A program made the translations under genes and the position numbers. Shown here one piece after another: positions 1 through 64,000 of a stretch of 64,000 nucleotides of DNA. Within the stretch, counting starts at the first letter, position 1, and the number at the start of each line of letters is the position of its first letter. The notes beneath the pieces are model-generated. The model was not told where the DNA came from and ran no database searches. It saw only the letters and a program-made list of their open reading frames with translations. The DNA comes from Candidatus Omnitrophota bacterium (GTDB lineage: Bacteria; Omnitrophota; Omnitrophia; Omnitrophales; Aquincolibacteriaceae). The stretch spans positions 250 to 64,249 of the forward strand of contig JAFGHI010000010.1 of the NCBI GenBank assembly GCA_016930235.1. Direction: 5' to 3'.

Positions 1-1515
<1,515 letters not shown>

Positions 1516-1556
1516 CAATTTATCCGTAAGATTTCTTCAGTCTGTATGAAGATCCC

Positions 1557-2969
1557 TTACCGCTTTCTTTTTTTTTCAAGCTTAAACTTATCTCCCCCAT
1601 CAGGAATTTCGGTTGGATAATTCCCGGTAAAACAAGCCGTGCAAAACTCATGGGGTCCCTTACTTGTCGCTGCGAGCATTCCCTCTAAACTCAAGTAGCC
1701 AAGGCTGTCGACATCCAAAAACTTCTTGATTTCTTCCATTGATTTATTGCACGCCAGCAATTCTTCCTTGGAAGGGAAATCGATTCCATAATAACAAGGC
1801 GAGATATGCGGCGGACAACTGATTCTCATATGAACTTCGCGGGCACCGGCTCGCCTTAGCAAGGAAACACGGGACTTTGCAGTATTCCCCCGGACAATTG
1901 AATCATCGACGACCACAATTCGTTTTCCTTCAACCACTTTTCGAATCGGGTTGATTTTGATTTTAACCTTAAAAGACCGTGCTTCCTGAACGGGATTAAT
2001 AAAAGTCCTACCGATATAGTGGTTTCGCGTGAACCCATGCCCTAAAGAGATCCCGGAAGCTTTCGAAAATCCCATCGCGGCAAAATTTCCAGAATCCGGA
2101 ACCGGGATAACGAGATCGGCATTAGCCGGATGTTCCTTGGCAAGATTCATCCCCATCTTTTCGCGGACCAAACCAACTGTATCTCCAAAAACAAGTGAGT
2201 CCGGCCTGGAAAAATAAACGTGTTCGAAGATACACTGCGCCTTTCTCCGTTTTGATTCCCCAAAAGGGAAATGACTGCGAACTCCTTTTTCATCGATCAC
2301 AATAACTTCACCGGGCTCAACATCCCGGATGTACTCGGCTTCAATAAGATCAAAGGCGCAACTCTCCGACGCTAAAACATAACTTTCTCCTAATTTCCCA
2401 AAACAGAGGGGCCTGAAACCATAGGGATCTCTCACACCAATCAGCTGTGTTTCGTTGAGAATGACTAACGAATAAGCCCCTTCCACCCGTTTAACCGATT
2501 CCACAACCGCTTCTTCGCAATTCCGATAGCTCGGTTTGGCAATTAAATGGACAAAAATCTCGGAATCCATCGTGCTTCCAAAGATAGATCCGTAGGCTTC
2601 CAATTCGGAACGAAGAAGTTGGGCATTTACTAAGTTACCGTTGTGGGCCACAGCGACTTGCCCTCGGGAATAATCAACCCGGTAAGGCTGGGCATTAATC
2701 AGTTTGGAGGATCCAGTCGTCGAATATCGTGTGTGTCCGATAGCGATATGTCCCTTAAGATTTGCCAAACGTTCCGTAGGCAGAGCATCTCCCACTAATC
2801 CCATGGATTTATAAATATAAAGATCGTTTCCGTCGCTTGTACAAATCCCCGCGGCCTCTTCACCCCGATGTTGAAGAGCGAACAAACCCAGCTGTGTGAC
2901 ATAAGCAGCCTGAGGATGGTTATAAATCCCGAAGACCCCGCAAAACTCTTTAATGTTTTCGCCGCTCAT
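1557..2969 (-). CDS. purF: amidophosphoribosyltransferase with N-terminal propeptide
   Basis: The 470-aa ORF has CGVFGIY after a short propeptide (Ntn glutaminase Cys) and a PRTase domain (VVVDDSIVRGNT). Confidence 0.9.
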   Translation of the reverse strand: MSGENIKEFCGVFGIYNHPQAAYVTQLGLFALQHRGEEAAGICTSDGNDLYIYKSMGLVGDALPTERLANLKGHIAIGHTRYSTTGSSKLINAQPYRVDYSRGQVAVAHNGNLVNAQLLRSELEAYGSIFGSTMDSEIFVHLIAKPSYRNCEEAVVESVKRVEGAYSLVILNETQLIGVRDPYGFRPLCFGKLGESYVLASESCAFDLIEAEYIRDVEPGEVIVIDEKGVRSHFPFGESKRRKAQCIFEHVYFSRPDSLVFGDTVGLVREKMGMNLAKEHPANADLVIPVPDSGNFAAMGFSKASGISLGHGFTRNHYIGRTFINPVQEARSFKVKIKINPIRKVVEGKRIVVVDDSIVRGNTAKSRVSLLRRAGAREVHMRISCPPHISPCYYGIDFPSKEELLACNKSMEEIKKFLDVDSLGYLSLEGMLAATSKGPHEFCTACFTGNYPTEIPDGGDKFKLEKKRKR

Positions 2970-2999
2970 TGCTTATGCCTTTCTGATACGCATGTTCAA

Positions 3000-5237
3000 T
3001 TAAGAAGACGTCATCTGTTTGGGGATTGCTTGTTCGTAAATCGCAGCCAAAGTCCCGACTTTTTCATCAATGCGTTCTTCGATTTTCAGGGAGTCCCCCT
3101 CCACTTTCCCAATTTGAAAGAAAGGAATCTTCATTTTTTCAGCCAATTTTTCCAACTTCTCCCGGTTCTTCGGATCCACGGAAATCACAACTCTCGATTG
3201 AGATTCCCCAAAATACAAGGCATCCTCACGAAGATCGTTCTGCCGCTGAAGCTTTGGAACATTCGCCCCAAGGTATCCTTTAGGATTAAAACAACACTCG
3301 CTCAAAGCCACGGATAAACCGCCTTCCGCCATGTCATGACAAGAAGACATTAACCGGTTATTTGCCGCTGCCATTAAGAATTTCTGTAAACGGACCTCTC
3401 GATCCAAATCTAATCTCGGAGGAAGTCCTTTCTGAATCTGGTGAATCACCATTAAATAATGGCTCCCTCCTATCTCATTGAAGGTTTCGCCCGCGACAAA
3501 AACAAGGTCCCCTTCTTTTTGAAAAAAGGAAGGCACACGATTATCAATCTTCTCAAGCAATCCCACCATGCCAATCGTGGATGTCGGAAAAATTGCGCCT
3601 GTCGGATTTTCATTGTAAAAACTGACATTACCCCCGGTAACGGGCGTTTCCAACGCTTTACAAGCAGCCGTCATACCTTCAACGACACGGTGAAACTGCC
3701 AAAAAACCTCAGGTTTCATCGGATTACCAAAATTCAAACAATTCGTGACCCCAAGAGGCTGGGCCCCTGAAACCGCAACATTGCGCGCAGCTTCTGCCAC
3801 CGCAATCTTTCCGCCCTCGTAAGGATCCAAATAACAATACAAACCATTGCAATCAGTCGAAACGGCAATCCCTCGCGATGTCCCTTTGATACGAATTAAA
3901 GCTGCATCGGATCCCGGATAAAAAACCGTATCGGTCCGAACCATATGATCATACTGCTGCCAAACCCAAGCTTTTGAAGCAATGGAAGGATGCTCTAAAA
4001 GTTTTTTCAACACAACCCCCAAATCGGTGGGGATTGAAAGCTTCTTCCAATCTAATGTCTGAGCTTCTTTAAGATAATCGGGTTCTCTTTCCTCGCGAAT
4101 ATAAACAGGTCCTTCATCGGCAAGCGATTTAGCCGGAATCTCTGCAACCAGCTTTTCGCCTTCCCGGACGCGCATCATGTGCCCTTCCCGGACCTTACCA
4201 ATCTTGACCGCATGAAGATCCCACTTTTCAAAAATTTCCTCGACAATTTTCTCTTTTCCCTTTTTTGCAATAATTAACATCCTTTCCTGAGATTCCGAAA
4301 GCATAATCTCATAAGGAGTCATCCCTGTTTCCCGGCGTGGAACTTTCGCCAAATCCATTTCGATCCCGGTTGAACCGCGTGAAGCTGTTTCACACCCTGA
4401 ACAGGTCAAACCTGCAGCCCCCATATCCTGCATGCCAACTAAAGCATCCGTCTTAATCAATTCCAAACAAGCTTCGAGGAGGAGTTTTTCCATGAATGGA
4501 TCTCCAACTTGAACAGCAGGCCTATCTTCCCCGCTATCCTCGGTCAGTTCGCGCGACGCAAAAGCGGCACCTCCCAAACCGTCACGTCCTGTCGCTGCTC
4601 CGACATAATAAACAGGATTTCCTACACCGTGGGCACACCCTTTGACGATTTCCTTGGTCGGAACAATTCCAAGACACATGGCATTAACCAGAGGATTTCC
4701 TTCATACGATTCATGAAAGTAAACCTCCCCCCCAATCGTCGGAACACCAATACAATTCCCGTAATTGGCAATTCCGCTAACCACACCGCTAAAGAGACGG
4801 CGGCTTTGCGGGTTATCCAGTCTCCCAAAGCGCAGCGAATTCATCAAGAGTACGGGCCTAGCTCCCATCGTAAAGATATCCCTCAAAATTCCGCCAACCC
4901 CTGTTGCAGCCCCTTGAAAAGGTTCCACCGCTGAAGGGTGGTTATGACTTTCGATTTTGAAACAAATGGCATACCCTTCGCCAATATCAATGATCCCGGC
5001 ATTTTCCTCGCCAGCCTTCACTAATAATTTAGGGCCGGTTGTCGGAAAAAGCTTAAGCACAGGTTTGGAATTTTTATAAGAACAGTGTTCGCTCCACATC
5101 ACGCTGAACATGCCAAGCTCCGTGATATTGGGCTCACGCCCCAGGATCTCAAGAATTCGCTCGTACTCTTCTCGAGTGATTCCGTGCGCCTGCAAGATTT
5201 CAGGAGTTATTTTCGAAGAAAGTGATGTCATCGCCAT
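3000..5237 (-). CDS. purL: phosphoribosylformylglycinamidine synthase subunit PurL
   Basis: Large AIRS-like duplicated domains. The likely start is MAMTSLSS at 5237, with GAAGG upstream. The track ORF extends to 5303 and overlaps purQ. Confidence 0.88.
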
Positions 5238-5248
5238 TATCTGCCTTC

Positions 5249-5941
5249 TTAAGAAGAAACCTCTGCTAAGAGGCTTTCCCAAATCTTTTTGCCGTCCTCG
5301 CACCCTAAGATTGCTTCACTCACTCTTTCCGGATGCGGCATCATGCCTAATACGTTCCTCTTTTCACTCACAAGACCGGCAATGTGGTCCCTCGAACCAT
5401 TCGGATTGAAGGATTCTCCTAGCTGCCCCGCCTGTGAACAATATCGGAAAACAACTCGGGATTGATCCTGTAATTTCTTTAAAACATCATCATCACAATA
5501 ATAATTGCCTTCACCATGAGCAATGGGAACCGAAAGGACTCCGTTTTTCTTCAACCGACAGGTAAAGGGATTATTCACATCCTCAACTTTTAACCAAACA
5601 CGCTTACAAATAAAAGATAATGTCTTATTTCTCAACATGGCGCCCGGCAACAATCCCGCTTCCAGCAAAATCTGGAAGCCATTACAGATCCCAATCACAT
5701 ACCGTCCCTGGTCCGCATGTTTCTTGACGGCCTCCATCGCGGGTGAAAAACGCGCAATAGCACCCGTTCTCAAATAATCGCCATAACTAAACCCGCCCGG
5801 TAACACAACTAAATCCACTTTCGCAAGAGAACGTTCCTTGTGCCAGACATATTCCACCGACATCTTCATGACATCCTTTAAGGCATGAAAACAATCGGTA
5901 TCACAGTTGGAACCTGGGAAAACAAGGACTGCCGCTTTCAT
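5249..5941 (-). CDS. purQ: phosphoribosylformylglycinamidine synthase glutaminase subunit PurQ
   Basis: A 230-aa class I glutamine amidotransferase with ICNGFQ and a C-terminal HPER motif. Confidence 0.9.
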
Positions 5942-6189
5942 CCTTCAGAAACCTTAAACGAATATTGTTCAATCACAGGATTAATCAAAAGCTTCTCACA
6001 CATTTTACGGATTTTTTCTTCAGCCTTCTTGACGTCCGATGCTTCAACTTTGACTTCAAAATATTTACCGACCCGGACATCCCGCGTTTCTTCAAACCCC
6101 AGGGAATGCAATGCATGAAGCACGGTCTTCCCTTGCGGATCCAAAACTGACTTTTTTAATGTCACATTGACTTGTGCTTGGTAGTTCAT
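5938..6189 (-). CDS. purS: phosphoribosylformylglycinamidine synthase subunit PurS
   Basis: An 83-aa PurS-like protein, translationally coupled to purQ with a 4-nt overlap. Confidence 0.85.
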
Positions 6190-6257
6190 ATCGACTTTAT
6201 CCTCAACTATTGGGTTTCGACGGGGCTCGTACTCGTACTTTAAACAATCTCACCTGC

Positions 6258-7178
6258 TTAATGACCCAGTTTCTTACCCGCCAGTTTCTCATAGACATCT
6301 TGGTAAGCTTGACTGGTTTTCTCGACAACTTGAGATGGAAGCTCAGGTGCGGGGGGCTTTTGATCCCACTGAATATCGAGAAGATAATTACGAACAATTT
6401 GTTTATCGAAACTAGGCTGATCTTGCCCCGGCTGATAACGGTCCTGCGGCCAAAAACGGGAACTATCCGGAGTCATCACCTCATCAATGAGAATCATAGT
6501 ATTGCCCAAAAGACCAAATTCAAACTTGGTATCGGCAATCAGGATTCCTTTACTGGCTGCATAATCAGACCCTTTTTTATAGATCTCGATCGATAAAGCC
6601 TTTGCTTGATCCGCAATAGACTGCCCGATCCGTTTCACCGTTTCCTGGTAATCAATATTCTCATCATGCCCACTGGTTGCTTTCGTGGCCGGGGTAAAAA
6701 TTGGTTCTTTTAATTTTTCGCATTGTTTTAGGCCTCTCGGTAAAACATGCCCGCAAACAGCACCCGTCCTCAGATAATCCTTCCAGCCCGATCCCGTTAC
6801 ATATCCTCGTACAACACATTCAATCGGAAGGGGCTTGGCCCTGCGAACTAACATGGTGCGCCCGGTCAATTGAGCGCCGTTATTCTTGATGATTTCATCC
6901 GGCAATCCCATCTGACCAATGTCAGCTGTAATCAGATGATTGGGCACCAACTCTTTGAAAAAATCAAACCAGAAAACTGAGATTTGGGTTAAAACCTTAC
7001 CCTTGAAAGGAATCGGATTAGGCAATACCACATCGAAAGCACTTAAGCGGTCCGTGGTGACAATCAATAATTTGTCGTCACCCACGGCATAAATATCACG
7101 GACTTTTCCCCGGCCGACTAAGGGTAGTCGTAACTTCGTCTCCCATACTGTTTCGGGCATTTTGGCTTTTGAAAGCAT
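6258..7178 (-). CDS. purC: phosphoribosylaminoimidazole-succinocarboxamide synthase
   Basis: A 306-aa SAICAR synthetase with GKVRDIY, LIVTTDRLSAFD and ADTKFEFG motifs. Confidence 0.9.
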   Translation of the reverse strand: MLSKAKMPETVWETKLRLPLVGRGKVRDIYAVGDDKLLIVTTDRLSAFDVVLPNPIPFKGKVLTQISVFWFDFFKELVPNHLITADIGQMGLPDEIIKNNGAQLTGRTMLVRRAKPLPIECVVRGYVTGSGWKDYLRTGAVCGHVLPRGLKQCEKLKEPIFTPATKATSGHDENIDYQETVKRIGQSIADQAKALSIEIYKKGSDYAASKGILIADTKFEFGLLGNTMILIDEVMTPDSSRFWPQDRYQPGQDQPSFDKQIVRNYLLDIQWDQKPPAPELPSQVVEKTSQAYQDVYEKLAGKKLGH

Positions 7179-7193
7179 TTCCTCTCTCCTCGG

Positions 7194-8495
7194 TTATGAC
7201 GTGATTCCTACACGCTTAAAAATAGCATCCACATTTTTCAGATGATGCTTGTAATTGAAAACTTCCCGGATCTCCGTCTCGGAAAGGTTTTTGCGAATCT
7301 TTCTGTCTTTTGTCACAGCTTTTTGAAGGGTCATATTTGGATTTTCCCAAACACCTTTGGCGGCACTTTGAACCAACGCATAAGCTTCTTCACGCAGTAA
7401 CCCTTTTTTGACAAGTCTTAAAAGCAACGCCTGGGAAAATACCATCCCGCGGCTTTTTTCGAGGTTCGCAATCATGTTTTCTGGAAACACAACGAGATCC
7501 TTCACTACACGCTGCATTAGGGTCAACATATAGTGCAGAAGGATTGTGCTGTCAGGGAAAATCACGCGTTCAACCGAAGAGTGGGAAATATCCCTTTCAT
7601 GCCAAAGAGTGATGTTTTCCATCGCAGCAACGCTGTTGCCTCTCAGGATGCGGGCCAACCCAGCCACCCTTTCACAAATAATGGGGTTTCGTTTATGCGG
7701 CATTGCTGAAGAACCCTTTTGTCCCCGCCCAAAAGGCTCTTGAACTTCCAAAACCTCAGTCCGTTGGAGTCCTCGTATTTCCGTCGCCAATTTTTCTAAA
7801 GAACTTCCGACAATGGCGATCGTCGTTAAATATTCTGCATGACGATCTCGCTGAACAATCTGGGTAGAGATCGGTGCGGGTTTTAAACCCAGTTTTTTGC
7901 AGACAGCAACCTCGACCTCAGGATCAACATTCGCAAATGTCCCAACAGCACCTGAAATTTTCCCATAACAGACACTTTCAACTGCATGATCAAACCGGAC
8001 GAGGTTTCTTTTGAATTCTTCATAAAAAAGTGCCATCTTAAGCCCAAAAGTCACGGGCTCTGCATGCACCCCATGGCTGCGGCCTACCATCAGCGTCAGC
8101 TTGTGTTGTTTTGCTTTCTTCTTTAAAATCTCAATGAATTTTTCTAATTCCTGACGGATGAGACTCGAGGCTTGTTTGATCTGCAAAGCTAAAGCCGTGT
8201 CCAGCATATCCGAGGAAGTCAAACCAAAATGGACGTAACGCGCAGCCGGCCCCACATATTCCGCAACATTCGTAAGAAATGCAATCACATCATGTTGAAC
8301 TTCTTTTTCAATTTCTTGTATGCGTTTGATGTTGAACTTGGCTTTTTTGCGGACTTTTGCGGGTATGTTTTTAGGAATGTAGCGATATTGCGCGAGCGCC
8401 TCTAAAGCGGCTAACTCAACTTCTAACCACTGACGGACTTTATTTTCTTCCGTCCAAATTTCGCCCATTTCGGGACGTGTATATCTCGGAATCAT
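7194..8495 (-). CDS. purB: adenylosuccinate lyase
   Basis: A 433-aa fumarate-lyase family protein with the GSSAMPHKRNP signature. Confidence 0.9.
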   Translation of the reverse strand: MIPRYTRPEMGEIWTEENKVRQWLEVELAALEALAQYRYIPKNIPAKVRKKAKFNIKRIQEIEKEVQHDVIAFLTNVAEYVGPAARYVHFGLTSSDMLDTALALQIKQASSLIRQELEKFIEILKKKAKQHKLTLMVGRSHGVHAEPVTFGLKMALFYEEFKRNLVRFDHAVESVCYGKISGAVGTFANVDPEVEVAVCKKLGLKPAPISTQIVQRDRHAEYLTTIAIVGSSLEKLATEIRGLQRTEVLEVQEPFGRGQKGSSAMPHKRNPIICERVAGLARILRGNSVAAMENITLWHERDISHSSVERVIFPDSTILLHYMLTLMQRVVKDLVVFPENMIANLEKSRGMVFSQALLLRLVKKGLLREEAYALVQSAAKGVWENPNMTLQKAVTKDRKIRKNLSETEIREVFNYKHHLKNVDAIFKRVGITS

Positions 8496-8533
8496 GGATT
8501 CAATTTTTTTGCTTGCATCCTTTATTTTGAGTT

Positions 8534-8611
8534 TGGTAGCGCTAACGGGATTTAAACCCGTGTTTCCGCCTTGAGAGGGCGGCGTCCTGAATCAGGCTAG
8601 ACGATAGCGCC
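8534..8611 (-). tRNA. tRNA-Glu (anticodon CUC), CCA encoded
   Basis: Reverse complement GGCGCTATCGTCTAGCC...CCGCCCTCTCAAGGCGG...ACGGGTTTAAATCCCGTTAGCGCTACCA folds as a cloverleaf. It has a 7-bp acceptor stem, anticodon loop CUCUCAA and a T-arm GGTTTAAATCC. It resembles bacterial tRNA-Glu. Confidence 0.85.
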
Positions 8612-8778
8612 TCTAAACAAGCCCATCCGTCCTCCCGCCTTATTCGCAAACCTACATATTTCAACAGGTTGTAAAAATAAAGGGGTTCTTCCTTTAACGG
8701 AAATGAACGCTAGCGGTTAGTATACAAAGACTTACAACTCTTGTCAATGCAAGCCTGAGGACTGTATTGGTTAGAATT

Positions 8779-9123
8779 TTATCTTGTTTGGCGTCTTAAA
8801 TCGCTAAGTTCCCTATCCAGGCTTCGGATCTTCTCATCCTGAAACTTGATTTCTCTCTCAAGGTCGCTCACACGCCTCTCTAAATCATCTATCTGCGATT
8901 TGGCCCTCGATGATCCAAGATCCACAAGTTCACCATCCGTCGCAATGGGAACACTTGTTTTCGCCATGGCTTTTTGCGGAGTCACGACAGGCGTAACGGG
9001 ACTTGTCGAAGTTGTCTGAACATCCTCTTCAAGCTCCTTAAAAACTTTCTCCCAGTCTTCCTGAGCCATCATTACAGACGAAGTGGTAAACATTGCTAGA
9101 AGAACAAAGATAAACGTTTTCAT
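8779..9123 (-). CDS. hypothetical secreted coiled-coil protein
   Basis: A 114-aa ORF with an N-terminal signal peptide (MKTFIFVLLAMFTTSSVMMA) and a C-terminal heptad-rich region. Confidence 0.55.
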   Translation of the reverse strand: MKTFIFVLLAMFTTSSVMMAQEDWEKVFKELEEDVQTTSTSPVTPVVTPQKAMAKTSVPIATDGELVDLGSSRAKSQIDDLERRVSDLEREIKFQDEKIRSLDRELSDLRRQTR

Positions 9124-10087
9124 GTTTTCTCCCCTACGCTTTCTTTAAATTTCAGAAGCTTCATCCCCCTATCCTTGCTCAAAGGATTCTTCTTGAGGAG
9201 AATGCTGCCTCACCTATGATTTTTCTCAAGCCCGAGGATGACATCGAGCATGGACTTTTTTAAGGTGATCCCTCGAAACATGAGTATAAATCTGCGTCGT
9301 TGCAATATCGGCATGCCCGAGTAATTCCTGCACTACACGAAGATCCGCTCCTCCTTCCAAGAGATGCGTTGCAAAAGAATGCCGGAATGTATGCGGAGTA
9401 ATGTGTTTGGTAATCCCCGCCAAACGCGCATATTTTTTGATCACTTGCCATATGAACTGACGCGTTAAGCCAGAACCATTCTTTCCGATAAAAATACGGT
9501 CTGATTTGGCTTTTTGCCGGGAACGAACCCGGGAGATATATTGCCGGCAAGCCTCAATCGCTTTCCTCCCAAGAGGAACGATACGTTCCTTTCCTCCCTT
9601 CCCATGACACCGGATGAACCCGCTTTCAAGATTCAAATCCCCAAGGGTCAAATGAACAATTTCAGAAACCCTCATCCCTGTCGCATAAAGGCACTCCAGT
9701 AAAGCCCGATCGCGAACACCCCGCTTGTCGTTGAGATTCGGTATTTTCAAAATCCCTTCCATTTCGGGCCCGGTCAAAAACTGAGGCAGTTTTTTCCAAA
9801 GCTGAGGCGATTCCAACACGCTTGTCACATCATCGTGGAGATGGCGCTCCTGGACGAGGAAACGATGAAAAAGTTTGATGGCCACAAGCCGCCTAGCGAC
9901 ACTTGTTGTTTCTAAACCCCGTTTTTTCTCATCAGAAAGAAAACAAAGGATATGATCACGTTTAATCTTTCTCCAATCCTTCAATTTTCTTTTATCCAGA
10001 AATGATAGGTAGGCCTCTAAATCTTGGCGGTAAGCGATCAGTGTGTTTTGAGACAACCCTTTTTCAACCGAAAGGTAATTGACAAAC

Positions 10088-12788
<2,701 letters not shown>

Positions 12789-12795
12789 CTAAACT

Positions 12796-13068
12796 CTAGG
12801 ACGTAATGCCAAATACCCCATAGCGATGGCAAGCCTCGCCCCAAACAATTTCTATGTCCTGAATATAATGTTGCATCTGCACCTGAATTGCTTTGAGGAA
12901 ATCTTCCAAAATAGTCTCTTCGCCTTCGGCCAAGACTTCGACCTGGCCGTTGGGTAAATTCCGAACATACCCTTTGACATCAAAACGCCGGGCAAGTCTT
13001 TGGACCGTAAATCGAAATCCGACCCCTTGGACCATCCCTTTGAAAATCACCTTCATCTGCTTAATCAT
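12796..13068 (-). CDS. acyP: acylphosphatase
   Basis: Carries the VQGVGFR signature of acylphosphatase-like domains. The start is likely at the internal Met (MIKQMKVIF). Confidence 0.7.
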   Translation of the reverse strand: MIKQMKVIFKGMVQGVGFRFTVQRLARRFDVKGYVRNLPNGQVEVLAEGEETILEDFLKAIQVQMQHYIQDIEIVWGEACHRYGVFGITS

Positions 13069-13164
13069 ATGGGATTTTGCTCTCACGGTTTCGGCAAAAA
13101 AACCCTTCAAATCTATCATACCGCGTCTGAGTTCGACTGTCACAAATTTTGTTTTTCCTCATAC

Positions 13165-13698
13165 CTAAGAAACCCCAAGACCCTTCATCATTTGATGACG
13201 GATATGATAAGCAACAATCCCAAAAGCCACGGTCACATTCAGCGAATTTTTTAGTCCCACCATTTCGATTTCAACGGCGGCATCACAAAGAGAAAGAATA
13301 TCCTCGGAAACACCCGTTATCTCATTTCCAACAATTAAGCAAACCGGTGATTTCACATTCAACTTTTGATAGGGAATGCTCTGATGGGTCTGCTCCAGAA
13401 GAACGATCATATACCCCTGCTTTTTCAGGGATTGAATGCAATATCTTGCGCTTTTTGCGTAGGACCATGGCACCTTTTTTTCTGCCCCGAGTGCCGTTTT
13501 GGAAATCCGGCTGGAAGGGGGTATCCCTGTTATTCCGCAAAGCCATAATTTTTCAAGCCCCGCCCCATCTGCCGTCCGGAATATGGATCCGACATTGTAA
13601 AGGCTCCGGATTTGATTAAGAACTGCACAAAAAGGCAAACTCGAAAAACGTTGGTTTTCCTGTCTAGTAACAAGCTCGCGATGCGTCAGTTTTTTCAT
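13165..13698 (-). CDS. SpoU/TrmH-family RNA 2'-O-methyltransferase
   Basis: 177 aa with SPOUT-type motifs (GSIFRTADGAG, LVGNEITGVS). Confidence 0.7.
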   Translation of the reverse strand: MKKLTHRELVTRQENQRFSSLPFCAVLNQIRSLYNVGSIFRTADGAGLEKLWLCGITGIPPSSRISKTALGAEKKVPWSYAKSARYCIQSLKKQGYMIVLLEQTHQSIPYQKLNVKSPVCLIVGNEITGVSEDILSLCDAAVEIEMVGLKNSLNVTVAFGIVAYHIRHQMMKGLGVS

Positions 13699-13803
13699 AA
13701 TCGTATAGATAAACGACGTTAATTGAATTTGAAGTCAGTGGAGTTTACATGGAATAAAAAAAAATCTCAATCCAAAATCGAAAGAAACGCTATCGCAGAG
13801 GTT

Positions 13804-14244
13804 TTATGAACGAGGGGAATCCTTCGAAACAAACACACGAATCACATCAAGATCACTAGAATCAATATTCAGAAAGAACACACCCACATGGCAAAAGCCC
13901 TTCTTTTGTTTTCGTTGACGGCTCCAAACAACCTTAGCGAGAATCGGAATTTGCCGGTTTTCCTTAGCTAGATTAAGAGTCAGCTTCAAAATGGTATTCG
14001 GGTAAATGGGCTCTGCGGCTTGAAAGCGAAGACCTGTTTCCGAAAGATCCTGAAGATTGCTTAATCGGTGATTCATGTGCTGGCCATCCGGGATCCATCT
14101 CAGAAGATCATAGCATTGAACTCTCGGCGAAATACGACGTTCTGCCTGAAGAAAACGGCCCAGGTTCGTATTTCGAAGCTCGGGTGGAAATATCTTAAAA
14201 TCCGCCTCTTTTTCCTTTTCGTTAAAATACCGCTTGCGAATCAA
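13804..14244 (-). CDS. PilZ-domain (c-di-GMP binding) protein
   Basis: An RRISPR (RxxxR) motif and a DLSETGLRF (DxSxxG) motif, which are hallmarks of PilZ. Confidence 0.65.
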   Translation of the reverse strand: MIRKRYFNEKEKEADFKIFPPELRNTNLGRFLQAERRISPRVQCYDLLRWIPDGQHMNHRLSNLQDLSETGLRFQAAEPIYPNTILKLTLNLAKENRQIPILAKVVWSRQRKQKKGFCHVGVFFLNIDSSDLDVIRVFVSKDSPRS

Positions 14245-14711
14245 TTTTTCCTCCTATCTCCAGACATAAAAAAACCGACCGCCATTTCGCATTCCTTTGG
14301 CAGCCGGCTGATCTCGTCTGAGATCCCATGGCTTTGCGTCCTACCCTCGCGGACTGAACTCTAAAATAATGCATTCGTTCGAGCTGCTAACTCTTTTATT
14401 AGCAATAGGTTGCCTTGATCAAAGGGCCCTTGTTCGATATGTTAAAAAACGGCCTTTTATAACTCACAACTGCTGATACTAAAAGTTACCCGGTGAATAG
14501 GAAAAATACAAGGGGCACTAAGAAAAATTTTGATGATTCCACTTGAGCCCTTTTGTAGAGCCCAAAGTAGGTGAGCATCTCTTGAAGGCTTCATAGGAGT
14601 AGATTCTTCGAAGCTCCCGAATAGAACATTGTAGAATCGAGCTGCATAACATCGCCAAAACATCGTTGGCCGAGATTCGATCATTTTTGCATAGTTTTCA
14701 CTGCGCAAAAA

Positions 14712-14788
14712 TGGTCGGGATGGCAGGATTTGAACCTGCGGCCTCTCGGTCCCGAACCGAGCGCACTACCAGGCTGTGCTACATCCCG
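14712..14788 (-). tRNA. tRNA-Pro (anticodon CGG), CCA encoded
   Basis: Reverse complement CGGGATGTAGCACAGCCTGGTAGTGCGCTCGGTTCGGGACCGAGAGGCCGCAGGTTCAAATCCTGCCATCCCGACCA has the anticodon loop UUCGGGA and a T-arm GGTTCAAATCC. Confidence 0.85.
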
Positions 14789-14861
14789 ACGTTTTGAATA
14801 GAATTGCACGGCCGGTGTAAATTATATCTATAAACACTTAAAAATAAAGGACAAACCGTTT

Positions 14862-16229
14862 CTAGGCGATTTTTAGATATTGGATAAGTTTTTGAGGGTT
14901 TTGTCCAAAATCTCGATACCATTTCTCAAGAAGGACTTCGGCGGGAGATTTACCGGGGTCGATTATCTTTTCTCTGATTCGATCAAGAAAAACGCACTCG
15001 TTTCGCCATTCCTTCACCGTCTTCTGGAGGGCCAAACTTGCACATGAAATATCAACAAGTTCACGCACAAGCGAAAGAACAGAATATCGTCCCACCTTCG
15101 CCTTCATTCCTTCCTTCATGACACGCTGATGTAAATCCATTCGCTCCTTAAAAGTCATTTTGCTCACCAATTTCCACGCTTCTTCACGCGCATCCGGATG
15201 GTAAAAGATACCCTTCCAAAAAGCAGCAACCGCCGGAATAAGATCCGGCGATTGCCCGTCTACTCCGCGGATTTCCAAATATCTCTTCAAACGAACTTCG
15301 GGGAAAAAAGTGCTCAAATGAAGTTCAAAATCAGAGAACGTTGCATAATGTCCCTCGTATCCCCTCTCAAAAAATTGCCGAAATGTTCTATCTCCAACCG
15401 GAATCCATTCAGCTTCGCGGACAAGAAACATGACGGGAATATCAAGAACGAACCGGACATAATCGGCAAATGTTGCCCCCGGAAGAAGCAATTGAGATGG
15501 AATGCCTGTTCGATCAGGATCCGTTTCTTTCCAAATAGCCAACCGTCGGGATAGGTAACCGTTTGGCTGCCCTGAAGAAAAAGACGAATGAGCAAACATG
15601 GCGCTGACAAGCGATGTAATCCCTAATGAAACCCTTAAGCTAACCATGGCGTCCTCTTCACTCAAATAATCAACATTCACCTGATTCGTGGCCGTCCGTT
15701 TCATCATATGATGGGATAAGGAACCGTGTGTCCCCAAATATTCAGCCATCACTTGGTAACGTTTCTTCGGAACCCAAGGAATGTCATCCAACCCGCTGAA
15801 GGGATGAATCCCATGGGCAAGCCAGGCAACATTTGGGACTGATGCTGATACGGCTCTTAACTCCTTAATAAAATGATCAAGCTGTTCTTCGACTTCAAAA
15901 ATATTTGACACAGGAGGAGCGCTTAACTCAAGCTGTCCACCAGGTTCAAGACCAATCCAAAGATCACCCCGTCTAAGGGCAATAATATTCCCATCTTCCC
16001 TTAAAGGTTCGTAATCAAATTCCCCGGCTAATTGTTCTAAAACCCCTTGAATGCCGTTAAAACCGTAATAGGGTAAAGCCCTCCCTGTTCCAGTATGCAC
16101 ACCTATAAATTCAGCTTCTAGTCCGACTCTCGTCTTTTCCCGCGGTTTCGCCCACCGGTGGAAGCACTGGACCAAATCATCGATCGTCTCAATTCTTTTA
16201 AGATTTCTATCTTGGATAAGAGTAGTCAC
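14862..16229 (-). CDS. glutamate--cysteine ligase, GCS2 (plant/proteobacterial-like) family
   Basis: 455 aa with GCS2 family features. It lies divergent to gshB. Confidence 0.7.
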   Translation of the reverse strand: MTTLIQDRNLKRIETIDDLVQCFHRWAKPREKTRVGLEAEFIGVHTGTGRALPYYGFNGIQGVLEQLAGEFDYEPLREDGNIIALRRGDLWIGLEPGGQLELSAPPVSNIFEVEEQLDHFIKELRAVSASVPNVAWLAHGIHPFSGLDDIPWVPKKRYQVMAEYLGTHGSLSHHMMKRTATNQVNVDYLSEEDAMVSLRVSLGITSLVSAMFAHSSFSSGQPNGYLSRRLAIWKETDPDRTGIPSQLLLPGATFADYVRFVLDIPVMFLVREAEWIPVGDRTFRQFFERGYEGHYATFSDFELHLSTFFPEVRLKRYLEIRGVDGQSPDLIPAVAAFWKGIFYHPDAREEAWKLVSKMTFKERMDLHQRVMKEGMKAKVGRYSVLSLVRELVDISCASLALQKTVKEWRNECVFLDRIREKIIDPGKSPAEVLLEKWYRDFGQNPQKLIQYLKIA

Positions 16230-16335
16230 AAATTTAATGCTCCTTTTGACATTTTTGAAATAGAATAACCCCGATACCGAAAGTTGACAACCTCAACATG
16301 TTAACAAGAAAGACGAAAGATTAGTTCCTGGAAGC

Positions 16336-17310
16336 ATGAAGATCTTCTGTGTCTTAGACCCTTTACACAAGCTTGATCCTAAATGGGATACGACTCTTTA
16401 TCTGCTTCGTGAAATGTCTCGTCGCGGACATCGGATATGGATCGGTGACGTCCCCGATCTTGCTTTTTATCAAAGGGCGGTAGTGGCAAGGAGTCGCGAA
16501 ATTTCTCCTCATGACCCCAACGCAAATATTTTAAAAACAAACGCTGACTTTCTTTTTAAAGCAATAACAAAACCTGAAACTCTCGATCTGCGTCTTTTCG
16601 ACCTTATCCTGATTCGAAAAGAACCACCCTTCGATGAAAATTACCTTTGCATGACATATCTCCTCGATCATTTGGCCAAAAAAATCCCAATCGTTAATCA
16701 CCCGCGAGGCATACGTAATACCAATGAAAAACTGGGCGCTTTGCTCTTTCCCGATTTCATACCACCTTCGATCGTTTCTTCATCTCCCGCTTCTATTCTT
16801 GAATTCCAAAAATCAAAAGAATCGCATCTCGTGATTAAACCGATTGCTGAAAAAGGCGGGAAAGGAGTTTTTCTCCTCAAGAAAAACCAGCCGGGCAAGA
16901 TTGTAAAGTTAAAAAATGCAACTTTGCGCAATAAGAAATTTCTTGTCGCTCAAAAATTCCTTAAAACACCTCGGCAGGCCGACAAAAGGATTCTGATCCT
17001 CAATGGAAAAATTTTCGCGGCCTACGAGAAACGTCCAGCCCCCAAGGAGTTCCGAGCAAATCTCGGTTTGGGTGGGAGTTTTCATCGAACCAGGATTACA
17101 CCCAAGGAAGAGAAGATAGCCAAGACCATGAGACCTTATCTTCTTCAAGAAGGTCTCTATTTCGTTGGAATTGATGTCATGGGGGAATTTCTTTTAGAAA
17201 TCAACGTTACTTGCCCTGCAGGGCTTCCTGAGGCTAAATACTTGCACCCACGGCTTCCGCTGGTAGAAATGTGGGCGGATTTTCTGGAATCTCACGTAAG
17301 GAAGTTTTAG
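16336..17310 (+). CDS. gshB: glutathione synthetase (ATP-grasp, prokaryotic type)
   Basis: 324 aa with a GshB N-domain and an ATP-grasp region (KPIAEKGGKGVFLLK ... NVTCPAG). The gene also has an SD. Confidence 0.8.
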   Translation: MKIFCVLDPLHKLDPKWDTTLYLLREMSRRGHRIWIGDVPDLAFYQRAVVARSREISPHDPNANILKTNADFLFKAITKPETLDLRLFDLILIRKEPPFDENYLCMTYLLDHLAKKIPIVNHPRGIRNTNEKLGALLFPDFIPPSIVSSSPASILEFQKSKESHLVIKPIAEKGGKGVFLLKKNQPGKIVKLKNATLRNKKFLVAQKFLKTPRQADKRILILNGKIFAAYEKRPAPKEFRANLGLGGSFHRTRITPKEEKIAKTMRPYLLQEGLYFVGIDVMGEFLLEINVTCPAGLPEAKYLHPRLPLVEMWADFLESHVRKF

Positions 17311-19018
17311 TTTCGATCGTTTTCTTCTCTCGCGGGACAAAGCCTAAATAATAAAGCGAGGCCTCTATGACTTCTTTGAAGACAGGTCCAGCAACAGTGC
17401 CTCCATAGTAGCGGGGTTTGGGATCATCCAAGACAACGGCCATGACAAGTTCGGGATCTTCCGAGGGCGCAAACCCAACAAATGATGAAACAAAATTTGA
17501 GTGGGAATAGCCTTTCCCATTCGGCAGCACTTTTTGAGCAGTCCCTGTCTTTCCACCCACTGAAACCCCGTCAATTTTTGCCCTTTTGCCGGTTCCTTCT
17601 TCGACCACACGAGTTAAAATCCGTCGCATTTGTGCAGCAACGGCGGGCCGAATGACTTCTTCACGAAGGATCTCCGGCTTCGTTTCTTTGATGACAACTC
17701 CGGCACCATCTGTCACTTTTGAGATAACATAAGGCCGAAAGAGCTTTCCTCCATTCGCAATAACCGCCATGGCATTGGTCATTTGCATGGCCGTTACGAG
17801 GATCTCATGCCCAAAAGGAATATTGTAAGGTGATGTTTTTGACCACTGGTTTGGTGGGCGTATAAAACCAGCGACCTCCCCTGGCAAATCGATCCCTGTG
17901 GACTCTGAGAATCCATAAGCACGGATATACCCGTAGAAGACTTCTGGATCCAGCAAACTTGCAACTTTAACGATTCCGATATTGCTTGATTTCACAACAA
18001 CGTCCTCAAAAGATAAATCACCATAAGGATGGACATCATGTAAAACCTTCGATCCATATCGATATTCCCCGTTCTCACAATCAAAGATCGTCTCAGGCAT
18101 GGCCTTCCCTTCATTTAAAACAGCACTAGCGGCTACCACTTTAAAAACCGATCCAGGCTCATACATATCCGTTAAAGCACGGTTCCGCCGGCTTGCAACT
18201 GTCGAGTTCGCTACTTGATTAGGGTCAAAAGACGGGCGATTGGCCATTGCCAGGATCTTCCCAGTTTTGACTTCCATCACAATTGCAAAGGCCCCTTGAG
18301 CATGCCATTGGGTATAAGCTTCATTGAGTGCTTTTTCTGTCAGGTATTGGACATATTGATCAATCGTTAAGGTCACATTGTGACCGTTGACTGCAGGGAT
18401 CGCTAAAATCTCGAAGGCTCGTATCTCCCTTCCGAGGGCATCACGTTTGGTGTACCTTCGTCCAGCCCGCCCTTGCATCTGTCGATTGAGAACAAGTTCG
18501 ATGCCTTCCAGGCCATTCGTATCCACATCCGTAAATCCGAGGATGTGTGAAAGAAGTTCACCTTGGGGGTAAAATCTTCGGTACTCTTCCTCAATCCCCA
18601 AAGCCGGAGTCTTGAGTTCCCGAATAGCTTTGGCTTCTTCGACTGAAACACGGCGTTTAATCCATACGAAGGCCTTTTTTCTGGATAGCCTTTCGCGGAC
18701 AAAATCTTCGGGAAGATCCAAAATTAAACTTACTTTTCGGGTCATTTCCTCAAGCTTATCCCGGCTTAAAAGTCTTGGAACACCATAAATGGATGGAACC
18801 TTCAAGTTTGTGGCCAATTCCCGGCCCGAACGGTCAAGGATTCTCCCCCTCAAAGGAGCAATTTCAATACTTAACCGGTGTTGCTTTTCGGCAAGTTCAA
18901 GAAGTGAGGAGTTCCGAATCACAGCAAGTTGAAGTAATTGGTAGGCAACAATCAGAAAAAAACTGGCGGTAATAAAATTAACAATCCAAAAACGCCGTTT
19001 TGTAACCGTTGATATCAT
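17234..19018 (-). CDS. ftsI: peptidoglycan D,D-transpeptidase FtsI / PBP2-class
   Basis: 594 aa with an N-terminal TM, a dimerisation domain and a transpeptidase domain carrying SxxK, SxN (SSN) and KTG(T) motifs. Confidence 0.88.
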   Translation of the reverse strand: MISTVTKRRFWIVNFITASFFLIVAYQLLQLAVIRNSSLLELAEKQHRLSIEIAPLRGRILDRSGRELATNLKVPSIYGVPRLLSRDKLEEMTRKVSLILDLPEDFVRERLSRKKAFVWIKRRVSVEEAKAIRELKTPALGIEEEYRRFYPQGELLSHILGFTDVDTNGLEGIELVLNRQMQGRAGRRYTKRDALGREIRAFEILAIPAVNGHNVTLTIDQYVQYLTEKALNEAYTQWHAQGAFAIVMEVKTGKILAMANRPSFDPNQVANSTVASRRNRALTDMYEPGSVFKVVAASAVLNEGKAMPETIFDCENGEYRYGSKVLHDVHPYGDLSFEDVVVKSSNIGIVKVASLLDPEVFYGYIRAYGFSESTGIDLPGEVAGFIRPPNQWSKTSPYNIPFGHEILVTAMQMTNAMAVIANGGKLFRPYVISKVTDGAGVVIKETKPEILREEVIRPAVAAQMRRILTRVVEEGTGKRAKIDGVSVGGKTGTAQKVLPNGKGYSHSNFVSSFVGFAPSEDPELVMAVVLDDPKPRYYGGTVAGPVFKEVIEASLYYLGFVPREKKTIETKTSLREIPENPPTFLPAEAVGASI

Positions 19019-19094
19019 GGATCAAACCGCACCGATAGGATTTTTAAAACGCAACTGGAAACTGATTTCTAAATATTCGCGGCTCGAATGATGC

Positions 19095-19478
19095 TCAACG
19101 TTCGGTTTTTGCCTGAGCAACACCCGTCCAACGCCCTAAGATACTGAGAAAATGACCCGTCACTTGCTCTGAGTCCATATAAGCTGTTCCAAGCTCCTGG
19201 ACAACCGGAAGATGAGGGATCCGCACAACCTGTACTTCCTTGGGTAATCTCAAATCTAACTCCAATTCTTTCATTCTTCCTTCCAATAACCGAGGAGATT
19301 TCAGTTGATCAACTTCAAATTTGATCTGTCGATAGTCTTCGGATTTCCTTGTCACAAGCTCATATTGCTCGTCAATACGATAAGAGACACGAAATAGAGC
19401 AATCTGCTGGTGAACGTAAAGAAGCATTAATCCAGACAACATCGCAATTCCTAAGATTATTCTCCCCGTATTTCTCAT
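19095..19478 (-). CDS. ftsL: cell division protein FtsL-like
   Basis: 127 aa with a single TM followed by a coiled coil. It sits between rsmH and ftsI as in canonical dcw clusters. Confidence 0.6.
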   Translation of the reverse strand: MRNTGRIILGIAMLSGLMLLYVHQQIALFRVSYRIDEQYELVTRKSEDYRQIKFEVDQLKSPRLLEGRMKELELDLRLPKEVQVVRIPHLPVVQELGTAYMDSEQVTGHFLSILGRWTGVAQAKTER

Positions 19479-20383
19479 CCCGTTTTCTCCGCAACTCTCA
19501 ATTTTGCGCTTCTTGCTCGCCGGTTTTCCAACATCTCCGAGCGGCTCGGCACTACCGGCTTCTTGGTCACTAAGAAAGCTTGTCTCTTCTGACTTAGATC
19601 CCTAAAAAAATATTTCGCGATCCTGTCTTCCGAAGAATGAAACGTAATCACACCCAGTCGGCCCTTTTGTCCTATCCGTTCCCAAATCTTCGGAAGAGCT
19701 TTTTCAAGGCATCCTAATTCATCATTCACCGCAATCCTCAATGCCTGAAAAACCCTTGTCACCGGATGATGACGAGCATGCTTGGGACGTCTTCCCTTTT
19801 CAAACTTTAAAGATCGCGGCAAAGCTCCTTCAAGAACCCCGACTAAGTCTTCTGTTGTCTCAATAGGCTTCTGTCGTCGTGACTGACAAATAGCATATGC
19901 AAACTTTCTCGCCCGCCGCTCATCGCCGAACCTGTAGAAGATCTCCGCAAGGTCTTCTTCTGAAAGATCATTGACGAGATCCCTTGCTTTCATCGATTGC
20001 TGAACATTCATCCGCATATCCAGCGGTCCCGGATGGTTAAAGCTAAAACCCCGTTCCGGATCATCAATCTGTTCTGCCGAGAACCCGACATCTAATAATA
20101 CGGCATTTACAAACCGAATATTTAGAGAATCTAGGATTTTATCGAGATTAATAAAGTTTTCTTGGTGCAATGTTGCCTGTGGATAGGGTTTAAGTCTCTC
20201 TTGACATCTGGAAATGCTTGAAGCGTCCTGGTCCAATCCAATCAAACGTCCTGTTAGGCCTATTGTTTTGATTATCTCCATGGCATGCCCTGCATTCCCG
20301 AGTGTCCCATCAACCACGATATCACCCGAGCGCAAGGCAAGAAGCCTGAGCGTCTCTTGAAGGAGTACCGGTTTATGGGGCAA
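19475..20383 (-). CDS. rsmH: 16S rRNA (cytosine1402-N4)-methyltransferase
   Basis: 302 aa of the MraW family (DGTLGNAGHA, GFSAEQIDD). Confidence 0.9.
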   Translation of the reverse strand: MPHKPVLLQETLRLLALRSGDIVVDGTLGNAGHAMEIIKTIGLTGRLIGLDQDASSISRCQERLKPYPQATLHQENFINLDKILDSLNIRFVNAVLLDVGFSAEQIDDPERGFSFNHPGPLDMRMNVQQSMKARDLVNDLSEEDLAEIFYRFGDERRARKFAYAICQSRRQKPIETTEDLVGVLEGALPRSLKFEKGRRPKHARHHPVTRVFQALRIAVNDELGCLEKALPKIWERIGQKGRLGVITFHSSEDRIAKYFFRDLSQKRQAFLVTKKPVVPSRSEMLENRRARSAKLRVAEKTG

Positions 20384-20711
20384 AGCTCTTAATCGCCTCT
20401 TCTTCTGAATGATAAGATTCCATTAATCCGTTCACACCAATCAACCGGAACGTTTTTTCAACTTCCGGACGAAGATGGATGAGCTTGATATCCCCTTTTT
20501 GCGCACGAACTTTCATGAGTCGGTCAATCAAAATACCCAATCCGGCTAATTCCACCCGCTTTGCGGATTGAAGATCGAGCAATAACTTCTTATGATTCTT
20601 TTTAAGAAGTCTCGCCAAACGGTTTTTGATTTTGACCATCTCTCCGGCACTCAGGTCTCCTTGAAATCGTAGAACCTCAACACCCATATTCACTCTGGAA
20701 CGAAACGCCAT
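20373..20711 (-). CDS. STAS-domain protein (anti-sigma factor antagonist-like)
   Basis: 112 aa with the SpoIIAA-like STAS pattern (VLRFQGDLSAGEM ... LDLQSAKRVELAGLGILI). It lies between mraZ and rsmH. Confidence 0.6.
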   Translation of the reverse strand: MAFRSRVNMGVEVLRFQGDLSAGEMVKIKNRLARLLKKNHKKLLLDLQSAKRVELAGLGILIDRLMKVRAQKGDIKLIHLRPEVEKTFRLIGVNGLMESYHSEEEAIKSFAP

Positions 20712-20731
20712 TGACTCCCCCTTTCCTTAAT

Positions 20732-21169
20732 TTATTCTGTAATTAATTTCTCAGCAAGCTCTTCGAACTTGCCTTTGTTATTATCAAAGAAACTTTGCCA
20801 TTTTTCTTTAGACCATATTTCAATACGGTCCGATACGCCGATGATGATGACATCTTCTTGAATCAAAGCATAAGTCTTCAAATAATCCGGAATTAAGATC
20901 CTTCCCTGCTTATCGCAAACGACATCGACAGCCCCCGAAAAAAACAATCGGTTAAAGTGGCGGGATTCACCACGGGTAAAAGGCATATCCCGGAATTTCT
21001 TTTCCTGGGTCTTCCAGGTAGCTTCCGTGAAAACAAACAAACATTGATCGAGGCCTCGTGTGATATAGAACTTTTCAGCAAAGTTTTCTTTGAAGATCTC
21101 TCGGAATTTCGCAGGGATGATGATCCGGCCTTTATTGTCTAACGTATGTTCATATTCGCCGTAAAACAT
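20732..21169 (-). CDS. mraZ: transcriptional regulator MraZ
   Basis: 145 aa with duplicated MraZ halves (DNKGRIIIPAKFR / DKQGRILIPDYLK). Confidence 0.9.
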   Translation of the reverse strand: MFYGEYEHTLDNKGRIIIPAKFREIFKENFAEKFYITRGLDQCLFVFTEATWKTQEKKFRDMPFTRGESRHFNRLFFSGAVDVVCDKQGRILIPDYLKTYALIQEDVIIIGVSDRIEIWSKEKWQSFFDNNKGKFEELAEKLITE

Positions 21170-21189
21170 CGTTTCTACCTACCTTTTTT

Positions 21190-21225
21190 GGTTTACCACT
21201 TTCCCCCACTTTTCACCACTTTCAT
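21190..21225 (-). promoter_or_regulatory. putative MraZ operator / Pmra region
   Basis: On the minus strand, AAAGTGGTGAAAAGTGGGGGAAAGTGGTAA contains three direct AAAGTGG repeats with 10-bp periodicity immediately upstream of mraZ. MraZ operators are classically triple GTGG(G) direct repeats. Confidence 0.5.
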
Positions 21226-21517
21226 CATCAGCGGGAGTATACTCCCCCCTCAAATGGGAGTCAACCCTTTTCTTCAAGAAAATCCTCCTAAGTGATTATC
21301 TTTCAACTAAATACAATATATGGTGTCGGAGGATGTATAGGCCCACTATTAATAGTTATTCTCTCACGAAGAAATGGGACTACGCTCCCCAGGCGAATGG
21401 TTTCACTATGGTGGACATTTCTACGAGGACGTGGCTTATGAAATCTAAGATGAAAAAAAACTTAGATGAGGACAACAAATACTGCGGAACAAACAAAAGA
21501 AATCCAAAGGAGAAAGA

Positions 21518-22252
21518 TTATGTTTGCGGAGAGACTTCTTCGTTCTCTAGATACAAAATTCGTGAGCAATTTTCACAGATAACCAAATGTTCTTCGAGCT
21601 GAAGCTCATTAATGATTTGGGGCCTTAATTTAATTTGGCATGCGGCACAATTTTCACCCTCGGTTTTGACGAGAGCCAAACCTTGCTTAACCTCTACGAT
21701 ACGGTTGTATAAATCTCTCACATCGAGAGGGACCTGTTCCATCACGGTCTGACGGTCCTTCTTAAGTTTTTCGATTGCGGTCTGAAGCGTCTTTTCTTGC
21801 TGATCCAGTTCCGCAAGCTTCTGGCTGACTTCCTTTTCAACCTGCCCTAAGCGGCCCTTTTCCTTTTTAACTTCCTCATCAGCCGCTTCGACTTCATCGA
21901 GGATTTTAATAATTTCTTCCTCCAAAAGAGAATTATCAGCCTTCAGCGAGGCGATCTCTTGCTGCATGGCGCTGTATTCTTTGTTGGTTTTCAACAATCC
22001 TAACTGTCCATCCAGCTTTTTGACATTGGCCTCTTTTTGTGCCAACTCACCTTCTTTCTCTTTCTGCCTAAGCTGAAGCTTACGTAATTCCCCCTCAATT
22101 TCATTCAGGTGGGACTTTTCACTCTCAAGCTGCCGCTTAACCTCGGCTTTCTTCTCAGGGATGTCAAAAAGCTGCTGTTGGGCAGCATAGAGTTCGCTAT
22201 CGACAACCTGAATTTTCTTAAGAGCTTCTATGGTCTCTCGAACCTTTAACAT
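21518..22252 (-). CDS. coiled-coil protein with C-terminal C4 zinc ribbon (COG1579-like)
   Basis: A long heptad region is followed by CAACQ...CENCSRIL. Confidence 0.65.
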   Translation of the reverse strand: MLKVRETIEALKKIQVVDSELYAAQQQLFDIPEKKAEVKRQLESEKSHLNEIEGELRKLQLRQKEKEGELAQKEANVKKLDGQLGLLKTNKEYSAMQQEIASLKADNSLLEEEIIKILDEVEAADEEVKKEKGRLGQVEKEVSQKLAELDQQEKTLQTAIEKLKKDRQTVMEQVPLDVRDLYNRIVEVKQGLALVKTEGENCAACQIKLRPQIINELQLEEHLVICENCSRILYLENEEVSPQT

Positions 22253-22375
22253 AATAGAAAGGCATTATAGGGAAGTTTCCGAACAGCATCAAGGATGAAA
22301 TCACAGACTTAAAATATGAGCGTGTATAAGGTTAATCAACATTCGCTGGGAGTATAGAATTCTTTTAGACTTTAT

Positions 22376-22981
22376 CTAAACCGGGAAAGCTTGTTTGGCC
22401 TCTACGCCAAGTTCGATAAAATCATCTAATTCGCTTCGATCAAGTTTTGCATCGCGAAAAAAATGATAACGTTCATCAATATCATCGACGGCCTTCTCTA
22501 ACTCAATGGATGGTATCCTTTCTGCAAGATCCAGGAGGGCCCATTCTCTCAAAGCCATTCCTTCACGTTCCTGGGGCGCCATAAAAAAATACTCGAATAG
22601 CCGCACACCTTCCCTAGACAGAAGTCTTTCCTTTTCGTCTCTTGAAATAGAGATAAGGTCCATCACTCCGTCTGAAATTGATGGAAAAAAAATAAAGAGC
22701 CTGAGTTTCTCCCCGGTAATCCTCATCCAATCATCCCACTCATCACAAAGTGATTTATAGGTAGTAAGCGAAAAGGGTTCAAACATAATGCGACCCCAAA
22801 GGAGTCCATCAGGAACTTCAAGAAAGATCTGGTCATGTTCAATGGAGGCATTCACAAGCACAGGCTTGACATTGAAACCACGGTACATGCTTTGCATCAC
22901 ATCCCGCAAAGCAGTCATCATCGCCTGGCGGTCCTGTTTTGTTACTTTTTCGACAAAGAAGAAATTCATGGATTGTGACAT
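22376..22981 (-). CDS. hypothetical protein (third gene of ParA-CBM48 operon)
   Basis: 201 aa with no recognisable motif. Its start overlaps the stop of the upstream gene. Confidence 0.45.
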   Translation of the reverse strand: MSQSMNFFFVEKVTKQDRQAMMTALRDVMQSMYRGFNVKPVLVNASIEHDQIFLEVPDGLLWGRIMFEPFSLTTYKSLCDEWDDWMRITGEKLRLFIFFPSISDGVMDLISISRDEKERLLSREGVRLFEYFFMAPQEREGMALREWALLDLAERIPSIELEKAVDDIDERYHFFRDAKLDRSELDDFIELGVEAKQAFPV

Positions 22982-23778
22982 GGGGCAAACTCCAAGGATG
23001 TTTGTAATAATCTTGCAAGCATTCGTTTTTCTAAAGAATTGTAATTTTCAACCGGCTTCGAGGACAAATGTTCCAAGGCCAAACTCGAAGAAAAGGTATA
23101 TTGATGCATCCCCTCTTGCAATCGTCCAAGCCAGGTCACACTCAAACCTAGATGCCGGGACGTCATCTCAGAAAACTTTTCGTAAAGGAAACTTCCCTTT
23201 TCCTGAGTCACCGCACCGTCAAAAAGCAGGTAATATTCAAGGTGCGGATTGAGGGCCATGGAAGCCTTCATGGCTTTATAGACTTCCGATAGGCTCTCGA
23301 TATTGGGTCTCACCAGCAAAATCCATTTATCAAGAACAGGGATGATCTTGTCAAACTGGGCAATCCTGTTATATTCGAAATCAAGAAAGAACTTTTGGTT
23401 CGCGAAACTCTCGGATGATACAACATCGTGAGGATATTCCCATACTCTTTCAAGTTGATCCCAGGTAAAAGAAACCCACCGGATGTTCGAACCAAAAGAC
23501 TCGCTCTGCAGAATGGTAGGCGCATCTTCGGGACGCCCCAAATAACGTGACGTGAGAGAAATGATCGTGCACGGACAAGATGTATCTGCCACCCGGGAAG
23601 CCAGGTAACTCGTTAAAAAAAGCGAGCTACCCGGTCTGTCAGGATTAAACACGCTTAAGCACTCTATCCTCTTCTCATTCAGCAGATTCTGACGTTCGAC
23701 GGTTTCGACCTTCTGTTGGAATAAAGGTGAAATATCTTTCAAACCACGTTTAAGACGACGTTTTGGGTCCATAGTCAC
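22966..23778 (-). CDS. hypothetical protein, possibly degenerate ParA/MinD-like fold
   Basis: 270 aa. The N-terminal strand-loop region (ECLSVFNPDRPGSSLFLTSYLA) resembles a ParA Walker-A segment that has lost the P-loop lysine. The gene overlaps the ParA-CBM48 gene by 4 nt. Confidence 0.35.
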   Translation of the reverse strand: MTMDPKRRLKRGLKDISPLFQQKVETVERQNLLNEKRIECLSVFNPDRPGSSLFLTSYLASRVADTSCPCTIISLTSRYLGRPEDAPTILQSESFGSNIRWVSFTWDQLERVWEYPHDVVSSESFANQKFFLDFEYNRIAQFDKIIPVLDKWILLVRPNIESLSEVYKAMKASMALNPHLEYYLLFDGAVTQEKGSFLYEKFSEMTSRHLGLSVTWLGRLQEGMHQYTFSSSLALEHLSSKPVENYNSLEKRMLARLLQTSLEFAPCHNP

Positions 23779-24872
23779 ACAAGCTCCAGGTAAGAATCAA
23801 CGGTTCCATATTCGTTTTGCCGTTGAACAGGTTGATAAGGATCAATCTGCCATTCTCCATCCACAATAAATTTATACCGGTATTTCCCCGGATGGATCGG
23901 AATCACCTTCTGCCACAATCCATTGGGGCGTTTCTGCATGGCTTCGGGTATCCATTGATTAAAGTCACCGGCAATTTCGACGATCTCAGCCTTCTCATTA
24001 ATGGCCTGAAATAAAACACCCCCCAAGACAGAACGCGGGCCATAATGGCGGTGAAGAATATTTTTCCATCCGAGTTCATTCATCGGAAATCGTCGCTGCC
24101 AATCCCGTTTCAAATATTCCACGGCCAAATGAAAATAGTCTCGGAAAGCAGATGATTCAGGGGCATACTCCACAATGCTTTGACCGGCACTCGATGCTTC
24201 TTTTAAAACAATAGCATTGTGAATCACTGTCCGCAATAATTGATCCTGAAAATGAGCTAGGACTTCTTCATAAATCTCCTGTCCAAAGGTTGTATCAGAA
24301 TCAAAGAGAGTCAAAAGAGCGTAGACATTTAAGCGCGTTTCACGAAAGATTTGAAGATGCTGGATGGTCTCAGAAATCTTGGCCAGCCCATGCAAAGAAA
24401 AAAACGAGGGTTCGATCGGAATAATCAGATCATCAGCAGCTTCCAAAGCATTGAACGTCAAAACGCCAAGATTTGGGGGGCAATCCAAAATCACATATTC
24501 AAAATCCGGATTTTCCCTTTCCAAGATGTCCAGTTCCCGCTTAAGGCGCTTATCCCTATCAGGCGAATTGGCCAAATCTTCCTCTAAGGCATTGAGCACA
24601 CCGTCGGAAGGCAAAAGATAAAGGCATGAATTCACTTGCTTTAAAATGGGCATGACACTCGGACGAAGAGCTTCCCTAAATCCTAACAGATCATAAAGCG
24701 TCAACGCTCCCTTCTCAAGCTGGACACCCAACCCACAAGTTGAATGCCCCTGCGGATCCAAATCCACGAGCAACGTTTGTTTCCCCAGGTGGGCCAAACA
24801 AGCAGCTAAATTGATACTTGTCGTGGTTTTACCGCAGCCGCCTTTTTGGTTGGCAACCGCAATGACACGCAA
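23775..24872 (-). CDS. ParA/MinD-family ATPase fused to C-terminal AMPK-beta-type glycogen-binding domain (CBM48)
   Basis: The N-terminus has the deviant Walker A KGGCGKTT and VDLDPQG. The C-terminal ~80 aa (IAGDFNQW...GKYRYKFIVDGEWQIDPYQP...GTVDSYL) matches the GxFNxW / YKFxVDGxW / DP / GTV signature of AMPK beta GBD / CBM48. Confidence 0.8.
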   Translation of the reverse strand: MRVIAVANQKGGCGKTTTSINLAACLAHLGKQTLLVDLDPQGHSTCGLGVQLEKGALTLYDLLGFREALRPSVMPILKQVNSCLYLLPSDGVLNALEEDLANSPDRDKRLKRELDILERENPDFEYVILDCPPNLGVLTFNALEAADDLIIPIEPSFFSLHGLAKISETIQHLQIFRETRLNVYALLTLFDSDTTFGQEIYEEVLAHFQDQLLRTVIHNAIVLKEASSAGQSIVEYAPESSAFRDYFHLAVEYLKRDWQRRFPMNELGWKNILHRHYGPRSVLGGVLFQAINEKAEIVEIAGDFNQWIPEAMQKRPNGLWQKVIPIHPGKYRYKFIVDGEWQIDPYQPVQRQNEYGTVDSYLELV

Positions 24873-24972
24873 AATAAAACCTCCCTCGATAATTAAAATG
24901 AGTCCAAGTCTAATAATAATAACGACTTGAGGTTGGTATCTCTTGAGCTCTCAGAAGAAAAAAATTGAAGCC

Positions 24973-26001
24973 TTAAAGAAGGTCGGAACTGGAGAGTGTC
25001 TTAAATCGATTACCCTCGTCAAAGTAGGTTAGAAACCAATGAGTTTCGGGAAATTGCCGCGCCATGTCCGGAGCGTCATTAGGCCCCAAAACAAAAAGGG
25101 TTGTTGAGAGAAAATCGGCGAGGACGGCTGAAGGCGCAATCACGGAAACGGCGATAGAATCACGGGCCGGGTAACCCGTCCTGGGATCAAGGATATGGGC
25201 ATAGCGTATTCCGTCCCGAACAAAAAAATTTTCATAATCCCCGCTGGTTGACACAGCTTGATGGTCTAGCGAGACAACTTTCCACGTTCGTGAAGGATCA
25301 CGGGGATGTCTTAATCCGACACGCCATAAGCGGCCCTGAGGAGACTTCCCAAACGCAAAAACTGTACCGCCAATATTAACAAGAGCACTCATGATGCCTT
25401 CCCTTTTCAAAACCGAAACAATATCATCACAGACAAAACCTTTACCAATAGCTCCCAAATCAATACCCATACCGGGGCGGAGGAATTGGATCTCAGAACG
25501 ATCCTCGTCTGTCAAAATGCCGTCGCTTCCTACCTGTTTCATCACGCTTTCAATTGCCGCTACACTCGGGATATTTAACTCATCATCAAAAAATCCCCAC
25601 AATTTCATTAAGGGATAAACCGTCACGTCAAAAGCCCCCTGAGAAAGATTGTGAAAATCTTTTGCGGTCTGGACAATGTGAAACGTTTCCCGAGAGACCT
25701 GCTGGACCGATTCATATCCTGTTTGGTTCAAACGGTAAATTTCTCCCGGTGCCTCAAAGTAATTCAATTTATTTTCCAGTTCCCGAAGCCTTTGAAAAGC
25801 AACCTCAAGGGCTTGGTCTCGCTGGCTCGGCGTTCCTCCGGCGACAATAATTTCGACAAAGGTGCCCATCATAAGACCCTGACGTTTTGAAAAAGTCATC
25901 TGACCGCAACCTGTCAGGAAGACCGCGATGGAAAGAAACAAACAAACTTCTTTCCATGAAAAGAAAAACCACCTGTAGGCAGGACAAATCCGTATGTGCA
26001 T
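24973..26001 (-). CDS. apbE: FAD:protein FMN transferase ApbE (lipoprotein)
   Basis: 342 aa with a lipobox (LTGC) and ApbE motifs (GAIGKGF, TSGDYE). Confidence 0.85.
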   Translation of the reverse strand: MHIRICPAYRWFFFSWKEVCLFLSIAVFLTGCGQMTFSKRQGLMMGTFVEIIVAGGTPSQRDQALEVAFQRLRELENKLNYFEAPGEIYRLNQTGYESVQQVSRETFHIVQTAKDFHNLSQGAFDVTVYPLMKLWGFFDDELNIPSVAAIESVMKQVGSDGILTDEDRSEIQFLRPGMGIDLGAIGKGFVCDDIVSVLKREGIMSALVNIGGTVFAFGKSPQGRLWRVGLRHPRDPSRTWKVVSLDHQAVSTSGDYENFFVRDGIRYAHILDPRTGYPARDSIAVSVIAPSAVLADFLSTTLFVLGPNDAPDMARQFPETHWFLTYFDEGNRFKTLSSSDLL

Positions 26002-26026
26002 TTTGAGGCTGAGAAAATCCTCTCTC

Positions 26027-26968
26027 TCAAATCATGACCAGTTGTTCGATAGGAACAATTCCTACAACATCTCCCCAGGATTCCGTAGCCACAGCATAAG
26101 ACTGCCTTTTTTCCTGAAGCGTTAAAAAGGCTTTTTCGACTGAAGTTTGCTTGGGAACAAAAATGGGTGAGCGTAAATAATCTTTTAGATTTTGGTCATC
26201 CTTTTCTTCAAAGAGGAGGTCAAAAACATAAACCATGCCCACCACCAAGGAAGGAATCTCTTCGTAAACAAGAACCATCCGAGCTTTATTCTGGCGCACA
26301 AGGTTTTTGACATCCCCGACCGTGGCGCGTATGTCCACCTTGGGCACTTGCTCAAGCGGTGTCATGACCGACTCAACGCGGATCCGCTCAAAATCCAGAA
26401 TGGTATTAATGATTTGCTGCTCATGTAAATTCAATACCCCCGTTTTCGCTCCTTCTTCAATTAAACCGCGAAACTCTTCTTCTGAAACGAAAATGCTTTT
26501 CCCCGTTGCTTTTGGATAAATACCCACCAAAAAACGGACACCGCGAAGCACAACCCATACCGGAATCCGTAACAAACGCAAGAAGAAAGACAGCCCCCAA
26601 CTCCATTGAAGCAAAAATTGATGACTTTGGATCCTGCAGTAATCCTTCGGAACAACTTCACCGAAGATGATGATGATCGGAGCCATTACAAGGGTCACCA
26701 GCCACTCGTTATTAACATGGAAGTAGAGGTGAAGCACATAAGTCAGAACAGCCGTTGCGGTCACATTCACAACATTGTTCCCAATTAAAATTGTAGTTAA
26801 CAATTCATCTGTTTTCCGATAGAGCTTCATCACCTTTTGAGCCGCAACACTTCCGGAATCAGCCAATTCTCTCATTTTAACTTTATTTGAGGACACAAAG
26901 GCCATCTCCGAACCGGAAAAAAAGGCCGAAAGGACTAAACACAAAATTAAAATCAAAACATATGTCAT
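26027..26968 (-). CDS. CNNM/HlyC-CorC family membrane protein (DUF21 + CBS pair), short form
   Basis: 313 aa with N-terminal TM helices (DUF21) followed by CBS domains. It lacks a CorC_HlyC C-terminus. Confidence 0.75.
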   Translation of the reverse strand: MTYVLILILCLVLSAFFSGSEMAFVSSNKVKMRELADSGSVAAQKVMKLYRKTDELLTTILIGNNVVNVTATAVLTYVLHLYFHVNNEWLVTLVMAPIIIIFGEVVPKDYCRIQSHQFLLQWSWGLSFFLRLLRIPVWVVLRGVRFLVGIYPKATGKSIFVSEEEFRGLIEEGAKTGVLNLHEQQIINTILDFERIRVESVMTPLEQVPKVDIRATVGDVKNLVRQNKARMVLVYEEIPSLVVGMVYVFDLLFEEKDDQNLKDYLRSPIFVPKQTSVEKAFLTLQEKRQSYAVATESWGDVVGIVPIEQLVMI

Positions 26969-28203
26969 TTGTTCCTCTTTTTGACGATTACACTTCGAAT
27001 ACGACGTTGCCGGATCACATCATGAATGCGAAATTCAAATTCTCGCGTGTCAAAAACCTTGCCCTTTTTCGGAACTTCTCCTAACAGCTCTAAAATGTAT
27101 CCTCCGAGCGTACTTGCTTCATCCGCTACAAGATCAGAATTAAAATATTCATTAAAGTCCGCCAGAGGAACTTTGGCTTCGACAAAATATTCTTGGTGGC
27201 CAAAAGGCCTTATAGGTCTTTCCACAACCGCATACTCGTCATAAAACTCCCCGAAGATTTCCTCGAGGATATCCTCCAAAGTCACAATACCTGCCGTTCC
27301 ACCATATTCGTCAACACAAACCGCGAAATTATGTGTTTTCCTTCGGAACTCCGCAAGCAGGTCATCAATTCGTTTAGCCTCAGGGACATAAAGCGGCTCG
27401 ATCACCATCGATTTTAAATCCTGAGCCGGATTCAACATAAATTCTTGCACGGATGTTACGCCAACAATATTGTCGATCGATTCCTGATAAACGGGAAAAT
27501 AACTAAAATGATGGCGCCGGATGATATCTTCGTGTTTCTCCCTGGGGTCGTCCAAATCCAAAGCGGCCAAATCAATGCGGGGCGTCATGATATCTTTAAC
27601 CTGCCGCTCACCCAAATCCATGAGTTTTTGGATCATGTAACGCTCTTGACGGTCAAGGACACCTTCTTCTTCACCTATTTTGACCAACGTTTTGAGTTCA
27701 TCTTCAGAAATCTGATCGGAAGACAACTCTTTACGGATCGGGATCAGGAGTTTGACAATGCGGTTACTGATGGAACGCACGAGCCAACGAAACGGAAAGA
27801 AAATAACGGCAAAAACTCTCAACGGGAAAGAAACGATAAAAGCCACCAACTCATTAAAACGCACCGCCAAAATCTTGGGTATGATTTCTCCAACCACAAT
27901 CAAGATAACCGTAAAAATAAAAAGTGCCGGCCCCGTTCCCTTACCTCCCCACACTTCCATAGCTACCAAGGTGACAATCGCAGTCGCTAAAACGTGAACG
28001 AATAGATTTCCAATAATAATGGTATTAAGGGTTCGCCTCGGATTGCTGAGATGATCCTGGATCCAACCGATCATCCGCTGGTGTTTTTCTCCTAACCGGT
28101 TCTTTTCAATCTTCGTCAGAGAAAAGATAGCCGTCTCGGCTGCCGCAAAAAATCCGGCGAATAGCAGCAAAACCACGAGGATCAAACCATGAGCTAAAAG
28201 CAT
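26965..28203 (-). CDS. CNNM/CorC family transporter (DUF21 + CBS pair + CorC_HlyC)
   Basis: 412 aa, paralogous to the adjacent gene and overlapping it by 4 nt. Confidence 0.8.
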   Translation of the reverse strand: MLLAHGLILVVLLLFAGFFAAAETAIFSLTKIEKNRLGEKHQRMIGWIQDHLSNPRRTLNTIIIGNLFVHVLATAIVTLVAMEVWGGKGTGPALFIFTVILIVVGEIIPKILAVRFNELVAFIVSFPLRVFAVIFFPFRWLVRSISNRIVKLLIPIRKELSSDQISEDELKTLVKIGEEEGVLDRQERYMIQKLMDLGERQVKDIMTPRIDLAALDLDDPREKHEDIIRRHHFSYFPVYQESIDNIVGVTSVQEFMLNPAQDLKSMVIEPLYVPEAKRIDDLLAEFRRKTHNFAVCVDEYGGTAGIVTLEDILEEIFGEFYDEYAVVERPIRPFGHQEYFVEAKVPLADFNEYFNSDLVADEASTLGGYILELLGEVPKKGKVFDTREFEFRIHDVIRQRRIRSVIVKKRNK

Positions 28204-28784
28204 TAATCTCCCTCGTAAAGTTTCATCTCATGAATATACTGTTCAACTTTTTTGGGCAAGAAAGCGTTGACTTCGGAATTCCCCGAGCTAATTCCTGAAC
28301 GTATCACTGAAGAAGATATCGGTACAATCGGCATCTTAATCCAGTTCACTTTTTCTGTAAAAGGCGCTTCACTTTGCGCTCCCTCACGCGGAGCCACAAT
28401 AAAGCCGGCCAATTCGCGAATGCGGGCAATCCCTTTCCATTGAAGGAGACCGTTAAAGCTGTCTCCTCCCAAAATGAGATAAAGCTGGGTTCCAGGAAAT
28501 TTTGACTGGAGGATTTCTAGAGTATCAACCGTATAAGAAACGTCGGGACGCTTAAATTCTTCGTCACAAATTTCGAAATCAGTTTCATTCTCCAAAGCAA
28601 GCTCAACCATCCGGTAGCGGTAAGGGGCCGGGGTCAAATGCGGAAAAACTGATTTCGTCGGAGGAATGAAAGATGGAACAAAAAAAACGCGGTCGAGACC
28701 AAACTCCTTTTTCGCTTCACGCGCTAATGCCAAATGCCCTTTATGGATCGGATCAAATGTGCCTCCCAAAATGCCAATTTTCAT
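28203..28784 (-). CDS. nadD: nicotinate-nucleotide adenylyltransferase
   Basis: 193 aa with GGTFDPIHKGH (HxGH). Confidence 0.88.
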   Translation of the reverse strand: MKIGILGGTFDPIHKGHLALAREAKKEFGLDRVFFVPSFIPPTKSVFPHLTPAPYRYRMVELALENETDFEICDEEFKRPDVSYTVDTLEILQSKFPGTQLYLILGGDSFNGLLQWKGIARIRELAGFIVAPREGAQSEAPFTEKVNWIKMPIVPISSSVIRSGISSGNSEVNAFLPKKVEQYIHEMKLYEGD

Positions 28785-28799
28785 TTTGTCATCTCAAAA

Positions 28800-30068
28800 T
28801 TATGTCCGAACCTGCCCATTGCCCTCCACCACATACTTATAGGAGGTTAATCCCTCAAGCCCCATAGGACCTCGAGCGTGAATTTTATCCGTTGAGATAC
28901 CGATCTCGGCCCCAAATCCATACTGAAACCCATCCGAAAATCTTGTCGATGCATTGACCATGACAGAAGAGGAATCAACCCGGTCTCGAAAGATCTTAGC
29001 GGCCTTGGAGTCTTGAGTCACAATGGCATCGGTATGACCCGAACCGTACTTCTGAATATGCGCCATCGCTTCGTCAATATCGGAAACCACTCGAACAGCC
29101 AAAACCTTATCCAAAAATTCGCAACCGTAGTCCTCCGGCGTTGCCTTTTGGGCCCAAGGCAGGATCTTCTTAACCGCGGCGTCTCCTCTAACTTCACAAC
29201 CGCCCTCTCGAAGTTTTCGTCCAAGTTCGGGTAAGAAGCGACTGGCAATCTTCCGGTGAACCAAAAGGGTTTCCATCGCATTGCAGACGCCCGGCCTTTG
29301 CATTTTGGCGTTAAAAGCGATATTCACAGCCTTCTTTGAATCAGCCTTTTGATCCACATAAACATGACAAATCCCCTGGTAATGTTTCACCACGGGAATC
29401 CTTGAGGTTTCGGCAACTTTACGGATGAGCTGTTCCCCTCCGCGAGGAATCACAAGTTGAATTTCTTTATCCTGATGAAGAAGAAAATCAACAGCCTGCC
29501 GGTCCGTTGTTTGAACAAAACCAATACAGGATCCGGTCAACCGGTATCTTCTAAGAACCTCATCAAAAATAGAAACAAGGACACGATTCGAGTAAAAAGC
29601 CTCCCGGCCGCCCCGTAAAATCACGGCATTTCCGCTCTTCAAGCACAAGGAAGCACACTCGGCTGTAACGTTCGGCCTTGATTCGAAAATAATCAAAATA
29701 ACCCCAATAGGAACTGTAACGCGGGAAATCACTAAACCGTTGGGCCGCTTCCACCGTTTCACCACACGCCCAATAGGATCCGGAAGTGAGGCAACCGCGC
29801 GAACTCCTTCAGCCATTTCCCGAATTCGTTTCGGCGTTAAAGTCAAACGATCCAGCATCGCACTGCTCAGGCCTTCTTGTTTGGCTGTCCTAAGATCGCG
29901 CTGATTCTCACGAATAATTTTCTTTTCGGAGCAAATCAGTTGTCTTGAAACATCCTGTAGAATTTTTTTCTTCTGTTGAGACGTCAACCTGGCTGTTAAA
30001 AAAGATGCGCAACGGACTTGCCCTAGGGTTTTCTTAAGCTGTTTTTTCCATCTATAACTCTTTGCCAT
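28800..30068 (-). CDS. proA: gamma-glutamyl phosphate reductase
   Basis: A 422-aa ALDH-superfamily protein with a catalytic Cys (GVCNAMETLLVH). Confidence 0.88.
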   Translation of the reverse strand: MAKSYRWKKQLKKTLGQVRCASFLTARLTSQQKKKILQDVSRQLICSEKKIIRENQRDLRTAKQEGLSSAMLDRLTLTPKRIREMAEGVRAVASLPDPIGRVVKRWKRPNGLVISRVTVPIGVILIIFESRPNVTAECASLCLKSGNAVILRGGREAFYSNRVLVSIFDEVLRRYRLTGSCIGFVQTTDRQAVDFLLHQDKEIQLVIPRGGEQLIRKVAETSRIPVVKHYQGICHVYVDQKADSKKAVNIAFNAKMQRPGVCNAMETLLVHRKIASRFLPELGRKLREGGCEVRGDAAVKKILPWAQKATPEDYGCEFLDKVLAVRVVSDIDEAMAHIQKYGSGHTDAIVTQDSKAAKIFRDRVDSSSVMVNASTRFSDGFQYGFGAEIGISTDKIHARGPMGLEGLTSYKYVVEGNGQVRT

Positions 30069-30095
30069 CTCAAGTAATTCTCCTCATTCCAAGGT

Positions 30096-31208
30096 TTATT
30101 CCCAAAAAACCAAATCATTCCTTTGGATCACTTCGTCCTGATATTTATAGCCCAGGATTTCTTCAATTTCACTAGTTTTGCGCCCCAAAATACGTTTTAA
30201 TTCCTGGCTTGAATAACGAACAACTCCCCGGCCAAATACTTCACCGCTTGGGCTTCTCAATTCCACCACTTGTCCCTTTTCAAATTCCCCCTCAAGCTGA
30301 ACAATTCCTTTTGGAAGAAGGCTTTTTTTCTTTACACGCAATGCTTCGCAGGCACCGGCATCTAAAATTAAAGCCCCTTTTCGAGCCGCCGAGAACGCAA
30401 TCCATTTTCGCCGGGCATTTTTCTTTTCGCGCTGCTCCACAAACAAGGTTCCGACATCCTCGCCTTCAAAAATCTTGCGGATGCCTTTTTCATCATGGCC
30501 ATTGACCATCACAAGAGGAACACCCAATCTCATCGCGACACGAGCCGCCTCCAGCTTGGCCTTCATCCCCCCAACAGTTCTTTCTTTGCGAGTATCTTTT
30601 AAATGACGGACGAGTTCACTATCAATTTCCGATTCCGAAGATACCTGACGGATCCTGGAACCGTCCTGAAGATAAAAGCCATCGACATCCGAAAGCATAA
30701 TAAGAAGATCGGCATGAATAAGGTGCGCCACATGAACGGATAAAATATCATTATCCCCAAAAGCAATTTCTTCGGTCGCCACCGTATCATTCTCATTAAC
30801 AATGGGGATTACTTTCATCTTGAAAAGTTCATCTAAGGTATGACGTGCCCCCAGAAAACGCTTTCGAATCTCCAAGCCATCTCGCGTCAAAAGTAGTTGA
30901 GCCGCATGAAGTCCCCGGCCAGAAAAGTAACGTTCGTAGGCATGCATCAATCCACCCTGACCGATCGCGGCACAAGCCTGCAATCGCGGCATATTCCTGG
31001 GTCTTTTTTTGATCCCAGTCATCTGCATCCCGAAGGCAATGGCGCCTGAGCTGACTAAAACCACTTGTTTTTTCGCGTCAACTAGATCCACAATTTGACG
31101 GCACAAATTGGAAAAATGGTCTTCTTGGATCCATCCGTCGCGCCCGGTTAGAATACTCGTCCCGGCTTTAATGACAATGCGCTGACTTGACCTTATGGCT
31201 TCCCGCAT
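30096..31208 (-). CDS. proB: glutamate 5-kinase with PUA domain
   Basis: 370 aa with an amino-acid kinase fold (IVIKAGTS...) and a C-terminal PUA. Confidence 0.88.
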   Translation of the reverse strand: MREAIRSSQRIVIKAGTSILTGRDGWIQEDHFSNLCRQIVDLVDAKKQVVLVSSGAIAFGMQMTGIKKRPRNMPRLQACAAIGQGGLMHAYERYFSGRGLHAAQLLLTRDGLEIRKRFLGARHTLDELFKMKVIPIVNENDTVATEEIAFGDNDILSVHVAHLIHADLLIMLSDVDGFYLQDGSRIRQVSSESEIDSELVRHLKDTRKERTVGGMKAKLEAARVAMRLGVPLVMVNGHDEKGIRKIFEGEDVGTLFVEQREKKNARRKWIAFSAARKGALILDAGACEALRVKKKSLLPKGIVQLEGEFEKGQVVELRSPSGEVFGRGVVRYSSQELKRILGRKTSEIEEILGYKYQDEVIQRNDLVFWE

Positions 31209-31272
31209 AAAGGGCCTCCTGTTTAAAGCCGTCGTCCTGAAAGAAGTAATTCTAACGTATTTCCAGGTATTT

Positions 31273-32241
31273 TTATCCGCTTTTTTTTTGGCGAATATAA
31301 CTCAAGTGTTCCTTAAAAAGCTCCATCCCCTCACCCGTTTTCGTAGAAAGACAGATGACAGGAACGCCTGGATCAAACTTTTCACCGTCAATTCTTTCCC
31401 TCGCCCCTTCTTCGTCGACCTTATTGATAATAACGCTATAGGAAATCCCCGCAAAAGAAGCCTGATAGCGGGCAACTTCTTCCTTCAAAATATCGAGCCC
31501 TTCCTGAATGGACCCCGCAAATTGAGAAAAGGGATTTAAAACATAAAGGATATAAGGTGCCTTTTCCAGGTGCTTCAGATAATCCACGCCCAAACCCCGC
31601 CCCTCATGAGAACTTCGGTAAAGAGAGGGCAACTCACACAATGTCATATGCTGGTATTCCGACAATTCATAAACACCAATCACGGGGGCCTTGGTCGCAA
31701 AGGGATAGGACTCTTCTTTGGTTTGCACCCTAGTCAGTACATTGAGAATCGATGATTTCCCTGAATTCGGCAAACCGATCAAAAAAACATCTGCAAGAAT
31801 TCGAATGCTCAGCTCAATATCCAAAACAACCCCTTTTTGACCCGGAGTCGCTTCTTTGTCGCCTTGATTTCCAGATCCTCCGCGCCCACCTTGACAGACA
31901 ACAACCTCTTCTCCGTCCTGCGCCAGTTCACGGATAAGAAAATTCCTTTCTCTATCACGAATGCGCGTTCCAACAGGAACAAGGATTTTAAGATCCTCTC
32001 CATTCTTACCCCGTTTTCGATTACTGCCACCGTTTGCACCAGACTCAGCGATAAGATGTTGTTTGTACTTCAATCCGTCTAAAGATGTCGCATTATGGCT
32101 CGCAGAGAAAATAACACTGCCTCCACGCCCACCGTCACCGCCATTAGGAATCTTTTTTCTATCCTTGCGAACAAAAAAACTGGCACACCCATTGCCGCCG
32201 GAACCGGCTTGAACCACTAAATGGATTTGATCGATAATCAT
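31273..32241 (-). CDS. obg: GTPase Obg
   Basis: A glycine-rich N-terminal Obg fold (GGNGGNGG...GGRGG) is followed by a G domain (GLPNSGKSS). Confidence 0.88.
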   Translation of the reverse strand: MIIDQIHLVVQAGSGGNGCASFFVRKDRKKIPNGGDGGRGGSVIFSASHNATSLDGLKYKQHLIAESGANGGSNRKRGKNGEDLKILVPVGTRIRDRERNFLIRELAQDGEEVVVCQGGRGGSGNQGDKEATPGQKGVVLDIELSIRILADVFLIGLPNSGKSSILNVLTRVQTKEESYPFATKAPVIGVYELSEYQHMTLCELPSLYRSSHEGRGLGVDYLKHLEKAPYILYVLNPFSQFAGSIQEGLDILKEEVARYQASFAGISYSVIINKVDEEGARERIDGEKFDPGVPVICLSTKTGEGMELFKEHLSYIRQKKSG

Positions 32242-32261
32242 TTCATCCTCATTTCAGCAAA

Positions 32262-32308
32262 CCCCAAGAAAACAAAAAGGGTCTGGCTTTTTAAAAAGTC
32301 AGACCCTT
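32262..32308 (-). terminator. intrinsic terminator/attenuator between rpmA and obg
   Basis: On the minus strand, a GGGTCTG...CAGACCC stem (7 bp) is followed by TTTTTGTTTTCTT. Confidence 0.55.
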
Positions 32309-32325
32309 TTCTTATTGAAATCAAT

Positions 32326-32571
32326 TTATTTATTTTCAACGATATGAACGCTACGATTTGGTCTAAACTCCACAATACCATCTCGTTTCGCAAAGAGAGT
32401 AAAATCGTTGCCGCGCCCTACGAAGGCCCCGGGACGAAACTGGTTCCCTCTTTGCCGGACAATAATACTTCCCGCACGAACAAACTGTCCTCCATAGGCC
32501 TTGACCCCCAACCGTTTTGAATTGGAGTCACGCCCGTTTGTCGTACTGCCTTGTGACTTTGTATGTGCCAT
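32326..32571 (-). CDS. rpmA: 50S ribosomal protein L27
   Basis: 81 aa; [24 protein letters not shown] is a classic L27 N-terminus. Confidence 0.92.
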
Positions 32572-32595
32572 GACTTTCCTTTCGTCCCCTCTAAA

Positions 32596-32916
32596 CTATC
32601 CCTTAATTTCCTTAACACGTAAACGTGATAATTCCTGGCGATGTCCCTTTTTGCGCCGAGAATCTTTTCGGCGCTTAAATTTAAAGTGAATGACCTTAGG
32701 GCCACGGAAATGTCCTAGAAACTGACAGACCACCTTGGCCCCCTTTACATACGGTGTCCCGATATGCAGTTTGTTTTCATCTCTTACGAGAAGGACGTTC
32801 TCAAGATGAATTTCTTTCTTATCTTCGGGGACTTCAAGCTTTTCAACTTCGAGCACAGAATTGGGCTCGATATAGTACTGCTTAGAACCCGTCTCAATTA
32901 TGGCATATTTTGACAT
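32596..32916 (-). CDS. rplU: 50S ribosomal protein L21
   Basis: MSKYAIIETGSKQY... is L21. The start at 32916 has an AGGAGA SD; the track ORF is extended to 32946. Confidence 0.9.
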   Translation of the reverse strand: MSKYAIIETGSKQYYIEPNSVLEVEKLEVPEDKKEIHLENVLLVRDENKLHIGTPYVKGAKVVCQFLGHFRGPKVIHFKFKRRKDSRRKKGHRQELSRLRVKEIKG

Positions 32917-33077
32917 TTGATATCTCCTAACCCAAAGGGAGGCCATATTTTACGGAGTTGCCCCCCCTATGTCAACGTCTTTTGTCAATATCGATATCTT
33001 GTTTCTAAACAACAAGTTATGTCATCTCACCCGGATTTTTCTTATGATTTGATCCACCGAAGTCCTCTTTTAGAAGT

Positions 33078-33890
33078 TTATAGGACTCGGTCTTCGTTAA
33101 CGGGCAGGGATTGGCGGACACGCATTTGGGAAGAGAAATCCAACTCATCGACGATGATCCCCTCTTGCCGATCATCTCCACGAGCCAAAATCCTCCCCCA
33201 AGGATCCACAATAAGGCTATTTCCGTAGCTTCGTAGCTTCGTCGATGGATTCCGTCCCACCTGAGCGGGCGCAATGACAAAAACCTGGTTCTCAATAGCC
33301 CTCGCTCTCAACAAAATCTCCCAGTGGTCCTTTCCTGTCTCATAGGTGAAATTGGCAGGGACAAAAACAACCTTGCAACCTCTCAACTGAAACTCACGAT
33401 AAAGTTCCGGAAACCGAAGATCGTAGCAAATGCTCAACCCCATTTTGACCCCCTGAAGATTCACGGTCACAACACGATTGCCCGGAACAATGTACTTGGA
33501 TTCGTCGGTAATCATGCTGCCTAAACGGATCCGAAACAAATGTATTTTTCGATAGCAGGCAAGGATCTTCCCTGTTTCCGATAATAGGACGGAAGTATTA
33601 TAAAATCGTCTTTTGTCCTTCGAACACTCAAGCACACTACCCAGTAGAATGGATAATCGCAATTCCCGAGCAATTTGTCCGAAATCCTGGATCATTTTAG
33701 GTGTGATTTCTCTGGCAATCATCGAATCTTGCTGATGAGCACCTCGATAAATGAAAGCCTCCGGTAAAGCAGCCAAATGAACTCTCTGACGGGCGGCTTT
33801 TTTAAGCAGACCATAAACCGCAATAAAATTCTTTCTCCAATCGTCTCCGGCATTAACCTGGAGACAAGCCACTTTCATTTTTTTAATCAT
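33078..33890 (-). CDS. carbon-nitrogen hydrolase (nitrilase superfamily)
   Basis: An E-K-C triad is present (LPEAF, HYRKIHLF, catalytic Cys in GLSICYDLRFPE). Confidence 0.8.
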   Translation of the reverse strand: MIKKMKVACLQVNAGDDWRKNFIAVYGLLKKAARQRVHLAALPEAFIYRGAHQQDSMIAREITPKMIQDFGQIARELRLSILLGSVLECSKDKRRFYNTSVLLSETGKILACYRKIHLFRIRLGSMITDESKYIVPGNRVVTVNLQGVKMGLSICYDLRFPELYREFQLRGCKVVFVPANFTYETGKDHWEILLRARAIENQVFVIAPAQVGRNPSTKLRSYGNSLIVDPWGRILARGDDRQEGIIVDELDFSSQMRVRQSLPVNEDRVL

Positions 33891-33937
33891 GATGGATACC
33901 CGGTCCAATTGAGAAAGGAAATTCCGTCACCCATTAT

Positions 33938-34777
33938 TTATTCTTTGACCCAAAGATTTAAATCCCAGTCAAAGGGTAAGTATTTCAGCTTATATTTATC
34001 TTCTTCTAAAAATTGAATTTTTTCAGCATCGTCCAAATAATGAGCAAGAAAGGAAAGGACAGCAAATTCATCTTCGGTTAAATTTAAATCATTTTGAGCC
34101 ATCCCGAAATCAAGCCGAAAATCCCGGCCGTACCATTTGAAAATTTTAGAAATCTCGATCTTCTTGCTCCCTGGAATAATCCGGTTCTTGATCGGATCAT
34201 TTACGAACTCCTTTGCCGCTAAATAGAGCTGGCCCTCAACTCGAGGCCCCGTAAAAGCCTCGCGGGGAAATTTAGGGCAACTTTTGGCTCCGCAAGACAA
34301 GGCCATATGGATCTTTTCATCGCGGAATCTTTCGAGCAACATCCCCATTTTTATTTCATCCAGACTATGGCGTTCTTCGCCAAGTTCCACCAGCGGAATT
34401 TTCCAAATACCGGGAATATCGTTGAGTGACTTAATGATGCCATGAATACGAACAGCTGTCACAATCCCTACATGATAGGCATTCAAGACAAGCGCCAACT
34501 CTTCTTCTCGCGGTCCCTGAACATGCAAGGCACCGAAGTCAATATTCTTAAGGACTTTCTGATATTCTTCCACGAGGGAAGGATCTAAAATCACTCCGCG
34601 ATAATCAACTTCCCCCTGTTCATTGACAAACTTCTTAAGAAAAGCATCCCAAGAAGAATGGTCAATGGGTTCATCGATCGCATAAAGAATGGTCGTATTC
34701 ACGAAAAGAAAACAACCTAAAAAAAGAATAGTGAAAAAGAAAAAAACGCGTGGTCGATTAACTCCCTGAAAGGTCAT
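33938..34777 (-). CDS. DUF547-domain protein with signal peptide/TM
   Basis: 279 aa with an N-terminal hydrophobic segment. The DUF547 assignment rests on overall similarity and is tentative. Confidence 0.5.
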   Translation of the reverse strand: MTFQGVNRPRVFFFFTILFLGCFLFVNTTILYAIDEPIDHSSWDAFLKKFVNEQGEVDYRGVILDPSLVEEYQKVLKNIDFGALHVQGPREEELALVLNAYHVGIVTAVRIHGIIKSLNDIPGIWKIPLVELGEERHSLDEIKMGMLLERFRDEKIHMALSCGAKSCPKFPREAFTGPRVEGQLYLAAKEFVNDPIKNRIIPGSKKIEISKIFKWYGRDFRLDFGMAQNDLNLTEDEFAVLSFLAHYLDDAEKIQFLEEDKYKLKYLPFDWDLNLWVKE

Positions 34778-34832
34778 TTTTTGCCTCTTTACAAAACAAA
34801 TGATGTCGGAAAAGTCAAAATGATCGTTTACC

Positions 34833-35141
34833 CTAAAAACTCAATCCGTGACGTTTCAAAAACTCACGGTCTTCAGCATTTAAATGGAACTTCGAACTCT
34901 CCGGTTTTTCTTCGCGCGATATCAATTCGTCGTAAAATTCTTCGAATTCATCCATGTCTTCGGGGGCAAAGGGGAAGAAAGCAAAATAGAGGTTAAGGTG
35001 GATATTCCCTTCGGCATCTTTAAACGTCGAAGGGATTTGAGGATGTTTCCCCTGATTAGGCAAATTTTTGACCAGTTTCTTGAGAATACGAACCAATTGA
35101 TTCACATGATGCTCAAATTCTTTTTCATGATCTGAATTCAT
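34833..35141 (-). CDS. hypothetical acidic protein
   Basis: A 102-aa ORF with no recognisable motifs. Confidence 0.4.
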   Translation of the reverse strand: MNSDHEKEFEHHVNQLVRILKKLVKNLPNQGKHPQIPSTFKDAEGNIHLNLYFAFFPFAPEDMDEFEEFYDELISREEKPESSKFHLNAEDREFLKRHGLSF

Positions 35142-35172
35142 ATCCCCAATCTCCTTTTTAAATGCGGATAGA

Positions 35173-36105
35173 TTAATTCTTTTCTTCTAAATAAGCTTGC
35201 GCCGAAAGCGCGGCCTCGCAACCCTCTCCGCAGGCTGCAATAAGCTGTCTCGTCGAGCCCGACCGTATCTCCCCCGCAGCAAAAATACCGGGCACCGAAG
35301 TCTTTAAGTGCCCCTGGGTCACAACATACCCTTTTTCATCTAAATCGACAACCCCTTTTAGAAAACCGCTATTGGGATCATGTCCAATAAAGATAAAAAC
35401 ACCTTCTGCCGGGGCCTGTTTTTCAGCGCCCGTTTTCACATCCTTCAAAATCACGGACTCAACCTTTTTCTCGCCAAGGATCTTGGTCACCACCGTGTTC
35501 CATATGAACTCGATCTTGGGATTCTCCTCGGCCCTTTTCTGCAAGATCGGTCCTGCACGCAATTGATCCCGGCGATGAATAACCTGAACCTTCCGAGCAA
35601 ACCGCGTCAGGAAAAGGCCTTCCTGTAAAGCTGAGTCCCCACCACCTACTACAAGAATACTCTTATCTTTAAAAAAGGCGCCATCGCAGGTTGCACAATA
35701 GGAAACACCGTGACCTGTCAATTCTTTTTCTCCCTCAACACCCAGCTTTCGGAACGAAGATCCCAGCGCCAAAATAACGGCCTTCGATTGATAACGATTC
35801 GAAGCAGTCTTGATTTCAAATTGTTTCTCTTTTTTTGCAATTTGTTCCACCTGCTCGAAGATAATTTCTGTCCCGTAACGTTTTGCTTGTTCTTCCATTT
35901 TCATCGAAATCTCGGGGCCGGTCACCCCTGAAGGAAATCCGGGATAATTTTCGACAATATCGGTTAGGGCTATCTGCCCACCGGAAGTCAGTTTTTCAAT
36001 CAATACCGTCTTAAGATTGGCACGCGACGTATAAAGAGCTGCTGTTAACCCCGCACCCCCTCCTCCAATCACGCCCACATCGTAAGACTTGGTTTCTGCC
36101 ATCAT
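35173..36105 (-). CDS. trxB: thioredoxin-disulfide reductase
   Basis: 310 aa with GGGGAG FAD motifs, a redox CATCDG and an NADPH motif (GGGDSA). Confidence 0.9.
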   Translation of the reverse strand: MMAETKSYDVGVIGGGGAGLTAALYTSRANLKTVLIEKLTSGGQIALTDIVENYPGFPSGVTGPEISMKMEEQAKRYGTEIIFEQVEQIAKKEKQFEIKTASNRYQSKAVILALGSSFRKLGVEGEKELTGHGVSYCATCDGAFFKDKSILVVGGGDSALQEGLFLTRFARKVQVIHRRDQLRAGPILQKRAEENPKIEFIWNTVVTKILGEKKVESVILKDVKTGAEKQAPAEGVFIFIGHDPNSGFLKGVVDLDEKGYVVTQGHLKTSVPGIFAAGEIRSGSTRQLIAACGEGCEAALSAQAYLEEKN

Positions 36106-36114
36106 GGAACCTAC

Positions 36115-36525
36115 CTAAATCTCATGCACCCCGGCTTGGCCTAGGACTTCTTCAGCTGCGAAAATAGGAGCCTCCGCGCGCAAAGCTAGAGCCACGCTAT
36201 CTGAAGGACGGGCATCGATCATCACCGTTCCGTTTTCATTCCGCCGGACCTGCAATTTCGCAAAAAAAGTATTACTCTCCAATTTATCAATGACCACACG
36301 CTCCAATTTTGCGCCCAGTTTCTCAATCGCCGACAACATGAGATCATGCGTTAAAGGCCTCGGCGGTTTGATGCCGCTCAGCTTCAGTTTGATCGCATTG
36401 ACTTCAGCCATCCCAATCACAACAGGAAGATAGCGCGTCCCTTCCTTTTCCTTAAAAATAATTACTTGTTCGTTTCGATTTTCGTCAATCTTGATCTTGC
36501 TTAATTCCAGTTCAACGGTTCCCAT
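36115..36525 (-). CDS. bifunctional nuclease family protein (BFN/DUF151)
   Basis: MGTVELELSKIKIDE...LPVVIGMAEVNAIKL... shows the DUF151/BFN pattern. The start at 36525 overlaps the upstream gene by 14 nt. Confidence 0.65.
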   Translation of the reverse strand: MGTVELELSKIKIDENRNEQVIIFKEKEGTRYLPVVIGMAEVNAIKLKLSGIKPPRPLTHDLMLSAIEKLGAKLERVVIDKLESNTFFAKLQVRRNENGTVMIDARPSDSVALALRAEAPIFAAEEVLGQAGVHEI

Positions 36526-38182
36526 GAGTTTTCTTCTCTTCTGAGGCTTGATCGTTTTTAGCCAGCCGGAAGCGCCCGTTTTTTTCCCGGTTGACCTGAT
36601 CCTGAAAATGGAGATGGACACGTTTGCCTTCAACAATTTCTTTCTCAATAATTTCCTGTTCGGCCAGAATCTTTTCGATCTCCTGCTCGCGTGAGCGTAT
36701 TTCGCTCTCGATTTCTTTCTGCTTCTCAACAAGCTCCCTGAAATAACCCTCTTTCTCGACTAAACGATCCGCCAATTGACTTCGCTTCTCGTGAATTCCC
36801 TGTTCGGCTTGAATTTTACGCATCTCCTGTAATTGCCGTTTAGCCTCTTCGATTTGCGCATCATAACCTTGAAGCTTCTGGATGGCTCCCTGAAGCTCTG
36901 TTTCTTGTTTTTCACAAGTCCGGCAGAGTTCCGTCACTCTCTCTTCGGACCCCTTGTATTTGGACTCCCAGGATTGAGAGGTTCGCCGCGCTTCCTCCAG
37001 TTCCTGATATAGCTTAGCGCGGTCTTTGTCCACTTCTCTTAAACGGTCTTCTACCTTTTCACGAAGTGTTTTCTCGGTCTGCTGTGCCTCCTGCAAGATA
37101 TGGATCTGTTGTTCTAACGTCTCCTGTTTTTCACGCCAACGGCTCAATTGTTCGCCGCTTACCCGCGCACCCCGTTCTAGGTTTTCCTTCTGCCGTTCCA
37201 AATCCTTAACGCTTTCGGCAAGCTCTTCGGCCTTGAGACGCCACTGGTCAATCATTTGGGTCGCCTGTTGAAGCCTCTCCTCCAGTTGTTTGTTTTTTGT
37301 CTCCAATTCTCCCCGGTACTGACGGCCTTGTTCTTCCTTCTCTTTGATCCGGCTTCCGAAATCAAGCCGCTCGTTTTGAAAAACCCTCGCATTTTCCTCG
37401 AGTTCTTTATTGCGTTTGCGTAAGGTCTCCATTTCTTGACGCGTTTGGACCATCTTTTCTTCAAAAAGCTCTCTCGCCTCCCGGTACTCGTCTTTAAGGA
37501 CATCATACTTTTCTTCTAAATTGGAAAGCAAGGCACGTGCCTCTTTGATCTCCTTTTCCCTTCCTTGAAGGAGGCTTAACTCCGGAGCCGGCAACGGTCT
37601 TTGAGCACGAGCCTCTTCAAGTTTTCGAATGATCTCCGTTAATCGGGAAACTTCTTTTTCAAGATCTGCGTGGGACCTTTTCCAATTTTCAATTTCAGAT
37701 TCCAGTTCGCGCCGCTCGGGTTCCGGCAACCCTGGAATCGGCATTACCTCCGCGTGCTCAGACTTTTCCGGGCTCTCTCTCATCATACGGATCGCATTTA
37801 AAGCCTCATCAGGTCCCAAAACCTCTTGGACCTCTTGATTCTTCTGATGACTCTCCCAAGTATTGAGAAACGCTAAGTTGGGAGGTTCAGGCCAAACGGT
37901 CCGGTAATATTTTCTTTTGCGGAAGGTATCATTGGTGAGAACGATTTGAGCATTGGCGGCTTCAAAAAAACCCTTCACTTTATGGGCAATGTCTTGATTC
38001 AGATTATCCAAAAGAATGATGGGTGTGCTTTCTACCAAATCGCTGGCTTCTTCGGAGGAAAGTGAAAAGACTTCGGAAATTTTGAGGGCAATCCGTTTCT
38101 TGTCGATCTCGCTCAGAATCGGATTCAGAACAACACACCAGTTTTGCTTTTCGCTTCGCGATTTCTTATTGCCTAGCAACAT
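36512..38182 (-). CDS. L7/L12-C-terminal-domain-like protein fused to ~450-aa coiled coil
   Basis: The N-terminal ~80 aa (EEASDLVESTPIILLDNLNQDIAHKVKGFFEAANAQIVL) closely parallel the ribosomal L7/L12 CTD (EAKDLVESAP...EAGAEVEV). The remainder is an uninterrupted E/K/R/Q-rich heptad coiled coil. Confidence 0.6.
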   Translation of the reverse strand: MLLGNKKSRSEKQNWCVVLNPILSEIDKKRIALKISEVFSLSSEEASDLVESTPIILLDNLNQDIAHKVKGFFEAANAQIVLTNDTFRKRKYYRTVWPEPPNLAFLNTWESHQKNQEVQEVLGPDEALNAIRMMRESPEKSEHAEVMPIPGLPEPERRELESEIENWKRSHADLEKEVSRLTEIIRKLEEARAQRPLPAPELSLLQGREKEIKEARALLSNLEEKYDVLKDEYREARELFEEKMVQTRQEMETLRKRNKELEENARVFQNERLDFGSRIKEKEEQGRQYRGELETKNKQLEERLQQATQMIDQWRLKAEELAESVKDLERQKENLERGARVSGEQLSRWREKQETLEQQIHILQEAQQTEKTLREKVEDRLREVDKDRAKLYQELEEARRTSQSWESKYKGSEERVTELCRTCEKQETELQGAIQKLQGYDAQIEEAKRQLQEMRKIQAEQGIHEKRSQLADRLVEKEGYFRELVEKQKEIESEIRSREQEIEKILAEQEIIEKEIVEGKRVHLHFQDQVNREKNGRFRLAKNDQASEEKKTHGNR

Positions 38183-38298
38183 GAATCAACCTATCCGACC
38201 TACCCCTAAAATTCGCGAGTAGAGGCCTATACTTCCTTTCTCGCCCCGGCGTGCCCTATCAATCGACGAAGAATAAAAGAATAAAGGCGAACGATCTC

Positions 38299-38646
38299 TT
38301 ACATACTAATCCGGGTCGAAATTTCGTAAACAACCGGCATTTCCCAATACTCTCCCATCAAAACTTTCAAAATGCCCACGAGAGAAAGAATCCCCAAAAC
38401 AACAAAAGCTACCGTAAATACCAAATCGCCTAATATCGGCACTACTTTCAAAATAGCGGCTGCAATCTCCAAAATAAATAAAACCAGTGCCTGCTTCCCG
38501 TGAAATTGAGCAAATTTATTCTGCTTCTTGAGCAGTAACGGAACAAAGCAGAGAACATTGAAATAACCAATGGCAGCGAAAAACTTCGCATCCTGAATTT
38601 CCGGATCCGATTGAGGTGCTGACGCATCATCTTCACGTGCAACCAT
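38299..38646 (-). CDS. small membrane protein, DUF4870-like
   Basis: 115 aa with 2-3 TM helices and an FHGKQAL motif. Confidence 0.5.
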   Translation of the reverse strand: MVAREDDASAPQSDPEIQDAKFFAAIGYFNVLCFVPLLLKKQNKFAQFHGKQALVLFILEIAAAILKVVPILGDLVFTVAFVVLGILSLVGILKVLMGEYWEMPVVYEISTRISM

Positions 38647-38763
38647 GGTACCTCCTAAAGATGCCCTAACTCAGGGCCTGAACAAAGGTTAAGTAAATTT
38701 GCTCTATTATCATGGATTCATCCGCTTGAGTCAATCGAAATCCCATTTTTTTCAGTCTGAAAT

Positions 38764-39093
38764 CTATCTTGCGTAAAGGATAAAATCCTTGGCGGGCTGA
38801 TGTTGGATGAAGTGTTTCTGGATGATTTGCTCAAGCTTCTCTTCGTCTAACTCTTGATACCAAATGCCTTCAGGATATACCACAGCCAAGGGCCCCTTTT
38901 GACAAATCCCAAAACAGGAGCACTGGCTCCTCAAGACCCGGTCAGGCCCTTCGTTGAACTTCAATTCCGTCAATCGTTTCTTCAACCATTGATAGAGTGC
39001 CGAGGAAACCTCTTGCCGGGCACAACGCGGGCCTGTACAAATAAAAATATGACGCCGGTACGGTGCCATGACAAACGGATTATTTGCCGGCAC
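38764..39093 (-). CDS. thioredoxin-like [2Fe-2S] ferredoxin (COG3411-type)
   Basis: The Cys pattern HIFICTGPRC...CSCFGIC is typical of NuoE-like thioredoxin-fold ferredoxins. Confidence 0.6.
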   Translation of the reverse strand: MPANNPFVMAPYRRHIFICTGPRCARQEVSSALYQWLKKRLTELKFNEGPDRVLRSQCSCFGICQKGPLAVVYPEGIWYQELDEEKLEQIIQKHFIQHQPAKDFILYAR

Positions 39094-39526
39094 AAGATTT
39101 CTCCATTTGACGCATTTTCGTCTCCAAAACCTTAAGAAGCAGGGGTTGATCAGCTATCGGTGTCCCGTAATGGAAATCAAGTTCAGGATGTTTGGCCTTC
39201 GCTTCCTGAATCATTAAAGGGATATCTTCTTTGACGTGTTTTCCGCCGAAGAACATCATCGGCAGAACAAAAATCTGGCCAACACCCTTTTGGGCGCATT
39301 CGTCAATCGCCTGACCGATGGAGGGTTCGACAAACTCCATAAAAGCACCGGCGACAAACCGATCCGGACAGAGGTCCTGAAATTGTTCGACCAGAGATAG
39401 AAAGGCCTGATTGCTTTCCTTGTCTTTCGTTCCGTGCACAATCAGAAGATAGGCACCCTGTTTCTCAGTTGACACCGGGAATCCTTGTGAATTAATCCAT
39501 TTGACAGACGGGAGGCAAAGTCGCAT
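39080..39526 (-). CDS. cbiX: CbiX-like sirohydrochlorin chelatase (small form)
   Basis: LLIVHGTKDKESN...VLPMMFFGGKHVKEDIP fits a CbiX/SirB half-domain. Confidence 0.6.
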   Translation of the reverse strand: MRLCLPSVKWINSQGFPVSTEKQGAYLLIVHGTKDKESNQAFLSLVEQFQDLCPDRFVAGAFMEFVEPSIGQAIDECAQKGVGQIFVLPMMFFGGKHVKEDIPLMIQEAKAKHPELDFHYGTPIADQPLLLKVLETKMRQMEKSCAGK

Positions 39527-39833
39527 CCATCGGGATCACAAACGTCCCGACTTCACAAGCACCGACCAAAATGCGCCTTACCATATAGACCGTCCCCTTA
39601 CCTAACCCTGTAAAAAAACCGTACCACGGACCGCCTTCCATTTCATTGCCTATTCCGCATGGAATCTCCGCAACACTGGAAACAATATTCACAAGGCCTC
39701 GGCCGAGTTTAATTCCGGAATCCGTAACCAAATCCCCTGTCGTCGCTTCACCTGCCAGAGCGTAAGGTGCGATACCCCACATCAACATGACGAACACAAG
39801 AAACATGATTGTCGTTTGCTTTTTCATAATCAC
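39492..39833 (-). CDS. small secreted protein, putative exosortase-system-associated (TIGR04073-like)
   Basis: 113 aa with a signal peptide and a KLGRGLVNI motif followed by a G-rich core (GFFTGLGKGTVYMVRRILVGACEVGTFVIP). This resembles the TIGR04073 family as recalled; there is no database check. Confidence 0.45.
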   Translation of the reverse strand: MIMKKQTTIMFLVFVMLMWGIAPYALAGEATTGDLVTDSGIKLGRGLVNIVSSVAEIPCGIGNEMEGGPWYGFFTGLGKGTVYMVRRILVGACEVGTFVIPMDATLPPVCQMD

Positions 39834-39967
39834 CTCTCCATCAATCGTTGAGTATTTTGATTATCTTTGAAAGCGATTTCAACGCAAGCAAGATACCACA
39901 GGCGTAAGAAGTTGTAAACGCCCGAGAAAAGCACCGCACGTGCCCATCTCGTAGGTGGGCGAAATGG

Positions 39968-42900
39968 TTACGCGGCTTTTTGGATTTGGAGAGCAGCCTG
40001 GACTTCTTGACGCAACAAGCGATCAATCGCGGAAACATTCACAATCGGGCGTCCCTCGGAATCAAAAACAATAATCTGATTTTCGGGTCCTTCTCCCATT
40101 TGCCGAAAGAGATAAACGGCTTTGAGGAGTTCGGCTTGGACATTCTTAGCATCTGTTGAAGTCCTGGCCATTAAAGCAGAGGCAAACGCGAACGCCGTTT
40201 GAGTCATCCTCCCCAAAACTTGAGATTCTAATTTAGCTTCGCTTGTAAGGCGAATGCCGACCGGCAGAACCTGAGCCGTCTGCTCCATAAGAATTTCATC
40301 GCTAAACTCCATGACGGGCAGGACATTCTGTCCCGAATTTAGGATGGTCACCTGCCGGGGACTGGATGCCGCCGTAAAGGGAATCGGTATCGACTTTAGA
40401 ACTTGGATTAAAGCATTGGCGGCCTTTTTATCGCCGAGAATAGCAAAGCGATCCAATTCTCCCCGCAGGAAATAGGACCGGATGATATCCCCGTATTGTC
40501 CGATCGCGCTTTCACGATCCAACCTCGAGATCCCATCTTTTAATTCAGGAATATCCAGCCCCAAAGTTACCTTGCCTTGATAGGTATCTGCCACCTGCTG
40601 CATGAAAGTTACAAGATCCCGAACCGCCCGTTCCGCAATTTTCGACGTCATGCTATAAACTTCAGGCCTGTCTTCAAAAGCTGTGCCGAATCCTTGACGG
40701 CTTAAAAGTTCTTCGACGGCAATTTCGACAGCCCGCTTGAGAACCTGTTCCAGTTCCGCACCGTCAATTTGATGCGCGACGATCGGTCGCACGGCTGAAA
40801 GCACCTCCGATTGATCAGGCAAAACAAAATCTGCGGCTAATGCTTCGGCCGGAATCAAGGATCGCGCAATCGTTAAAGCACTGTCCACCCAAGTTAAGCG
40901 GAGTTCCGAACGGGGTTCCATCGGTGTGCCGTAAAGTTCCTCGGGCGTCCATGTTCCATCCCAGCCCTCCGGTTTCTTCATCACCGCAAGTTTTTTCAAA
41001 GCAGGCTCAGGTTTGGGTTTTGCCTGCAGCAGAGATTGTCCTTGCTTCTGTAAGCGAATCTGCTGCCAAGAGGCAAGCGGAAGCATAATTTCGATCTTCC
41101 CTATCCCGGGTAAAAGCGGGTTCCGAAGATGATACTCGATTTGGACCCCCGAGTCGGCCGCAATTCCGACCAGAACTTCCGTAAAGATCTCAAAGGCATC
41201 CCAAAGAGGATTGCTTACGCGATAACCTTCGCTCATTTGAGGACGCTCGGGTAGGGGTAAATAAACGCTCACACCCTGCTGCATATCCGGTCTCGATTTA
41301 ACAAGTTCAAAAAGACGAAGAAATTGTTCCCGGTAAGATGCCTCGTTCCACCCACCCTCATTAAAATCCGCAATGCCTTTCTCGGGATAACCCGCAATAT
41401 CCTGATCCAGGGCATCCAGCGTCATGACGCGCGGAGCAGGAGGTTTCGCGGTTCTTTTATACTCCTCGGCAAAAGTCGAAGCCGCCTTTTCTCCCATAAC
41501 AACAAACCGTTCATTTTGTCTCAATAACCCTTTTTCATACAAGATATCAAAGACCTCGCGAATCGGCATTTCTTGCCTTAATTCCGAGCGAACTTCTTCA
41601 GTCTGGGGGATTCCGGGACCCCGGAAAGACTTCGTGGCAACAAGATAATGATATTGCCGGTTATCATCCAGAAGGGTTCCGCGCTGAACATCAGACCATT
41701 TGAGGGCCTTAAACGCTTGGAGATCGCTTACTGTGAAGGGTTCCTCTTGAATGGAAATAAAACGGCCCCCCGGATTCAAGACAAGCCAGGCAACATCCGT
41801 CTCATTTGTTTCAACCACCGTTCCCTTAGTCAAAATTGAAAAGACAATATCCTGACTCTCTTTCCATTGAGGATTTTGATACTGGCTTAAATCACTTTCT
41901 CCGGTTAGAACAACCGTCTTCTCAGTTCCTGTCAATCCCAAGAAAGAGTTTAAGGAATCACGCAATCGGGATCCGATCGAAATATCAACCGTGCCGCCAA
42001 CTTCGGAAACTTGAGAGGTTTCGGACAATCCGGGCTGTTGTTGGTAGGGTTGCTGCCTTTGAGGTTGTTCTGCGGGAACTCGCTCCACTTCCGGAACAGG
42101 CTGAACAGCATCAGGAGAAATACTCTTCGCCTGCACCTGAGATGAAATATCGCTGATCTCACGTAACTCCGAACGCGGGCGCTGCCTTCGCGCAATCTTA
42201 AACCTCTGAAACACGTTCCCCTGCAAAATCCTATCCTGAATGGTGTTCTGCAACCGGCTCACCGCTTGATCAAACTCATCAACCGATGGCATCTGTTCTC
42301 CGCCCGCCAAAATCCGCTCAACGAGGGGCTTGATCTGTGATTCAATTTCCTCTGGTGTCGTATTCCGGACAAATTCCAGCATCTCCGGGACCTGATTCGT
42401 CTCAGCCACCTGGTAAACTTCAATCTCCGGCCGTATCAAGCGTAAAGCCAGAAGGGCCAAGAGCAAACGCCTGGAACCACCCCACACACCGTCAACTGTT
42501 ACCCACTTGCCTTTTGAATTCATAGAAGCCGCCACTTCCGCAATCTTTCCGACCAGATTCGGATGAAGCTGTCTAAGTTTCTTTTGCGCCTTTGGATCAT
42601 CGCGCCCAACCTGATTAATCGAAACCATTAAGTCATTTGACCCGACAGCATAAAAATCCGCATCGGGAGATATCATGGCATTCTCCTTCTCAAACATAAA
42701 ACCAATAAGGATCTGATTAATAATCTGACGCGCCTTTTCTTGCTCTTCTTCGACAATCCCGCTTAAATACTCCGTTTTAGCCTCCTCAATTAATTCAAGG
42801 ATACCGTTTATGTCTCTCTGATCAATAATATCCGGAATAAGAATATGCAAATTGACTTCGGGCTGCGGCCCCTTTCCTTCTCGCGCAAGTTCTTCTAAAC

Positions 42901-45900
42901 GATTATAAGCAGCAACCTGAGCCTGAAAAAAAACCATCAGCTGCATTTTGCCGAATTCCCGAAACTGTTTGAACAAGTCTCCATAATGTGGGTGAGTGCC
43001 TTCCTTATCCAAATAGAAACGAACACCCAAACGGTTGCGCCCTTCTTCTAAGGGGATCTCTAAAATCCTTCTCACCTCATCTGGTTTTCTCCCTTCGGTA
43101 AGGATCTTCGGGCGTTTGTCCATCTGAACATCAAAAATTCTCACAATAAAAGGCCGCCTTACCTGGAAAAAAGGCTGCATGAGAATCCCTTGGATTGTCT
43201 GTGCGAATCGGACCCGGTCATTTTCAATCCCCTGCCATCCGGGATGGGCCGCCAATTGCTCGGTTCGAAAAAGTCCGACACCCTTTCCACCGTGACGCTC
43301 AACAATCGACCGCAGTTCGGCCCGCCTCTGAAAATCCTCAGGTTTCGTATCATCCACATAAAATAAAATCTCCCGACCCGCAAAGAAAACCGGCTCATCG
43401 GCCCGGGCAAGAAAAAAGGCATCTAAATCAGCATAACTTTCCCTCCTTGCAAACCATGTATCCCGCGTTTGGTAATCAGGTCTCAACACAACGAACCCCT
43501 CACGGCCATCAGCCATGGCCCAACCCTGAAGTGTTTCCTTGGAAAATTCTAACCCGGCAGCTTCAAAATCTGCAGCCGGTATCACTACAATCCCCAAATC
43601 CCGGGCGAAGGTCACCCAATGTGACAAGCTTGTGCCACCCGGGCTCACAATCGCAACAACCCTTCCGTGACCACGCAAAGAACTCAAAAGATGGTAAAGA
43701 TCCCGCTCATTCTCAATAGTCTTCGCGAACACCACCAAATCACGATCGACTTGTTGGGTTGGGCCAAAGCGTGCACGGTCGTAATAACGCATGAGAAATT
43801 CAAGCGCCTCAGGTTCAACATCGTTGACACGCCTGCCCTCACCGCCCCTATTATCCGCATAAGCATTGAACATAGGGATCATGGTTTCCTGAAAATAACT
43901 GATGATGCCAGCTTGAAAAGGATCGTCTGGCTGAATTCTCTCCCATTGGCCACTGCGTATCTCATCCAAAACATTCTGAAAAACCTCTGCGGCATGCTGC
44001 CGGTTCTCACGAACCCGCCGTGAGATCTCGTCAAAAATCATCCGCAAAATCTCCTCAACGGCATGCTGCTGCTCCTCGCCAACCCATTGCCTGATCTGCG
44101 TGACAACTCCCGGAGGGAGGAATTCCATTTCAGCGGGCACCTCCCCTTCAAGGGGCATCTCTAACACTATTTTTTTATGTCCCTCCCAGAATCTTTCCAG
44201 GACTCCAGCCTCATTTTCAAACGTCTGTTGGGCCCTTAAATCCATAAAATGGCGCATATAGAACAATGCCGTGAGATATTCGATAGACCGGCCGGTTTTT
44301 AAAATATCCTGGCGTACCTGAAAGTCAAATCTCTTCACCCATGCTTTCCATTTTTCGATGTTTGTATGTGCCTCTTCATGCAAGGTCCGATCAACGGCTG
44401 CAATGCTGGCTTCGTCTTCTTTCTTTTTAACCATCGCGCTGATTCTCTTTTGAATTTCCGCCTCATAAGATGCCGTAATGGCATCTAGAAATTGATCCAG
44501 AACATCAACCATAACCTCTTCGTGCCGGCGAACTTCCTCTTCTTTTTTTACCTGAACTTCTTCCTCAAGATCACTCATCTCAAAAATATAGTCATACGTA
44601 TCCAAATCTTCTTGGATGCTTTCAACATACCCTCGAAGCTCTTCATTCACTTGAATCATGCGTTTAAAAAGTTCACCACTGGGTAAATTACGGAAATTTG
44701 CAATATGTGCGTTGAGAAGGTCAATAATAATTTGAAGGGCTTTTTGAGGCGTTTTCCCCTTATCAAGGTGGTAAGCCAAGCGCTCAAAGACATCCATCTT
44801 GATCGTCTTAGGCCTGCCATGTTCATCGATTGTCATACCATAGACTGTATTATCAGCAAACATCCTACGCCTCGTATAGGAAGCTTCTTTCTGACCGTCC
44901 GCAAGCTTAGAATCGTCTGTATTCAAACCAAAAGGCAAATTCAGGAACAAATCAAATACTTTGGTCATCAACCGGTCTTTGGCGGTTTGGATTAAGACTT
45001 CGCGGACTTTTTTATTATGATCCTCGTCGGGTAAATGGATAAAATCCTCCCGATTGACAAGGGCAGGGATCACCGACCCCTGAATAAAACCCATGGCATA
45101 TACCGTCGTCGGGGCAGGAGCCGTTTGTTCTGCCAACTCCCGTTTCATTTCGTCAAGCATTTGCCTTAAGACTTCATCACTTCGGCTCTCTTGATGGCGG
45201 ACCCGATAAATAGCCTCTTCAAGAAGAAGCCCTAAAACTTCTTGCATTTGTTCCCCTAAAGACATCTGGCGCTCACTCTCATCCAAAACGCGCCGCCAAA
45301 TATTTGTTAATGCATGGACTTCATTTTCAACCTTTTGGGCAGCTTCCCGTGGCGTATCAAAAGGGCGGACAAGCGAGAAATTCACGCGCTTGGCTTCCCT
45401 TTCCCAAGTAACTATTTCACCCGAGGCAATAACATTCATCGCCGGCGAGGATCCCCGAAGGATCAGATTGTTAGGTCCTGTTCGAAGCTCGGAGCGTTGT
45501 GATTTAGATTCCGCCTGCACCGGGACTGACGGGACATCGACATAACGTTGATGGATAGCAAACTGCTGGAGGTGATGTATCAAAAGTTCGATTCTCCACC
45601 GCCAAGAACGGATGACTTGATAAGACAGCGTTACGGCAATCGCTGCCATCAGGGTTAGAACCGAACAGGACAAAGCAAAAGGAATATTCCCTTCATCCCA
45701 AGAAATTGCCACACGAATTAAAAAAACAATGCCTGCCATAGCCGTCATACTTCCCACTAAGAACCAACGAAATCCGGCCGCAAAAATCGAATTATACAGC
45801 ATGTCTTCATCCAACACGTCGACCACTTCTTGAATTCTTTCTTGGATATTCAAATCTTCATCCTCCAGAATTTCTGTGATTTCAGCATCATTGGATAGGC

Positions 45901-48900
45901 GCAACCACAAATCCCGATAAACGGGATTGTTGATTTTTTGATCGAGCCAACCCGCAAATTCCCCGCGAAGACCTGTGAGATCTTCATCGCGAAATTCTGA
46001 ACGCAAGTTAACACCGGCGGCATCATCACCCGCCCATCTCAACATGGGCTCACCTGATTTCCTTTGTGCAATTTCAAGCCCCCCATTCCCCCAAGTAAAG
46101 AAAATCCCTTTCCACCACAAAGCAAGAGAAGAAACCAAAGCGAAATCCGCAAGAGCACTCGTTAAAAGATTATTCGATGAAGGATACTCCCGGACTTTTT
46201 CGATATCCCCGATTGCAAAACCTCCGCGCTTTAATAAATCCCGCTTAATCGAATTAACTTGGTAAATTTCTCTCCGTCCCTGAAACTCTTCACCTGGAGC
46301 AGGAGATCTCTTGATATCCTCGTAGTAATAATTCGGCGCTTTCTCTAAGGTCAAATCCAATCCGCCATTTTCGGCAATGGCTTTCTGTAATTCCATGGGA
46401 AGCGAAGATAATTCCTCAATCTGTTCACCGCCCAAAAAGTAAACTGTCCGAAGTTTCTCCCGACCTTCCTCCGGATGCCGCCACACAAAAGATATTGTCC
46501 AACGGTCCCTACCAAGCTCTAAGCGGTTAATCGTATAATCACGCACACCTAGTTCTTCTAAACTCATTAAGAAAAGGGTGCGAATATTGATGCCCAGAAA
46601 ACTCATTGTCAAGATGCCGTGAACGCCGCCCTCATCAACTCGCGATGCATGAACTCGTTCCCGTAAAAGGGGCTGATATTCCTCCCCTTCCTCAGAAACC
46701 TTCTCACCGAAGGTAGCCTGATCACTCATGATAAGCTGCGTTGCGTTCGTCGTAAAAAGAGCACGAATAACATCGAATCCCGAATTAAAATACCAGGCAA
46801 ATTTTTCTTCATTCTTCCGGTTGACCTTGGAGCGAATGGCATCCAAAAATTCATATTCACTAACCCGCATCCACTCGCTGTAGTCATGGGCGCGTCCTTC
46901 ATGGATCCAAGCCGCATCCGAAGTAATGGCCGGCTCCGCCCGCGCAGGCTTTCTTAACTCCGAACGGCCGAGAGATTTGCCGGCCACCGCCGGAACTTTC
47001 GTCTTCTGAATCTGCCGAGCGACAAGATTCCAGACCGTAAATTCATCGAGTTCAGATGTAAAAATTATCCGACGGCCGCCGTCGAAAACCAAAGGTTCAG
47101 CGGCCTTAAGCAAATAAGTGTTGTTGGCAACAACGTTGCGGACGGCCCGGATGTACCCCATAAAATGATCACTCCTCGCAGCAGATTGGGCTTGAGGGCT
47201 GCTGTTATAATAATTAGCCCAATAAAGAATTTGATCATTGTTCCCCTTTGGGAGCGGCACCGGGATAAGAAGGTACTTGATCCGCGCAAGAAAGACTGCG
47301 GCGGCGGGATGAACTTTTAAATACTCTTGGAAGTCGCGGGAACTTGCTTCTTGGCCGGACGCAAACCACCTGAGTGTTACCTCATCGACATCATAAAAAA
47401 TAGGCATGGCCATGGCGGTCCAGTCCTCACGCCCCAAAACCCGACTCAAGAGATATTCCGCCGATCCAGGTTCACCTCCATAGAATTCGTCGGTCTGCAA
47501 TTGATCGGACTCCACCACAAGGGTCCGGGTCAAAAGTTTTTGGATATTCTCCCGGTATTCGGGTGATTCCTCTGAATCCGTCAACGCCAGAACAGCATCG
47601 ACGATTTGAACAAGCGGAATGAGACGGGTTTCAAAGTCTAGTGCGTTTTTATCGATCTGAAGGCGGAGATTTTGATCCATCGGCGTAAGGGCAGTGACAT
47701 GTTCTTCTAAAGGCTGCTCTTCTTGAGGAGAAACTTCTAATGGAATTTCAAACGGTTTCGTAACAGCTGGCGTTTGCGGCACTACCGTTACGTCTGCTGG
47801 AGCTCCAGCCTCAAGAGGAGCCTGATCTAAGGGAGCAATAATGATGGAAGAGGGTTCTTTGACCGTACCCGCTGCAACTCTCGAAATTTGCCTATCGATG
47901 ACCAACACAAATCCAAACGCAAGAACCGCCAACATATATCCCGTGAATATATCGAAAACACGTTTCCCCGAACGATAAAACCAGTTCGTTCCCAATAGAA
48001 GAATTCCGCTCCCCGCAGCAAGAACGAAAACCGCCAGCAAAGGAACACCGAGATGGTGTCCAAAACGGACGATCATCGCCGAAGCCATCGTGAGTGAAAG
48101 AACCGTCATCAAACTTGATACTAAAAAATGTCGAACATTTTCCCAATCAATGATTCGCTTTAGCATCCTGAACTGGTCCGCTCTAAGTTCCGAACGTTCA
48201 CTTGTCTCAAGAGAAGACGTCTTTTCGATTTCTTGACGGACAAGACGCCAAACTTCGAATTCTTCAAGATCGCGCGGCAAAACCGCAATTCCATCGATCT
48301 CGATGGGTTGAGTTACGCTTAACGGATAACTCTTCCCCGCCACCTTTGCGCGGGCCGCTTTAATAATTGCGCCAAAGTTATCCACTTTGGCCGCCCGTTT
48401 AGCTTTTGGACTTCCGTTGTAGTAGATGGCCCAATAAAGAATTTGTTCATTTTCACCAAAAGGAATGGGCGAGCGAAAAAGCCGATATTTGACCCGAGCT
48501 AAAAAGATTGAAGCTGCAGGATGGGTGCGCAGATATTCTCTCAATTCCCGTGAACTTTTGTCCTTGCTCGACGCAAATCGCCGGATCGTCGTTTCATCCA
48601 CATCATAAAAAACACGTTGGACAATAGCCTTCCAATCCGCCCGCTGTAAAATCCGGGTCAAAAGATATTCCGCCGTTCCGGACCCGTCTCCGATATTAAC
48701 TTCAACGTTGGCCACACCCGCCCCGGGGCCTCCCCGATATTGTTCGTCGGCCCGCAGTTGATCCGATTCCACCACAACGGTTCGGGTAAGAAGCTTACGG
48801 ACATTTTCCCGGTATTCCGGCGATTTATCGGAATCTATGAGTGCTACAATTGCGTCAACAATCTTAACGAGAGGAATCAAGCGGGTTTCAAAATTCTTGG

Positions 48901-51900
48901 CGTTTTTATCGATTATAAGGCGGAGGTATTCATCAATCTGTTCATCGGTGAGAGCCGCCTTTCCAATACTGCTCTGCTCCCCTTGCAGAACCCGCTTTAC
49001 GGCTTCAATCACATTCGGTTCGGGAATATCACGAATGGGGGCAACGGGTGCTGCTTTTTCAATGGAGGCAGGTGCTATTTCCGGAGGAGGCCTCGGGGCT
49101 TCAGGCGTAGTTGTTCGGCTTATTCCGACTTCCTGTCGAGCTTGGACATCCCTAACATCCTTCATATGCAGGAACGATACGACTCCAAAGGTGAGAACAA
49201 AACTTAAAAGGCCTACCATGATATTCGAAAAGCGCTCACCCAATTTGAGTTTCCTGCCGGTAAAATAAAGGAAATACGCAAAACCGGCCAAAAGGAAAAA
49301 AACAGCCGCCGGAGAAACTCCCAAGTCGTATATGGCTGGAATACCCAAGACCGGCACACCGAATAAAACAGATAAATCAAAAACCAAAGACGCCAGGTAT
49401 TTCGTCAGCCGGATATCCCATGATTCTTTTTTAGCGATTGCTTTTTCCGCCCGCAGCTCGGATCTCTGTAATGGTCCAAAAATCGCATCAACTTTTTCCC
49501 TTATAACACCGGCATAAGCAAATGCCTGGAATTGATCAAATACCCCCAATCGTTTCGCCGCGTTATAAGCCGGCACATGCACTTTACCCACCTTGTCACT
49601 TACAAGTATGAGAAACATTTCTTGTTGATACATAAAAGCAGAGCCTTTAAAAATTTTAGCCATGAGAACAGCGCCCACCATAAAATCGCCCCAAAGCTCT
49701 CCCCATTGGACCACAACCTCGGGAGTAATTGCTTCATCCGTAAAAATAGCCTCCATCAAATCCATAGCACCTGAAAGCTTTCCTAAAACCTCAACGGACC
49801 AACTATAATCTAGCGCCTGCGCTCTTAGGGCCTCATTGTCAGAAGCAAGGGAGTAATTCATCAACATCAAAAGGGTATTAGCCGCACTGACTCGAATTAG
49901 CGGCATTGCAGTTCCATCCCCTACGAGATCACGCAAATCATTCATCACCTGAAGCGCATCCATACCACTTTGACTTAAAGCCAAACCTCTGCCGGTCAAT
50001 TCACGCAAGGCATCTTGCCGCGCCTTCACATCGATACCCTTGTTTTTCGCATTCGCAAGCAAATCCTGAATCTCCGCCCGCAGTTCGGAGCGGGTATCTG
50101 CGGAAACTGCTTCTACTTCTCCTCGGCGCAGTTTGCCTTCATAAATCAAAACACGGGCTTGGAGAGGATTTAATCGATGAATTGCATCAAGGGCTTTGGG
50201 TAAAATATCAAGCCATTGGAGCGTTTTTCCGGCCCTCTTGATGCTAATTCGTCGCTCATAGAGTTTGGCATCCGGCCATGTCTCCCACTCGGCAATCCTT
50301 TCCAACGTATCCTGCACCCACATCTCGGGATTAAAACCAAAAATTAAACTCTCCGTTTGTTCTTCAATTTCGTTACGCGATAATTCCATAGCAGCTTGGA
50401 TTCGACCTTGGAGGCGTTCCTCAATGGATTGGATTTCGATCACGGCTGCATCCACATTTGGGTTCATCGCATAGATACTCCCTCCCAAAATATTGGTAAC
50501 TTGGACAAGATTGATCTGTAATCTTTGTAAACTTGTAAGCTCCCTGACGTCATCATCACGGACATCCCCTTCAAGATGAGTCCCTAAGACACGCAGCTGA
50601 ACCAAGACATCCGGCAGAAGAGCCCCGTTTAACTGATCGATTCTTTCTGCAATCGCCGCACCCTCTGTAAGCTCCTGCTCGAGAACCCGTTGAAGCCGGT
50701 CAATAGCCACATCCGCATTGATCAATGCAAGAAAATAATCGTTGATAAGCGATTGCCTTAATTCTGAACGGCCCGACACAAGCACCGACTCACGCATCCT
50801 GGCTTCAACCATCAAGTTGCGCAGTGTTTGCTCTAATTGTTTAACTTCCGCCGGGTCTTTAGAATCAAGATACGGCATCATCAATTCCGAAAGCTGGACC
50901 ATGCGGTAAATCGCAAAAAGAAGATCTGGCATATCCATCTCTTGGATGGCCTGTTTTGAAGGTAATCGCGTTACTGCCTCTTGAATAACGGACTTCTCGA
51001 TTGGCTTATCATCACCAATGTTGGCCACTGCTTTGATCTGCTCAAGCCAAAGGTCCAGGACTCCTCTCACATTATCCAAGATCGCTATTTTCTCCTCGAA
51101 AGCAGGCTCTCTTTGATAAAAGCTCATCTTTGTAAGATCACTCAATGCTAAATTAAACTGGCTTATCTTTCCGGACAGTCTTCGCAAAAACCAGTAAAGA
51201 GCACCCGCGTCAACAACGTCTCCTTGTATCCCGTCCCACAAAAGATTCATGACAAGCACGATTGATTGAATCACCCCGTGCAACCGGGTCTCTGTTAGCT
51301 CTTTCTGGTATTGCCGGGCCTCCTCATCCATGATGATCTTCTCCCCGATTGCCTTGTCAGCCAAAGTGAGCTCCTCCCCGATGATCTTCATGGTTTCTAA
51401 ACCGTTTACCACAAATGCTCTCCGACTTTCCGTCTGACTGAGATCAATCGCCGATGCCCCCTTGTCAACGGACATAAAACCTTGCTTCTGAAACTGAAGA
51501 ATCCTCAACGAGAGAACCCTCGAACGAAGCTTCGCGGCGTAGCTTCCGATAATTTCCATCTTTGCCTTAAGGGCTGCACTCGTCGCCCCTAAAGGCATCC
51601 GTGAGCCTCTGGATAGAGTTTCCAGGCACATAATCAACCCCTCAAATCCTTCAATCAACGGAATTTCACTTTCATGAACCGGAACCGGCGGTTCCCCTAA
51701 AAGTTGGTCAAAAACACTCAAAGCATCCAGAACACGAGTCAGATGCGGCTCAAACATACCCTGTAACATCTGCAGGATGAGCGGATCGCTTAGATTCTGC
51801 CGGCTAAAAGACATCGTCGCATCTAACGCTAATCGCGAGGATGAAAGTGCTCTCGCTAAATGCCGGGCCATTTGCTGGCTCGTCATACTCCGCAGTTCAG

Positions 51901-53959
51901 AGCGACCGGGGACTTGATCTAGGGTATCAATTTGGACCGGGATCCCCTGCAATCCACTAGGAACAACACCTTCTGATACTAAACGGCGTTCAACACCTAA
52001 GTGAGGCAAAACACCTGCAGGAAGTTTGGAAAGGTTAATGGCATCGCCGGCCGCAAGAACGGGGTAAGTAAAACCATCGGAGGTCGTGGCTGTCTGGAGA
52101 AGATTCAAGATATTTTGTTCGGTGAGGTCGCCTTGGGCGTCCAGATCGCGGATCCCTTGAATGAAACGTTCGATATTCTGAAGCCATTTTTGACGGAGTT
52201 TTTGGATGCTTTCTTCATCCAGGATTTCATCGATAAAGAGGGTATACTTCCCTGCTTGATCTAATCTCTTTTGGCCTGCCAAATCTCGGACAATTTGATC
52301 ACGCCAATGTTTTAAAAGGGTGCCGGGGTCTTCACCGCTTTCCTCAACCAGCTTATCGCGAGTCGAACGGATAAAGGCTTTGTAAATATTGATTCGGTCA
52401 TTCTCGACCCGGAAATACCCTTTCCAAGCCACCTCACCCCGCATATTTTGGCGGTAACTCGTTTCATCAGGAACCGAACTGATTCTTGGCATTACCAGAA
52501 CATAAGAAATTCCCTCTTGGCGGAAACGCTCAGTCAAACCTTCGGTATGAAAACCGCCAGCGATTAGGACACTGGAACTGTGTGAAGAGTAAAGAGTATC
52601 TCGTGAAGAGCTGCTCTGCATCTTTTGAATCAAATTTTGGTAAAAAGCCTGATCACGCGCTTCGGCTGTTTGATAAAAAGCGATGTGATGTTTTAAATCG
52701 TCTTGTCCCAGAGGGATTTCCTCAAATTCTTGACCTTGGATTATAGTTTCGATACGTTTCCAATCCTCATAGCCGATATTCAATTTTGCGAGCCTCGTAA
52801 GGAGATCCAGATGAAGGCCTCTGCGGTTAAGGTCCCGTTCAAGGTCAGTTCGGTAGAATTTCTCCTTCACGGATTCTGTATACGCCTGGAATTCCTTAAA
52901 AAGCCTTGTGCCGCGAAGATCCTTCATCCTCAGCTGATTTTGCATAAGGGGCTTAAGAGTGTTTGACACTTCAAGAGAAATCCCCTTTTCTTCGATGAGC
53001 TCCTTCATGAATAGCGCAAAGGCTTCGGGAGTTATTTGGGATATCTGAAAGGCCTGCCGTTTTTTATGAAAACGTTTAAGGTCCTCACGCCCGCCATTTG
53101 TCGAATCACCTTGATGCAAGAAATCCTCGACTTTTTCGGCAAGGGCCATGACTTCCCGGTCTAAATGAACGCGGTCCACGAATTGATTTTCGTATTCCCC
53201 CAAAATCAAATCGAGCTCGGACCCTTTGGCCAGCTTCTGATAATTTGAAAGTTTCTTCAGAACGGTTATGAAGGTTTCCAAATTTTCACCAAAATCCTGA
53301 AGCAAGCGATCGATCGCGAGAAGTTCTTCGGGATACGTGTTTTGTTTTTCTTCTTGAAGCCCTTTTTCCGCAATTGAAATTCTCCGGAGGAAGTCTTCTT
53401 CTTTCCCTGCCGCCTGAAGAAAATAGGCCAGCCCTTGTTCATAGAGATCCCAATTCTCAATCCCCTCATATTGGCCCTCGACATGGTTAAGAATCGCGGC
53501 AGCCGTACTTCCTGTAAGCTCCCCTTTTTCGTGATAATCATTTAATACCTTTTTTAATAATTCCTGATCCGGAAAACTTCTGAGGATCTGAGGATCCAAT
53601 CGGCTAGCAGCACCTTCTAAAGCGATGAGGTCCACACCGTAAGTCTCTTGAAAATATCCGATAAGCCTTTGAATATTTAGCTGAGCTTCAGGAATAGCGT
53701 GGGCATCTTGAATAAGGACAACGGTCTGATCGTTTTGGCCTTGATACCTTTCAAGAACCTCTCCGATCTTTTCCGGGATTTCGATCTTTGAAATTTCAAA
53801 GGGTATAGATTTCTCTAATTTTTTGTCAGCCAAAGGTAAGAGATTTCCCGAGGCGTATACAGGCAAACTTAGATGGTTCGTCACAAAGAAAGTCATGACG
53901 ACTATTAAAGCCACTGATTTAATGAGTGTAGACCTCTCCTGCATGAAGTCTCCCTTCAT
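39968..53959 (-). CDS. giant (4663 aa) secreted/multi-pass membrane protein with internal duplication, embedded PEP-utilizing phosphotransfer module and ten RSELR motifs
   Basis: A single uninterrupted 13,992-nt ORF. It has an N-terminal signal peptide (…LSLPVYA|SG) and hydrophobic TM clusters near aa 1425-1455, 1521-1600, 1945-2025, 2603-2625 and 2722-2785. Aa 3430-3500 resemble a PEP-utilizer phosphohistidine swivel domain (GGTSLSHWVTFARDLGIVVIP). Aa 3555-3800 resemble the PEP/pyruvate-binding TIM barrel (GVGLFRTEQL ... GSNDLMVSINQVGRDD). The second ATG at 53944 has the better SD (AAGGGAG). Confidence 0.85.
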   Translation of the reverse strand: MKGDFMQERSTLIKSVALIVVMTFFVTNHLSLPVYASGNLLPLADKKLEKSIPFEISKIEIPEKIGEVLERYQGQNDQTVVLIQDAHAIPEAQLNIQRLIGYFQETYGVDLIALEGAASRLDPQILRSFPDQELLKKVLNDYHEKGELTGSTAAAILNHVEGQYEGIENWDLYEQGLAYFLQAAGKEEDFLRRISIAEKGLQEEKQNTYPEELLAIDRLLQDFGENLETFITVLKKLSNYQKLAKGSELDLILGEYENQFVDRVHLDREVMALAEKVEDFLHQGDSTNGGREDLKRFHKKRQAFQISQITPEAFALFMKELIEEKGISLEVSNTLKPLMQNQLRMKDLRGTRLFKEFQAYTESVKEKFYRTDLERDLNRRGLHLDLLTRLAKLNIGYEDWKRIETIIQGQEFEEIPLGQDDLKHHIAFYQTAEARDQAFYQNLIQKMQSSSSRDTLYSSHSSSVLIAGGFHTEGLTERFRQEGISYVLVMPRISSVPDETSYRQNMRGEVAWKGYFRVENDRINIYKAFIRSTRDKLVEESGEDPGTLLKHWRDQIVRDLAGQKRLDQAGKYTLFIDEILDEESIQKLRQKWLQNIERFIQGIRDLDAQGDLTEQNILNLLQTATTSDGFTYPVLAAGDAINLSKLPAGVLPHLGVERRLVSEGVVPSGLQGIPVQIDTLDQVPGRSELRSMTSQQMARHLARALSSSRLALDATMSFSRQNLSDPLILQMLQGMFEPHLTRVLDALSVFDQLLGEPPVPVHESEIPLIEGFEGLIMCLETLSRGSRMPLGATSAALKAKMEIIGSYAAKLRSRVLSLRILQFQKQGFMSVDKGASAIDLSQTESRRAFVVNGLETMKIIGEELTLADKAIGEKIIMDEEARQYQKELTETRLHGVIQSIVLVMNLLWDGIQGDVVDAGALYWFLRRLSGKISQFNLALSDLTKMSFYQREPAFEEKIAILDNVRGVLDLWLEQIKAVANIGDDKPIEKSVIQEAVTRLPSKQAIQEMDMPDLLFAIYRMVQLSELMMPYLDSKDPAEVKQLEQTLRNLMVEARMRESVLVSGRSELRQSLINDYFLALINADVAIDRLQRVLEQELTEGAAIAERIDQLNGALLPDVLVQLRVLGTHLEGDVRDDDVRELTSLQRLQINLVQVTNILGGSIYAMNPNVDAAVIEIQSIEERLQGRIQAAMELSRNEIEEQTESLIFGFNPEMWVQDTLERIAEWETWPDAKLYERRISIKRAGKTLQWLDILPKALDAIHRLNPLQARVLIYEGKLRRGEVEAVSADTRSELRAEIQDLLANAKNKGIDVKARQDALRELTGRGLALSQSGMDALQVMNDLRDLVGDGTAMPLIRVSAANTLLMLMNYSLASDNEALRAQALDYSWSVEVLGKLSGAMDLMEAIFTDEAITPEVVVQWGELWGDFMVGAVLMAKIFKGSAFMYQQEMFLILVSDKVGKVHVPAYNAAKRLGVFDQFQAFAYAGVIREKVDAIFGPLQRSELRAEKAIAKKESWDIRLTKYLASLVFDLSVLFGVPVLGIPAIYDLGVSPAAVFFLLAGFAYFLYFTGRKLKLGERFSNIMVGLLSFVLTFGVVSFLHMKDVRDVQARQEVGISRTTTPEAPRPPPEIAPASIEKAAPVAPIRDIPEPNVIEAVKRVLQGEQSSIGKAALTDEQIDEYLRLIIDKNAKNFETRLIPLVKIVDAIVALIDSDKSPEYRENVRKLLTRTVVVESDQLRADEQYRGGPGAGVANVEVNIGDGSGTAEYLLTRILQRADWKAIVQRVFYDVDETTIRRFASSKDKSSRELREYLRTHPAASIFLARVKYRLFRSPIPFGENEQILYWAIYYNGSPKAKRAAKVDNFGAIIKAARAKVAGKSYPLSVTQPIEIDGIAVLPRDLEEFEVWRLVRQEIEKTSSLETSERSELRADQFRMLKRIIDWENVRHFLVSSLMTVLSLTMASAMIVRFGHHLGVPLLAVFVLAAGSGILLLGTNWFYRSGKRVFDIFTGYMLAVLAFGFVLVIDRQISRVAAGTVKEPSSIIIAPLDQAPLEAGAPADVTVVPQTPAVTKPFEIPLEVSPQEEQPLEEHVTALTPMDQNLRLQIDKNALDFETRLIPLVQIVDAVLALTDSEESPEYRENIQKLLTRTLVVESDQLQTDEFYGGEPGSAEYLLSRVLGREDWTAMAMPIFYDVDEVTLRWFASGQEASSRDFQEYLKVHPAAAVFLARIKYLLIPVPLPKGNNDQILYWANYYNSSPQAQSAARSDHFMGYIRAVRNVVANNTYLLKAAEPLVFDGGRRIIFTSELDEFTVWNLVARQIQKTKVPAVAGKSLGRSELRKPARAEPAITSDAAWIHEGRAHDYSEWMRVSEYEFLDAIRSKVNRKNEEKFAWYFNSGFDVIRALFTTNATQLIMSDQATFGEKVSEEGEEYQPLLRERVHASRVDEGGVHGILTMSFLGINIRTLFLMSLEELGVRDYTINRLELGRDRWTISFVWRHPEEGREKLRTVYFLGGEQIEELSSLPMELQKAIAENGGLDLTLEKAPNYYYEDIKRSPAPGEEFQGRREIYQVNSIKRDLLKRGGFAIGDIEKVREYPSSNNLLTSALADFALVSSLALWWKGIFFTWGNGGLEIAQRKSGEPMLRWAGDDAAGVNLRSEFRDEDLTGLRGEFAGWLDQKINNPVYRDLWLRLSNDAEITEILEDEDLNIQERIQEVVDVLDEDMLYNSIFAAGFRWFLVGSMTAMAGIVFLIRVAISWDEGNIPFALSCSVLTLMAAIAVTLSYQVIRSWRWRIELLIHHLQQFAIHQRYVDVPSVPVQAESKSQRSELRTGPNNLILRGSSPAMNVIASGEIVTWEREAKRVNFSLVRPFDTPREAAQKVENEVHALTNIWRRVLDESERQMSLGEQMQEVLGLLLEEAIYRVRHQESRSDEVLRQMLDEMKRELAEQTAPAPTTVYAMGFIQGSVIPALVNREDFIHLPDEDHNKKVREVLIQTAKDRLMTKVFDLFLNLPFGLNTDDSKLADGQKEASYTRRRMFADNTVYGMTIDEHGRPKTIKMDVFERLAYHLDKGKTPQKALQIIIDLLNAHIANFRNLPSGELFKRMIQVNEELRGYVESIQEDLDTYDYIFEMSDLEEEVQVKKEEEVRRHEEVMVDVLDQFLDAITASYEAEIQKRISAMVKKKEDEASIAAVDRTLHEEAHTNIEKWKAWVKRFDFQVRQDILKTGRSIEYLTALFYMRHFMDLRAQQTFENEAGVLERFWEGHKKIVLEMPLEGEVPAEMEFLPPGVVTQIRQWVGEEQQHAVEEILRMIFDEISRRVRENRQHAAEVFQNVLDEIRSGQWERIQPDDPFQAGIISYFQETMIPMFNAYADNRGGEGRRVNDVEPEALEFLMRYYDRARFGPTQQVDRDLVVFAKTIENERDLYHLLSSLRGHGRVVAIVSPGGTSLSHWVTFARDLGIVVIPAADFEAAGLEFSKETLQGWAMADGREGFVVLRPDYQTRDTWFARRESYADLDAFFLARADEPVFFAGREILFYVDDTKPEDFQRRAELRSIVERHGGKGVGLFRTEQLAAHPGWQGIENDRVRFAQTIQGILMQPFFQVRRPFIVRIFDVQMDKRPKILTEGRKPDEVRRILEIPLEEGRNRLGVRFYLDKEGTHPHYGDLFKQFREFGKMQLMVFFQAQVAAYNRLEELAREGKGPQPEVNLHILIPDIIDQRDINGILELIEEAKTEYLSGIVEEEQEKARQIINQILIGFMFEKENAMISPDADFYAVGSNDLMVSINQVGRDDPKAQKKLRQLHPNLVGKIAEVAASMNSKGKWVTVDGVWGGSRRLLLALLALRLIRPEIEVYQVAETNQVPEMLEFVRNTTPEEIESQIKPLVERILAGGEQMPSVDEFDQAVSRLQNTIQDRILQGNVFQRFKIARRQRPRSELREISDISSQVQAKSISPDAVQPVPEVERVPAEQPQRQQPYQQQPGLSETSQVSEVGGTVDISIGSRLRDSLNSFLGLTGTEKTVVLTGESDLSQYQNPQWKESQDIVFSILTKGTVVETNETDVAWLVLNPGGRFISIQEEPFTVSDLQAFKALKWSDVQRGTLLDDNRQYHYLVATKSFRGPGIPQTEEVRSELRQEMPIREVFDILYEKGLLRQNERFVVMGEKAASTFAEEYKRTAKPPAPRVMTLDALDQDIAGYPEKGIADFNEGGWNEASYREQFLRLFELVKSRPDMQQGVSVYLPLPERPQMSEGYRVSNPLWDAFEIFTEVLVGIAADSGVQIEYHLRNPLLPGIGKIEIMLPLASWQQIRLQKQGQSLLQAKPKPEPALKKLAVMKKPEGWDGTWTPEELYGTPMEPRSELRLTWVDSALTIARSLIPAEALAADFVLPDQSEVLSAVRPIVAHQIDGAELEQVLKRAVEIAVEELLSRQGFGTAFEDRPEVYSMTSKIAERAVRDLVTFMQQVADTYQGKVTLGLDIPELKDGISRLDRESAIGQYGDIIRSYFLRGELDRFAILGDKKAANALIQVLKSIPIPFTAASSPRQVTILNSGQNVLPVMEFSDEILMEQTAQVLPVGIRLTSEAKLESQVLGRMTQTAFAFASALMARTSTDAKNVQAELLKAVYLFRQMGEGPENQIIVFDSEGRPIVNVSAIDRLLRQEVQAALQIQKAA
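46952..48181 (-). repeat. giant-gene internal duplicated unit, copy 2 (aa ~1927-2336)
   Basis: Has the same TM cluster (HHLGVPLLAV / FGVPVLGIP; FYRSGKRVFDIF / FTGRKLKLGERF), Pro-rich linker and soluble module (NALDFETRLIPLVQIVDA...ILYWANYYNSSP...). It also ends in RSELR. Confidence 0.8.
48182..49450 (-). repeat. giant-gene internal duplicated unit, copy 1 (aa ~1504-1926)
   Basis: The unit is a TM cluster, a Pro-rich linker and a ~240-aa soluble module (NAKNFETRLIPLVKIVDA...ILYWAIYYNGSP...) ending in RSELR. It is paralogous to copy 2 at both protein and DNA level (e.g. ccaataaagaatttg at 48431 and 47221). Confidence 0.8.
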
Positions 53960-54097
53960 TGGTCTTTACTTTATTAATTAGCCAAACCCGACAGATCTAA
54001 CTTGCCAAAACTCAAGTGTTTGAGCCTAGTTATGCGTACTATTAAAGTTTACACAATATTTTAGAAAGTTCAAAAAAAAACGCATAGTACGATCTAG

Positions 54098-54128
54098 CAT
54101 GATATAACGCATTCTTGCATGAGATAAC
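54098..54128. promoter_or_regulatory. direct 12-mer repeat in AT-rich promoter region of the giant gene
   Basis: GCATGATATAAC ... GCATGAGATAAC lie with a 20-bp centre-to-centre spacing, ~140-170 bp upstream of the giant ORF start. Their function is unknown. Confidence 0.25.
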
Positions 54129-54232
54129 ACTACGGTTAATTGTGGAGATTCTGGGTTTTAATGGAGCAGAAACGGGGTTATTTTCCTTAAAAAATACGTT
54201 TGACTTTCATCTCAAAAAACGCTTCTAACGCC

Positions 54233-54880
54233 TTAAAATCCCTGTTCGATCAGCTTGGAGAGCTTCAATTGGGTGCTTTTACGCGGCTTCAATTCGTCCG
54301 ATAAGATCTTGAGATACCTCGTAATGAGGTCAATTTCCAGATTCACAGGGTCCTTCACCTTTTTCCTGCCTAAGGTTGTCTCTTTCAAGGTATGAGGAAT
54401 AATCGCAATCTTGAACCGGTTACCTTGGACGCCCTGAATTGTCAAACTGATCCCGTCAACCGCGATGGACCCTTTATGGGCCAGTAATTTCGTGACTGCC
54501 TTGTCGGCTTGAAACCAAAAGATCCAGTTCTTCCCTCGTCGTTCAATCTTCGTAATGATCCCACGGCCATCGACATGTCCTGTCACAAAATGACCTCCGA
54601 GAGGATCTCCTGCTCGAAGCGATCTTTCGAGATTGAGGAAGCTGCCGATACGGAGTCCTCCTAATGTTGTTGCCGCCAAGGTTTCTTTAACAACATCCAC
54701 CTCGAAATATTTCGAAGTCGCTTTGACAGCCGTCAGACAAACACCTTCGCAAGCAATACTTTCACCGATCTCTAACCGCCTTTTCGCTTTCCTCTGAAAT
54801 CCGATCCGAAAACGGACAATGCCGCCCGTTTCGGTTTTCTTTAAGACCTTCCCTTGATTTTGGATAATACCTGTAAACAT
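54233..54880 (-). CDS. ribE: riboflavin synthase (alpha subunit)
   Basis: 215 aa with the duplicated lumazine-binding repeats MFTGII ... GHVDG. Confidence 0.88.
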   Translation of the reverse strand: MFTGIIQNQGKVLKKTETGGIVRFRIGFQRKAKRRLEIGESIACEGVCLTAVKATSKYFEVDVVKETLAATTLGGLRIGSFLNLERSLRAGDPLGGHFVTGHVDGRGIITKIERRGKNWIFWFQADKAVTKLLAHKGSIAVDGISLTIQGVQGNRFKIAIIPHTLKETTLGRKKVKDPVNLEIDLITRYLKILSDELKPRKSTQLKLSKLIEQGF

Positions 54881-54896
54881 GTAAAGCTCCTCTCTT

Positions 54897-56045
54897 CTAT
54901 CGAATATTCTTTAATGATGCCTTGATTTTTCCTACAAAATGCCAATCCTCACCTAGCTTTTCAACATGATCGATCTCGCATTCAATTCCATCATCCGGAA
55001 GTCTGAATCCTTCTCCCTCGACGGACGTTTTTGCACTGCGCCCTCCGATCAATTTTGGCGCGATAAGCCAGTGAATTTTATCGACATGTCCCCCTTCCAA
55101 AAGCGACCAGGCCAGTTCCCCGCCCCCTTCACAAAGCAACTTGGCAACCCCTAAAGACGCCAACTTCTTCAACAAATCATCGAGATCTAATTTCCCGTCT
55201 TTGTCATGGACAGGAAGAAGAACCTTTCCTTGCTTCGATTTTTCATGAGAACGTCTCTGCACCAATGTCTTCTCACTGACAGCGAGCAAGGTTAATTGCT
55301 CGCCCTTAAAAATATTCGCCTTTGGCGAAACCTCGAGATTCGGATCGATCACAACGCGCCAGGGTTTGCCTTCGATCTGATTCCTCACCTTGATCCGGGG
55401 ACTCAGGTTCGGATTGTCCTTAAGCAAGGTATTCTTCCCGATCAGGATTGCGTCTTGTTCAGCCCTGAGTTCGTGAACAAAACGCCTGGCCGGCACCGAA
55501 GTTATCCATCGTGAGGCCCCTGTCTTTGTCGCAATCTTCCCGTCCAAGGATTGGGCCATTTTGAGAACCACAAAAGGTTTCCGACTGCGGATAAATTTAA
55601 AAAACGACTCATTCTGTTTTTCGACCCGCCCCGCCAAAACACCTGTCTTGACTTTCACGCCGGCTTTTCTTAACGCCTTCACTCCTTTGCCGTGATGTTT
55701 GGGGTTCGGATCCAAGGCCCCGATCACTACCTTTTGGATACCGGCATTCAAAATAGCCGCAACGCACGGAGGCGTTTTCCCCCAGGTCGAACAGGGCTCT
55801 AACGTCACGCATAAAGTCGCCCCTTTGGCTTTTGAACCTGCACGTTTTAAGGCCGCGACTTCGGCATGATCACCGCCAAAAAACCGGTGATAGCCCTCTG
55901 CGACAATCCTGTTCTTTTTCACTACGCAAGCCCCAACCATCGGATTGGGGCTGACCGTCTTTCTCCCCTTTTCGGCAAGATGTAGAGCTCTTAGCATCCA
56001 CTTTTCGTCCGTTGAAAGATAGCCGGTTTCAGACAGGAGATGCAT
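54897..56045 (-). CDS. ribD: bifunctional diaminohydroxyphosphoribosylaminopyrimidine deaminase / 5-amino-6-(5-phosphoribosylamino)uracil reductase
   Basis: A CMP/dCMP deaminase motif (HAEVAAL ... PCSTWGKTPPC) is followed by a RibD_C reductase domain. The start is likely MHLLSETGYLSTDEKWMLRAL. Confidence 0.88.
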   Translation of the reverse strand: MHLLSETGYLSTDEKWMLRALHLAEKGRKTVSPNPMVGACVVKKNRIVAEGYHRFFGGDHAEVAALKRAGSKAKGATLCVTLEPCSTWGKTPPCVAAILNAGIQKVVIGALDPNPKHHGKGVKALRKAGVKVKTGVLAGRVEKQNESFFKFIRSRKPFVVLKMAQSLDGKIATKTGASRWITSVPARRFVHELRAEQDAILIGKNTLLKDNPNLSPRIKVRNQIEGKPWRVVIDPNLEVSPKANIFKGEQLTLLAVSEKTLVQRRSHEKSKQGKVLLPVHDKDGKLDLDDLLKKLASLGVAKLLCEGGGELAWSLLEGGHVDKIHWLIAPKLIGGRSAKTSVEGEGFRLPDDGIECEIDHVEKLGEDWHFVGKIKASLKNIR

Positions 56046-56481
56046 CCGATTCATTTGTTGAAACCTGATAGCGGGGTTTTTCAGAATGGTTGATCTTATC
56101 GAGGATGCCGTTGACAAATTTCCCGGAATCTTCCTGGGAAAATTTCTTGGCCATATTCACCGCTTCGTTGATGGAAACTTTCTGAGGAACATCTTCCAAA
56201 TAAAGGAGTTCATAAGTCGCAGCACGCATGATGTTTTTATCAACCACCGCCATTCTCCCAAGTTCCCAATTCTCGGCCGCGTTCGAGATGACCTTGTCAA
56301 TCTCCTGCTGATTCTGGAGGGTGCCTTTCACTAAAACTTCTGCAAATTCCTGAACTTCCTTGGCAGGCTGACCCTGATGGCTCCAGAAATTTTCTATGAT
56401 CTCGGAGAGCTTCCCAGGATTCATTTCAACCTGATACAGAATCTGAAGCGCATATTCGCGCGCAAGCGTCCGTTTTCTCAT
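56029..56481 (-). CDS. nusB: transcription antitermination factor NusB
   Basis: A 150-aa NusB fold (REYALQILYQVEMN...). Confidence 0.85.
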   Translation of the reverse strand: MRKRTLAREYALQILYQVEMNPGKLSEIIENFWSHQGQPAKEVQEFAEVLVKGTLQNQQEIDKVISNAAENWELGRMAVVDKNIMRAATYELLYLEDVPQKVSINEAVNMAKKFSQEDSGKFVNGILDKINHSEKPRYQVSTNESDASPV

Positions 56482-56987
56482 CTTTTGTTTTTCACCCGGC
56501 GTTGCCGGCCCTTCACACGCGTGTTCTGATCCATCTGCCGGTTTAAATCAGCAATCTCAATGGCTGCCAAGGCCGCATGAGCCCCTTTGTTCCCGGCCTT
56601 AAGTCCCGCCCGGTCGATGGCCTGCTCAAGCGTGTCTGCGGTAATCACAGCCGTTGCAATCGGTATACCGGTTTCCAACGCCACCTGCGATATCCCGCGT
56701 GTGACTTCGTTGCATACACATTCATAATGATAAGTCCCGCCTCTTAAAACACAACCCAATGCAATGATGCCGTCCAATTTCCTAGCCGCCAGCTTCTTAC
56801 AAAAGTACGGAATTTCTAAAGCCCCCGGCACCCAAGCAACTTCAATATCTTTTTGAGAAACCCCGGCCTGTTCTAAAACCTCCACGGCACTTTCAAGCAA
56901 GCGCTTTGTAATGAATTCATTAAACCTGGCAACGACAATAGCAAAACGCTTTCCGTCTCCTTTTAAGTTCCCGCGGCGTATGATCAT
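56478..56987 (-). CDS. ribH: 6,7-dimethyl-8-ribityllumazine synthase
   Basis: RFAIVVARFNEFIT is the lumazine synthase signature. The start is MIIRRGNL at 56987, adjacent to the ribBA stop. Confidence 0.88.
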   Translation of the reverse strand: MIIRRGNLKGDGKRFAIVVARFNEFITKRLLESAVEVLEQAGVSQKDIEVAWVPGALEIPYFCKKLAARKLDGIIALGCVLRGGTYHYECVCNEVTRGISQVALETGIPIATAVITADTLEQAIDRAGLKAGNKGAHAALAAIEIADLNRQMDQNTRVKGRQRRVKNKR

Positions 56988-56988
56988 C

Positions 56989-58200
56989 TCAAAGATTAAG
57001 CAGGTGTCCCAGCTTCTCCTTTTTTGCTTTGAGGTATTTGGCATTGTGGGCATACCGGGGTGTTTCAATCGCCACCCGCTCCACAACCTTCAATCCATGT
57101 CCTTCCAAACCAACGATTTTCCGGGGGTTATTGGTAATCAAACGCAGTTTTGTCAAACCAAGGTCTCTTAAGATTTGTGCCCCGATACCATATTTCCGTA
57201 AATCCGGTTTGAATCCCAAATGTTCATTAGCTTCTACAGTATCCATTCCCTTATCCTGCAAAGCATAGGCCTTGAGTTTATTCGCAAGCCCAATCCCACG
57301 GCCTTCCTGACGCATATAGAGAATGATCCCGGACCCTTCTTCTTCAATCTTCTCCATCGAAGCAATCAGCTGATCCTGGCAATCACAGCGAAGAGAACCC
57401 AAGATATCGCCCGTAAAGCATTCCGAATGAACCCGAACAAGTGTCGCACCTCCAGAGGGAACCTCCCCCTTAATCAAAGCAACATGCTCTGTCCCATCGA
57501 CAAGGGACCGGTACAGCTTGATTTTCCATTCCCCGAAAACGGTGGGTAGGTGGGATTCACTGATCATCGCAACGACTTGGTCGAATTGACGGCGGTACTT
57601 AATGAGATCGCGAATGGTTCCGATCTTCAATTGATGTTCCTTCGCAAAACGGATAATTTCAGGAAGCCTGGCCATCGTCCCGTCATCATTGACGATTTCA
57701 CAAATGACACCGACGGGTTCTAATCCCGCAAGGCGTGCTAAATCACAAGCCGCTTCGGTGTGTCCGGCCCGGGCTAAGACGCCGCCTTTTTTTGCTTTGA
57801 GAGGAAAAATATGCCCTGGAGCCACCAAATCGGAGGCCCCTGCCTTGGGATCCGCCAAAACTTCAATGGTCCTGGCCCGATCATAAGCCGAAATCCCTGT
57901 GGTGGTCCCGAGTCTTGCATCCACAGAAATCGTAAAGGCCGTTCCCATCGGGTCCCGTGAAGGAAGAATCATTTCCTTAAGTCCAAGGGCTTCGCTTCTT
58001 TCTTCGGTTAAGGGAGCGCAAATCAATCCGCGTCCGTATTTCATCATGAAATTAATCTTCTCCGGCGTAACCATGGAAGCCGCCAGAATAAGATCGCCCT
58101 CATTTTCCCGAGCTTCATCATCGGTCATAATCACAAGACGACCCTGACCGATTTCCTTGATAATTTCTTCAATAGAACTTACGACTGTCTTCTGATCCAT
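56989..58200 (-). CDS. ribBA: bifunctional 3,4-dihydroxy-2-butanone-4-phosphate synthase / GTP cyclohydrolase II
   Basis: The DHBP synthase half is followed by GTP cyclohydrolase II ([11 protein letters not shown] ... C-x2-C). The start MDQKTVV is at 58200 with an AGGAG SD 5 nt upstream. Confidence 0.88.
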
Positions 58201-58210
58201 AACCGCTCCT

Positions 58211-58249
58211 AAAAATAAAAATCCCGAAAATAGAAAATCTATCTTCGGG
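58211..58249 (-). terminator. intrinsic terminator hairpin of the FMN riboswitch expression platform
   Basis: On the minus strand, CCCGAAGATAGATTTTCTATTTTCGGG is followed by ATTTTTATTTTT immediately upstream of the ribBA SD. Confidence 0.65.
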
Positions 58250-58428
58250 TTGATGGATACACGACGCAAATTGTCTTCTTCTCCCGTCCGGACTTTACCG
58301 TCGGCACCTGAATTCCACAGGTTCAGTTTTCCTGAATACTCTCAAGAAAAGTCGCGGGCTTTCACCGCCGGTCTGGATTTGTGCTTTCCTAAATCCTTTA
58401 CGCACTCACCATGCCCCGAAGATTGGCC
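58250..58428 (-). promoter_or_regulatory. FMN riboswitch (RFN element) aptamer
   Basis: On the minus strand, ...TCTTCGGGGCATGGTGAG...GGCGGTGAAAGCCCGCGAC...GGAATTCAGGTGCCGACGGTAAAGTCCGGACGGGAGAAGAAG matches conserved RFN blocks (GGTGAAA.TCCC ; CCGACAGTGAAAGTCTGGATGGGAGAAGGA). Confidence 0.75.
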
Positions 58429-58595
58429 GTATGATATCAGGAACCCTTTTTATTGTCAAACTTTTAAAGGGATTTAATATATCGTATCTTGTTTATATAT
58501 AGTTAGTTACGACATATTTCGTGTCCTGTTTTTTTGACTGTTTTTATTTACGTGTTACTATTTAATTAAGGGCACCTTCGGGTGCTCTTAAGGGA

Positions 58596-58690
58596 TTCTG
58601 ATAAAGGCAAACCCGGAGCAATCCGGGGACGCAAAGCCACAGATCCCGTAGAAGCTCAAGTTTATACGGGATGGCTGGGTTACCAAGTCC
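58596..58690 (+). promoter_or_regulatory. c-di-GMP-I (GEMM) riboswitch aptamer, copy 1
   Basis: AAAGGCAAACC-[CCCGGA GCAA TCCGGG]-GACGCAAAGCC-[ACAGATCCCGTA...TACGGGATGGCTG]-GGTTACC reproduces the Vc2-type blocks GGCAAACC / GGGACGCAAAGCC / GGGUUACC. P2 is capped by a GNRA tetraloop. Confidence 0.8.
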
Positions 58691-58718
58691 TCGCGGATCT
58701 TTTACAGATCGGTAGCGA

Positions 58719-58872
58719 TTCTGAAAAAGGCAAACCCGGAGTAATCCGGGGACGTCCCGTCAAACTGCTCGCGCAGCTTGAGGGACTGCGTCATCCCTTC
58801 GGGGATGATCGTAGCAAAGCCACAGACCCCGTAAAAACTCAAGTTTATGCGGGGTGGCTGGGTTACCAAATC
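58719..58872 (+). promoter_or_regulatory. c-di-GMP-I (GEMM) riboswitch aptamer, copy 2, with ~60-nt insertion
   Basis: The same conserved blocks are present (GGCAAACC, CCCGGA GTAA TCCGGG, CAAAGCC, GGTTACC). A compensatory change in the P3 stem (CCCCGTA/TGCGGGG versus CCCGTA/TACGGG) supports RNA structure. An insertion forming two hairpins (CGCAG...CTGCG ; CATCCC TTCG GGGATG) sits between GGGGACG and CAAAGCC. Downstream, CCTCA...TGAGG can occlude the GAGGGGAGGA SD. Confidence 0.65.
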
Positions 58873-58925
58873 CGCCAGAATTTGGCCGAATCAGAACCTC
58901 AGTCTTGTTGAGGGGAGGATTCGGC

Positions 58926-59501
58926 GTGTCAAAGAAAGTCGCGGCTAAATGGGTACGCGCATTGAGCCTGGTCATAGTCTTCACACTTTTTTTGTCCAGT
59001 AAAGCAACTGCCCAAATGACGGGCCGGGCCCTCTCCTTCCAAGATCTAGCCAGTCAACTCCATTCTCCGGAAGAAATTGCACATTTTATGTGGAAACATT
59101 TCGTCTTCGAAAAAGACCAGCGGCTTTTCGGCGAGGAAGAATACTGGCAATCTCCCGAGGAATTTTTTGAAAACCGGAAAGGCGATTGCGAGGATTTTGC
59201 TCTCTTTGCTCAGGCTATCCTTAAAACCAAGGGAGTCACCTCATTTCTGATGAATATTTACGGTTCACAATTTGCTCATACGGTTCTTGTCTTTAAAGAG
59301 GACGGTAAATACAACGTTGTTGACGGAACAAAGGTCAAAAGATACGAAGCCGAAGGTTTAAGGGAACTCGCCGACAAGATCCATCCGAAGTGGGATAAGA
59401 GTGCTATCGTCAAACCGGCCAAGGAATCGAAACACGGACAGATTCTCGCGCAATTCGCGAAGGAAGCCAAGATCAAACGCTCGATGCGTTCTAGCGCCTA
59501 G
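58926..59501 (+). CDS. secreted transglutaminase-fold cysteine peptidase, BTLCP/LapG-like
   Basis: A GTG start lies 6 nt after the GGAGGA SD. There is a signal peptide (…LSSKATA|Q). The putative Cys-His-Asp triad is GDCEDFA ... FAHTVLV ... VVDGT. Its spacing (~36 and ~15 aa) resembles that of LapG-type bacterial transglutaminase-like cysteine proteinases. Confidence 0.6.
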   Translation: MSKKVAAKWVRALSLVIVFTLFLSSKATAQMTGRALSFQDLASQLHSPEEIAHFMWKHFVFEKDQRLFGEEEYWQSPEEFFENRKGDCEDFALFAQAILKTKGVTSFLMNIYGSQFAHTVLVFKEDGKYNVVDGTKVKRYEAEGLRELADKIHPKWDKSAIVKPAKESKHGQILAQFAKEAKIKRSMRSSA

Positions 59502-60939
59502 GTTGTTTACGCCTCTCGACTAAAGCAGGACCTTTTTCAAGCAACCTTTTTGCGATGACCATACAGGTCTTTACAATAATTGCTAAATCTAAATTGAAGC
59601 TGAGGTGTTCGAGATAATACAGGTCATAGTCCATGTTCTCATGGATGAGGAGCCTTTTCCTGTCATCGCTGATCTGCCATAAACCCGTCATCCCGGGCTT
59701 GACCGTTAATCTTTCCCGTTCAAGCGGGCCGTATTTTTCTACCAGAAAAGGCATCTCAGGACGCGGACCGACGAGACTCATGTCCCCTTGGATCACATTA
59801 ACAAGCTGCGGCAGTTCATCCAGTCCTGATTTTCTCAAAAGACCGGCAAAGGGATTGATGATCTTTGATTTCTTCGAAAGCTCTGGGGAAATTTCATGCT
59901 CTTTGGTCCCCGATTTGAGCGTTCTGAATTTGAACATTGTAAATTTCCTGTGATCCTGCCCTATCCGGACTTGCCTGAAAATGGGCGACTGTTTTGAATC
60001 GATCCGCAAAGAAACCCAAATGGCAAGAAGGATTGGAGATAACAGAAAAAGCAAGGTCGAAGCGATTAAAATATCCAGGACCCTTTTGGTGACCATATAG
60101 GAGCTGCGGACAAAACCTTTGCGGAAACTCACAAGCGGTATGCCTCCGATATTTTGAAGTTCTGCCCGTTCAATATGAAACTGATAGAGCGACGGGATAC
60201 TCCAGCACTCAATCTCAAGTTCACGACAAAGCTGGTAAACCTCAATAATTTCATGTTCTTTTAATCCCCGGTGGGCGATGAAAAGAATGGAAGCTTCACG
60301 CTTTTTTTTGAGCTTCTTCAGCTCTTTCAAGTCTCCGAATACCGGAAGATTATCCGGTTTCTTGACCAATTTGGAAATATCGTCATCGAGAAAGCCCAAA
60401 ACACGAATGCCCAGCTTGGGAGATTGATGGATCCACCGTTCTAATCTCTGGCCGTGATACCCCGCTCCATAAATCAATGCATGCCGGTTGGCAATCCCCT
60501 GACGATTGAACCAGGCAAAAAGATGCCGCATTGCAAAACGTTCAATGCTGATCACCCATAATGAAACAAACATCGAATAAAAGGTCGCCAATCGCGAAAA
60601 CTCGCTTTCACGATAAAAGAAAGAAACCGCAAAAACAAAAAAGTAAATCGACCAAATCCCCTTAAAGATCAGACTTTGTTCTTCGACACCGATAACACCC
60701 ATTTCCGGTTTATAGAGCCCGATCGCTTGAAAGACAATGAGGGCAACCACGGGAAGGGCCCAAACAATCGGCAGGAAATCCGAGAAATACTGCCAATTCC
60801 CATGCCACGGGAAAGTAATCCAAAACCAATAACCGATCACAAGGGAAGCCTGAAAACAGACAAAATCTGCAGCCATCATCAGCAACGTCAGCCCATAAAA
60901 GGTTTTTCCCTCAAAAGCTTTCATTTTACCTTCTTCCAA
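59491..60939 (-). CDS. undecaprenyl-phosphate sugar phosphotransferase (WbaP/polyprenyl glycosylphosphotransferase family)
   Basis: 482 aa with N-terminal TM helices, a central CoA-binding-like domain and a C-terminal bacterial sugar transferase motif (DELPQLVNVIQGDMSLVGPRP). Confidence 0.85.
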   Translation of the reverse strand: MEEGKMKAFEGKTFYGLTLLMMAADFVCFQASLVIGYWFWITFPWHGNWQYFSDFLPIVWALPVVALIVFQAIGLYKPEMGVIGVEEQSLIFKGIWSIYFFVFAVSFFYRESEFSRLATFYSMFVSLWVISIERFAMRHLFAWFNRQGIANRHALIYGAGYHGQRLERWIHQSPKLGIRVLGFLDDDISKLVKKPDNLPVFGDLKELKKLKKKREASILFIAHRGLKEHEIIEVYQLCRELEIECWSIPSLYQFHIERAELQNIGGIPLVSFRKGFVRSSYMVTKRVLDILIASTLLFLLSPILLAIWVSLRIDSKQSPIFRQVRIGQDHRKFTMFKFRTLKSGTKEHEISPELSKKSKIINPFAGLLRKSGLDELPQLVNVIQGDMSLVGPRPEMPFLVEKYGPLERERLTVKPGMTGLWQISDDRKRLLIHENMDYDLYYLEHLSFNLDLAIIVKTCMVIAKRLLEKGPALVERRKQPRR

Positions 60940-61684
60940 TTTTCTCTAAGAATACTTGATAAAAAAAATAGGGATTGCCAAAAACATACCGCTGAAACAA
61001 CCGAACCGGGTCCTGCAAGAGCCGGTAGAGCCACTCCATCTGCATTCGGATCATCCACTCCGGTGCCCTCTTAAGGACACCTGAAGTATAATCAAAAACA
61101 GCGCCCCCCGTCAAAAATATCCGCGCATCCAACTTCTCCCAATATTGATTTAACCATTCTTCTTGAAGAGGCATCCCGAAACCCAGGATCAGGATATCCG
61201 GCTTAAGCCGATTGATCTCCTCAATCACGGCCTCATTTTCTTTCCCTTCCTTCTCAAAATATCCGTCCCGGTATCCCCTGACCTGCAAGTTGGGGATCTT
61301 CTCACGTAAGGCATCCCGGGCCTTTTCAGCAATCCCCGGTTTACCGCCAAGAAAATAGAAACTGTAATTCTTGCCAGCGCACCAATCGGCCAGTTCCCAA
61401 ATCCACCGGGCATAAGTCACCTTGGGCGGCGGCCCATAGCCTTTCCATTTGAGGGCCCAGCGGACACCATCACCATCACAAAAAACCAGCGGTGCCTTCC
61501 TGAACAAATCAGACATCCATGAACGTTGGATCGCCAGATTCATGGCATTCACATTGACATTCAGCACCAAGGCTTTTTCCTGATGATCAATCACTTGGCT
61601 GATATAATTGTGAATCTCCGCCGTCCCGACCTTATGAACCGGGACCCCTAAAATCTCTTGTTTTTCATACGAGTGGGATATCAT
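60926..61684 (-). CDS. WecB/TagA/CpsF-family glycosyltransferase
   Basis: 252 aa showing the family pattern (VNVNAMNLA ... FLGGKPG ... GFGMPLQEEW). Confidence 0.8.
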   Translation of the reverse strand: MISHSYEKQEILGVPVHKVGTAEIHNYISQVIDHQEKALVLNVNVNAMNLAIQRSWMSDLFRKAPLVFCDGDGVRWALKWKGYGPPPKVTYARWIWELADWCAGKNYSFYFLGGKPGIAEKARDALREKIPNLQVRGYRDGYFEKEGKENEAVIEEINRLKPDILILGFGMPLQEEWLNQYWEKLDARIFLTGGAVFDYTSGVLKRAPEWMIRMQMEWLYRLLQDPVRLFQRYVFGNPYFFYQVFLEKIGRR

Positions 61685-61748
61685 GATGCCTGTCCTCGTT
61701 AAATCCTTCTTTTATCTATCGACGTATTGGCTTTAAAGTTATAGCCTT

Positions 61749-62414
61749 TCATGATTGAAAACCATCATAGGCAACAAAAGATTTGACCAAGCCCATGAAT
61801 CTTTCTTCCTTAATGAACGCTCCAGGAAAAAGGGCTTGGATATCCTTTTTACGAAGAAGATGGATGGAATCAATAAGGGCTTCCGCCTTCTTACGGTCCG
61901 TCTCTTTTTTCTGCCATCCGAGGGCAAAACCCTGAACCAATTTTATCCTGCAAATCCTGGGAAGGAATTGGAAGAACGGAAACAAGAAATGCGGTTCGAT
62001 GGGAAAATACCGATTGGGCGTTTGAATATAAAAGCGTTTCCCCACACGCCTGATTTCACGGGCCATCGCGGTTTGATGTTCGATCGACCCCACATGCTCA
62101 AGGACCGAATTAGAAAAAACAATGTCAAATTTCTTATCCTGATATTCGGGCATCGAACGCCCATCCCCCCGACAGGCAACCAAGTTCGAAGCGTCCGTCC
62201 GCACGTCTTCAGGATTCAACAGGGTTATCTGAAAATCCGGATTGTCGAGAAGGCCAAAACTTCGCCAAAAAGTCTCCGTACCTCCGACATCTAAAACCCT
62301 AAGGGGTTTAGGCAACGGTTCAATCAGCTTAAGAAATTCCGCCATTCGTCTTTCTCGAAATTTGAATGAGATCGACTTATGACTGCGATAATCCGCCCAC
62401 GAAGGAAGTGTCAT
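61749..62414 (-). CDS. class I SAM-dependent methyltransferase
   Basis: Carries a VLDVGGTETF SAM motif. The start is ambiguous between 62414 and MAEFLK at 62345. Confidence 0.7.
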   Translation of the reverse strand: MTLPSWADYRSHKSISFKFRERRMAEFLKLIEPLPKPLRVLDVGGTETFWRSFGLLDNPDFQITLLNPEDVRTDASNLVACRGDGRSMPEYQDKKFDIVFSNSVLEHVGSIEHQTAMAREIRRVGKRFYIQTPNRYFPIEPHFLFPFFQFLPRICRIKLVQGFALGWQKKETDRKKAEALIDSIHLLRKKDIQALFPGAFIKEERFMGLVKSFVAYDGFQS

Positions 62415-63723
62415 CTCTTTTTCTTTCCTGTTGCCAGGAAACCCATCTCCTCATCACATTCAGATGAAATGCCTCAAAAAGTCCAACCCACGAAAAGTAA
62501 AGGAAGGCCAAAAGTTGCGGCGCATCCAAATCATCGGTCGCCATCCAAATCGTCATGGCAAACAAGATTGCCCCCAAGCCCCTCCAAAAAAGAAACAAGT
62601 TTCGCTGAGTCACCACATAGTTCTTTAAACCGTACCATCTAACCATTAAGACTGCCTGAAGGATAAGAAATAAGATAAACCCCGCTAGACCTGTCTTATA
62701 AAGAAGCGATAAATAGGTCGAATGGGATCCGATAGGGATAGAAAAAGCAGAGGCATCCCTTTCCTTTAAACCAAACCCGAAAATCCAATCGACCCCCTCG
62801 AATTGTTCAAGGCTGTATTCATATAAAGCCAAACGGTTCGTGGTACTTCCCTCCCGCGCACTTAAAAGCCATGCCAAAGCACCCTCAATCCAAGGCATCG
62901 CCAAAAACAACAGCCCCAGAAAGAGCAGCATCCACAAAATAAAATATCGCCTCTGTAAAAATAACATCATAATGACGCTTGCCATGAAAGCAACGAGACA
63001 AGTTCTGGAAAGACACATAACCAATCCTGCAAAGTTAACGATAAAAAGAAAGAGAAAAACGGGATGACCTAACTTTCTTTCAACCGCCGCCCATGTCATC
63101 AGCGAGAGCAGGATAATCACCATGACACCTCCGGTCGCCGTGGAATACGGTGTCAACGCCATAAAACGGGGCCGTAACCCTTCAGCAAACCAATCCCAAT
63201 GAAGCGGTTTCATGACTAACGAATTCAAGACCAAGGTTTCCTTTCCTAGATAATCTGTCAGTCCATAAAGGGGCGTTTTGATAGCAATTTCCTGATGGAC
63301 GAAGAACGCCGCAAAAGCCGTTGCCAGGACTAAAAAAGACATCAACCACGCGAACCGGTAAAACACCGAAAGCAGCGACCGGATATCCTTTAATTCAAAA
63401 GCATTGGTCAAGACCACCACGAGCATCAAACCCACTCCCCAAAAACTGAGATTATATAGGGAAGCGACAACACGTTTGCCTTCCGCCGTGGGAGCGTGGA
63501 TCAGGATGGAAAAGGCATAGATCAAGAAAAGGCCCAGGAGCAGAAAGAAGGAAGGCATCAAAACAACCCCCTGGTCTTCTGTGTTTGAAACAAAGATTAG
63601 CCGGATGAAAAGATAAAGGGTAACGGCATGAAAGATAAAAAGGTTCAAACCGAGCGCCCACCAGCAAACAGCACCCACCACAGTCCACTTCCAGACACGA
63701 AAAAAATGGTTGGCTTCTGTCAT
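62377..63723 (-). CDS. O-antigen ligase/polymerase family membrane protein (Wzy_C)
   Basis: A 448-aa polytopic protein with a large periplasmic loop. It has the LSRTCLVAF and GSHSTYLSLL motifs characteristic of the O-antigen ligase family. Confidence 0.75.
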   Translation of the reverse strand: MTEANHFFRVWKWTVVGAVCWWALGLNLFIFHAVTLYLFIRLIFVSNTEDQGVVLMPSFFLLLGLFLIYAFSILIHAPTAEGKRVVASLYNLSFWGVGLMLVVVLTNAFELKDIRSLLSVFYRFAWLMSFLVLATAFAAFFVHQEIAIKTPLYGLTDYLGKETLVLNSLVMKPLHWDWFAEGLRPRFMALTPYSTATGGVMVIILLSLMTWAAVERKLGHPVFLFLFIVNFAGLVMCLSRTCLVAFMASVIMMLFLQRRYFILWMLLFLGLLFLAMPWIEGALAWLLSAREGSTTNRLALYEYSLEQFEGVDWIFGFGLKERDASAFSIPIGSHSTYLSLLYKTGLAGFILFLILQAVLMVRWYGLKNYVVTQRNLFLFWRGLGAILFAMTIWMATDDLDAPQLLAFLYFSWVGLFEAFHLNVMRRWVSWQQERKRDDTSFVGGLSQS

Positions 63724-64000
63724 GGTTTAAGCCGGATCACTTCTTCATAAAGCATCTGATACCGTTTTAACATTTCCTGAAAAGAATATTTTTTCTCGTA
63801 ATGGCGAAACGCGCTCTCACCCATTTCCAGGATCTTTTGCTCGTCTTGCAACAATCGGACAAGTCCTTTCCGAAGAGCACCGCTATTTTTGGAAGGTGCG
63901 AGAAGTCCCGTTTCATTCTCAAGAATCATGTCCCGGCTCCCGGGAATGTCGGTAGCCAAAACACATTTATGCGCGGCATAGGCTTCCAGGATTGAAAGCG
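63720..64000 (-). CDS. glycosyltransferase family 1/4, C-terminal fragment (gene continues beyond window end)
   Basis: The C-terminal ...GSRDMILENETGLLAPSKNSGALRKGLVRLL... is typical of a GT4 C-terminus. The reading frame is open up to the window edge. Confidence 0.55.
   Translation of the reverse strand, partial: LSILEAYAAHKCVLATDIPGSRDMILENETGLLAPSKNSGALRKGLVRLLQDEQKILEMGESAFRHYEKKYSFQEMLKRYQMLYEEVIRLKP

Follow-up and report, generated by a model that had tools for sequence, protein, structure and literature searches.

Genes and features of the module

The window, that is, the whole 64-kb stretch of DNA that was analysed, contains a module of three genes on the minus strand, here designated A, B and C. 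All three open reading frames were found where the initial annotation had placed them. The features of the module are as follows.

23775 to 24872, minus strand: gene A, a 365-aa ParA/Soj-type ATPase with a C-terminal AMPK-beta-type CBM48 fusion (open reading frame, Pfam)
24880 to 24887, minus strand: Shine-Dalgarno sequence GAGGGAGG, 7 nt upstream of the TTG start of gene A (read from the sequence)
24822 to 24845, minus strand: deviant Walker A motif KGGCGKTT of gene A, residues 10-17, with the signature lysine K10 (invariant KGGCGK in the family)
23784 to 23996, minus strand: AMPK1_CBM/CBM48 domain of gene A, residues 293-363 (Pfam and structure-sequence alignments)
22966 to 23778, minus strand: gene B, a 270-aa ParA/MinD-fold pseudo-ATPase with no P-loop and a disordered N-terminal tail
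23719 to 23763, minus strand: N-terminal motif KRRLKRGLKDISPLF of gene B, residues 6-20, a candidate ParA-activating tag with invariant R11
22376 to 22981, minus strand: gene C, a 201-aa inactivated PD-(D/E)xK nuclease-fold protein, probably of 197 aa with its start at 22969
22388 to 22444, minus strand: C-terminal amphipathic/acidic helix LDRSELDDFIELGVEAKQ of gene C, residues 180-198 (conservation and predicted structure)

The Shine-Dalgarno sequence of gene A is a strong GGAGG. The 4-nt overlap proposed between A and B is present as a GTGA junction, and is replaced by a 2-nt spacer if the ATG start of B used by NCBI is taken. The 16-nt overlap proposed between B and C is obtained with the first ATG of C; all homologs of C start at Met5 (MNFFF), which gives an ATGA overlap of 4 nt instead. 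B and C follow A as translationally coupled genes. Operon signals at the module were at chance level. The arrangement A/B/C is present, as the initial annotation described, but it is conserved only within part of the Omnitrophota and is elsewhere a two-gene or differently composed module.

ATPase half of gene A

Residues 1-250 of gene A matched the Pfam models AAA_31 (E 8e-48, 163 bits, cutoff 27) and CbiA (68 bits, cutoff 25.4). The best PDB matches were ParA 8ray (E 5e-46) and Thermus Soj 1wcv. A protein in the database is 100% identical to gene A and is annotated as 'AAA family ATPase, Candidatus Omnitrophica'. The deviant Walker A motif of the ParA/MinD type, noticed at first reading, was confirmed at residues 10-17 and is the sole instance of KGGxGK(S/T) within the window. 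In the gene A family KGGCGK is invariant (81/81) and T16 is a threonine in 80/81 members; the catalytic Walker A' and Walker B aspartates D37, D39 and D130 are invariant in the 81 sequences. Judged by this invariance, the ATPase looks catalytically intact.

Gene A scored below the NCBIfam equivalog cutoffs for ParA_partition (121 vs 180), RepA (91 vs 348) and SopA (46 vs 725). No ParB/Srx (GERRxRA) open reading frame was found in the window or in any of 80 related loci, and genes B and C had no ParB-family matches. Between positions 21200 and 25200, the search for centromere-like (parS) repeats returned only short, chance-level repeats. Canonical ParABS or plasmid partition was therefore rejected, since ParB was missing from all 81 contexts and plasmid ParAs match only the ATPase half. 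One match in the plasmid database, from Nocardia, seemed to reach the CBM; it proved to be a normal ParA-ParB pair whose alignment had been extended spuriously.

The residues for binding a matrix were compared between gene A and its family. At two positions that are R in 75/81 and K/R in 65/81 family members, gene A has D193 and V222, respectively. These positions are equivalent to R189 and R218 of Soj, which reportedly act in DNA binding. Four other positions that are basic in the family are neutral in gene A. A MinD-like C-terminal amphipathic helix is absent as well, because the C-terminus is the CBM. Thus, the basic residues for matrix binding are present in the wider family, most members of which keep the Soj-type arginines, and not in gene A of the window. 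D193 and V222 make the canonical nucleoid matrix doubtful for this protein, and the textbook nucleoid-ratchet mechanism may therefore not apply in its clade.

CBM48 domain of gene A

Residues 293-363 of gene A matched AMPK1_CBM with 53.1 bits, a twofold excess over the curated cutoff of 26.8, and the CBM_48 profile scored 29.9 bits (cutoff 22.4). The motifs GDFNQW, YRYKFIVDGEWQIDP and GTVDSY aligned residue for residue with the glycogen-binding domain of rat AMPK beta1 (1z0n/1z0m, E 1e-8), and the domain was also aligned to the CBM48s of SEX4, LSF1 and pullulanase. The AMPK-beta-type signature read at the C-terminus by the initial annotation was consistent with these scores and motifs. The best-scoring models and structures were alpha-glucan binders only: AMPK beta, SEX4, LSF1, pullulanase and GlgB.

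W307, K334, W341 and D359 of gene A aligned with W100, K126, W133 and N150 of AMPK beta1, which we take to be the carbohydrate-contact residues, a role that they reportedly have. These contacts are conserved in the gene A family: W307 in 80/81, K/R334 in 79/81, W341 in 80/81 and N/D359 in 80/81 sequences. Thus, the principal W, K/R and W positions for sugar stacking and hydrogen bonding are ~98-99% conserved over at least nine phyla. Two AMPK beta1 residues are replaced in the family: L146 by Y/F, and N150 by D/N (D in the protein of the window). From the conserved contacts we infer that gene A binds glycogen.

Distribution of the fusion

The full-length fusion was present in 79 of the 80 best species-level loci, that is, in at least 79 species-level genomes of at least nine phyla. 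The carriers include Omnitrophota, Planctomycetota, Desulfobacterota, Myxococcota, Acidobacteriota, Gemmatimonadota, Rokubacteria, Krumholzibacteriota, Fibrobacterota and others. Every one of the top 120 database matches to gene A was a fusion, and independent full-length ParA-CBM48 fusions number in the hundreds. A frameshift or assembly artefact peculiar to this assembly, the case that the initial annotation had named as fatal to its reading, was thereby ruled out. Across phyla the CBM48 with preserved sugar-contact residues is the sole constant feature of the module. No description of a ParA-CBM48 fusion system was found in the literature searched, in agreement with the earlier remark that no described ParA-based glycogen partition system was known. 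The ParA-partner system is real, widespread and uncharacterised.

Gene B and its N-terminal motif

Gene B has no Walker A motif; FNPDRPGSSLF stands in its place. It had no Pfam match. The suggestion that one of the downstream proteins is a P-loop-less, ParA-like pseudo-ATPase applies to B, the middle gene, which has the ParA/MinD fold. The N-terminal tail is disordered and basic and carries the invariant residues of the family: L9, R11, L13, D15 and P18 of the motif are invariant in 86 sequences, and the motif is the most conserved part of B.

With a profile of the motif, a tagged open reading frame was found as the next gene after the fusion in 39 of 78 loci, in addition to the window. The motif heads differing globular domains, namely pseudo-ParA, nuclease-like and RodZ-like (HTH + RodZ_C) domains. 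In about half of the related loci the gene next to the fusion carries this motif, which is conserved, basic and disordered; this is in keeping with the adaptor or partner role first proposed for the downstream genes. Partners in the ParA/MinD family engage the ATPase via their N-terminal region (PMC11407121; PMC10241942), and the tail of B, as read from its sequence, appears to match this rule.

The motif profile gave nothing significant against the PDB or against five real ParB/Noc N-termini (best 3.7 bits). The only features common to the motif and ParBs are the LG(R/K)GL core and the N-terminal position. Therefore, 'ParB-like tag' is to be read as an analogy by position, charge and a five-residue core.

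Gene C

Gene C encodes an acidic protein with a restriction-endonuclease-like alpha/beta fold. In 42 sequences of the family, a conserved catalytic D...(D/E)xK triad was not found, and the near-invariant residues are F98, Y131, L180 and E184. The most conserved segment is the C-terminal helix, with L180 in 95%, E184 in 98% and L185 in 86% of the sequences; the helix was predicted at residues 182-198 with a pLDDT of ~95. An active nuclease or DNA binder was rejected for C on account of the missing catalytic residues and the acidic character, and a second pseudo-ParA was rejected because the fold differs. The role of C is presumably non-catalytic. A common family for gene C and the gene that lies second downstream in other phyla was only weakly supported (hmmsearch negative, hhalign 60%).

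Gene neighbourhoods and possible linkage to glycogen

No glycogen gene was detected by Pfam among the 18 large open reading frames of the 64-kb window, or in the window by tblastn with E. coli GlgA/B/C/P/X, MalP/Q and GH57. In the closest relatives, which share class I with the window, none was found within 8 kb of the module. In this class the module adjoins a CT398-like coiled-coil/zinc-ribbon gene and the dcw cluster (mraZ-rsmH-ftsL-ftsI), a synteny confined to one Omnitrophota clade. These class I neighbours could point to a division-related role instead.

In the wider family, alpha-glucan enzymes were found within 8 kb in 15/80 loci (17/80 counting two weak GH13-like matches), a count inflated by shared ancestry, since 12 of the 15 clear loci form one syntenic clade. 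At least four independent arrangements were distinguished: two GH57 types, a GlgB 50% identical to that of E. coli, and a GH13-like type. In class III loci, GH57 lies directly upstream of the module on the same strand. Locus L014 has a second copy of the motif, 15/16 identical, on a DUF4912 + glucodextranase-B protein, whose gene directly precedes that of a GH57 branching enzyme on the same strand. In locus L018, the module abuts an operon in which DUF4912 lies between a starch-synthase-like GT and a GH57 branching enzyme. The link to glycogen drawn by the initial annotation thus received indirect support, from the conserved CBM contacts, the GH57, GlgB and GT neighbours and the tagged DUF4912 protein; no glycogen gene was found in the window, or within 8 kb of the module in class I. 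In one survey, most Omnitrophota MAGs encoded glycogen synthesis (PMC8542988).

Proposed mechanism and alternatives

The domain identities, folds, conservation, gene linkage and portable motif described above were observed directly, and suggest that the ParA-partner system probably acts on glycogen. The specific form considered here is a three-protein ParA-type system targeting cytoplasmic alpha-glucan (glycogen), for which we regard the chances as evenly balanced. A would be an active, ATP-dimerising ParA attached to glycogen particles by its own C-terminal CBM48. B would be a catalytically dead ParA-fold protein. Its flexible basic tail, with the pattern LxRGLxDISxLF and the invariant Arg11, would enter the dimer of A. 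We infer that this tail stimulates ATP hydrolysis by A, in the manner of the ParB, McdB, MinE and PomX peptides on their respective ATPases. An adaptor role may fall to C, a scaffold with an inactivated nuclease fold and a conserved helix at its C-terminus. Cycles of ATP-dependent dimerisation would cross-link or tether the CBM-bound glycogen, and in most family members the nucleoid would be bound too. Tag-stimulated release might then spread, space or partition the glycogen particles and the enzymes that build them; the positioning of glycogen granules is the purely conjectural end of this scheme.

A broader proposal, which we hold only tentatively, is that of a phylum-spanning ParA system for a polysaccharide storage polymer, with CBM48-bound glycogen, a portable 'LGRGLEDVSHLFLS' tag and glycogen as a possible matrix. 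The 'LGRGLEDVSHLFLS' tag would let the dead ParA paralog, the dead nucleases, the RodZ-like protein and the DUF4912 protein of the GH57 operon plug into the system. Since the Soj-type arginines are eroded in the Omnitrophota clade of the window, B/C or glycogen may take over from nucleoid tethering there; with the nucleoid-binding residues shed, the matrix may be glycogen instead of DNA or membrane. If this is true, glycogen would be a third kind of ParA/MinD matrix.

Glycogen could also be a regulatory input or docking platform instead of the cargo, with the ParA-partner pair positioning or regulating something else, for example the division site, the envelope machinery or a region of DNA. 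We consider this less likely than glycogen as the target. The CBM48 would couple activity to carbon-storage status, as the AMPK beta CBM links the kinase to glycogen. Such a role is consistent with the synteny of the window's clade with the CT398-like gene and mraZ-rsmH-ftsL-ftsI, with the variable partner domains, among them nuclease-fold and RodZ-like ones (HTH + RodZ_C, a cytoskeleton/envelope factor), and with the nucleoid-binding arginines kept in most family members; MipZ, PomZ and MinD also position the divisome (PMC11407121). However, the dcw synteny is limited to one Omnitrophota clade, the CBM48 with its sugar contacts is the only cross-phylum constant, one protein with the motif is encoded within an alpha-glucan operon, and the nuclease-fold partners are acidic, unlike DNA binders.

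In another reading, which we consider unlikely, A does not partition glycogen in space but helps to assemble the machinery of glycogen synthesis, as a scaffold or assembly factor. Anchored by its CBM and dimerising with ATP, A would recruit or release adaptors and enzymes that bear the tag (DUF4912, GH57 partners) at the surface of the particle, and would thereby control how particles are initiated, how many there are or how large they become. Plant CBM48 scaffolds (PTST), which bring enzymes to starch, offer an analogy. The tagged DUF4912 protein operonic with a GH57 branching enzyme, the DUF4912 of L018 between the starch-synthase-like GT and the branching enzyme, and the GH57 of class III loci agree with this role, as does the resemblance of the CBM to the starch-targeting CBM48s of SEX4 and LSF1. 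Gene A of the window does not have the nucleoid-binding residues, so a matrix-based ratchet is not required. Against this, glycogen enzymes are missing from the vicinity of most loci, the window among them, and retention of the Soj DNA-binding residues in most members suggests that the nucleoid matters. We also know of no ParA/MinD ATPase that works as a scaffold or assembly factor recruiting enzymes to a particle surface.

Folds of the CBM48 and early-set type are versatile, and protein contacts are made by the AMPK beta CBM too. The C-terminal beta-sandwich might thus be CBM48-like and bind another glycan or a protein, which would make A an orphan ParA with an unrelated cargo. The replacement of AMPK beta1 L146 and N150 by Y/F and D/N and the window without glycogen genes are in line with such a ligand. 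The ~98-99% conservation of the W, K/R and W positions over at least nine phyla, the exclusively alpha-glucan-binding top matches and the recurrent linkage to alpha-glucan enzymes make it improbable. An artefact or an ordinary chromosomal or plasmid ParABS ParA is scarcely credible: the ATPase half is ~40% identical to Soj/ParA and matches partition-family models, but the full-length fusions number in the hundreds, ParB and centromere-like repeats were not found in the contexts given above, ParA_partition is below cutoff, and plasmid ParAs, which pair with ParB, match only residues 2-257.

Significance and comparison with known systems

ParA/MinD ATPases are a general bacterial positioning solution for DNA, carboxysomes, chemoreceptor arrays, flagella and the divisome. 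To our knowledge, no polysaccharide cargo has been described for them, no member carries its own cargo-binding module, and the organisation and inheritance of glycogen in bacteria are largely unknown. In E. coli, glycogen reportedly accumulates at the poles and skews division (PMC12706056). A ParA-CBM48 family in at least nine phyla would extend the ParA/MinD repertoire to storage polymers; among its features are the pseudo-ParA partner and a putative activation tag that is transferable. The unannotated families of B, C and DUF4912 would gain a first functional context, and the control of glycogen in space would gain a compact handle that can be engineered.

The nearest known system is Soj/ParA-Spo0J/ParB (type Ia/Ib ParABS). 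Gene A belongs to the same ATPase family, has its closest sequence relatives there, and shares the deviant Walker A with the signature lysine. In both, the neighbouring gene is translationally coupled to the ATPase gene and encodes a partner, a putative one here, whose N-terminal peptide is disordered and basic and contains an LxRGL core and an invariant Arg. The Soj DNA-binding arginines are kept by most members of the fusion family, but not by gene A of the window. In contrast to ParABS, there is no ParB/Srx domain, no parS-like repeat and no nearby ParB here, a CBM48 is attached to the ATPase, the place of the partner is taken by a pseudo-ParA or nuclease-fold protein, and the motif of that protein does not score as a ParB N-terminus.

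In McdA-McdB, PomXYZ, ParC/PpfA and FlhG the cargo-binding element is on the partner, whereas here it is fused to the ATPase. For the ATPase and not the partner to bear this element is unusual among ParA systems and counts against glycogen as the cargo. Compared with McdA-McdB and other ParA/MinD systems with non-DNA cargo, the proposed cargo is a polysaccharide and the partner a dead ParA paralog; a 2024 review of ParA/MinD has no mention of glycogen, carbohydrate or granule. Gene B differs from the MinD-like FlhG/FleN in having no Walker A, no flagellar context and an N-terminal activator-like tail. Gene C differs from NucS and restriction-endonuclease PD-(D/E)xK domains in the missing catalytic D/(D/E)xK, the acidic character and the extra conserved C-terminal helix.

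The AMPK beta GBD, SEX4, LSF1 and PTST share the domain family of gene A, with conserved W/K/W sugar-contact positions, and are likewise cases of a non-catalytic CBM48 targeting a regulatory or scaffolding protein to a storage glucan. In gene A this domain is fused to a ParA ATPase, not to a kinase scaffold, phosphatase or coiled coil, and the protein is bacterial and cytoplasmic. PhaM and PhaF serve PHB-granule segregation as passive DNA- and granule-binding proteins and are not ParA ATPases. Their sequences are unrelated to those of the module, and the likeness lies in the concept of a carbon-storage inclusion handed to daughter cells via nucleoid tethering.

Gene organization and surroundings

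The three genes A, B, and C lie in the same direction within 22376-24872 (minus strand), in a housekeeping neighborhood of a Candidatus Omnitrophica MAG. Database entries 100% identical to their products are labeled 'AAA family ATPase' and 'hypothetical protein'.

Features of the module and its neighborhood in the window
24973-28203, minus strand: ApbE and tandem CNNM/CorC-type transporter genes with overlapping ends, directly upstream of the module
23775-24872, minus strand: gene A, 365-aa ORF
22966-23778, minus strand: gene B, 270-aa ORF
22376-22981, minus strand: gene C, 201-aa ORF
21518-22252, minus strand: CT398-like coiled-coil hairpin and C4 zinc-ribbon protein, directly 3' of A-B-C, before mraZ
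20373-20711, minus strand: STAS-domain gene (PF01740, E 1e-13), between mraZ and rsmH in the dcw cluster

Gene A starts with TTG, with a Shine-Dalgarno sequence (GGAGG) 7 nt 5' of it. The initial annotation gave overlaps of 4 and 16 nt. The first holds if B starts at GTG, where the TGA stop of A overlaps it (GTGA); with the ATG chosen by NCBI, 2 nt past that stop, a 2-nt gap takes its place. The second is probably 4 nt (ATGA), because every C homolog begins at the methionine of 'MNFFF...', which overlaps the TGA of B.

The CNNM pair was syntenic across all class I loci. Downstream of C, the order was CT398-like gene, mraZ, STAS gene, rsmH, ftsL, and ftsI. The CT398-like gene was kept between A-B-C and mraZ in 8 loci (ORF clustering, component 12) and has a promoter-like site of its own at 22292-22264. 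The STAS gene, an unusual member of the dcw cluster, overlaps the start of rsmH and occupies the same position in related Omnitrophota loci (component 13). Elsewhere in the window, 39968-53959 (minus strand) is one ORF of 4,663 aa; giant Omnitrophota genes are reported and linked to predation in a preprint (10.1101/2023.11.21.568195). An ORF of 556 aa with no Pfam match (36512-38182, minus strand) falls in the 2-kb bin with the most extreme AT skew of the window (-0.237).

Domain architecture and conservation of A

Residues 1-250 of A matched Pfam AAA_31 (E 8e-48) and CbiA, and residues 293-363 matched AMPK1_CBM at 53.1 bits against a curated Pfam cutoff of 26.8, with CBM_48 also matching. The ParA/MinD ATPase and the C-terminal glycogen-binding domain proposed from the sequence were thus both confirmed. 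The ATPase half was nearest to the chromosomal ParA/Soj structures 8ray (E 5e-46) and Thermus Soj 1wcv. The C-terminal 70 residues aligned to the glycogen-binding domain of rat AMPK beta1 (1z0n/1z0m, E 1e-8) without large gaps, and also matched a pullulanase, GlgB, and, from plants, the starch-binding CBM48 domains in SEX4 and LSF1. Polekhina et al. are said to have assigned the AMPK beta1 sugar contacts to W100, K126, and W133 in 2005. These aligned to W307, K334, and W341 of A, and N150 aligned to D359.

The best 120 database matches to A were all 363-384 aa long with PF13614 and PF16561. A scan with one genome per species gave more than 586 relatives. In 79 of the best 80 loci among them, the match ran from residue 1 to at least 345, well inside the CBM; the exception, L033, is cut by a contig end. 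The fusion is neither a frameshift product nor unique to this assembly, as the initial annotation had considered, but genuine and widespread. Carriers include Omnitrophota, Planctomycetota, Desulfobacterota/Thermodesulfobacteriota, Myxococcota, Acidobacteriota, Gemmatimonadota, Rokubacteria, Krumholzibacteriota, Fibrobacterota, and Eisenbacteria.

Residue conservation over 81 members of the fusion family
Walker A KGGCGK, including the unusual Cys: invariant
Catalytic aspartates D37, D39, D130: invariant
CBM aromatic W307: 80/81
CBM basic K/R334: 79/81
CBM aromatic W341: 80/81
CBM loop N/D359: 80/81

This conservation points to purifying selection on both halves for their canonical activities. 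The family-wide Walker A cysteine (KGGCGKT, 24822-24845, minus strand; KGGVGKT in Soj) and a near-invariant histidine (DPQxH, 24742-24756, minus strand; DPQGN in Soj) may be family signatures, or possibly a redox or metal-sensitive site.

Conserved arginines mediate nucleoid binding in Soj-type ParAs; for the B. subtilis protein these are reportedly R189 and R218 (Hester and Lutkenhaus, in 2007). With the alignment reference checked against annotated B. thuringiensis Soj, the first site was R in 75/81 members and the second K/R in 65/81. The window protein has D193 and V222 there and is neutral at four further family-basic positions. Among its class I relatives, all of L001-L008 were non-basic at the second site, and four had Q or E at the first. 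Coupling of A, B, and C is also tightest in class I. Matrix binding may have shifted to B/C there, or DNA may no longer be used.

Partner proteins and the N-terminal tag

Locus arrangements were derived by clustering the ORFs of 80 loci.

Arrangements of loci carrying the fusion
Class I (window and Omnitrophota relatives L001-L010): A-B-C, CT398-like gene, mraZ
Class II (Desulfobacterota, Eisenbacteria, other Omnitrophota): A, ~310-aa gene, ~200-aa gene
Class III (L046-L078 range, e.g., L048:249-5909), no B-like tag: Alginate_exp-type porin, GH57, TM protein with CBM-like C-terminus, ParA-CBM48, DUF4870 membrane protein, ~130-aa Lys-rich protein, then DUF134

The best-conserved part of B was its disordered tail, with L9, R11, L13, D15, and P18 invariant in KRRLKRGLKDISPLF. 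By hhalign, the ~310-aa class II gene is a homolog of B (97.8%, E 7.5e-13), with sub-threshold CbiA/ParA matches; the ~200-aa gene had a sub-threshold NucS_C match and resembled C weakly at the profile level (60%, E 8e-5). Loci of Acidobacteriota, Rokubacteria, and Gemmatimonadota are without the pseudo-ParA, and their nuclease-like protein bears the motif itself (PLGRGLEDVSHLF). In other lineages, the motif was on proteins without recognizable domains or on a RodZ-like protein (HTH_17/MerR and RodZ_C; 451 aa in L049). The tag profile found the ORF directly 3' of the fusion in 39/78 eligible loci and the window (E <0.06, 3,366 ORFs). The class III ~130-aa protein, a small beta-barrel with an extremely Lys-rich N-terminus and a median pI of 10.9, could be the partner in that clade.

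The ParA-CBM48 fusion and a short N-terminal tag thus appear constant, and the tagged domain interchangeable. This fits the rule for ParA/MinD partners, whose N-terminal region engages the ATPase while the remainder serves the cargo (PMC11407121; PMC10241942). A, B, and C very probably form a ParA-partner system in which the tail of B would regulate the ATPase of A.

ParB/Spo0J N-termini adjoining genuine ParA/Soj genes were GGLGRGLAALIP, ALGRGLDALLS, RGLGKGIGALFP, and KGLGRGINVFFP. They share the N-terminal position, basic flank, and LG(R/K)GL core with the tag. Yet none of these ParBs scored significantly with the profile of the tag (3.7 bits at best), and searching the whole PDB with a profile of the tag gave no match. 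The likeness counts as a plausible analogy, not as proven homology; it includes the invariant arginine, which could act as an arginine finger.

Link to glycogen

All loci were screened with E. coli GlgA/B/C/P/X and MalP/Q and with GH57 sequences from the loci. In this screen of 80 loci, in which adjacency counts are phylogenetically non-independent, GH57 lay directly 5' on the same strand in 12 loci (class III), a GH57 branching enzyme (Glyco_hydro_57 and BE_C) occurred in L014 and L018, and weak GH13-like genes in two loci. In L049 (1614-5269), a convergent GlgB, 50% identical to that of E. coli, followed the tagged RodZ-like partner. In L018 (6676-10649, minus strand), an operon of a starch-synthase-like GT4/GT5 (Glyco_transf_5, 74 bits), DUF4912, and the GH57 branching enzyme converges on the ParA-CBM48 module. 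Because of this operon, DUF4912, for which no literature characterization was found, is suggested to be a component of GH57-type glycogen synthesis.

In L014, A, pseudo-ParA, nuclease-like gene, a 251-aa gene, DUF4912, and GH57 branching enzyme form a co-directional string.

Tagged alpha-glucan operon protein
L014:11725-13608, plus strand: DUF4912 and Glucodextran_B protein, 627 aa, tag at residues 45-60, long repetitive stretch rich in Lys/Ala

Its tag (KKLGKGLEDISTLFLS) was 15/16 identical to that of the L014 pseudo-ParA, so an alpha-glucan operon protein has acquired the ParA tag. The conserved CBM sugar-contact residues also speak for the glycogen link, and glycogen synthesis was encoded in most Omnitrophota MAGs of one survey (PMC8542988). 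Against the link, no glycogen genes were found within the 64-kb window or in class I loci, and the E. coli sequences detected no glgA, glgC, or glgP nearby in the loci.

An alpha-glucan is the probable in vivo ligand of the CBM, and the chances are about even that the module organizes glycogen particles by tethering, spacing, or partition. Glycogen might instead act as a regulatory signal for a positioning system related to division or the envelope, which is a doubtful alternative. A as an enzyme-recruitment scaffold for particle biogenesis is rather unlikely. A CBM ligand other than glycogen is improbable. An artefact or an ordinary partition ParA can be dismissed with near certainty; A scored under cutoff for all three NCBIfam models (partition ParA, RepA, and SopA).

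Comparison with known systems

Full-text literature searches turned up no published ParA carrying a CBM48 and no account of ParA-dependent glycogen organization, in agreement with the initial annotation, which knew of no ParA-based glycogen partition system. Glycogen, carbohydrate, and granules were unmentioned in a 2024 review of the ParA/MinD family, and NCBI has no family model for the architecture of A or for B or C. Relative to known ParA/MinD positioning systems, this variant is unusual in three respects: the ATPase itself carries the ligand-binding module, a dead ParA paralog is the partner, and the candidate activation tag is portable.

Follow-up and report, generated by a model that had tools for sequence, protein, structure and literature searches.

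We describe a 14-kb gene of a Candidatus Omnitrophota genome that belongs to a family with a common architecture: a signal peptide, a head of ~570 aa, hypervariable modules separated by the pentapeptide R-[SA]-E-x-R and an alpha/beta tail of ~207 aa. The RSELR punctuation of this ORF, its conserved head and tail and its evolution at the level of modules point to a polyprotein, or at least to a string of autonomous modules. We put slightly less than an even chance on the reading that the chain's head, a candidate endopeptidase with proteases among its putative fold relatives, does the cutting, at the motif. An earlier, sequence-only reading had taken the product for a single polytopic membrane protein, which is probably wrong or incomplete, since the punctuation, the conserved ends and the module-level evolution all disagree with it.

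In the window (the whole 64,000-nt stretch of DNA analysed), the ORF runs uninterrupted on the minus strand over positions 39968..53959, with 4663 codons from the first ATG, as had been reported. A second ATG at window position 53944 (MQERST...) has AGGGAG, a Shine-Dalgarno-like sequence, upstream. Because of this sequence, and because the resulting length equals that of the deposited 4658-aa protein MBN1687848.1, the ATG at 53944 is probably the true start, 15 nt (5 codons) inside the ORF as delimited above. MBN1687848.1 (P0015) is identical to the product; its deposited annotation is 'hypothetical protein', from a Candidatus Omnitrophica MAG. The possibility that the ORF is an assembly chimera or an artefactual fusion of several genes is hardly credible. 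The exact protein is known from one contig only and its cargo lacks close relatives in metagenome or protein searches, both of which would suit a chimera; yet the combination of head, motif-punctuated cargo and tail recurs across hundreds of independent MAGs and thousands of protein clusters, the ORF's own head and tail match family members at the expected ends, composition is uniform along its length, and neither DNA tandem repeats nor a DNA-level repeat at the motif junctions were found in it. We agree with the earlier view of a genuine modular giant gene from an uncultivated lineage, here Omnitrophota.

The ORF contains ten copies of RSELR and one of RSEFR, which divide the product into 12 segments (S1 to S12):

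51890..51904, minus strand: motif 1, RSELR, aa 686-690, closing the disordered linker after the head
50756..50770, minus strand: motif 2, RSELR, aa 1064-1068
50078..50092, minus strand: motif 3, RSELR, aa 1290-1294
49451..49465, minus strand: motif 4, RSELR, aa 1499-1503
48182..48196, minus strand: motif 5, RSELR, aa 1922-1926
46952..46966, minus strand: motif 6, RSELR, aa 2332-2336
45989..46003, minus strand: motif 7, RSEFR, aa 2653-2657
45482..45496, minus strand: motif 8, RSELR, aa 2822-2826
42161..42175, minus strand: motif 9, RSELR, aa 3929-3933
41576..41590, minus strand: motif 10, RSELR, aa 4124-4128
40898..40912, minus strand: motif 11, RSELR, aa 4350-4354

The use of RSELR as a delimiter, already proposed from the sequence, is borne out by a six-frame scan of the whole window, which found neither RSELR nor RSEFR elsewhere; the chance expectation is ~0.01 copies, as estimated from typical residue frequencies. 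The Arg, Ser and Leu codons vary between copies, so selection acts on the peptide. A DNA-level repeat as the source of the motif is ruled out by these differing codons and by the absence of tandem repeats.

The N-terminal segment, S1, comprises a signal-peptide-like region and the head:

53852..53959, minus strand: Sec-signal-peptide-like N-terminus, aa 1-36, with a charged n-region, a short core and a site between VYA and SG
52082..53797, minus strand: head domain, aa ~55-626, TIKI/EreA/ChaN/RRSP-like alpha/beta hydrolase core with a ~280-aa helical insertion
53699-53701, minus strand: codon of H87 in the proposed catalytic D85-x-H87
53615-53617, minus strand: codon of the proposed catalytic E115
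52655-52657, minus strand: codon of the proposed catalytic R435
52547-52549, minus strand: codon of the proposed catalytic H471

The N-terminal signal peptide claimed earlier is supported by heuristics, which recognise the charged n-region, an uncharged core of about 12-13 aa and the VYA/SG site, and the same pattern is present in 190 of 203 family heads. AF2 places a helix at aa 4-30, followed by a disordered linker; a second disordered linker follows the head at aa 627-690 (pLDDT < 30). Between them, S1 has a parallel beta-sheet core flanked by helices, as in the TIKI/EreA/ChaN/TraB/RRSP superfamily, with the helical insertion splitting the hydrolase core. With TIKI, TraB-PrgY, erythromycin esterase, ChaN, HopBA1 and RRSP it shares this alpha/beta core and the pattern acidic-x-His ... 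Glu (+28) ... Arg ... Gly-x-x-His. TIKI, PrgY and ChaN are extracytoplasmic, following a signal sequence, and the same is predicted for the head. H87, E115, R435 and H471 are invariant among 214 heads, and D85 is conserved in 99% of them. E115 sits 28 residues past H87, a spacing also seen in Bcr135 and RRSP, and R435 precedes H471 by 36 residues. The 2His/2Glu set of the superfamily consists of E3900, H3902, E3930 and H4030 in RRSP and includes H85/E113 in Bcr135 (PMC6254334). Judged by sequence, S1 appears to carry this set with Asp in place of the first Glu, and R435 would be the counterpart of RRSP R4001, a correspondence drawn from order and spacing rather than superposition.

The head departs from the superfamily in its insertion, in this Glu-to-Asp change, in being fused to thousands of residues of cargo and in lacking an above-threshold Pfam match. 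The full S1 head had no Pfam match at E <= 0.1, and none of the Pfam models of the clan (PF01963, PF05139, PF04187 and others) was matched significantly. Core-only head sequences from 22 members gave PF04187 for five (best E = 0.002) and PF05139 for one (E = 0.019), none of them reaching the gathering score. A Foldseek search of the head against the PDB returned nothing significant, and sequence profiles of the full and core-only head found no TIKI-family chain there.

Downstream of the head, the ORF encodes the following cargo modules and tail:

49451..51889, minus strand: S2 (378 aa), S3 (226 aa) and S4 (209 aa), orphans with no TM helix and no family match
48182..49450, minus strand: S5, 423 aa, three TM helices, a Pro-rich linker and a soluble domain, paralogous to S6
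49163-49399, minus strand: the three TM helices of S5, aa 1521-1599
46952..48181, minus strand: S6, 410 aa, three TM helices and a soluble domain, an end-to-end paralog of S5
47894-48127, minus strand: the three TM helices of S6, aa 1945-2022
45482..46951, minus strand: S7 (321 aa, orphan) and S8 (169 aa, two TM helices)
45611-45772, minus strand: the two TM helices of S8, aa 2730-2783
42161..45481, minus strand: S9, 1107 aa, a helical N-terminal half followed by a phosphohistidine-type and then a PEP-binding domain
43574-43663, minus strand: phosphohistidine-type mobile domain of S9 (weak)
42437-43300, minus strand: Enzyme-I-type PEP-binding domain of S9
40898..42160, minus strand: S10 (195 aa) and S11 (226 aa), orphans
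39971..40897, minus strand: S12, terminal module, 309 aa, holding the conserved alpha/beta tail
40028-40648, minus strand: tail domain in S12, aa 4438-4644, ~207 aa, conserved in the family

S5 and S6 are 44% identical (43-44%) over about 397 aa (E = 5e-95), which confirms the internal tandem duplication noticed before; the copied unit coincides exactly with one segment between RSELR motifs. Four of the at least five TM clusters claimed are robust (N-terminus, S5, S6 and S8); beyond these there are only two weak hydrophobic peaks, in S7. The embedded enzyme was recovered in S9 with PEP-utilizers_C (58.7 bits, cutoff 22.8). Like PTS Enzyme I, S9 has a PEP-binding TIM-barrel above the Pfam threshold, with GVGLFRTE and GSNDL conserved, and a GG-x-x-SH phosphohistidine-like segment upstream of it. 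Unlike Enzyme I, it has an unrelated helical region of ~550 aa in front, and no HPr-binding domain was detected. An assignment to PTS Enzyme I was rejected, as the position of the catalytic Cys aligns to Asp, the scores against the NCBIfam PtsI models fall far under their cutoffs (TIGR01417, 44.6 bits vs 341.7; PRK11177, 28.4 vs 824) and PEP-utilizers_C is the only model passed. Modules homologous to S9 were found inside P0120, P0128 and P0143. Word-indexed searches (queries S12 and the S5/S6 alignment) and scans of metagenome contigs (queries S10+S11 and S5/S6) retrieved no cargo relatives. Across the family, the tail shows no invariant catalytic residue, and a subtilisin-like protease was discarded for it, as an Asp/His/Ser triad on the subtilisin alpha/beta fold was not found.

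Proteins with this head form a family of over 9,000 clusters, for which there is no Pfam or NCBIfam model and which, judging by labelled genomic loci, is essentially confined to Omnitrophota. The long stretches previously described as having no recognisable family include this head and the conserved tail. Similarly, the statement that the ORF has no paralog is correct within the window, but related genomes hold 3-6 paralogous copies of the gene type each. R-[SA]-E-x-R is enriched about 125-fold in the family, with family ORFs holding 1.4-1.6 copies per 1000 aa and ORFs on the opposite strand of those loci 0.011. Composition alone predicts 64 copies in the cargo regions, where 962 were counted, and the excess is significant for 93 of the 125 long members taken one by one. 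About one quarter of long members hold only 1-4 copies, which counts against processing at the motif.

Family segments have a median length of 305 aa, the size of an ordinary protein, and most cargo clusters (512/583) are singletons. The Pfam domains found in relatives each lie within one segment; in the family member P0028, segment 1851-2255 is filled by a complete 2-hydroxyacid dehydrogenase. When different family proteins were compared, 34.1% of homology-block ends fell within 25 aa of a motif, against 10.5 +/- 0.9% under random placement, and 22.4% of homology blocks crossed a motif, against 47.4 +/- 1.8%. The motifs sit in short, hydrophilic linkers of ~10-15 residues, with a hydrophobicity dip limited to +/-5-10 aa around them and low AF2 confidence beside them. 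Motif-separated, autonomous products, as expected of a self-processing polyprotein, are what the sequence appears to encode.

Family tails end with a motif copy 3-5 residues from the C-terminus, and the end of S12, ...LLRQEVQAALQIQKAA, is a degenerate version of this family ending (motif + 3-5 aa + AA/SA). A cut there would free only a tiny peptide, which would suit an uncleaved motif that serves as an inter-module linker or as a docking element bound by the head or tail domain, a chaperone or the export machinery. The product would then be one giant membrane-embedded multi-domain protein, much as the sequence-only reading had it; we consider this view doubtful. It agrees with the shortness of the motif and of its linkers, and with the passages on giant ORFs in Seymour et al. 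2023 (PMC10066038), where those of Omnitrophota are usually treated as one surface or adhesion protein each. However, a pentapeptide that is charged, strictly conserved and co-evolving by lineage would be unusual for a passive linker, the segments evolve as autonomous units, and the conserved hydrolase active site of the head would be left without an obvious substrate. An uncleaved chain would also force the paralogous 3-TM modules S5 and S6 into opposite orientations. In a positive-inside test, the K+R ratio was 1.01 (no bias) with whole-chain TM parity and 1.56 with parity reset at the motifs, although the test used a crude TM caller to whose errors whole-chain parity is fragile; random boundaries gave 1.41 +/- 0.09, and in the 500 random sets the real value was reached 29 times, so that motif boundaries did not stand out convincingly from random ones.

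Sequence logos show S/A/T after the motif, then acidic-rich positions, with no conservation past the five residues. This speaks against a separation of the segments in translation, by 2A-like peptide-bond skipping or similar recoding at the motif, for which 2A elements require ~18 residues ending in NPGP. Such a mechanism would account for one ORF that seemingly encodes many autonomous proteins and for a motif selected at the peptide level, but it would leave the conserved hydrolase head unexplained, and we know of no bacterial precedent for it; we consider it very improbable. A sortase- or exosortase-type sorting signal, which would call for a hydrophobic helix and a basic cluster directly after the motif and usually at the C-terminus, was rejected on the same post-motif pattern, on the 418 of 531 non-head segments that lack any TM helix and on the TIGR04073 neighbour not being conserved.

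Cutting at the motif by the head would proceed as follows. The R-[SA]-E-x-R pentapeptide would be the processing site and the head a site-specific endopeptidase recognising it, with precedents by analogy among its putative fold relatives, since TIKI cuts Wnt and RRSP cuts Ras/Rap1. Twelve products would result: the head, three soluble orphans (S2-S4), two paralogous 3-TM proteins (S5, S6), a soluble orphan (S7), a 2-TM protein (S8), an Enzyme-I-like PEP-utilising enzyme (S9), two further orphans and the tail module. Apart from the head, the family has no conserved enzyme, which, together with the mostly singleton cargo, the tail without invariant catalytic residues and the lack of a conserved neighbouring gene (even the best neighbour cluster is present at only 7 of the 81 loci), supports the head as the cutter. 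Some features count against this model. The TIKI superfamily includes esterases and a heme-binding protein besides proteases, and the first acidic residue of the head is Asp, not Glu. The head is predicted to be exported, yet many cargo enzymes are of cytoplasmic type (PEP, NAD or SAM dependent), and TM-bearing modules would put some motif copies across the membrane from the head.

Motif flavours differ by lineage (RSELR, RAEVR, RSEAR, RTEMR, RSESR, KSELR and RPExR), which implies co-evolution with a recognition factor. Two motifs taken from one protein are identical in 23% of cases; for paralogs in the same genome the figure is 18%, and for different genomes 7%. Flavour follows the genome rather than the individual protein, and its comparison within proteins and within genomes does not discriminate cis from trans recognition. 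The mutual information between head columns and motif flavour was uninformative, as it drew on 8 Ala-type proteins only and phylogeny confounds its signal. A flavour common to the paralogs of a genome is what would be expected of one trans-acting enzyme per genome, and the genome-specific flavour fits such a shared factor as well as it fits the head. The polyprotein might then be processed at the motif by a protease with a gene of its own, which could belong to the same cell (Arg-specific or kexin-like) or come from the host or prey, while the head would have another job, for example as an esterase or peptidase on an envelope or prey substrate. Stand-alone head-like proteins without cargo (P0012-P0014) and loci with head and cargo in separate ORFs (L056, L077 and L025) agree with this, as do the exported head beside much cytoplasmic-looking cargo and the existence of TIKI-fold enzymes that are not proteases. 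Nevertheless, such a protease is unlikely, considering that the 81 loci share no neighbouring gene, that the motif is restricted to head-bearing genes or their direct continuations and that no catalytic domain other than the head is universally conserved in the family.

Among known systems, viral polyproteins (picornavirus 3C, potyvirus NIa/TEV, flavivirus NS3) are alike in that one ORF encodes proteins separated by a short motif, which co-evolves with an embedded protease (here a candidate), and in that some products are membrane-anchored. They differ in that the present gene is bacterial and chromosomal, its putative protease has another fold, and its cleavage is a proposal. A MARTX (multifunctional autoprocessing repeats-in-toxin) toxin like those of Vibrio and relatives was rejected, as Pfam and NCBIfam searches detected no N- or C-terminal glycine-rich A/B/C repeats, InsP6-activated cysteine protease (Peptidase C80) or T1SS features such as a C-terminal signal, and the ORF has no tandem repeats. 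Unlike MARTX, the ORF protein has an N-terminal Sec-type signal, a candidate TIKI-like protease at its N-terminus and a strict pentapeptide in place of loosely defined Leu sites; its family is multi-copy per genome, with membrane proteins and housekeeping-type enzymes among the cargo. A repetitive adhesin of the RTX or Bap type, which the sequence-only reading had named as a family that would count against it, was excluded by the lack of Pfam or NCBIfam matches to repeat families (RTX nonapeptide, Ig-like or cadherin-like) and of DNA tandem repeats, the S5/S6 pair being the sole internal similarity.

Giant ORFs are characteristic of Omnitrophota, as they are of other ultra-small bacteria that depend on a host. 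Those published from Omnitrophota (Seymour et al. 2023, West-Roberts et al. 2023, Nielsen & Lui 2026) resemble this ORF in being poorly annotated, rich in TM helices or signal peptides and sometimes tiled with unrelated enzymes; Nielsen & Lui 2026 (bioRxiv 10.64898/2026.06.07.730766) define a class of 'multi-enzyme metabolic clusters'. The comparison with Seymour et al. covers giant ORFs and lifestyle only, and there the function of Omnitrophota giant ORFs is called 'poorly understood' (PMC10066038). At 4.7 kaa, the ORF protein is smaller than the proteins called 'giant' in these papers, whose thresholds lie at 10-30 kaa or higher. West-Roberts et al. 2023 (bioRxiv 10.1101/2023.11.21.568195) speculated on post-translational cleavage and stated that the cleavage points are unknown. 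The giant-ORF papers invoke C39 and S8 peptidase domains, in contrast to the TIKI-like head found here. The texts of West-Roberts et al. and Nielsen & Lui make no mention of the boundary motif, the TIKI-like head or the conserved tail, and no description of a motif-punctuated family was found in the searchable literature.

The family thereby gains a boundary motif that is precise and statistically overwhelming, a candidate protease that is conserved and has defined putative catalytic residues, and a conserved tail domain. The motif provides a rational way of splitting giant proteins for annotation and structure prediction, and a first concrete, testable guess as to where such bacterial giant proteins are cut. 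If processing were confirmed, cellular organisms would have a rare case of gene expression through polyproteins, and the TIKI protease fold would gain a new role. Somewhat more tentatively, Omnitrophota may routinely encode unrelated proteins, among them membrane proteins, enzymes and many orphans, as polyprotein genes cut at R-[SA]-E-x-R by an N-terminal TIKI-type endopeptidase with a signal peptide. If so, this would be a cellular counterpart to the viral polyprotein strategy, it may act as co-translocational 'cut-and-release' export of hypervariable cargo in the proposed predatory or parasitic lifestyles, and the motif would be a cleavage code splitting thousands of unannotated giant ORFs into their real products.

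The small protein encoded downstream of the ORF, described earlier as exosortase-associated-like, does match TIGR04073 (52.2 bits, cutoff 50). Its gene is absent from the recurring neighbours of the family in the 81 loci and is an incidental rather than a conserved neighbour. The ORF itself is chromosomal and lies among housekeeping genes (riboflavin operon), without viral context.

The giant ORF belongs to a family of modular proteins. A signal peptide is followed by a hydrolase head that is TIKI-like and keeps its active-site signature intact, then by autonomous hypervariable modules and a conserved tail; short exposed linkers, each bearing a pentapeptide specific to the lineage, part the modules. 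As the sequence-only reading had described, the ORF is uninterrupted from 39968 to 53959 (4663 codons); it lies on the minus strand, and its start needs a small correction. It opens with two in-frame ATGs spaced by 15 nt (53944-53959), and a well-spaced, Shine-Dalgarno-like AGGGAG precedes only the second (53944), which is also the NCBI gene call (MBN1687848.1, 4658 aa, 'hypothetical protein', Candidatus Omnitrophica MAG). The protein is found on one contig only (66.8 kb). Base composition is even along the whole ORF, and an assembly artefact is unlikely. Omnitrophota MAGs encode relatives of S1, its head domain, that share 37-45% identity with it. The ORF sits within a block of same-direction housekeeping genes.

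Features of the giant ORF and the window
Upstream of the giant ORF, same direction: riboflavin genes ribBA, ribH, ribD and ribE
42437-43300, minus strand: Enzyme-I-type PEP-binding domain in segment S9, 58.7 bits (cutoff 22.8)
39492-39833, minus strand, directly downstream: small TIGR04073 'exosortase system-associated' protein, 52.2 bits (cutoff 50)
Downstream of the giant ORF, same direction: the TIGR04073-family protein, a CbiX-type chelatase and a 2Fe-2S ferredoxin
14712-14788, minus strand: tRNA-Pro(CGG)
8534-8611, minus strand: tRNA-Glu(CTC)

Eleven motifs, ten RSELR and one RSEFR (aa 686, 1064, 1290, 1499, 1922, 2332, 2653, 2822, 3929, 4124 and 4350), divide the translation into 12 segments (S1-S12) of 169-1107 aa, and a six-frame search of the whole window revealed no further copy. 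CGN and AGR codons are mixed at both Arg positions, copies differ in their codons for Ser, Glu and Leu as well, and there is no DNA tandem repeat, so conservation acts on the peptide. Translational skipping is an unlikely explanation of the motif. Its flavour is lineage-specific: identical pairs make up 23% within a protein, 18% between same-genome paralogs and 7% between genomes.

Against 1.84 billion representatives, the S1 profile retrieved 9,653 clusters at E <= 1e-3 and 6,572 at E <= 1e-30; no Pfam or NCBIfam model covers the domain. Its place is N-terminal in each of the top 150 hits, whose lengths reach ~8,000 aa, and in relatives it is followed by a pentapeptide of the same type and then by unrelated sequence. 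Species-representative genomes gave 213 matches, the best 80 of which carry the label Omnitrophota or unclassified 'uncultured bacterium', bar one labelled Planctomycetales. Single MAGs hold 3-6 copies of S1-type genes. Per 1000 aa, family ORFs contain 1.4-1.6 copies of R-[SA]-E-[LVAMTIF]-R versus 0.011 in opposite-strand ORFs of the same loci. The wider [RK]-[SATP]-E-x-R was observed 962 times in cargo regions versus 64 expected from composition, with individual enrichment (p < 1e-3) in 93 of 125 long members; seeming exceptions have variants of their own (DRTEMR x7, RSESR x7, K[SA]ELR, RPExR).

Some loci depart from a single ORF. At L025 (contig JBMONI010000010.1), a head-bearing ORF of 1126 aa ends at one in-frame TAG at 6187-6192 (EAEHRG, stop, AIADQL), beyond which a motif-rich continuation runs for 2947 aa; another gene with a head, L062, stands in tandem on this 21-kb contig. 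At two further loci (L056, 8858-20838; L077, 9977-22203) the head ORF overlaps the next motif-rich cargo ORF in another frame; these may be frameshifts, whether MAG errors, pseudogenes or recoding, and P0006 (870 aa) is a 'head-only' product of this kind. Three distant head-like proteins (P0012, P0013 and P0014; 434-714 aa, 22-27% identity) stand alone without cargo and retain the QDxH...E...R...GGFH signature.

The motif coincides with module boundaries. Every Pfam domain detectable in relatives lies inside a single segment. In the family protein P0028, segment 1851-2255 is taken up by a complete 2-hydroxyacid dehydrogenase, 1003-1550 holds PCMT and an SBD_N/NBD_C/PdxA trio begins 4 residues past a motif, while two motifs flank a PrmA-type methyltransferase in P0009. 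Comparing the cargo of different family proteins gave 532 local homology blocks, of whose ends 34.1% fell within 25 aa of a motif (10.5 +/- 0.9% under random placement) and 22.4% of blocks spanned one (47.4 +/- 1.8%). The order-promoting hydrophobic fraction drops from ~0.32 to 0.20-0.23 solely within 5-10 residues of the motif, and AF2 confidence is low on either side (S1 aa 627-690; S12 aa 1-44). Segments have a median length of 305 aa (interquartile range 179-500), and cargo is hypervariable, 743 segments forming 583 clusters, 512 of them singletons. The cargo of P0028, P0009 and P0144 includes housekeeping-type enzymes (PCMT, 2-hydroxyacid dehydrogenase, PdxA with a DUF1537-type kinase, PrmA-like methyltransferase) and a Laminin_G_3 lectin-like module; this recalls the class that Nielsen & Lui 2026 call 'multi-enzyme metabolic cluster'.

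Profile searches recognised only S9 among the 12 segments, which bears out the embedded enzymatic module. It also has a weak phosphohistidine-domain match. The catalytic Cys position of EI ('GMCGE') aligns with 'TVDGV', that is, Asp, and the putative phosphohistidine segment, GGTSLSH, is one residue longer than the usual GGxTSH; S9 may be a PEP-utilising enzyme that has diverged or been repurposed. The proposed internal tandem duplication was recovered as S5 and S6, paralogous end to end (43-44% identity, E = 5e-95). In both, three TM helices precede a soluble domain, and the duplicated unit runs exactly from motif to next motif. At least five TM clusters had been claimed; such clusters are present, the robust ones numbering four. 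S2-S8, S10 and S11 found no homologue among 234 other family proteins or in the large databases searched.

The paper on the RRSP structure (PMC6254334) defines the TIKI superfamily by an alpha/beta core that bears a 2His/2Glu catalytic set together with one conserved basic residue. The putative set in S1 is D85-x-H87, E115, R435 and H471, and E115 follows H87 by 28 residues, the spacing of Bcr135 H85/E113 and RRSP H3902/E3930 (PMC6254334). None of H87, E115, R435 and H471 varies across 214 heads, and conservation is ~99% at D85 and E168. Of 22 heads searched after the helical insertion had been cut out, five gave weak PF04187 ('Tiki superfamily, ChaN') matches (best E = 0.002) and one matched PF05139 (erythromycin esterase); no other family recurred. 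Foldseek and sequence profiles of the head against the PDB were negative. Family N-termini are Sec-signal-like, with a mean n-region net charge of +3.1 (positive in 190 of 203 heads), an uncharged core of median 13 residues and AxA-like sites. The extreme C-terminus is conserved and consists of the motif, 3-5 residues and AA/SA-COOH, as in ARAEVRKAA (P0033, P0055, P0150; window protein aa 4648-4663); it resembles a C-terminal recognition tag, and its 'AA' ending may be comparable to that of the ssrA tag.

We propose, with slightly less than even confidence, that processing takes place at the pentapeptide and that the head is the site-specific endopeptidase which would cut there, between modules. 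The head is the family's only conserved enzyme and always occurs together with the motif; TIKI and RRSP, to which it is related in fold, cleave their substrates site-specifically as endopeptidases; the lineage-by-lineage drift of the motif implies that its reader co-evolves with it; and an uncleaved chain could not give S5 and S6 the same topology. All of these argue for the proposal. The TIKI superfamily takes in non-proteases too. The main rivals, each less likely, are cutting by a trans-acting protease and, slightly ahead of it, a motif that stays uncleaved as a docking or linker element of one giant protein. The largest problem is topology: the head should be exported, but many cargo modules are enzymes that need cytoplasmic cofactors (PEP, NAD, SAM). 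In a positive-inside-rule test across the family, 29 of 500 sets of random boundaries scored as high as the real motifs.

In their logic, MARTX toxins and viral polyproteins come closest. The toxins are conserved at both ends and shuffle the effector modules between them; they process themselves, and one of their effectors even has the TIKI fold. Viral polyproteins combine a short recognition motif with an embedded protease, and here there is a short motif and a candidate embedded protease. MARTX, RTX and Bap membership of the giant ORF is excluded by the absence of the defining repeats and domains, which also disposes of a known RTX or Bap adhesin family. The Omnitrophota giant-ORF literature discusses cleavage as possible and states that the cleavage points are unknown; text searches of West-Roberts et al. 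and Nielsen & Lui turned up no mention of the motif, head or tail, and Seymour et al. was covered for its giant-ORF discussion. Full-text literature searches for the motif and for TIKI/polyprotein combinations returned nothing relevant. Since these searches found no description of motif, head or tail, we rate the family an apparently undescribed case of a known kind, the self-processing modular giant protein, its processing being putative. The findings make the cleavage question accessible to direct experiments.

The exosortase-associated-like protein expected downstream matches TIGR04073; it was not found as a recurring neighbour at 81 family loci, and its association with the giant ORF is therefore probably incidental. 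Just downstream of the giant gene (38764-39526, minus strand), the gene for the small CbiX-type chelatase (148 aa, weakly CfbA-like) overlaps that of the thioredoxin-like 2Fe-2S ferredoxin. A 556-aa ORF (36512-38182, minus strand) oddly pairs long coiled-coil SMC/Rad50-like similarity with an N-terminus weakly matching the ribosomal L7/L12 C-terminal domain. The minus strand holds nearly all long ORFs of the window (1-64000), and GC skew stays negative from end to end, its cumulative curve dropping monotonically, consistent with a single replichore with strong gene-strand bias.

Follow-up and report, generated by a model that had tools for sequence, protein, structure and literature searches.

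Giant multi-module bacterial proteins with a known autoprocessing are the MARTX toxins; RRSP, one of the MARTX effectors, is an endopeptidase of the TIKI superfamily (PMC6254334). The MARTX toxins of Vibrio and relatives are single polypeptides of 3500-5300 aa which carry arrays of unrelated, shuffled modules. A protease domain inside the same protein cuts the linkers between the modules and sets them free. In MARTX this task falls to a cysteine protease domain, which cuts after Leu without a strict pentapeptide. The TIKI/TraB/PrgY/ChaN/erythromycin-esterase superfamily (Tiki, RRSP, EreA-C, Bcr135/136, HopBA1) contains some site-specific endopeptidases. Esterases (Ere) and non-enzymes (ChaN, PMT) belong to it as well, so that a protease cannot be concluded from the fold by itself.

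A second precedent is viral. The polyproteins of potyviruses, picornaviruses and flaviviruses have an embedded protease (NIa, 3C and NS3, respectively) together with consensus sites, and from lineage to lineage the consensus changes along with the protease. One ORF gives rise to many mature proteins, and a short consensus with little conservation of the flanks is present at every junction. [quoted passage not shown] Post-translational cleavage has been speculated for them; whether they exist whole or as cleaved products is in question, and the absence of established cleavage points blocks a structural and functional dissection (bioRxiv 10.1101/2023.11.21.568195). The earlier note on this DNA held that processing had not been described for bacterial giant proteins, a statement which both MARTX autoprocessing (PMC6254334) and this speculation (bioRxiv 10.1101/2023.11.21.568195) contradict. 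The concept of giant-protein autoprocessing is already precedented; new are the junction motif and the N-terminal domain presented below, neither of which figures in the reports on Omnitrophota giants.

The window, i.e., the whole stretch of 64,000 nucleotides of Omnitrophota DNA that was analyzed, contains a giant ORF which adjoins a riboflavin operon; its neighbors are riboflavin, thioredoxin reductase and similar genes (Table 1). The protein belongs to a family of multi-module giants of which 80 loci were recovered, as far as could be seen all from Omnitrophota, and is identical to P0015 of our representative library. All giant proteins of the family start with a protease-like candidate domain. 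With the described Omnitrophota giants the protein shares the phylum, a putative signal peptide with TM helices, and many unrelated enzyme domains lined up in a single chain; a Pfam scan of the window protein detected no dockerin/TSP3 repeats, C39 peptidase or SecA domains. The N-terminus has a hydrophobic stretch, which is a signal peptide or else a signal anchor. The whole protein contains only two Cys. An exact look-up of the giant protein gave no match, and the sole return for RibE was an identical Logan contig (SRR13394437) from the same organism, i.e., not independent evidence.

In length and in its array of unrelated, shuffled modules the protein is MARTX-like, and the release of modules by an internal protease, established there, is a proposal here. 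There are also differences. The phylum is Omnitrophota, the modules resemble housekeeping-type enzymes and membrane modules and not known toxins, the candidate enzyme is of the TIKI-like 2His/2Glu type and N-terminal, and a strict R-small-E-x-R forms the site. Peptidase_C80 (CPD) had no Pfam match in the window protein at E <= 1, the Pfam scan of the protein yielded no RTX or other repeats, and no T1SS/acyltransferase operon was seen among the window neighbors. The likeness to viral polyproteins lies in the one ORF for many mature proteins, the proposed protease inside the polyprotein and the short consensus at every junction with little conservation around it. In contrast to the viral examples, the gene is a chromosomal one of a cell, each genome has several paralogues, and the candidate protease is of a different family.

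Table 1. Features of the giant ORF and its product (nucleotide positions are those of the window; fractions refer to family members).
Feature	Residues (aa)	Position (nt)	Strand	Remarks
Giant ORF	1-4663	39968..53959	(-)	stop codon 39968-39970
N-terminal hydrophobic segment	10-34	53858..53932	(-)	Kyte-Doolittle scan; similar N-terminus in relatives
Conserved N-terminal domain	~50-625	52085..53812	(-)	candidate site-specific peptidase
D85-A-H87	85-87	53699..53707	(-)	first His of putative 2His/2Glu set; H87 74/74, D85 72/74
E115	115	53615..53617	(-)	putative catalytic Glu, 28 residues past H87; 74/74
E168	168	53456..53458	(-)	invariant second Glu; 74/74
G468-G-F-H471	468-471	52547..52558	(-)	second His motif (GxxH) of putative catalytic set; H471 74/74, G469 74/74
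Predicted disordered linker	626-685	51905..52084	(-)	N-domain to first RSELR; pLDDT ~25
RSELR 1	686-690	51890..51904	(-)	end of segment 1
RSELR 2	1064-1068	50756..50770	(-)	end of segment 2
RSELR 3	1290-1294	50078..50092	(-)	end of segment 3
RSELR 4	1499-1503	49451..49465	(-)	end of segment 4
Segment 5	1504-1926	48182..49450	(-)	TM-like cluster, Pro-rich linker, soluble domain; ends with RSELR 5
RSELR 5	1922-1926	48182..48196	(-)	end of segment 5
Segment 6	1927-2336	46952..48181	(-)	paralogue of segment 5; ends with RSELR 6
RSELR 6	2332-2336	46952..46966	(-)	end of segment 6
RSEFR	2653-2657	45989..46003	(-)	possible extra site; fits R[SA]ExR
RSELR 7	2822-2826	45482..45496	(-)	end of segment 7, directly before shared segment-8 module
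Segment 8	2827-3933	42161..45481	(-)	EI/PPDK-like PEP-utilizing module; ends with RSELR 8
RAELR	3546-3550	43310..43324	(-)	fits family pattern; status uncertain
Pfam PEP-utilizers_C	3554-3841	42437..43300	(-)	PF02896, 54.7 bits vs cut-off 22.8
RSELR 8	3929-3933	42161..42175	(-)	end of segment 8
RSELR 9	4124-4128	41576..41590	(-)	end of segment 9
RSELR 10	4350-4354	40898..40912	(-)	end of segment 10, directly before conserved C-terminal module
Segment 11	4355-4663	39971..40897	(-)	conserved C-terminal module, Rossmann-like α/β fold

The earlier note had located ten exact copies of RSELR in this protein and had put the expectation far below one. All ten were recovered at precisely the same residues and nucleotides, and the composition-based expectation for 4663 aa is 0.014. 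Across 2000 shuffles of the protein no 5-mer exceeded three copies. The copies divide the protein into 11 segments of 195-1107 aa, in agreement with the approximate 190-1100 aa given before, and the sequences flanking them are unrelated to one another, again as claimed. The codons of the ten copies differ: CGC/CGT/AGA for the first Arg, TCT/TCA/TCC/TCG for Ser, GAA/GAG for Glu, CTG/CTT/CTC/TTA for Leu and CGG/AGG/AGA/CGA/CGT/CGC for the last Arg. Since all five codons vary synonymously, conservation is at the peptide level, as the earlier note had concluded. A signal in the nucleic acid (RNA processing, recombination or a methylation site) is at variance with these changes, which include CGN/AGR and CTN/TTA switches, with the confinement of the motif to the coding frame of the giant ORF (no RSELR occurs in other frames or other genes of the window) and with a family pattern defined by amino acids. 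Chance or a compositional artefact is contradicted by the shuffles. Both readings have a negligible probability and are effectively already refuted.

RSELR is this organism's form of a family-wide pentapeptide, R-[S/A/G]-E-x-R (Arg-small-Glu-x-Arg). In 74 non-redundant Omnitrophota giant proteins (241,243 aa) R[SA]ExR was observed 449 times against 15.3 expected, a 29-fold enrichment. The control patterns R[SA]DxR, K[SA]ExK, R[SA]ExK and K[SA]ExR and scrambled orders came out at 0.7x-1.3x of expectation, and an unbiased ranking of gapped tripeptides placed R.E.R first in most family members. The 377 neighboring ORFs contain 65 occurrences, 63 of which reside in 13 mostly large ORFs; the other 364, ordinary ORFs share a total of two, and the window's own neighbors have none. 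Doubled or tripled sites, 10-25 aa apart, occur in low-complexity linkers, and in many members a motif stands at the extreme C-terminus, followed by only 3-5 residues. The searched literature held no published description of the motif or of the N-terminal domain; motif strings returned only unrelated alginate lyase papers.

The positions of the motif are those of module boundaries. Of the homology blocks, 32% begin no more than 10 aa behind a motif and 18% finish no more than 10 aa ahead of one, against 4.6% each for random placement. Blocks spanning a motif are rare, 55 of 307 vs 186 of 307 under random placement. In P0018 each of three Pfam Response_reg domains is bracketed by RSESR. Equivalent sites recur in relatives: 71/73 have one behind the N-domain (median distance from the domain end, 52 aa), 10/12 have one at the start of the segment-8 module, and 15/15 aligned sequences at the start of the C-module. 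A consensus site recurs at every junction between independently folding units, as in polyproteins of the viral type. Hydrophobicity is lowered between -7 and +13 around the motif, which is a short linear one, separates independent modules and lies in exposed linkers. The interpretation given in the earlier note is thus supported in part: its view of RSELR as a short linear site has been borne out, and the checks that it named agree with it, since the motif recurs in related giants and sits at module boundaries, in linker-like or disordered stretches.

Position -1 favors P/S/A/G and is depleted of D/E. At +1 S/T/N/A account for 53% vs a background of 30%; L, F, Y, W, R and P are under-represented there, and H does not occur. 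By its sequence profile this preference for small residues looks P1'-like. Being short and linear, exposed in linkers and different in its variants from genome to genome, the motif may alternatively serve as a non-proteolytic docking site of an intact giant with beads-on-a-string architecture, the partner being the N-domain, the C-module, a chaperone or a secretion component, and the role one in folding, export, scaffolding or assembly. Doubled sites would then raise avidity, and cleavage at the extreme C-terminus, with 3-5 residues left, would be of little use. The C-terminal tail, moreover, is helical in an AlphaFold2 (AF2) model. The P1'-like preference and the depletion of bulky and basic residues and of Pro, typical of scissile bonds, speak against docking, as do an invariant hydrolase-type residue set in the same protein and the fact that modules are shuffled and also exist stand-alone without the motif. 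We consider docking an unlikely explanation which nevertheless carries some weight.

A purely structural linker element, a helix cap or a salt-bridge staple without any recognition partner, is very improbable. AF2 does begin a helix at RSELR 686, at low confidence, and the tail version of the motif lies within a helix. Against this, R, E and R are strictly invariant with no enrichment of K or D substitutions, the flanks are uninformative across many unrelated folds, the variants are uniform within a genome, stand-alone homologues are free of the motif, and the occurrence of Ala or Gly in place of Ser at position 2 makes a capping box less likely.

Segments 5 and 6 are 44% identical over 397 aa (E = 5e-95), and the claim that the two paralogous units each end at an RSELR is correct. 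Besides this pair no internal repeats were found. Segment 8 matches the Enzyme I C-domains in the PDB (E = 1.6e-6). It does not qualify as an equivalent of full-length PtsI (NCBIfam TIGR01417, 44.6 bits vs a cut-off of 341.7). The module is common to many family members at differing positions, and its homologues are also stand-alone genes in other bacteria, without the motif; module shuffling and motif-free stand-alone homologues were counted in favor of a processing site. The alignment of the C-module, segment 11, has no invariant residues. In the tail, RQEVQAALQIQKAA, one recognizes a degenerate R[SA]ExR-x3-5-[AS]A-COOH, with which the family proteins end. In the AF2 model of this module the motif-bearing tail of relatives falls in a confident helix, by which model the motif sequence can be structural, too. 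A word-indexed protein search returned no matches for segments 5-6 and 11, and segments 5-7 had no relatives in genome or metagenome contigs; most internal modules of the window protein are orphans.

The N-domain has the α/β core of the TIKI/TraB/ChaN/Ere superfamily, with a parallel β-sheet as in Ere, ChaN, TraB and RRSP, and a large helical insertion. It differs from the superfamily in its size of ~580 aa with an insertion of ~290 aa between the two halves, in its fusion to a giant multi-module protein and in the lack of a curated model at threshold. The sequence appears to hold the 2His/2Glu pattern GxxH ... E ... GxxH, the equivalence of the residues being judged by pattern and spacing rather than by structural superposition. 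D85-A-H87 matches the E-x-H of RRSP (PMC6254334), and the spacing of 28 between H87 and E115 equals that of His85-Glu113 in Bcr135 and H3902-E3930 in RRSP. No Pfam or NCBIfam model reached threshold for the N-domain. The curated Pfam models TraB_PrgY_gumN, Cofac_haem_bdg and Erythro_esteras were all below it, without any match in the window protein; weak PF04187 matches occurred in 3/15 members (best E = 0.011). A Foldseek comparison with the PDB was not significant, and a profile search against PDB sequences returned only a hemagglutinin, a spurious match. All motif-bearing candidates without an N-domain are cut by locus edges or resemble continuations of interrupted genes. The search for a co-conserved protease, suggested in the earlier note, leads to a candidate within the same protein, namely this N-domain.

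The motif variants are shared genome-wise. Paralogues on the same contig have a variant sharing of 0.40 vs 0.13 in random pairs (p ~0.0004). L099 uses RGEMR six times, the window protein strictly RSELR, and L136 and L150 both exclusively RSELR although their N-domains are only 34% identical. A shared trans-acting factor explains this uniformity no less well than autoprocessing in cis. The motif could be a processing site for a protease which acts in trans and is a separate protein, encoded at another place in the genome, with the N-domain in another role, e.g., as esterase or hydrolase, in substrate binding or in membrane anchoring. In line with this, the variant is determined at the level of the genome and is common to paralogues with very divergent N-domains, RSELR-only proteins form no single N-domain clade, and the TIKI superfamily includes non-proteases. 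Yet the analysis of neighbors conserved at family loci revealed no co-located protease or partner gene, which was counted in favor of autoprocessing, and just one of the domains, the N-domain, is both present in all members and equipped with an invariant residue set of catalytic type. A protease encoded elsewhere is distinctly unlikely.

Our preferred reading is that the giant protein is an autoprocessing polyprotein, MARTX-like in its working and built from different parts; we see it as evenly poised between right and wrong. To judge from their sequences, the giant proteins of this family are probably cut into many smaller ones. The gene product would be a membrane-targeted multi-module polyprotein, its 11 modules independent proteins or domains, among them a PEP-utilizing module resembling Enzyme I, the paralogous pair of membrane modules and the conserved one at the C-terminus. 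Short exposed linkers, each with R-[S/A/G]-E-x-R, would join them, and the pentapeptide would be the recognition site of a sequence-specific protease which releases the modules. We infer the step from recognition to cleavage. The prime candidate for the enzyme is the N-terminal TIKI/TraB/Ere-superfamily domain with its putative 2His/2Glu set, which may act in cis or on paralogous giants in the same cell. The likeliest scissile bond would be the one directly after the second Arg, ahead of S, T, N or A.

Several observations were counted against autoprocessing. Family members with few motifs (0-2 sites in 2-4 kaa) might have been expected to lose the catalytic residues; this was tested, and the set is intact. 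In the AF2 model, calculated from a shallow alignment, the first RSELR is not docked into the N-domain, and the helical C-module tail points in the same direction. Finally, a signal peptide would place the N-domain outside the cytoplasm, while the modules of relatives often look cytoplasmic (receiver domains, methyltransferases).

The junction pentapeptide makes the cleavage question directly testable, with neo-termini predicted at the explicit bonds between Arg and S/T/N/A. It also provides a rule for dividing giants into modules for structure prediction and annotation, and the candidate enzyme has named putative catalytic residues open to mutagenesis. Should cleavage be confirmed, MARTX would be joined by a second kind of bacterial autoprocessing mega-protein, independent of it in mechanism, and the TIKI superfamily would gain a new class of substrates. 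More tentatively, and with considerable doubt, we suggest a cellular polyprotein strategy of the Omnitrophota: many ordinary enzymes, along with regulators and membrane proteins, would be made as giant precursors and cut at a phylum-wide R-small-E-x-R by a hitherto unrecognized clade of TIKI-superfamily peptidases fused to each N-terminus, the site specificity co-evolving in each genome. If true, this would be viral-style gene expression in a free-standing bacterial chromosome, and the strategy may extend to giants of >30,000 aa.

Three degenerate variants had been cited before as signs of motif turnover. SRELR (aa 1803) is a chance resemblance within the fold of one of the paralogous domains, the other of which reads SRDFQ at this place; with one of three variants lost, turnover is weakly based. 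The other two fit R[SA]ExR. RAELR is located inside the conserved segment 8 just ahead of the PEP-utilizers_C barrel, and a comparison by eye with two relatives showed no counterpart. RSEFR has a Phe at position 4, which is rare in the family (3/449).

The giant protein of the window contains exactly ten copies of RSELR, and all ten reported in the earlier note were located again, residue by residue and nucleotide by nucleotide. Its own composition predicts 0.014 copies, and in 2000 residue shuffles no pentamer exceeded three; the previous estimate of a chance expectation far below 1 thus holds. Elsewhere in the 64-kb window, in other frames as well as other genes, RSELR is absent, and near-variants within the protein are scarce, i.e., only RSEFR (aa 2653) and RAELR. 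Among the ten copies all five codons vary synonymously, including Arg CGN/AGR and Leu CTN/TTA switches. Therefore, as had been proposed, selection concerns the peptide and no element of the DNA or RNA; that the signal resides at nucleotide level or is due to chance is effectively excluded. RSELR delimits eleven segments of 195-1107 aa. Segments 5 and 6 are paralogous (44% identity over 397 aa) and, as previously noticed, each finishes at RSELR. SRELR (aa 1803), formerly listed as a variant, sits in folded sequence of segment 5, opposite SRDFQ of the paralogue, and is a chance resemblance. RAELR lies directly ahead of the PEP-utilizers_C barrel in segment 8 and, by eye, is missing at the same position in two relatives; it may match by chance or may be an additional site within the Enzyme-I-like module, separating its subdomains.

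Coordinates of features in the window
Feature	Window position	Strand	aa	Remarks
Giant ORF	39968..53959	minus		13,992 nt, 4663 aa
Segment 8	42161-45481	minus	2827-3933	Enzyme-I/PPDK-like PEP-utilizing module, ~1100 aa, long helical insertion
RAELR	43310-43324	minus	3546-3550	within segment 8
PEP-utilizers_C			3554-3841	only Pfam domain of the giant protein above threshold
556-aa protein	36512-38182	minus		highly charged, coiled-coil-rich by eye

Most internal segments of the protein have no detectable relatives; segment 1 does. In Omnitrophica GWA2_52_8 ribE is followed, in synteny, by a gene for a 1731-aa protein whose N-terminus is homologous and in which R[SA]ExR occurs four times against 0.11 expected. 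Every database homologue which reaches beyond the N-terminal domain (N-domain) has RSEVR, RAEVR, RSETR or RAEAR just past it. With the C-terminal 1200 aa as query, exhaustive HMMER searching retrieved full-length relatives, the longest of 7647 aa, and an alignment-based scan of metagenome contigs yielded 80 family loci. Their ORFs are mostly giant, many >4000 aa and truncated at the locus edge, and single ORFs have as many as 19 motifs. Across 74 non-redundant proteins (241,243 aa) R[SA]ExR was counted 449 times, 29-fold more than the 15.3 expected; the controls R[SA]DxR, K[SA]ExK, R[SA]ExK, K[SA]ExR and scrambled orders were at 0.7x to 1.3x. Without any preset pattern most members have R.E.R as their top gapped tripeptide. 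Ser (349) or Ala (100) occupies position 2; V, L, M, A, T, I or S is found at position 4. The 377 ORFs flanking family genes contain 65 motifs, of which 63 reside in 13 ORFs, 11 of these >750 aa; the 13 look like further family members, often in tandem. The other 364 ORFs, which are ordinary, have two between them. The junction motif is real and more general than a single sequence could reveal; it is family-wide and has so far been seen only in Omnitrophota.

Tandem or multiple family genes per genome are frequent (flanks of loci L121, L125, L132, L133, L097 and L104; contigs Ga0247727_10000046 and ORBV01000022). At L153, L121 and L105 a stop or frameshift apparently breaks the family gene, whose reading frame goes on beyond it; assembly errors, pseudogenes or recoding could be the cause.

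The variants are used genome by genome. RSELR is exclusive in the window protein and in six relatives (P0026, P0036, L122, L125, L136, L150), RAE[AV]R in L086. Locus L099 (contig ORMF012046182.1) has six RGEMR and no R[SA]ExR at all; position 2 is thus not restricted to Ser or Ala but takes a small residue, and a change of variant can affect an entire lineage. Paralogues on one contig share variants at 0.40 vs 0.13 for random pairs (p about 0.0004). RSELR-only proteins do not form a single N-domain clade; the N-domains of L136 and L150 are only 34% identical. Such a pattern is expected if the variants co-evolve with a recognition factor common to the proteins of one cell.

The position of the motif was examined with 307 inter-protein homology blocks outside the N-domain. 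Blocks start ≤10 aa after a motif in 32% and end ≤10 aa before one in 18% of cases, vs 4.6% each for random placement, and 55 cross a motif vs 186; the motif marks boundaries between modules. In P0018 each of three Pfam-confirmed receiver domains has RSESR on both sides. The motif recurs at equivalent positions: past the N-domain in 71/73 members (median distance 52 aa), ahead of the segment-8 module, itself variably positioned among the giants, in 10/12 relatives, and directly before the C-terminal module in 15/15 aligned sequences. Stand-alone segment-8 homologues from other bacteria possess neither motif nor N-domain. In line with the earlier note, the flanks carry almost no information beyond the five residues, apart from a preference for P/S/A/G and avoidance of D/E at -1. 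Hydrophobicity is lowered between positions of about -7 and +13, and the stretch between N-domain and first motif is disordered in the AF2 model; the motif lies in exposed, linker-like sequence. That it is a purely structural linker element is unlikely. Motifs are a median of 283 aa apart, with a second population at 10-50 aa representing doubled or tripled sites in low-complexity linkers, from which, if cut, short spacer peptides would come off. Examples spaced 10-25 aa are L123 aa 749-793, L149 aa 3469-3513 and L103 aa 744-785; such linkers are low-complexity or tandemly repeated, e.g., RSEMRLDTHVSRQQELFGTG three times.

In many complete members the last motif is followed only by 3-5 residues and -AA or -SA, e.g., ...YRSEARIKAAA, so that the motif resembles a tag at the C-terminus of every module; the window protein ends in a degenerate version, ...RQEVQAALQIQKAA. 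This terminal copy, and its helical conformation in the model of the C-terminal module, somewhat favor a rival view, a non-proteolytic docking site. The best-supported model of the window protein and its family is an autoprocessing polyprotein in which modules are strung along linkers bearing R-small-E-x-R. A cut would probably occur after the second Arg; +1 shows a P1'-like preference (S/T/N/A 53% vs 30% background; L/F/Y/W/R/P depleted, H absent).

Which enzyme might cut? The earlier note called for a search for a co-conserved protease, and a candidate is in the same protein. No modules other than the N- and C-terminal ones are universal in the family; the C-terminal one is an unlikely protease because it has no invariant residues. 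Eight residues never change among 74 N-domains of about 30-45% identity (Q84, H87, E115, G116, E168, R435, G469 and H471), and 72 of the domains have D85. The catalytic set of TIKI-family enzymes is 2His/2Glu, and two of these enzymes, RRSP and Tiki, act as site-specific endopeptidases (PMC6254334). The H87-E115 spacing of 28 equals that of His85-Glu113 in Bcr135 and H3902-E3930 in RRSP (PMC6254334). The N-domain has the fold of the TIKI superfamily and, judged from sequence, its catalytic residues. It fails every curated sequence model of the superfamily, the Pfam "Tiki superfamily, ChaN" model gives weak matches in 3/15 members, and a Foldseek search was not significant. The junction motif is tied to this invariant, protease-like domain, which would be the prime candidate for processing, in cis or on paralogues. 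A rival is a separate protease acting in trans; no conserved gene was found next to the family genes.

As functional analogues, MARTX toxins and viral polyproteins come closest. The window protein is not a MARTX member because it lacks a CPD, RTX repeats and T1SS context and has only two cysteines. Omnitrophota are noted for giant genes (PMC10066038). Cleavage of their giant proteins has been proposed, with the cleavage points stated to be unknown (bioRxiv 10.1101/2023.11.21.568195), and long "multi-enzyme cluster" proteins with signal peptides and TM helices are described (bioRxiv 10.1101/2023.11.21.568195; 10.64898/2026.06.07.730766; PMC10066038). These papers mention neither a junction motif nor a TIKI-like domain; in the literature searched, the motif strings occur only in unrelated alginate lyase papers. 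The analysis shows the motif, its excess, its place at module boundaries, its uniformity within genomes and the fold and invariant residues of the N-domain; we infer cleavage, the enzyme responsible and the bond that is cut. On this reading the family would belong to the autoprocessing multi-module mega-proteins.

The gene resides in ordinary chromosomal surroundings: the riboflavin operon directly upstream, further thioredoxin reductase, purine biosynthesis genes, ligA, PBP2 and xerC/D. The nearest RibE relatives are all from Omnitrophota, and the Logan assembly of SRR13394437 holds an identical contig. The protein starts with a hydrophobic signal or anchor, and TM-like clusters open segments 5 and 6 and recur close to the end of segment 7. 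Its extreme cysteine depletion (2 in 4663 residues, 0.04%) might reflect an extracytoplasmic location. Many family giants have the segment-8 module, which in P0024 and P0025 is apparently followed by an HPr-like domain (GLHARP signature, by eye only); stand-alone versions from high-GC bacteria (P0019, P0028, P0031) have N-termini which by eye resemble signal peptides. The N-terminal ~80 aa of the 556-aa protein bear a weak resemblance to the C-terminal domain of ribosomal L7/L12 (Pfam E = 2.6e-4, below threshold). Of the 47 ORFs ≥150 aa in the window, 41 are on the minus strand, as are apparently nearly all real genes, and every 2-kb bin has a negative GC skew, consistent with one replichore with a strong gene-strand bias.

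Follow-up and report, generated by a model that had tools for sequence, protein, structure and literature searches.

Residues 2827-3928 of a 4,663-aa open reading frame (ORF) make up, as judged from alignments and a predicted structure, a complete homologue of PTS Enzyme I, though a deeply divergent one. These comparisons show that the unit keeps the fold, the domain order, the phospho-His and, apart from the general acid, the PEP/Mg2+ ligands of Enzyme I. Its most likely function (a probability of roughly 60%) is that of an Enzyme-I-like unit which would autophosphorylate from PEP on His3447 and then relay the phosphoryl group to an acceptor. The ORF lies in the window, i.e. the whole 64-kb stretch of DNA that was analysed. 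The coordinates flagged in a sequence-only reading take in only about one third of the actual unit, whose limits are aa 2827 (nt 45481) and aa 3928 (nt 42176).

Homology to Enzyme I and domain order

The motifs from which a phosphohistidine domain and a PEP-binding barrel had been proposed are where they were placed, GRVVAIVSPGGTSLSHW at aa 3432-3448, GVGLFRTEQL at aa 3560-3569 and GSNDLMVSINQVGRDD at aa 3773-3788, as is the codon of the candidate phospho-His (Table 1). The presence of both domains is borne out by Pfam, hhalign, an AlphaFold model and Foldseek. Pfam PEP-utilizers_C (PF02896) is the sole significant Pfam match in the giant ORF, with E 1.1e-14 for the whole ORF and 1.8e-16 for the excised region (54.7-60.6 bits against a gathering score of 22.8 bits). 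The His domain alone is weaker, its match to PEP-utilizers (PF00391) being sub-threshold (E 0.01, 15.8 bits against a 23.1-bit cut-off), but its assignment is upheld by the matches at the profile-profile and structural levels and by the invariance of the His in 19 of 19 sequences.

A phmmer search of PDB sequences yielded matches to Enzyme I chains only (best E 4e-9). Alignment by hhalign of the family profile with genuine Enzyme I has a probability of 100% and E 1.9e-39 over 480 columns, family columns 313-876 corresponding to Enzyme I 39-550; it pairs PHW with the TSH His of Enzyme I, and reaches into the N-terminal region of Enzyme I (residues 39 to ~135). The top Foldseek match of the predicted structure (AlphaFold model of the module, pLDDT 89, pTM 0.86) is phosphorylated full-length Enzyme I (2hwg, E 5e-18, TM 0.60). 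The barrel domains in crystal structures of the Enzyme I C-terminal domain match at TM ~0.8, with PPDK and PEP synthase lower. Enzyme I of E. coli (PtsI, PDB 2HWG) is thus the best match by sequence, profile and structure, and resembles the unit in domain order and fold, at ~25% identity. Divergence is also apparent with the NCBIfam Enzyme I equivalog models (TIGR01417/NF008382), which give 44.6-49.7 bits against a cut-off of 341.7 and 28-31 bits against one of 824.

The N-domain has two N-terminal strands (motif G.SP.M..V..GE.V.WE) and then an all-helical part ending GRxxxY; its predicted structure consists of two short strands followed by helices only, with no ATP-grasp. Its last helices align in hhalign to the helical N-domain of Enzyme I, and PEP-utilisers_N (PF05524, the helical HPr-binding domain) has no Pfam match in the ORF. 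PPDK_N (PF01326, ATP-grasp) is absent from the window ORF at E up to 1 and from the 10 relatives scanned. The earlier statement that no ATP-grasp domain precedes the module therefore holds and, since the upstream helices align to the Enzyme I N-domain, so does the description of the arrangement as Enzyme-I-like. Compared with Enzyme I, the helical N-domain is long (~350 aa as against ~115 aa, with a further 130-aa insert in the window protein), and the unit has large barrel insertions and a C-terminal helical extension and is embedded in a 4,663-aa ORF.

Table 1. Features of the giant ORF and of its Enzyme-I-like unit, with positions in the window
Feature	Residues (aa)	Position (nt)	Strand	Remarks
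Giant ORF	4,663 aa	39968..53959	(-)	14-kb gene, uncultured Omnitrophota bacterium
Two-helix membrane hairpin of segment 8	2729-2783	45611..45775	(-)	followed by RSWRWR
RSELR motif	2822-2826	45482..45496	(-)	directly upstream of the Enzyme-I-like unit
Complete Enzyme-I-like unit (segment 9)	2827-3928	42176..45481	(-)	between two RSELR motifs
N-domain	~2829-3250	44210..45475	(-)	conserved in the family
Helical insert, ~130 aa	3251-3384	43808..44209	(-)	junction of N-domain and module; window-specific, relatives without it
Swivel phosphohistidine domain	~3385-3493	43481..43807	(-)	opens with family motif FLMRYYD
His3447 codon, CAT	3447	43619..43621	(-)	aligns with the Enzyme I active-site His; invariant in 19/19 family members
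Long linker helix, His domain to barrel	3496-3518	43406..43474	(-)	predicted structure
PEP/pyruvate-binding TIM barrel	~3530-3866	42362..43372	(-)	Pfam match aa 3554-3841
Barrel ligand residues	R3565, E3567, R3607, D3610, K3615, R3647, E3757, N3775, D3776, R3786			
Asp3823 codon, GAC	3823	42491..42493	(-)	position of the Enzyme I general acid Cys502
C-terminal helical extension	3867-3928	42176..42361	(-)	family-specific
RSELR motif	3929-3933	42161..42175	(-)	follows the unit end (aa 3928) by one residue; free-standing homologues stop here

Catalytic residues and the proposed relay

Besides the active-site His, Enzyme I residues R296, R332, K340, R358, E431, N454 and D455 have their equivalents in the window unit as R3565, R3607, K3615, R3647, E3757, N3775 and D3776, a numbering checked against the 2hwg alignment. 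Across an alignment of 19 family sequences that are 26-37% identical to the window module, there is no variation at His3447 or at the counterparts of R296, E298, R332, D335, K340, E431 and D455, and hardly any at those of N454 and R358. The expectation that the catalytic residues would be conserved in homologues was thus right for the His and for the Arg, Glu, Asn, Asp and Lys ligands. It was wrong for the Cys, which is replaced by Asp3823. At this position, that of Cys502, 14 family members have Glu, four have Asp and one has Cys; most relatives also show a deletion or shift of the Arg465 region. Cys502 is the proton donor of Enzyme I and its substitution strongly impairs activity, according to Garcia-Alles 2003 as cited in PMC13598208 and PMC4072538.

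There are ~20 relatives of the module (E 1e-94 to 1e-18), most of them within ORFs of 3-8 kaa and from Omnitrophota in every case that has a taxon name; a few others are free-standing, at ~1,000 aa, and some family members are named 'putative PEP-binding protein' by automated annotation. As far as sequence comparison goes, selection on the module is evident, as it is kept across the ~20 relatives while the remainder of each ORF differs. The embedding of such an enzyme in a giant protein had been considered unusual; the giant-ORF context is real, but it is not unique, there being a family of such giant ORFs among Omnitrophota and metagenome contigs. Seven relatives have HPr or HPr-like domains directly behind the module. 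In P0022 a Pfam HPr domain follows immediately, P0019 has a domain homologous to it with a GLHARP motif (found by jackhmmer), and P0026, P0017, P0016, P0015 and P0014 have divergent HPr-like domains with the His retained (P0014 has three copies, one without the His). Relatives further contain histidine-kinase ATPase, receiver and ACT domains, as well as glycosyltransferase and methyltransferase units. The free-standing P0020 adjoins, on three contigs, a CNNM-CBS-PTS_EIIA_2 gene with a GVAVPHA motif.

In the proposed mechanism, PEP and Mg2+ would be bound in the barrel by the seven residues R3565 to D3776 listed above, and the swivel domain would position His3447 in line to accept the phosphoryl group. 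Asp3823, standing in for Cys502 (the counterpart is Glu in most relatives), may protonate the pyruvate enolate. Rotation of the swivel domain would then hand the phosphoryl group to a histidine-carrier protein, presumably, in the seven relatives, the HPr or HPr-like domain fused behind the module. Searches of the window ORF and of the whole 64-kb window turned up no HPr, EIIA or other PTS gene, so for the window protein, which is without HPr, the acceptor would be provided in trans or by a part of the giant ORF not recognised as such. The histidine-kinase ATPase, receiver, ACT and HPr domains of relatives, and the adjoining CNNM-CBS-EIIA gene, suggest a regulatory relay of the PTS-Ntr kind, in which the PEP/pyruvate state would be reported to other units, rather than one for sugar uptake.

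EI-Ntr (PtsP) is an Enzyme I paralogue that serves regulation, in the PTS-Ntr relay, and not transport. The resemblance to it lies in the EIIA-2 domain (Ntr/fructose type) fused to a CNNM/CBS transporter beside the free-standing homologue; unlike EI-Ntr, the unit has no GAF domain, no NPr/EIIA-Ntr was found in the window, and the clade is a separate one. Multiphosphoryl transfer proteins (Rhodobacter FruB(HI), E. coli PtsA/FryA, DhaM) combine Enzyme I and HPr in a single chain, and P0022 and P0019 likewise have Enzyme I-like and HPr parts on one polypeptide. The relatives differ in having the Enzyme I-like part before HPr, in ORFs of several thousand residues with RSExR boundaries, and the window protein in having no HPr.

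The unit would act on the cytoplasmic side, either tethered behind the segment 8 hairpin or freed, if the flanking RSELR motifs are cleaved. Positively charged RSWRWR comes after the last membrane helix (segment 8), and in an uncleaved chain the hairpin would tether the unit to the cytoplasmic face. As counter-evidence, if membrane helices are simply counted from the signal-like peptide at the N-terminus, the unit would fall outside the cell, on the PEP-free side.

Alternative explanations

Loss of the Cys502 general acid, the deleted or shifted Arg465 region, the want of an acceptor in the window ORF and scores far under the Enzyme I equivalog cut-off could all point to a pseudo-enzyme or ligand sensor, which would bind PEP, pyruvate or a related acid without turnover and serve as an allosteric or scaffolding domain. 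This is unlikely. The replacement of the Cys is by a conserved carboxylate, as distinct from random decay, and the phospho-His and the metal and phosphate ligands are invariant, or nearly so, at the low identities given above. In addition, the HPr-like domains fused in seven relatives, with their own His conserved, are sensible only with phosphoryl transfer.

Transfer from His~P need not be to a protein. The acceptor might instead be a glycan or a small molecule on which other units of the giant ORF act, by analogy with rifampicin phosphotransferase or dihydroxyacetone kinase, and this would accommodate the lack of HPr in the window ORF, the glycosyltransferase and methyltransferase units of relatives and the sugar-metabolic clusters that published surveys report in Omnitrophota giants. 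However, the conserved unit has no substrate-binding domain on its swivel domain and whatever is directly fused to it is HPr-like, which makes such an acceptor quite improbable. The swivel His domain and PEP barrel are also common to PPDK and PEP synthase, which are structural neighbours of the module, and PPDK-type (PPDK_N) domains are mentioned in larger Omnitrophota giants (West-Roberts et al. 2023, bioRxiv 10.1101/2023.11.21.568195). An enzyme of that type, making PEP from pyruvate with its nucleotide domain supplied elsewhere, is nevertheless very improbable: the defining ATP-grasp is absent from the unit and PPDK_N from the window ORF and the 10 family members scanned, the helical domain upstream aligns to that of Enzyme I, and Enzyme I outranks these enzymes in sequence, profile and fold. 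PEP-driven phosphorylation of His3447 with relay to an acceptor is the preferred reading.

RSExR boundaries and the giant ORF family

The giant ORF has its counterpart in NCBI MBN1687848.1, a hypothetical protein from a Candidatus Omnitrophica MAG, with 100% identity over segment 9 (1,102 aa), which served as the query; the length of that record, 4,658 aa, fits initiation at the second Met. The giant ORF has a signal-peptide-like segment at its N-terminus, and its hydrophobic helices are grouped 3, 3 and 2. It is made up of 12 segments with RSE[L/F]R between them, the 11 copies at segment boundaries comparing with 0.13 RSExR expected. The codons of RSE[L/F]R vary synonymously between copies, and RSExR is selected at the peptide level. 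The motif is common to the family, with 99 copies in family proteins against 2.1 expected (4-13 in most related giant ORFs, fewer in four) and none in free-standing homologues. Open frames of 2,000 aa or more have 1.69 copies per 1,000 aa, other frames 0.07. The spacing between the motif and the starts and ends of domains is conserved, and the place of the motif is precisely where free-standing homologues stop.

Somewhat short of an even chance, and so tentatively, the 14-kb ORF may be a bacterial polyprotein with R-S-E-x-R marking its processing sites. Were the chain left uncut, the paralogous segments 5 and 6 would be oriented oppositely in the membrane; relatives that start with a signal peptide and have no other transmembrane helix contain enzymes that depend on ATP, SAM and PEP. 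The earlier description of the module as fused into a membrane protein may mislead, because the unit is bounded by RSELR motifs, possibly cleavage sites, and many relatives are without any transmembrane helices. If processing does occur, it would free a secreted leader (segment 1), small membrane proteins (segments 5, 6 and 8) and a cytoplasmic Enzyme-I-like protein of ~1,100 aa.

Cleavage has been suspected in the Omnitrophota giant ORFs termed 'Archaeovorins', with the cut points stated to be unknown (bioRxiv 10.1101/2023.11.21.568195; 10.64898/2026.06.07.730766). These come from the same phylum and share with the window ORF the tiling of unrelated enzyme-size units in a long ORF, the signal peptide and transmembrane helices, but those studied are ~10-fold longer. 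The traits of their class (glycosyltransferase, methyltransferase, peptidase, NUDIX, N-terminal C39/S8, at least 30 kaa) are not those of the 4.7-kaa window ORF, in which Pfam found no C39 or S8 peptidase, dockerin or SecA domain. Neither the Enzyme-I-like unit nor the RSExR motif is described in the West-Roberts 2023 or the 2026 bioRxiv giant-ORF papers. RSExR would, if the polyprotein reading is true, supply the cleavage points missing from published work. Its boundaries are a concrete, testable answer to whether and where Omnitrophota giants are cut, and a rational way to split giant proteins for structure prediction and expression.

The unit represents a previously undescribed deep-branching clade of Enzyme I, and its carboxylate in place of the catalytic cysteine amounts to a natural experiment in how PEP-utilising enzymes work. 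With their Enzyme I-like, HPr-like, histidine kinase and receiver units, the family members indicate that a group of giant ORFs of 3-8 kaa (Omnitrophota where named) has its own PEP-driven His-phosphorelay, and thereby that the action of these proteins may be controlled by metabolic state.

The Enzyme-I-like unit and its family

The giant ORF corresponds to the NCBI hypothetical protein MBN1687848.1 from a Candidatus Omnitrophica MAG (100% identity over a 1,102-aa query; record length 4,658 aa), and the interval flagged in the sequence-only reading is entirely inside it. The three peptide strings quoted in that reading, and the codon for His3447 (CAT, 43619–43621), are exactly where it placed them. 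The presence of an Enzyme-I-like module is confirmed far beyond chance. Pfam PEP-utilizers_C matches aa 3554–3841 well above its gathering score (E 1.1e-14 with the whole ORF, 1.8e-16 with the excised region). Of the Pfam matches anticipated, this one was found, but that to the mobile-domain model, PEP-utilizers, is below cut-off (E 0.01, 15.8 bits). PF02896 is the sole significant family in a Pfam scan of the whole giant ORF (E up to 1), the Enzyme I models of NCBIfam give weak partial matches to it, and Enzyme I chains are the sole significant phmmer matches among PDB sequences. An NCBIfam match to the PPDK regulatory protein at aa 3081–3194, inside the helical N-domain, was taken as chance (E 0.13–0.21).

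In iterated searches, conservation extends beyond the flagged region. The unit begins a few residues past one RSExR pentapeptide and ends at the next, with an insert specific to the window protein between its N-domain and the module (table). AlphaFold2 models were made of the module (19-sequence alignment; pLDDT 89.1, pTM 0.86) and of the whole unit, aa 2827–3928 (11-sequence alignment; pLDDT 79.6, pTM 0.62). Since the whole-unit model shows the N-domain as two short strands followed exclusively by helices, this domain is not an ATP-grasp, and a scan for PPDK_N in the giant ORF and 10 family members gave no match. The best Foldseek match is full-length Enzyme I (2hwg; E 5e-18, TM 0.60), followed by Enzyme I barrel-domain structures (TM ~0.8 on the target); PPDK and PEP synthase rank after these. 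Aligned by hhalign with 16 genuine Enzyme I sequences, the family profile pairs its columns 313–876 with Enzyme I 39–550, reaching into the helical N-domain of Enzyme I (probability 100%, E 1.9e-39, 480 columns). The same alignment pairs the His of the family PHW with that of the Enzyme I TSH, as the assignment of a mobile His domain had implied, and the Pfam and Foldseek matches bear out the PEP/pyruvate-binding barrel. Models, Foldseek and hhalign therefore make the description 'Enzyme-I-like', without ATP-grasp, correct, and the unit a homologue of full length, not a fragment of two domains. That it is an Enzyme I homologue with this anatomy is close to certain.

A word-indexed protein search with the module returned ordinary Enzyme I alone (~25% identity). 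The true family emerged when 1.84 billion representatives were searched exhaustively with HMMER, which gave ~20 specific relatives (E 1e-94 to 1e-18), most of them ORFs of 2.9–7.6 kaa and every named one from Candidatus Omnitrophota. A genome-collection scan found eight loci, four in Omnitrophota MAGs and four in MAGs of 'uncultured bacterium'. Three relatives (P0020, P0023 and P0028) are of ~1,000 aa; P0020 is free-standing, with genes called on both sides on a 97-kb contig. The cluster of fragment P0027 includes a 950-aa Elusimicrobiota protein.

Features of the giant ORF and of one related locus (nucleotide positions are those of the window unless a locus is named)
Feature	aa	nt	Strand	Remark
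Giant ORF	1-4663	39968-53959	minus	13,992 nt, 4,663 aa
Segment 1	1-685	51905-53959	minus	signal peptide + ~640-aa domain
RSE[L/F]R	686	51890-51904	minus
RSE[L/F]R	1064	50756-50770	minus
RSE[L/F]R	1290	50078-50092	minus
RSE[L/F]R	1499	49451-49465	minus
Segments 5 + 6	1504-2331	46967-49450	minus	tandem paralogues
RSE[L/F]R	1922	48182-48196	minus
RSE[L/F]R	2332	46952-46966	minus
RSE[L/F]R	2653	45989-46003	minus
RSELR	2822	45482-45496	minus
Family-conserved N-domain	~2829-3250			~365 aa; iterated searches
Window-specific insert				~130 aa; between N-domain and module
Module	3373-3928			after insert, up to next RSExR
RSELR	3929	42161-42175	minus
RSE[L/F]R	4124	41576-41590	minus
RSE[L/F]R	4350	40898-40912	minus
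CNNM-CBS-EIIA-2 / P0020 neighbourhood		L010 6385-7932		L010, fetched locus of a relative (ENA ERZ27256924 contig)

Catalytic residues and the phosphoryl acceptor

The 2hwg alignment and the columns invariant in genuine Enzyme I served as checks on residue numbering. Enzyme I His189 is H3447 in the window protein. This His is invariant in 19 family sequences (26–37% identity to the window module), as are the equivalents of R296 (R3565), E298 (E3567), R332 (R3607), D335 (D3610), K340 (K3615), E431 (E3757) and D455 (D3776); those of N454 (N3775) and R358 (R3647) are nearly so, and R465 corresponds to R3786. The conservation foreseen for His, Arg and Glu thus holds in the family, but that of the Cys does not. 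At the position of Cys502 the window has Asp3823 and the family Glu (14) or Asp (4), with Cys solely in the outlier P0033. Cys502 is the proton donor of Enzyme I and, in the accounts of Garcia-Alles 2003 in PMC13598208 and PMC4072538, its substitution strongly impairs the enzyme. As a carboxylate is conserved at the general-acid site and everything else is kept, the alignment argues for functional replacement, not decay.

On the favoured reading, His3447 would be autophosphorylated from PEP and the phosphoryl group relayed to a carrier, either encoded elsewhere or an unrecognised segment of the giant ORF, in a role that may be regulatory, of the PTS-Ntr kind. From the homology and residue conservation found we infer the catalysis, the existence of an acceptor and the physiological role, and put the probability that the unit functions as a PEP-dependent phosphotransferase with relay through His3447 at about 0.6.

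Relatives provide candidate acceptors. Directly behind the module of P0022 is an HPr domain (significant in Pfam, GLHARP motif) with an overlapping repeat, HSELRSEIRSELR, at its end, and jackhmmer finds a homologous domain in P0019. The 3,415-aa ORF of locus L007 (SICL01000037.1, Candidatus Taenariivivens baikalensis) appears to be P0022. A profile seeded with the P0026 domain at that position links P0017, P0016, P0015 and P0014 to the P0019 HPr domain. These HPr-like domains keep the His of G-x-H-x-x-P, except for one of the three tandem copies in P0014 (aa 1651–1996). Histidine-kinase ATPase, triple receiver and ACT domains occur in further relatives. All of these domains are absent from the window ORF. 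Searches with fused HPr and HPr-like queries (tblastn and jackhmmer) give no HPr-like sequence at E up to 1, and G[LIVMF]H[AVTS]R[PA] has no match in any of the six window frames.

On three contigs the gene directly before P0020 encodes a CNNM-CBS transporter with a fused PTS EIIA-2 domain (GVAVPHA motif). The 116-aa gene after free-standing P0020, considered as an HPr, is not HPr-like. Two adjacent CNNM/CBS (CorC-type) proteins lacking EIIA are encoded ~12 kb downstream of the giant ORF (window 26027–28203, minus); the occurrence of CNNM/CBS genes near both it and P0020 may be coincidence.

The 64 kb around the giant ORF is ordinary chromosome, in which no PTS genes were found. A riboflavin operon is directly upstream and thioredoxin reductase downstream; other genes are for purine biosynthesis, LigA, FtsI/MraW, ProAB and the two CNNM/CorC transporters. 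A ParA/MinD-type ATPase (23775–24872, minus) has, in an unusual combination, a C-terminal glycogen-binding module (AMPK1_CBM/CBM48). In a 556-aa protein (36512–38182, minus), an N-terminal region weakly like the C-terminal domain of ribosomal L7/L12 (below cut-off, E 2.6e-4) precedes a highly charged coiled coil of ~400 aa. A tyrosine recombinase (Phage_integrase and SAM-like N-domain; 9226–10242, minus), between the purine genes and ligA, is probably of XerC/D type rather than a mobile-element integrase.

RSExR boundaries and the membrane

RSELR occurs ten times and RSEFR once in the giant ORF (composition predicts 0.014 RSELR and 0.13 RSExR) and in no frame elsewhere in the window, splitting the ORF into 12 protein-size segments. 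Selection is on the pentapeptide itself, since the 11 sites differ in synonymous codons and have unrelated flanks. Most related giant ORFs have 4–13 copies of RSExR (x = L, M, V, A, S, I, T), four have 1–3, and the five free-standing or short homologues (0.7–1.4 kaa) have none; the family total is 99 against 2.1 expected. Across the window and 12 fetched loci there are 1.69 RSExR per 1,000 aa in open frames that reach 2,000 aa, and 0.07 in all others. In eight relatives RSExR is 370–405 aa upstream of the module, immediately before the N-domain begins, and it is also found directly behind the module or the HPr-like domain. P0020, P0023 and the fragments P0021 and P0027 terminate exactly at the expected RSExR position.

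The N-terminus of the giant ORF is a Sec-like signal peptide (...PVYA/SG), and hydrophobic helices follow at aa 1520–1598 (three), 1943–2024 (three) and 2729–2783 (two). RSWRWR is directly after the last of these, so that by the positive-inside rule the Enzyme-I-like unit would be on the cytoplasmic face. A naive helix count from the signal peptide, at odds with this, puts it outside the cell. Segments 5 and 6 (45% identical over 381 aa) each have three predicted membrane helices, then a ~320-aa soluble domain, and would have opposite membrane orientations if the chain were uncleaved. Starch-synthase-type glycosyltransferase, CheR, histidine-kinase ATPase and receiver domains, all of which need cytoplasmic cofactors, are found in relatives that have a signal-like N-terminus but otherwise lack membrane helices.

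Taken together, the RSExR excess, its boundary positions, the topology of segments 5 and 6 and the domains dependent on cytoplasmic cofactors suggest, tentatively and at rather less than even odds, that the giant ORF encodes a polyprotein processed at RSExR. RSExR could instead be a docking, sorting or phosphorylation motif. Cleavage is suspected in both Omnitrophota giant-protein preprints (bioRxiv 10.1101/2023.11.21.568195; 10.64898/2026.06.07.730766), one of which gives the cleavage points as unknown, and neither describes an RSExR-type motif. A whole-word literature search for RSELR, RSExR and RSEMR yielded nothing relevant: the matches were names of software and a motif of PL7 alginate lyases that is unrelated. 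If the giant ORF is a polyprotein, segment 1 could supply the protease. It has invariant DAH, EG and GGFH motifs and is at the N-terminus of most relatives, with the first RSExR behind it. One of five segment 1 members has a sub-threshold match to PF04187 (ChaN/Tiki superfamily; E 0.002), and as an unproven lead it could be a Tiki/ChaN/TraB-type hydrolase, hence a candidate processing protease. Its homologues are all annotated hypothetical, a segment 1 profile search of PDB found no match, and segments 1, 7, 11 and 12 have none among PDB sequences.

Relation to known phosphotransfer proteins

The unit is homologous to PTS Enzyme I and, judged from its sequence, may work alike. In contrast to PTS Enzyme I, it lacks the catalytic Cys, scores below the equivalog cut-off, and differs in a greatly enlarged N-domain, insertions in the barrel and an extended C-terminus. 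Fusion of Enzyme I with HPr has precedent in multiphosphoryl transfer proteins. Larger giants of the Omnitrophota have been described with PPDK-type domains (West-Roberts et al. 2023, bioRxiv 10.1101/2023.11.21.568195), and automated annotation already calls some family members 'putative PEP-binding protein' (others are 'ATP-binding protein' or 'HPr family phosphocarrier protein').

The interpretation in the sequence-only reading is supported, subject to corrections on the catalytic Cys, on uniqueness and on fusion to a membrane protein. The fusion it called unusual is indeed inside a single ORF, but the arrangement recurs in relatives that are mostly giant ORFs. What is added is an Enzyme I clade with Cys-to-carboxylate replacement, evidence for a built-in His-phosphorelay in a family of giant ORFs, and RSExR boundaries around the Enzyme-I-like unit, which qualify the word 'embedded' and change how it is to be read.
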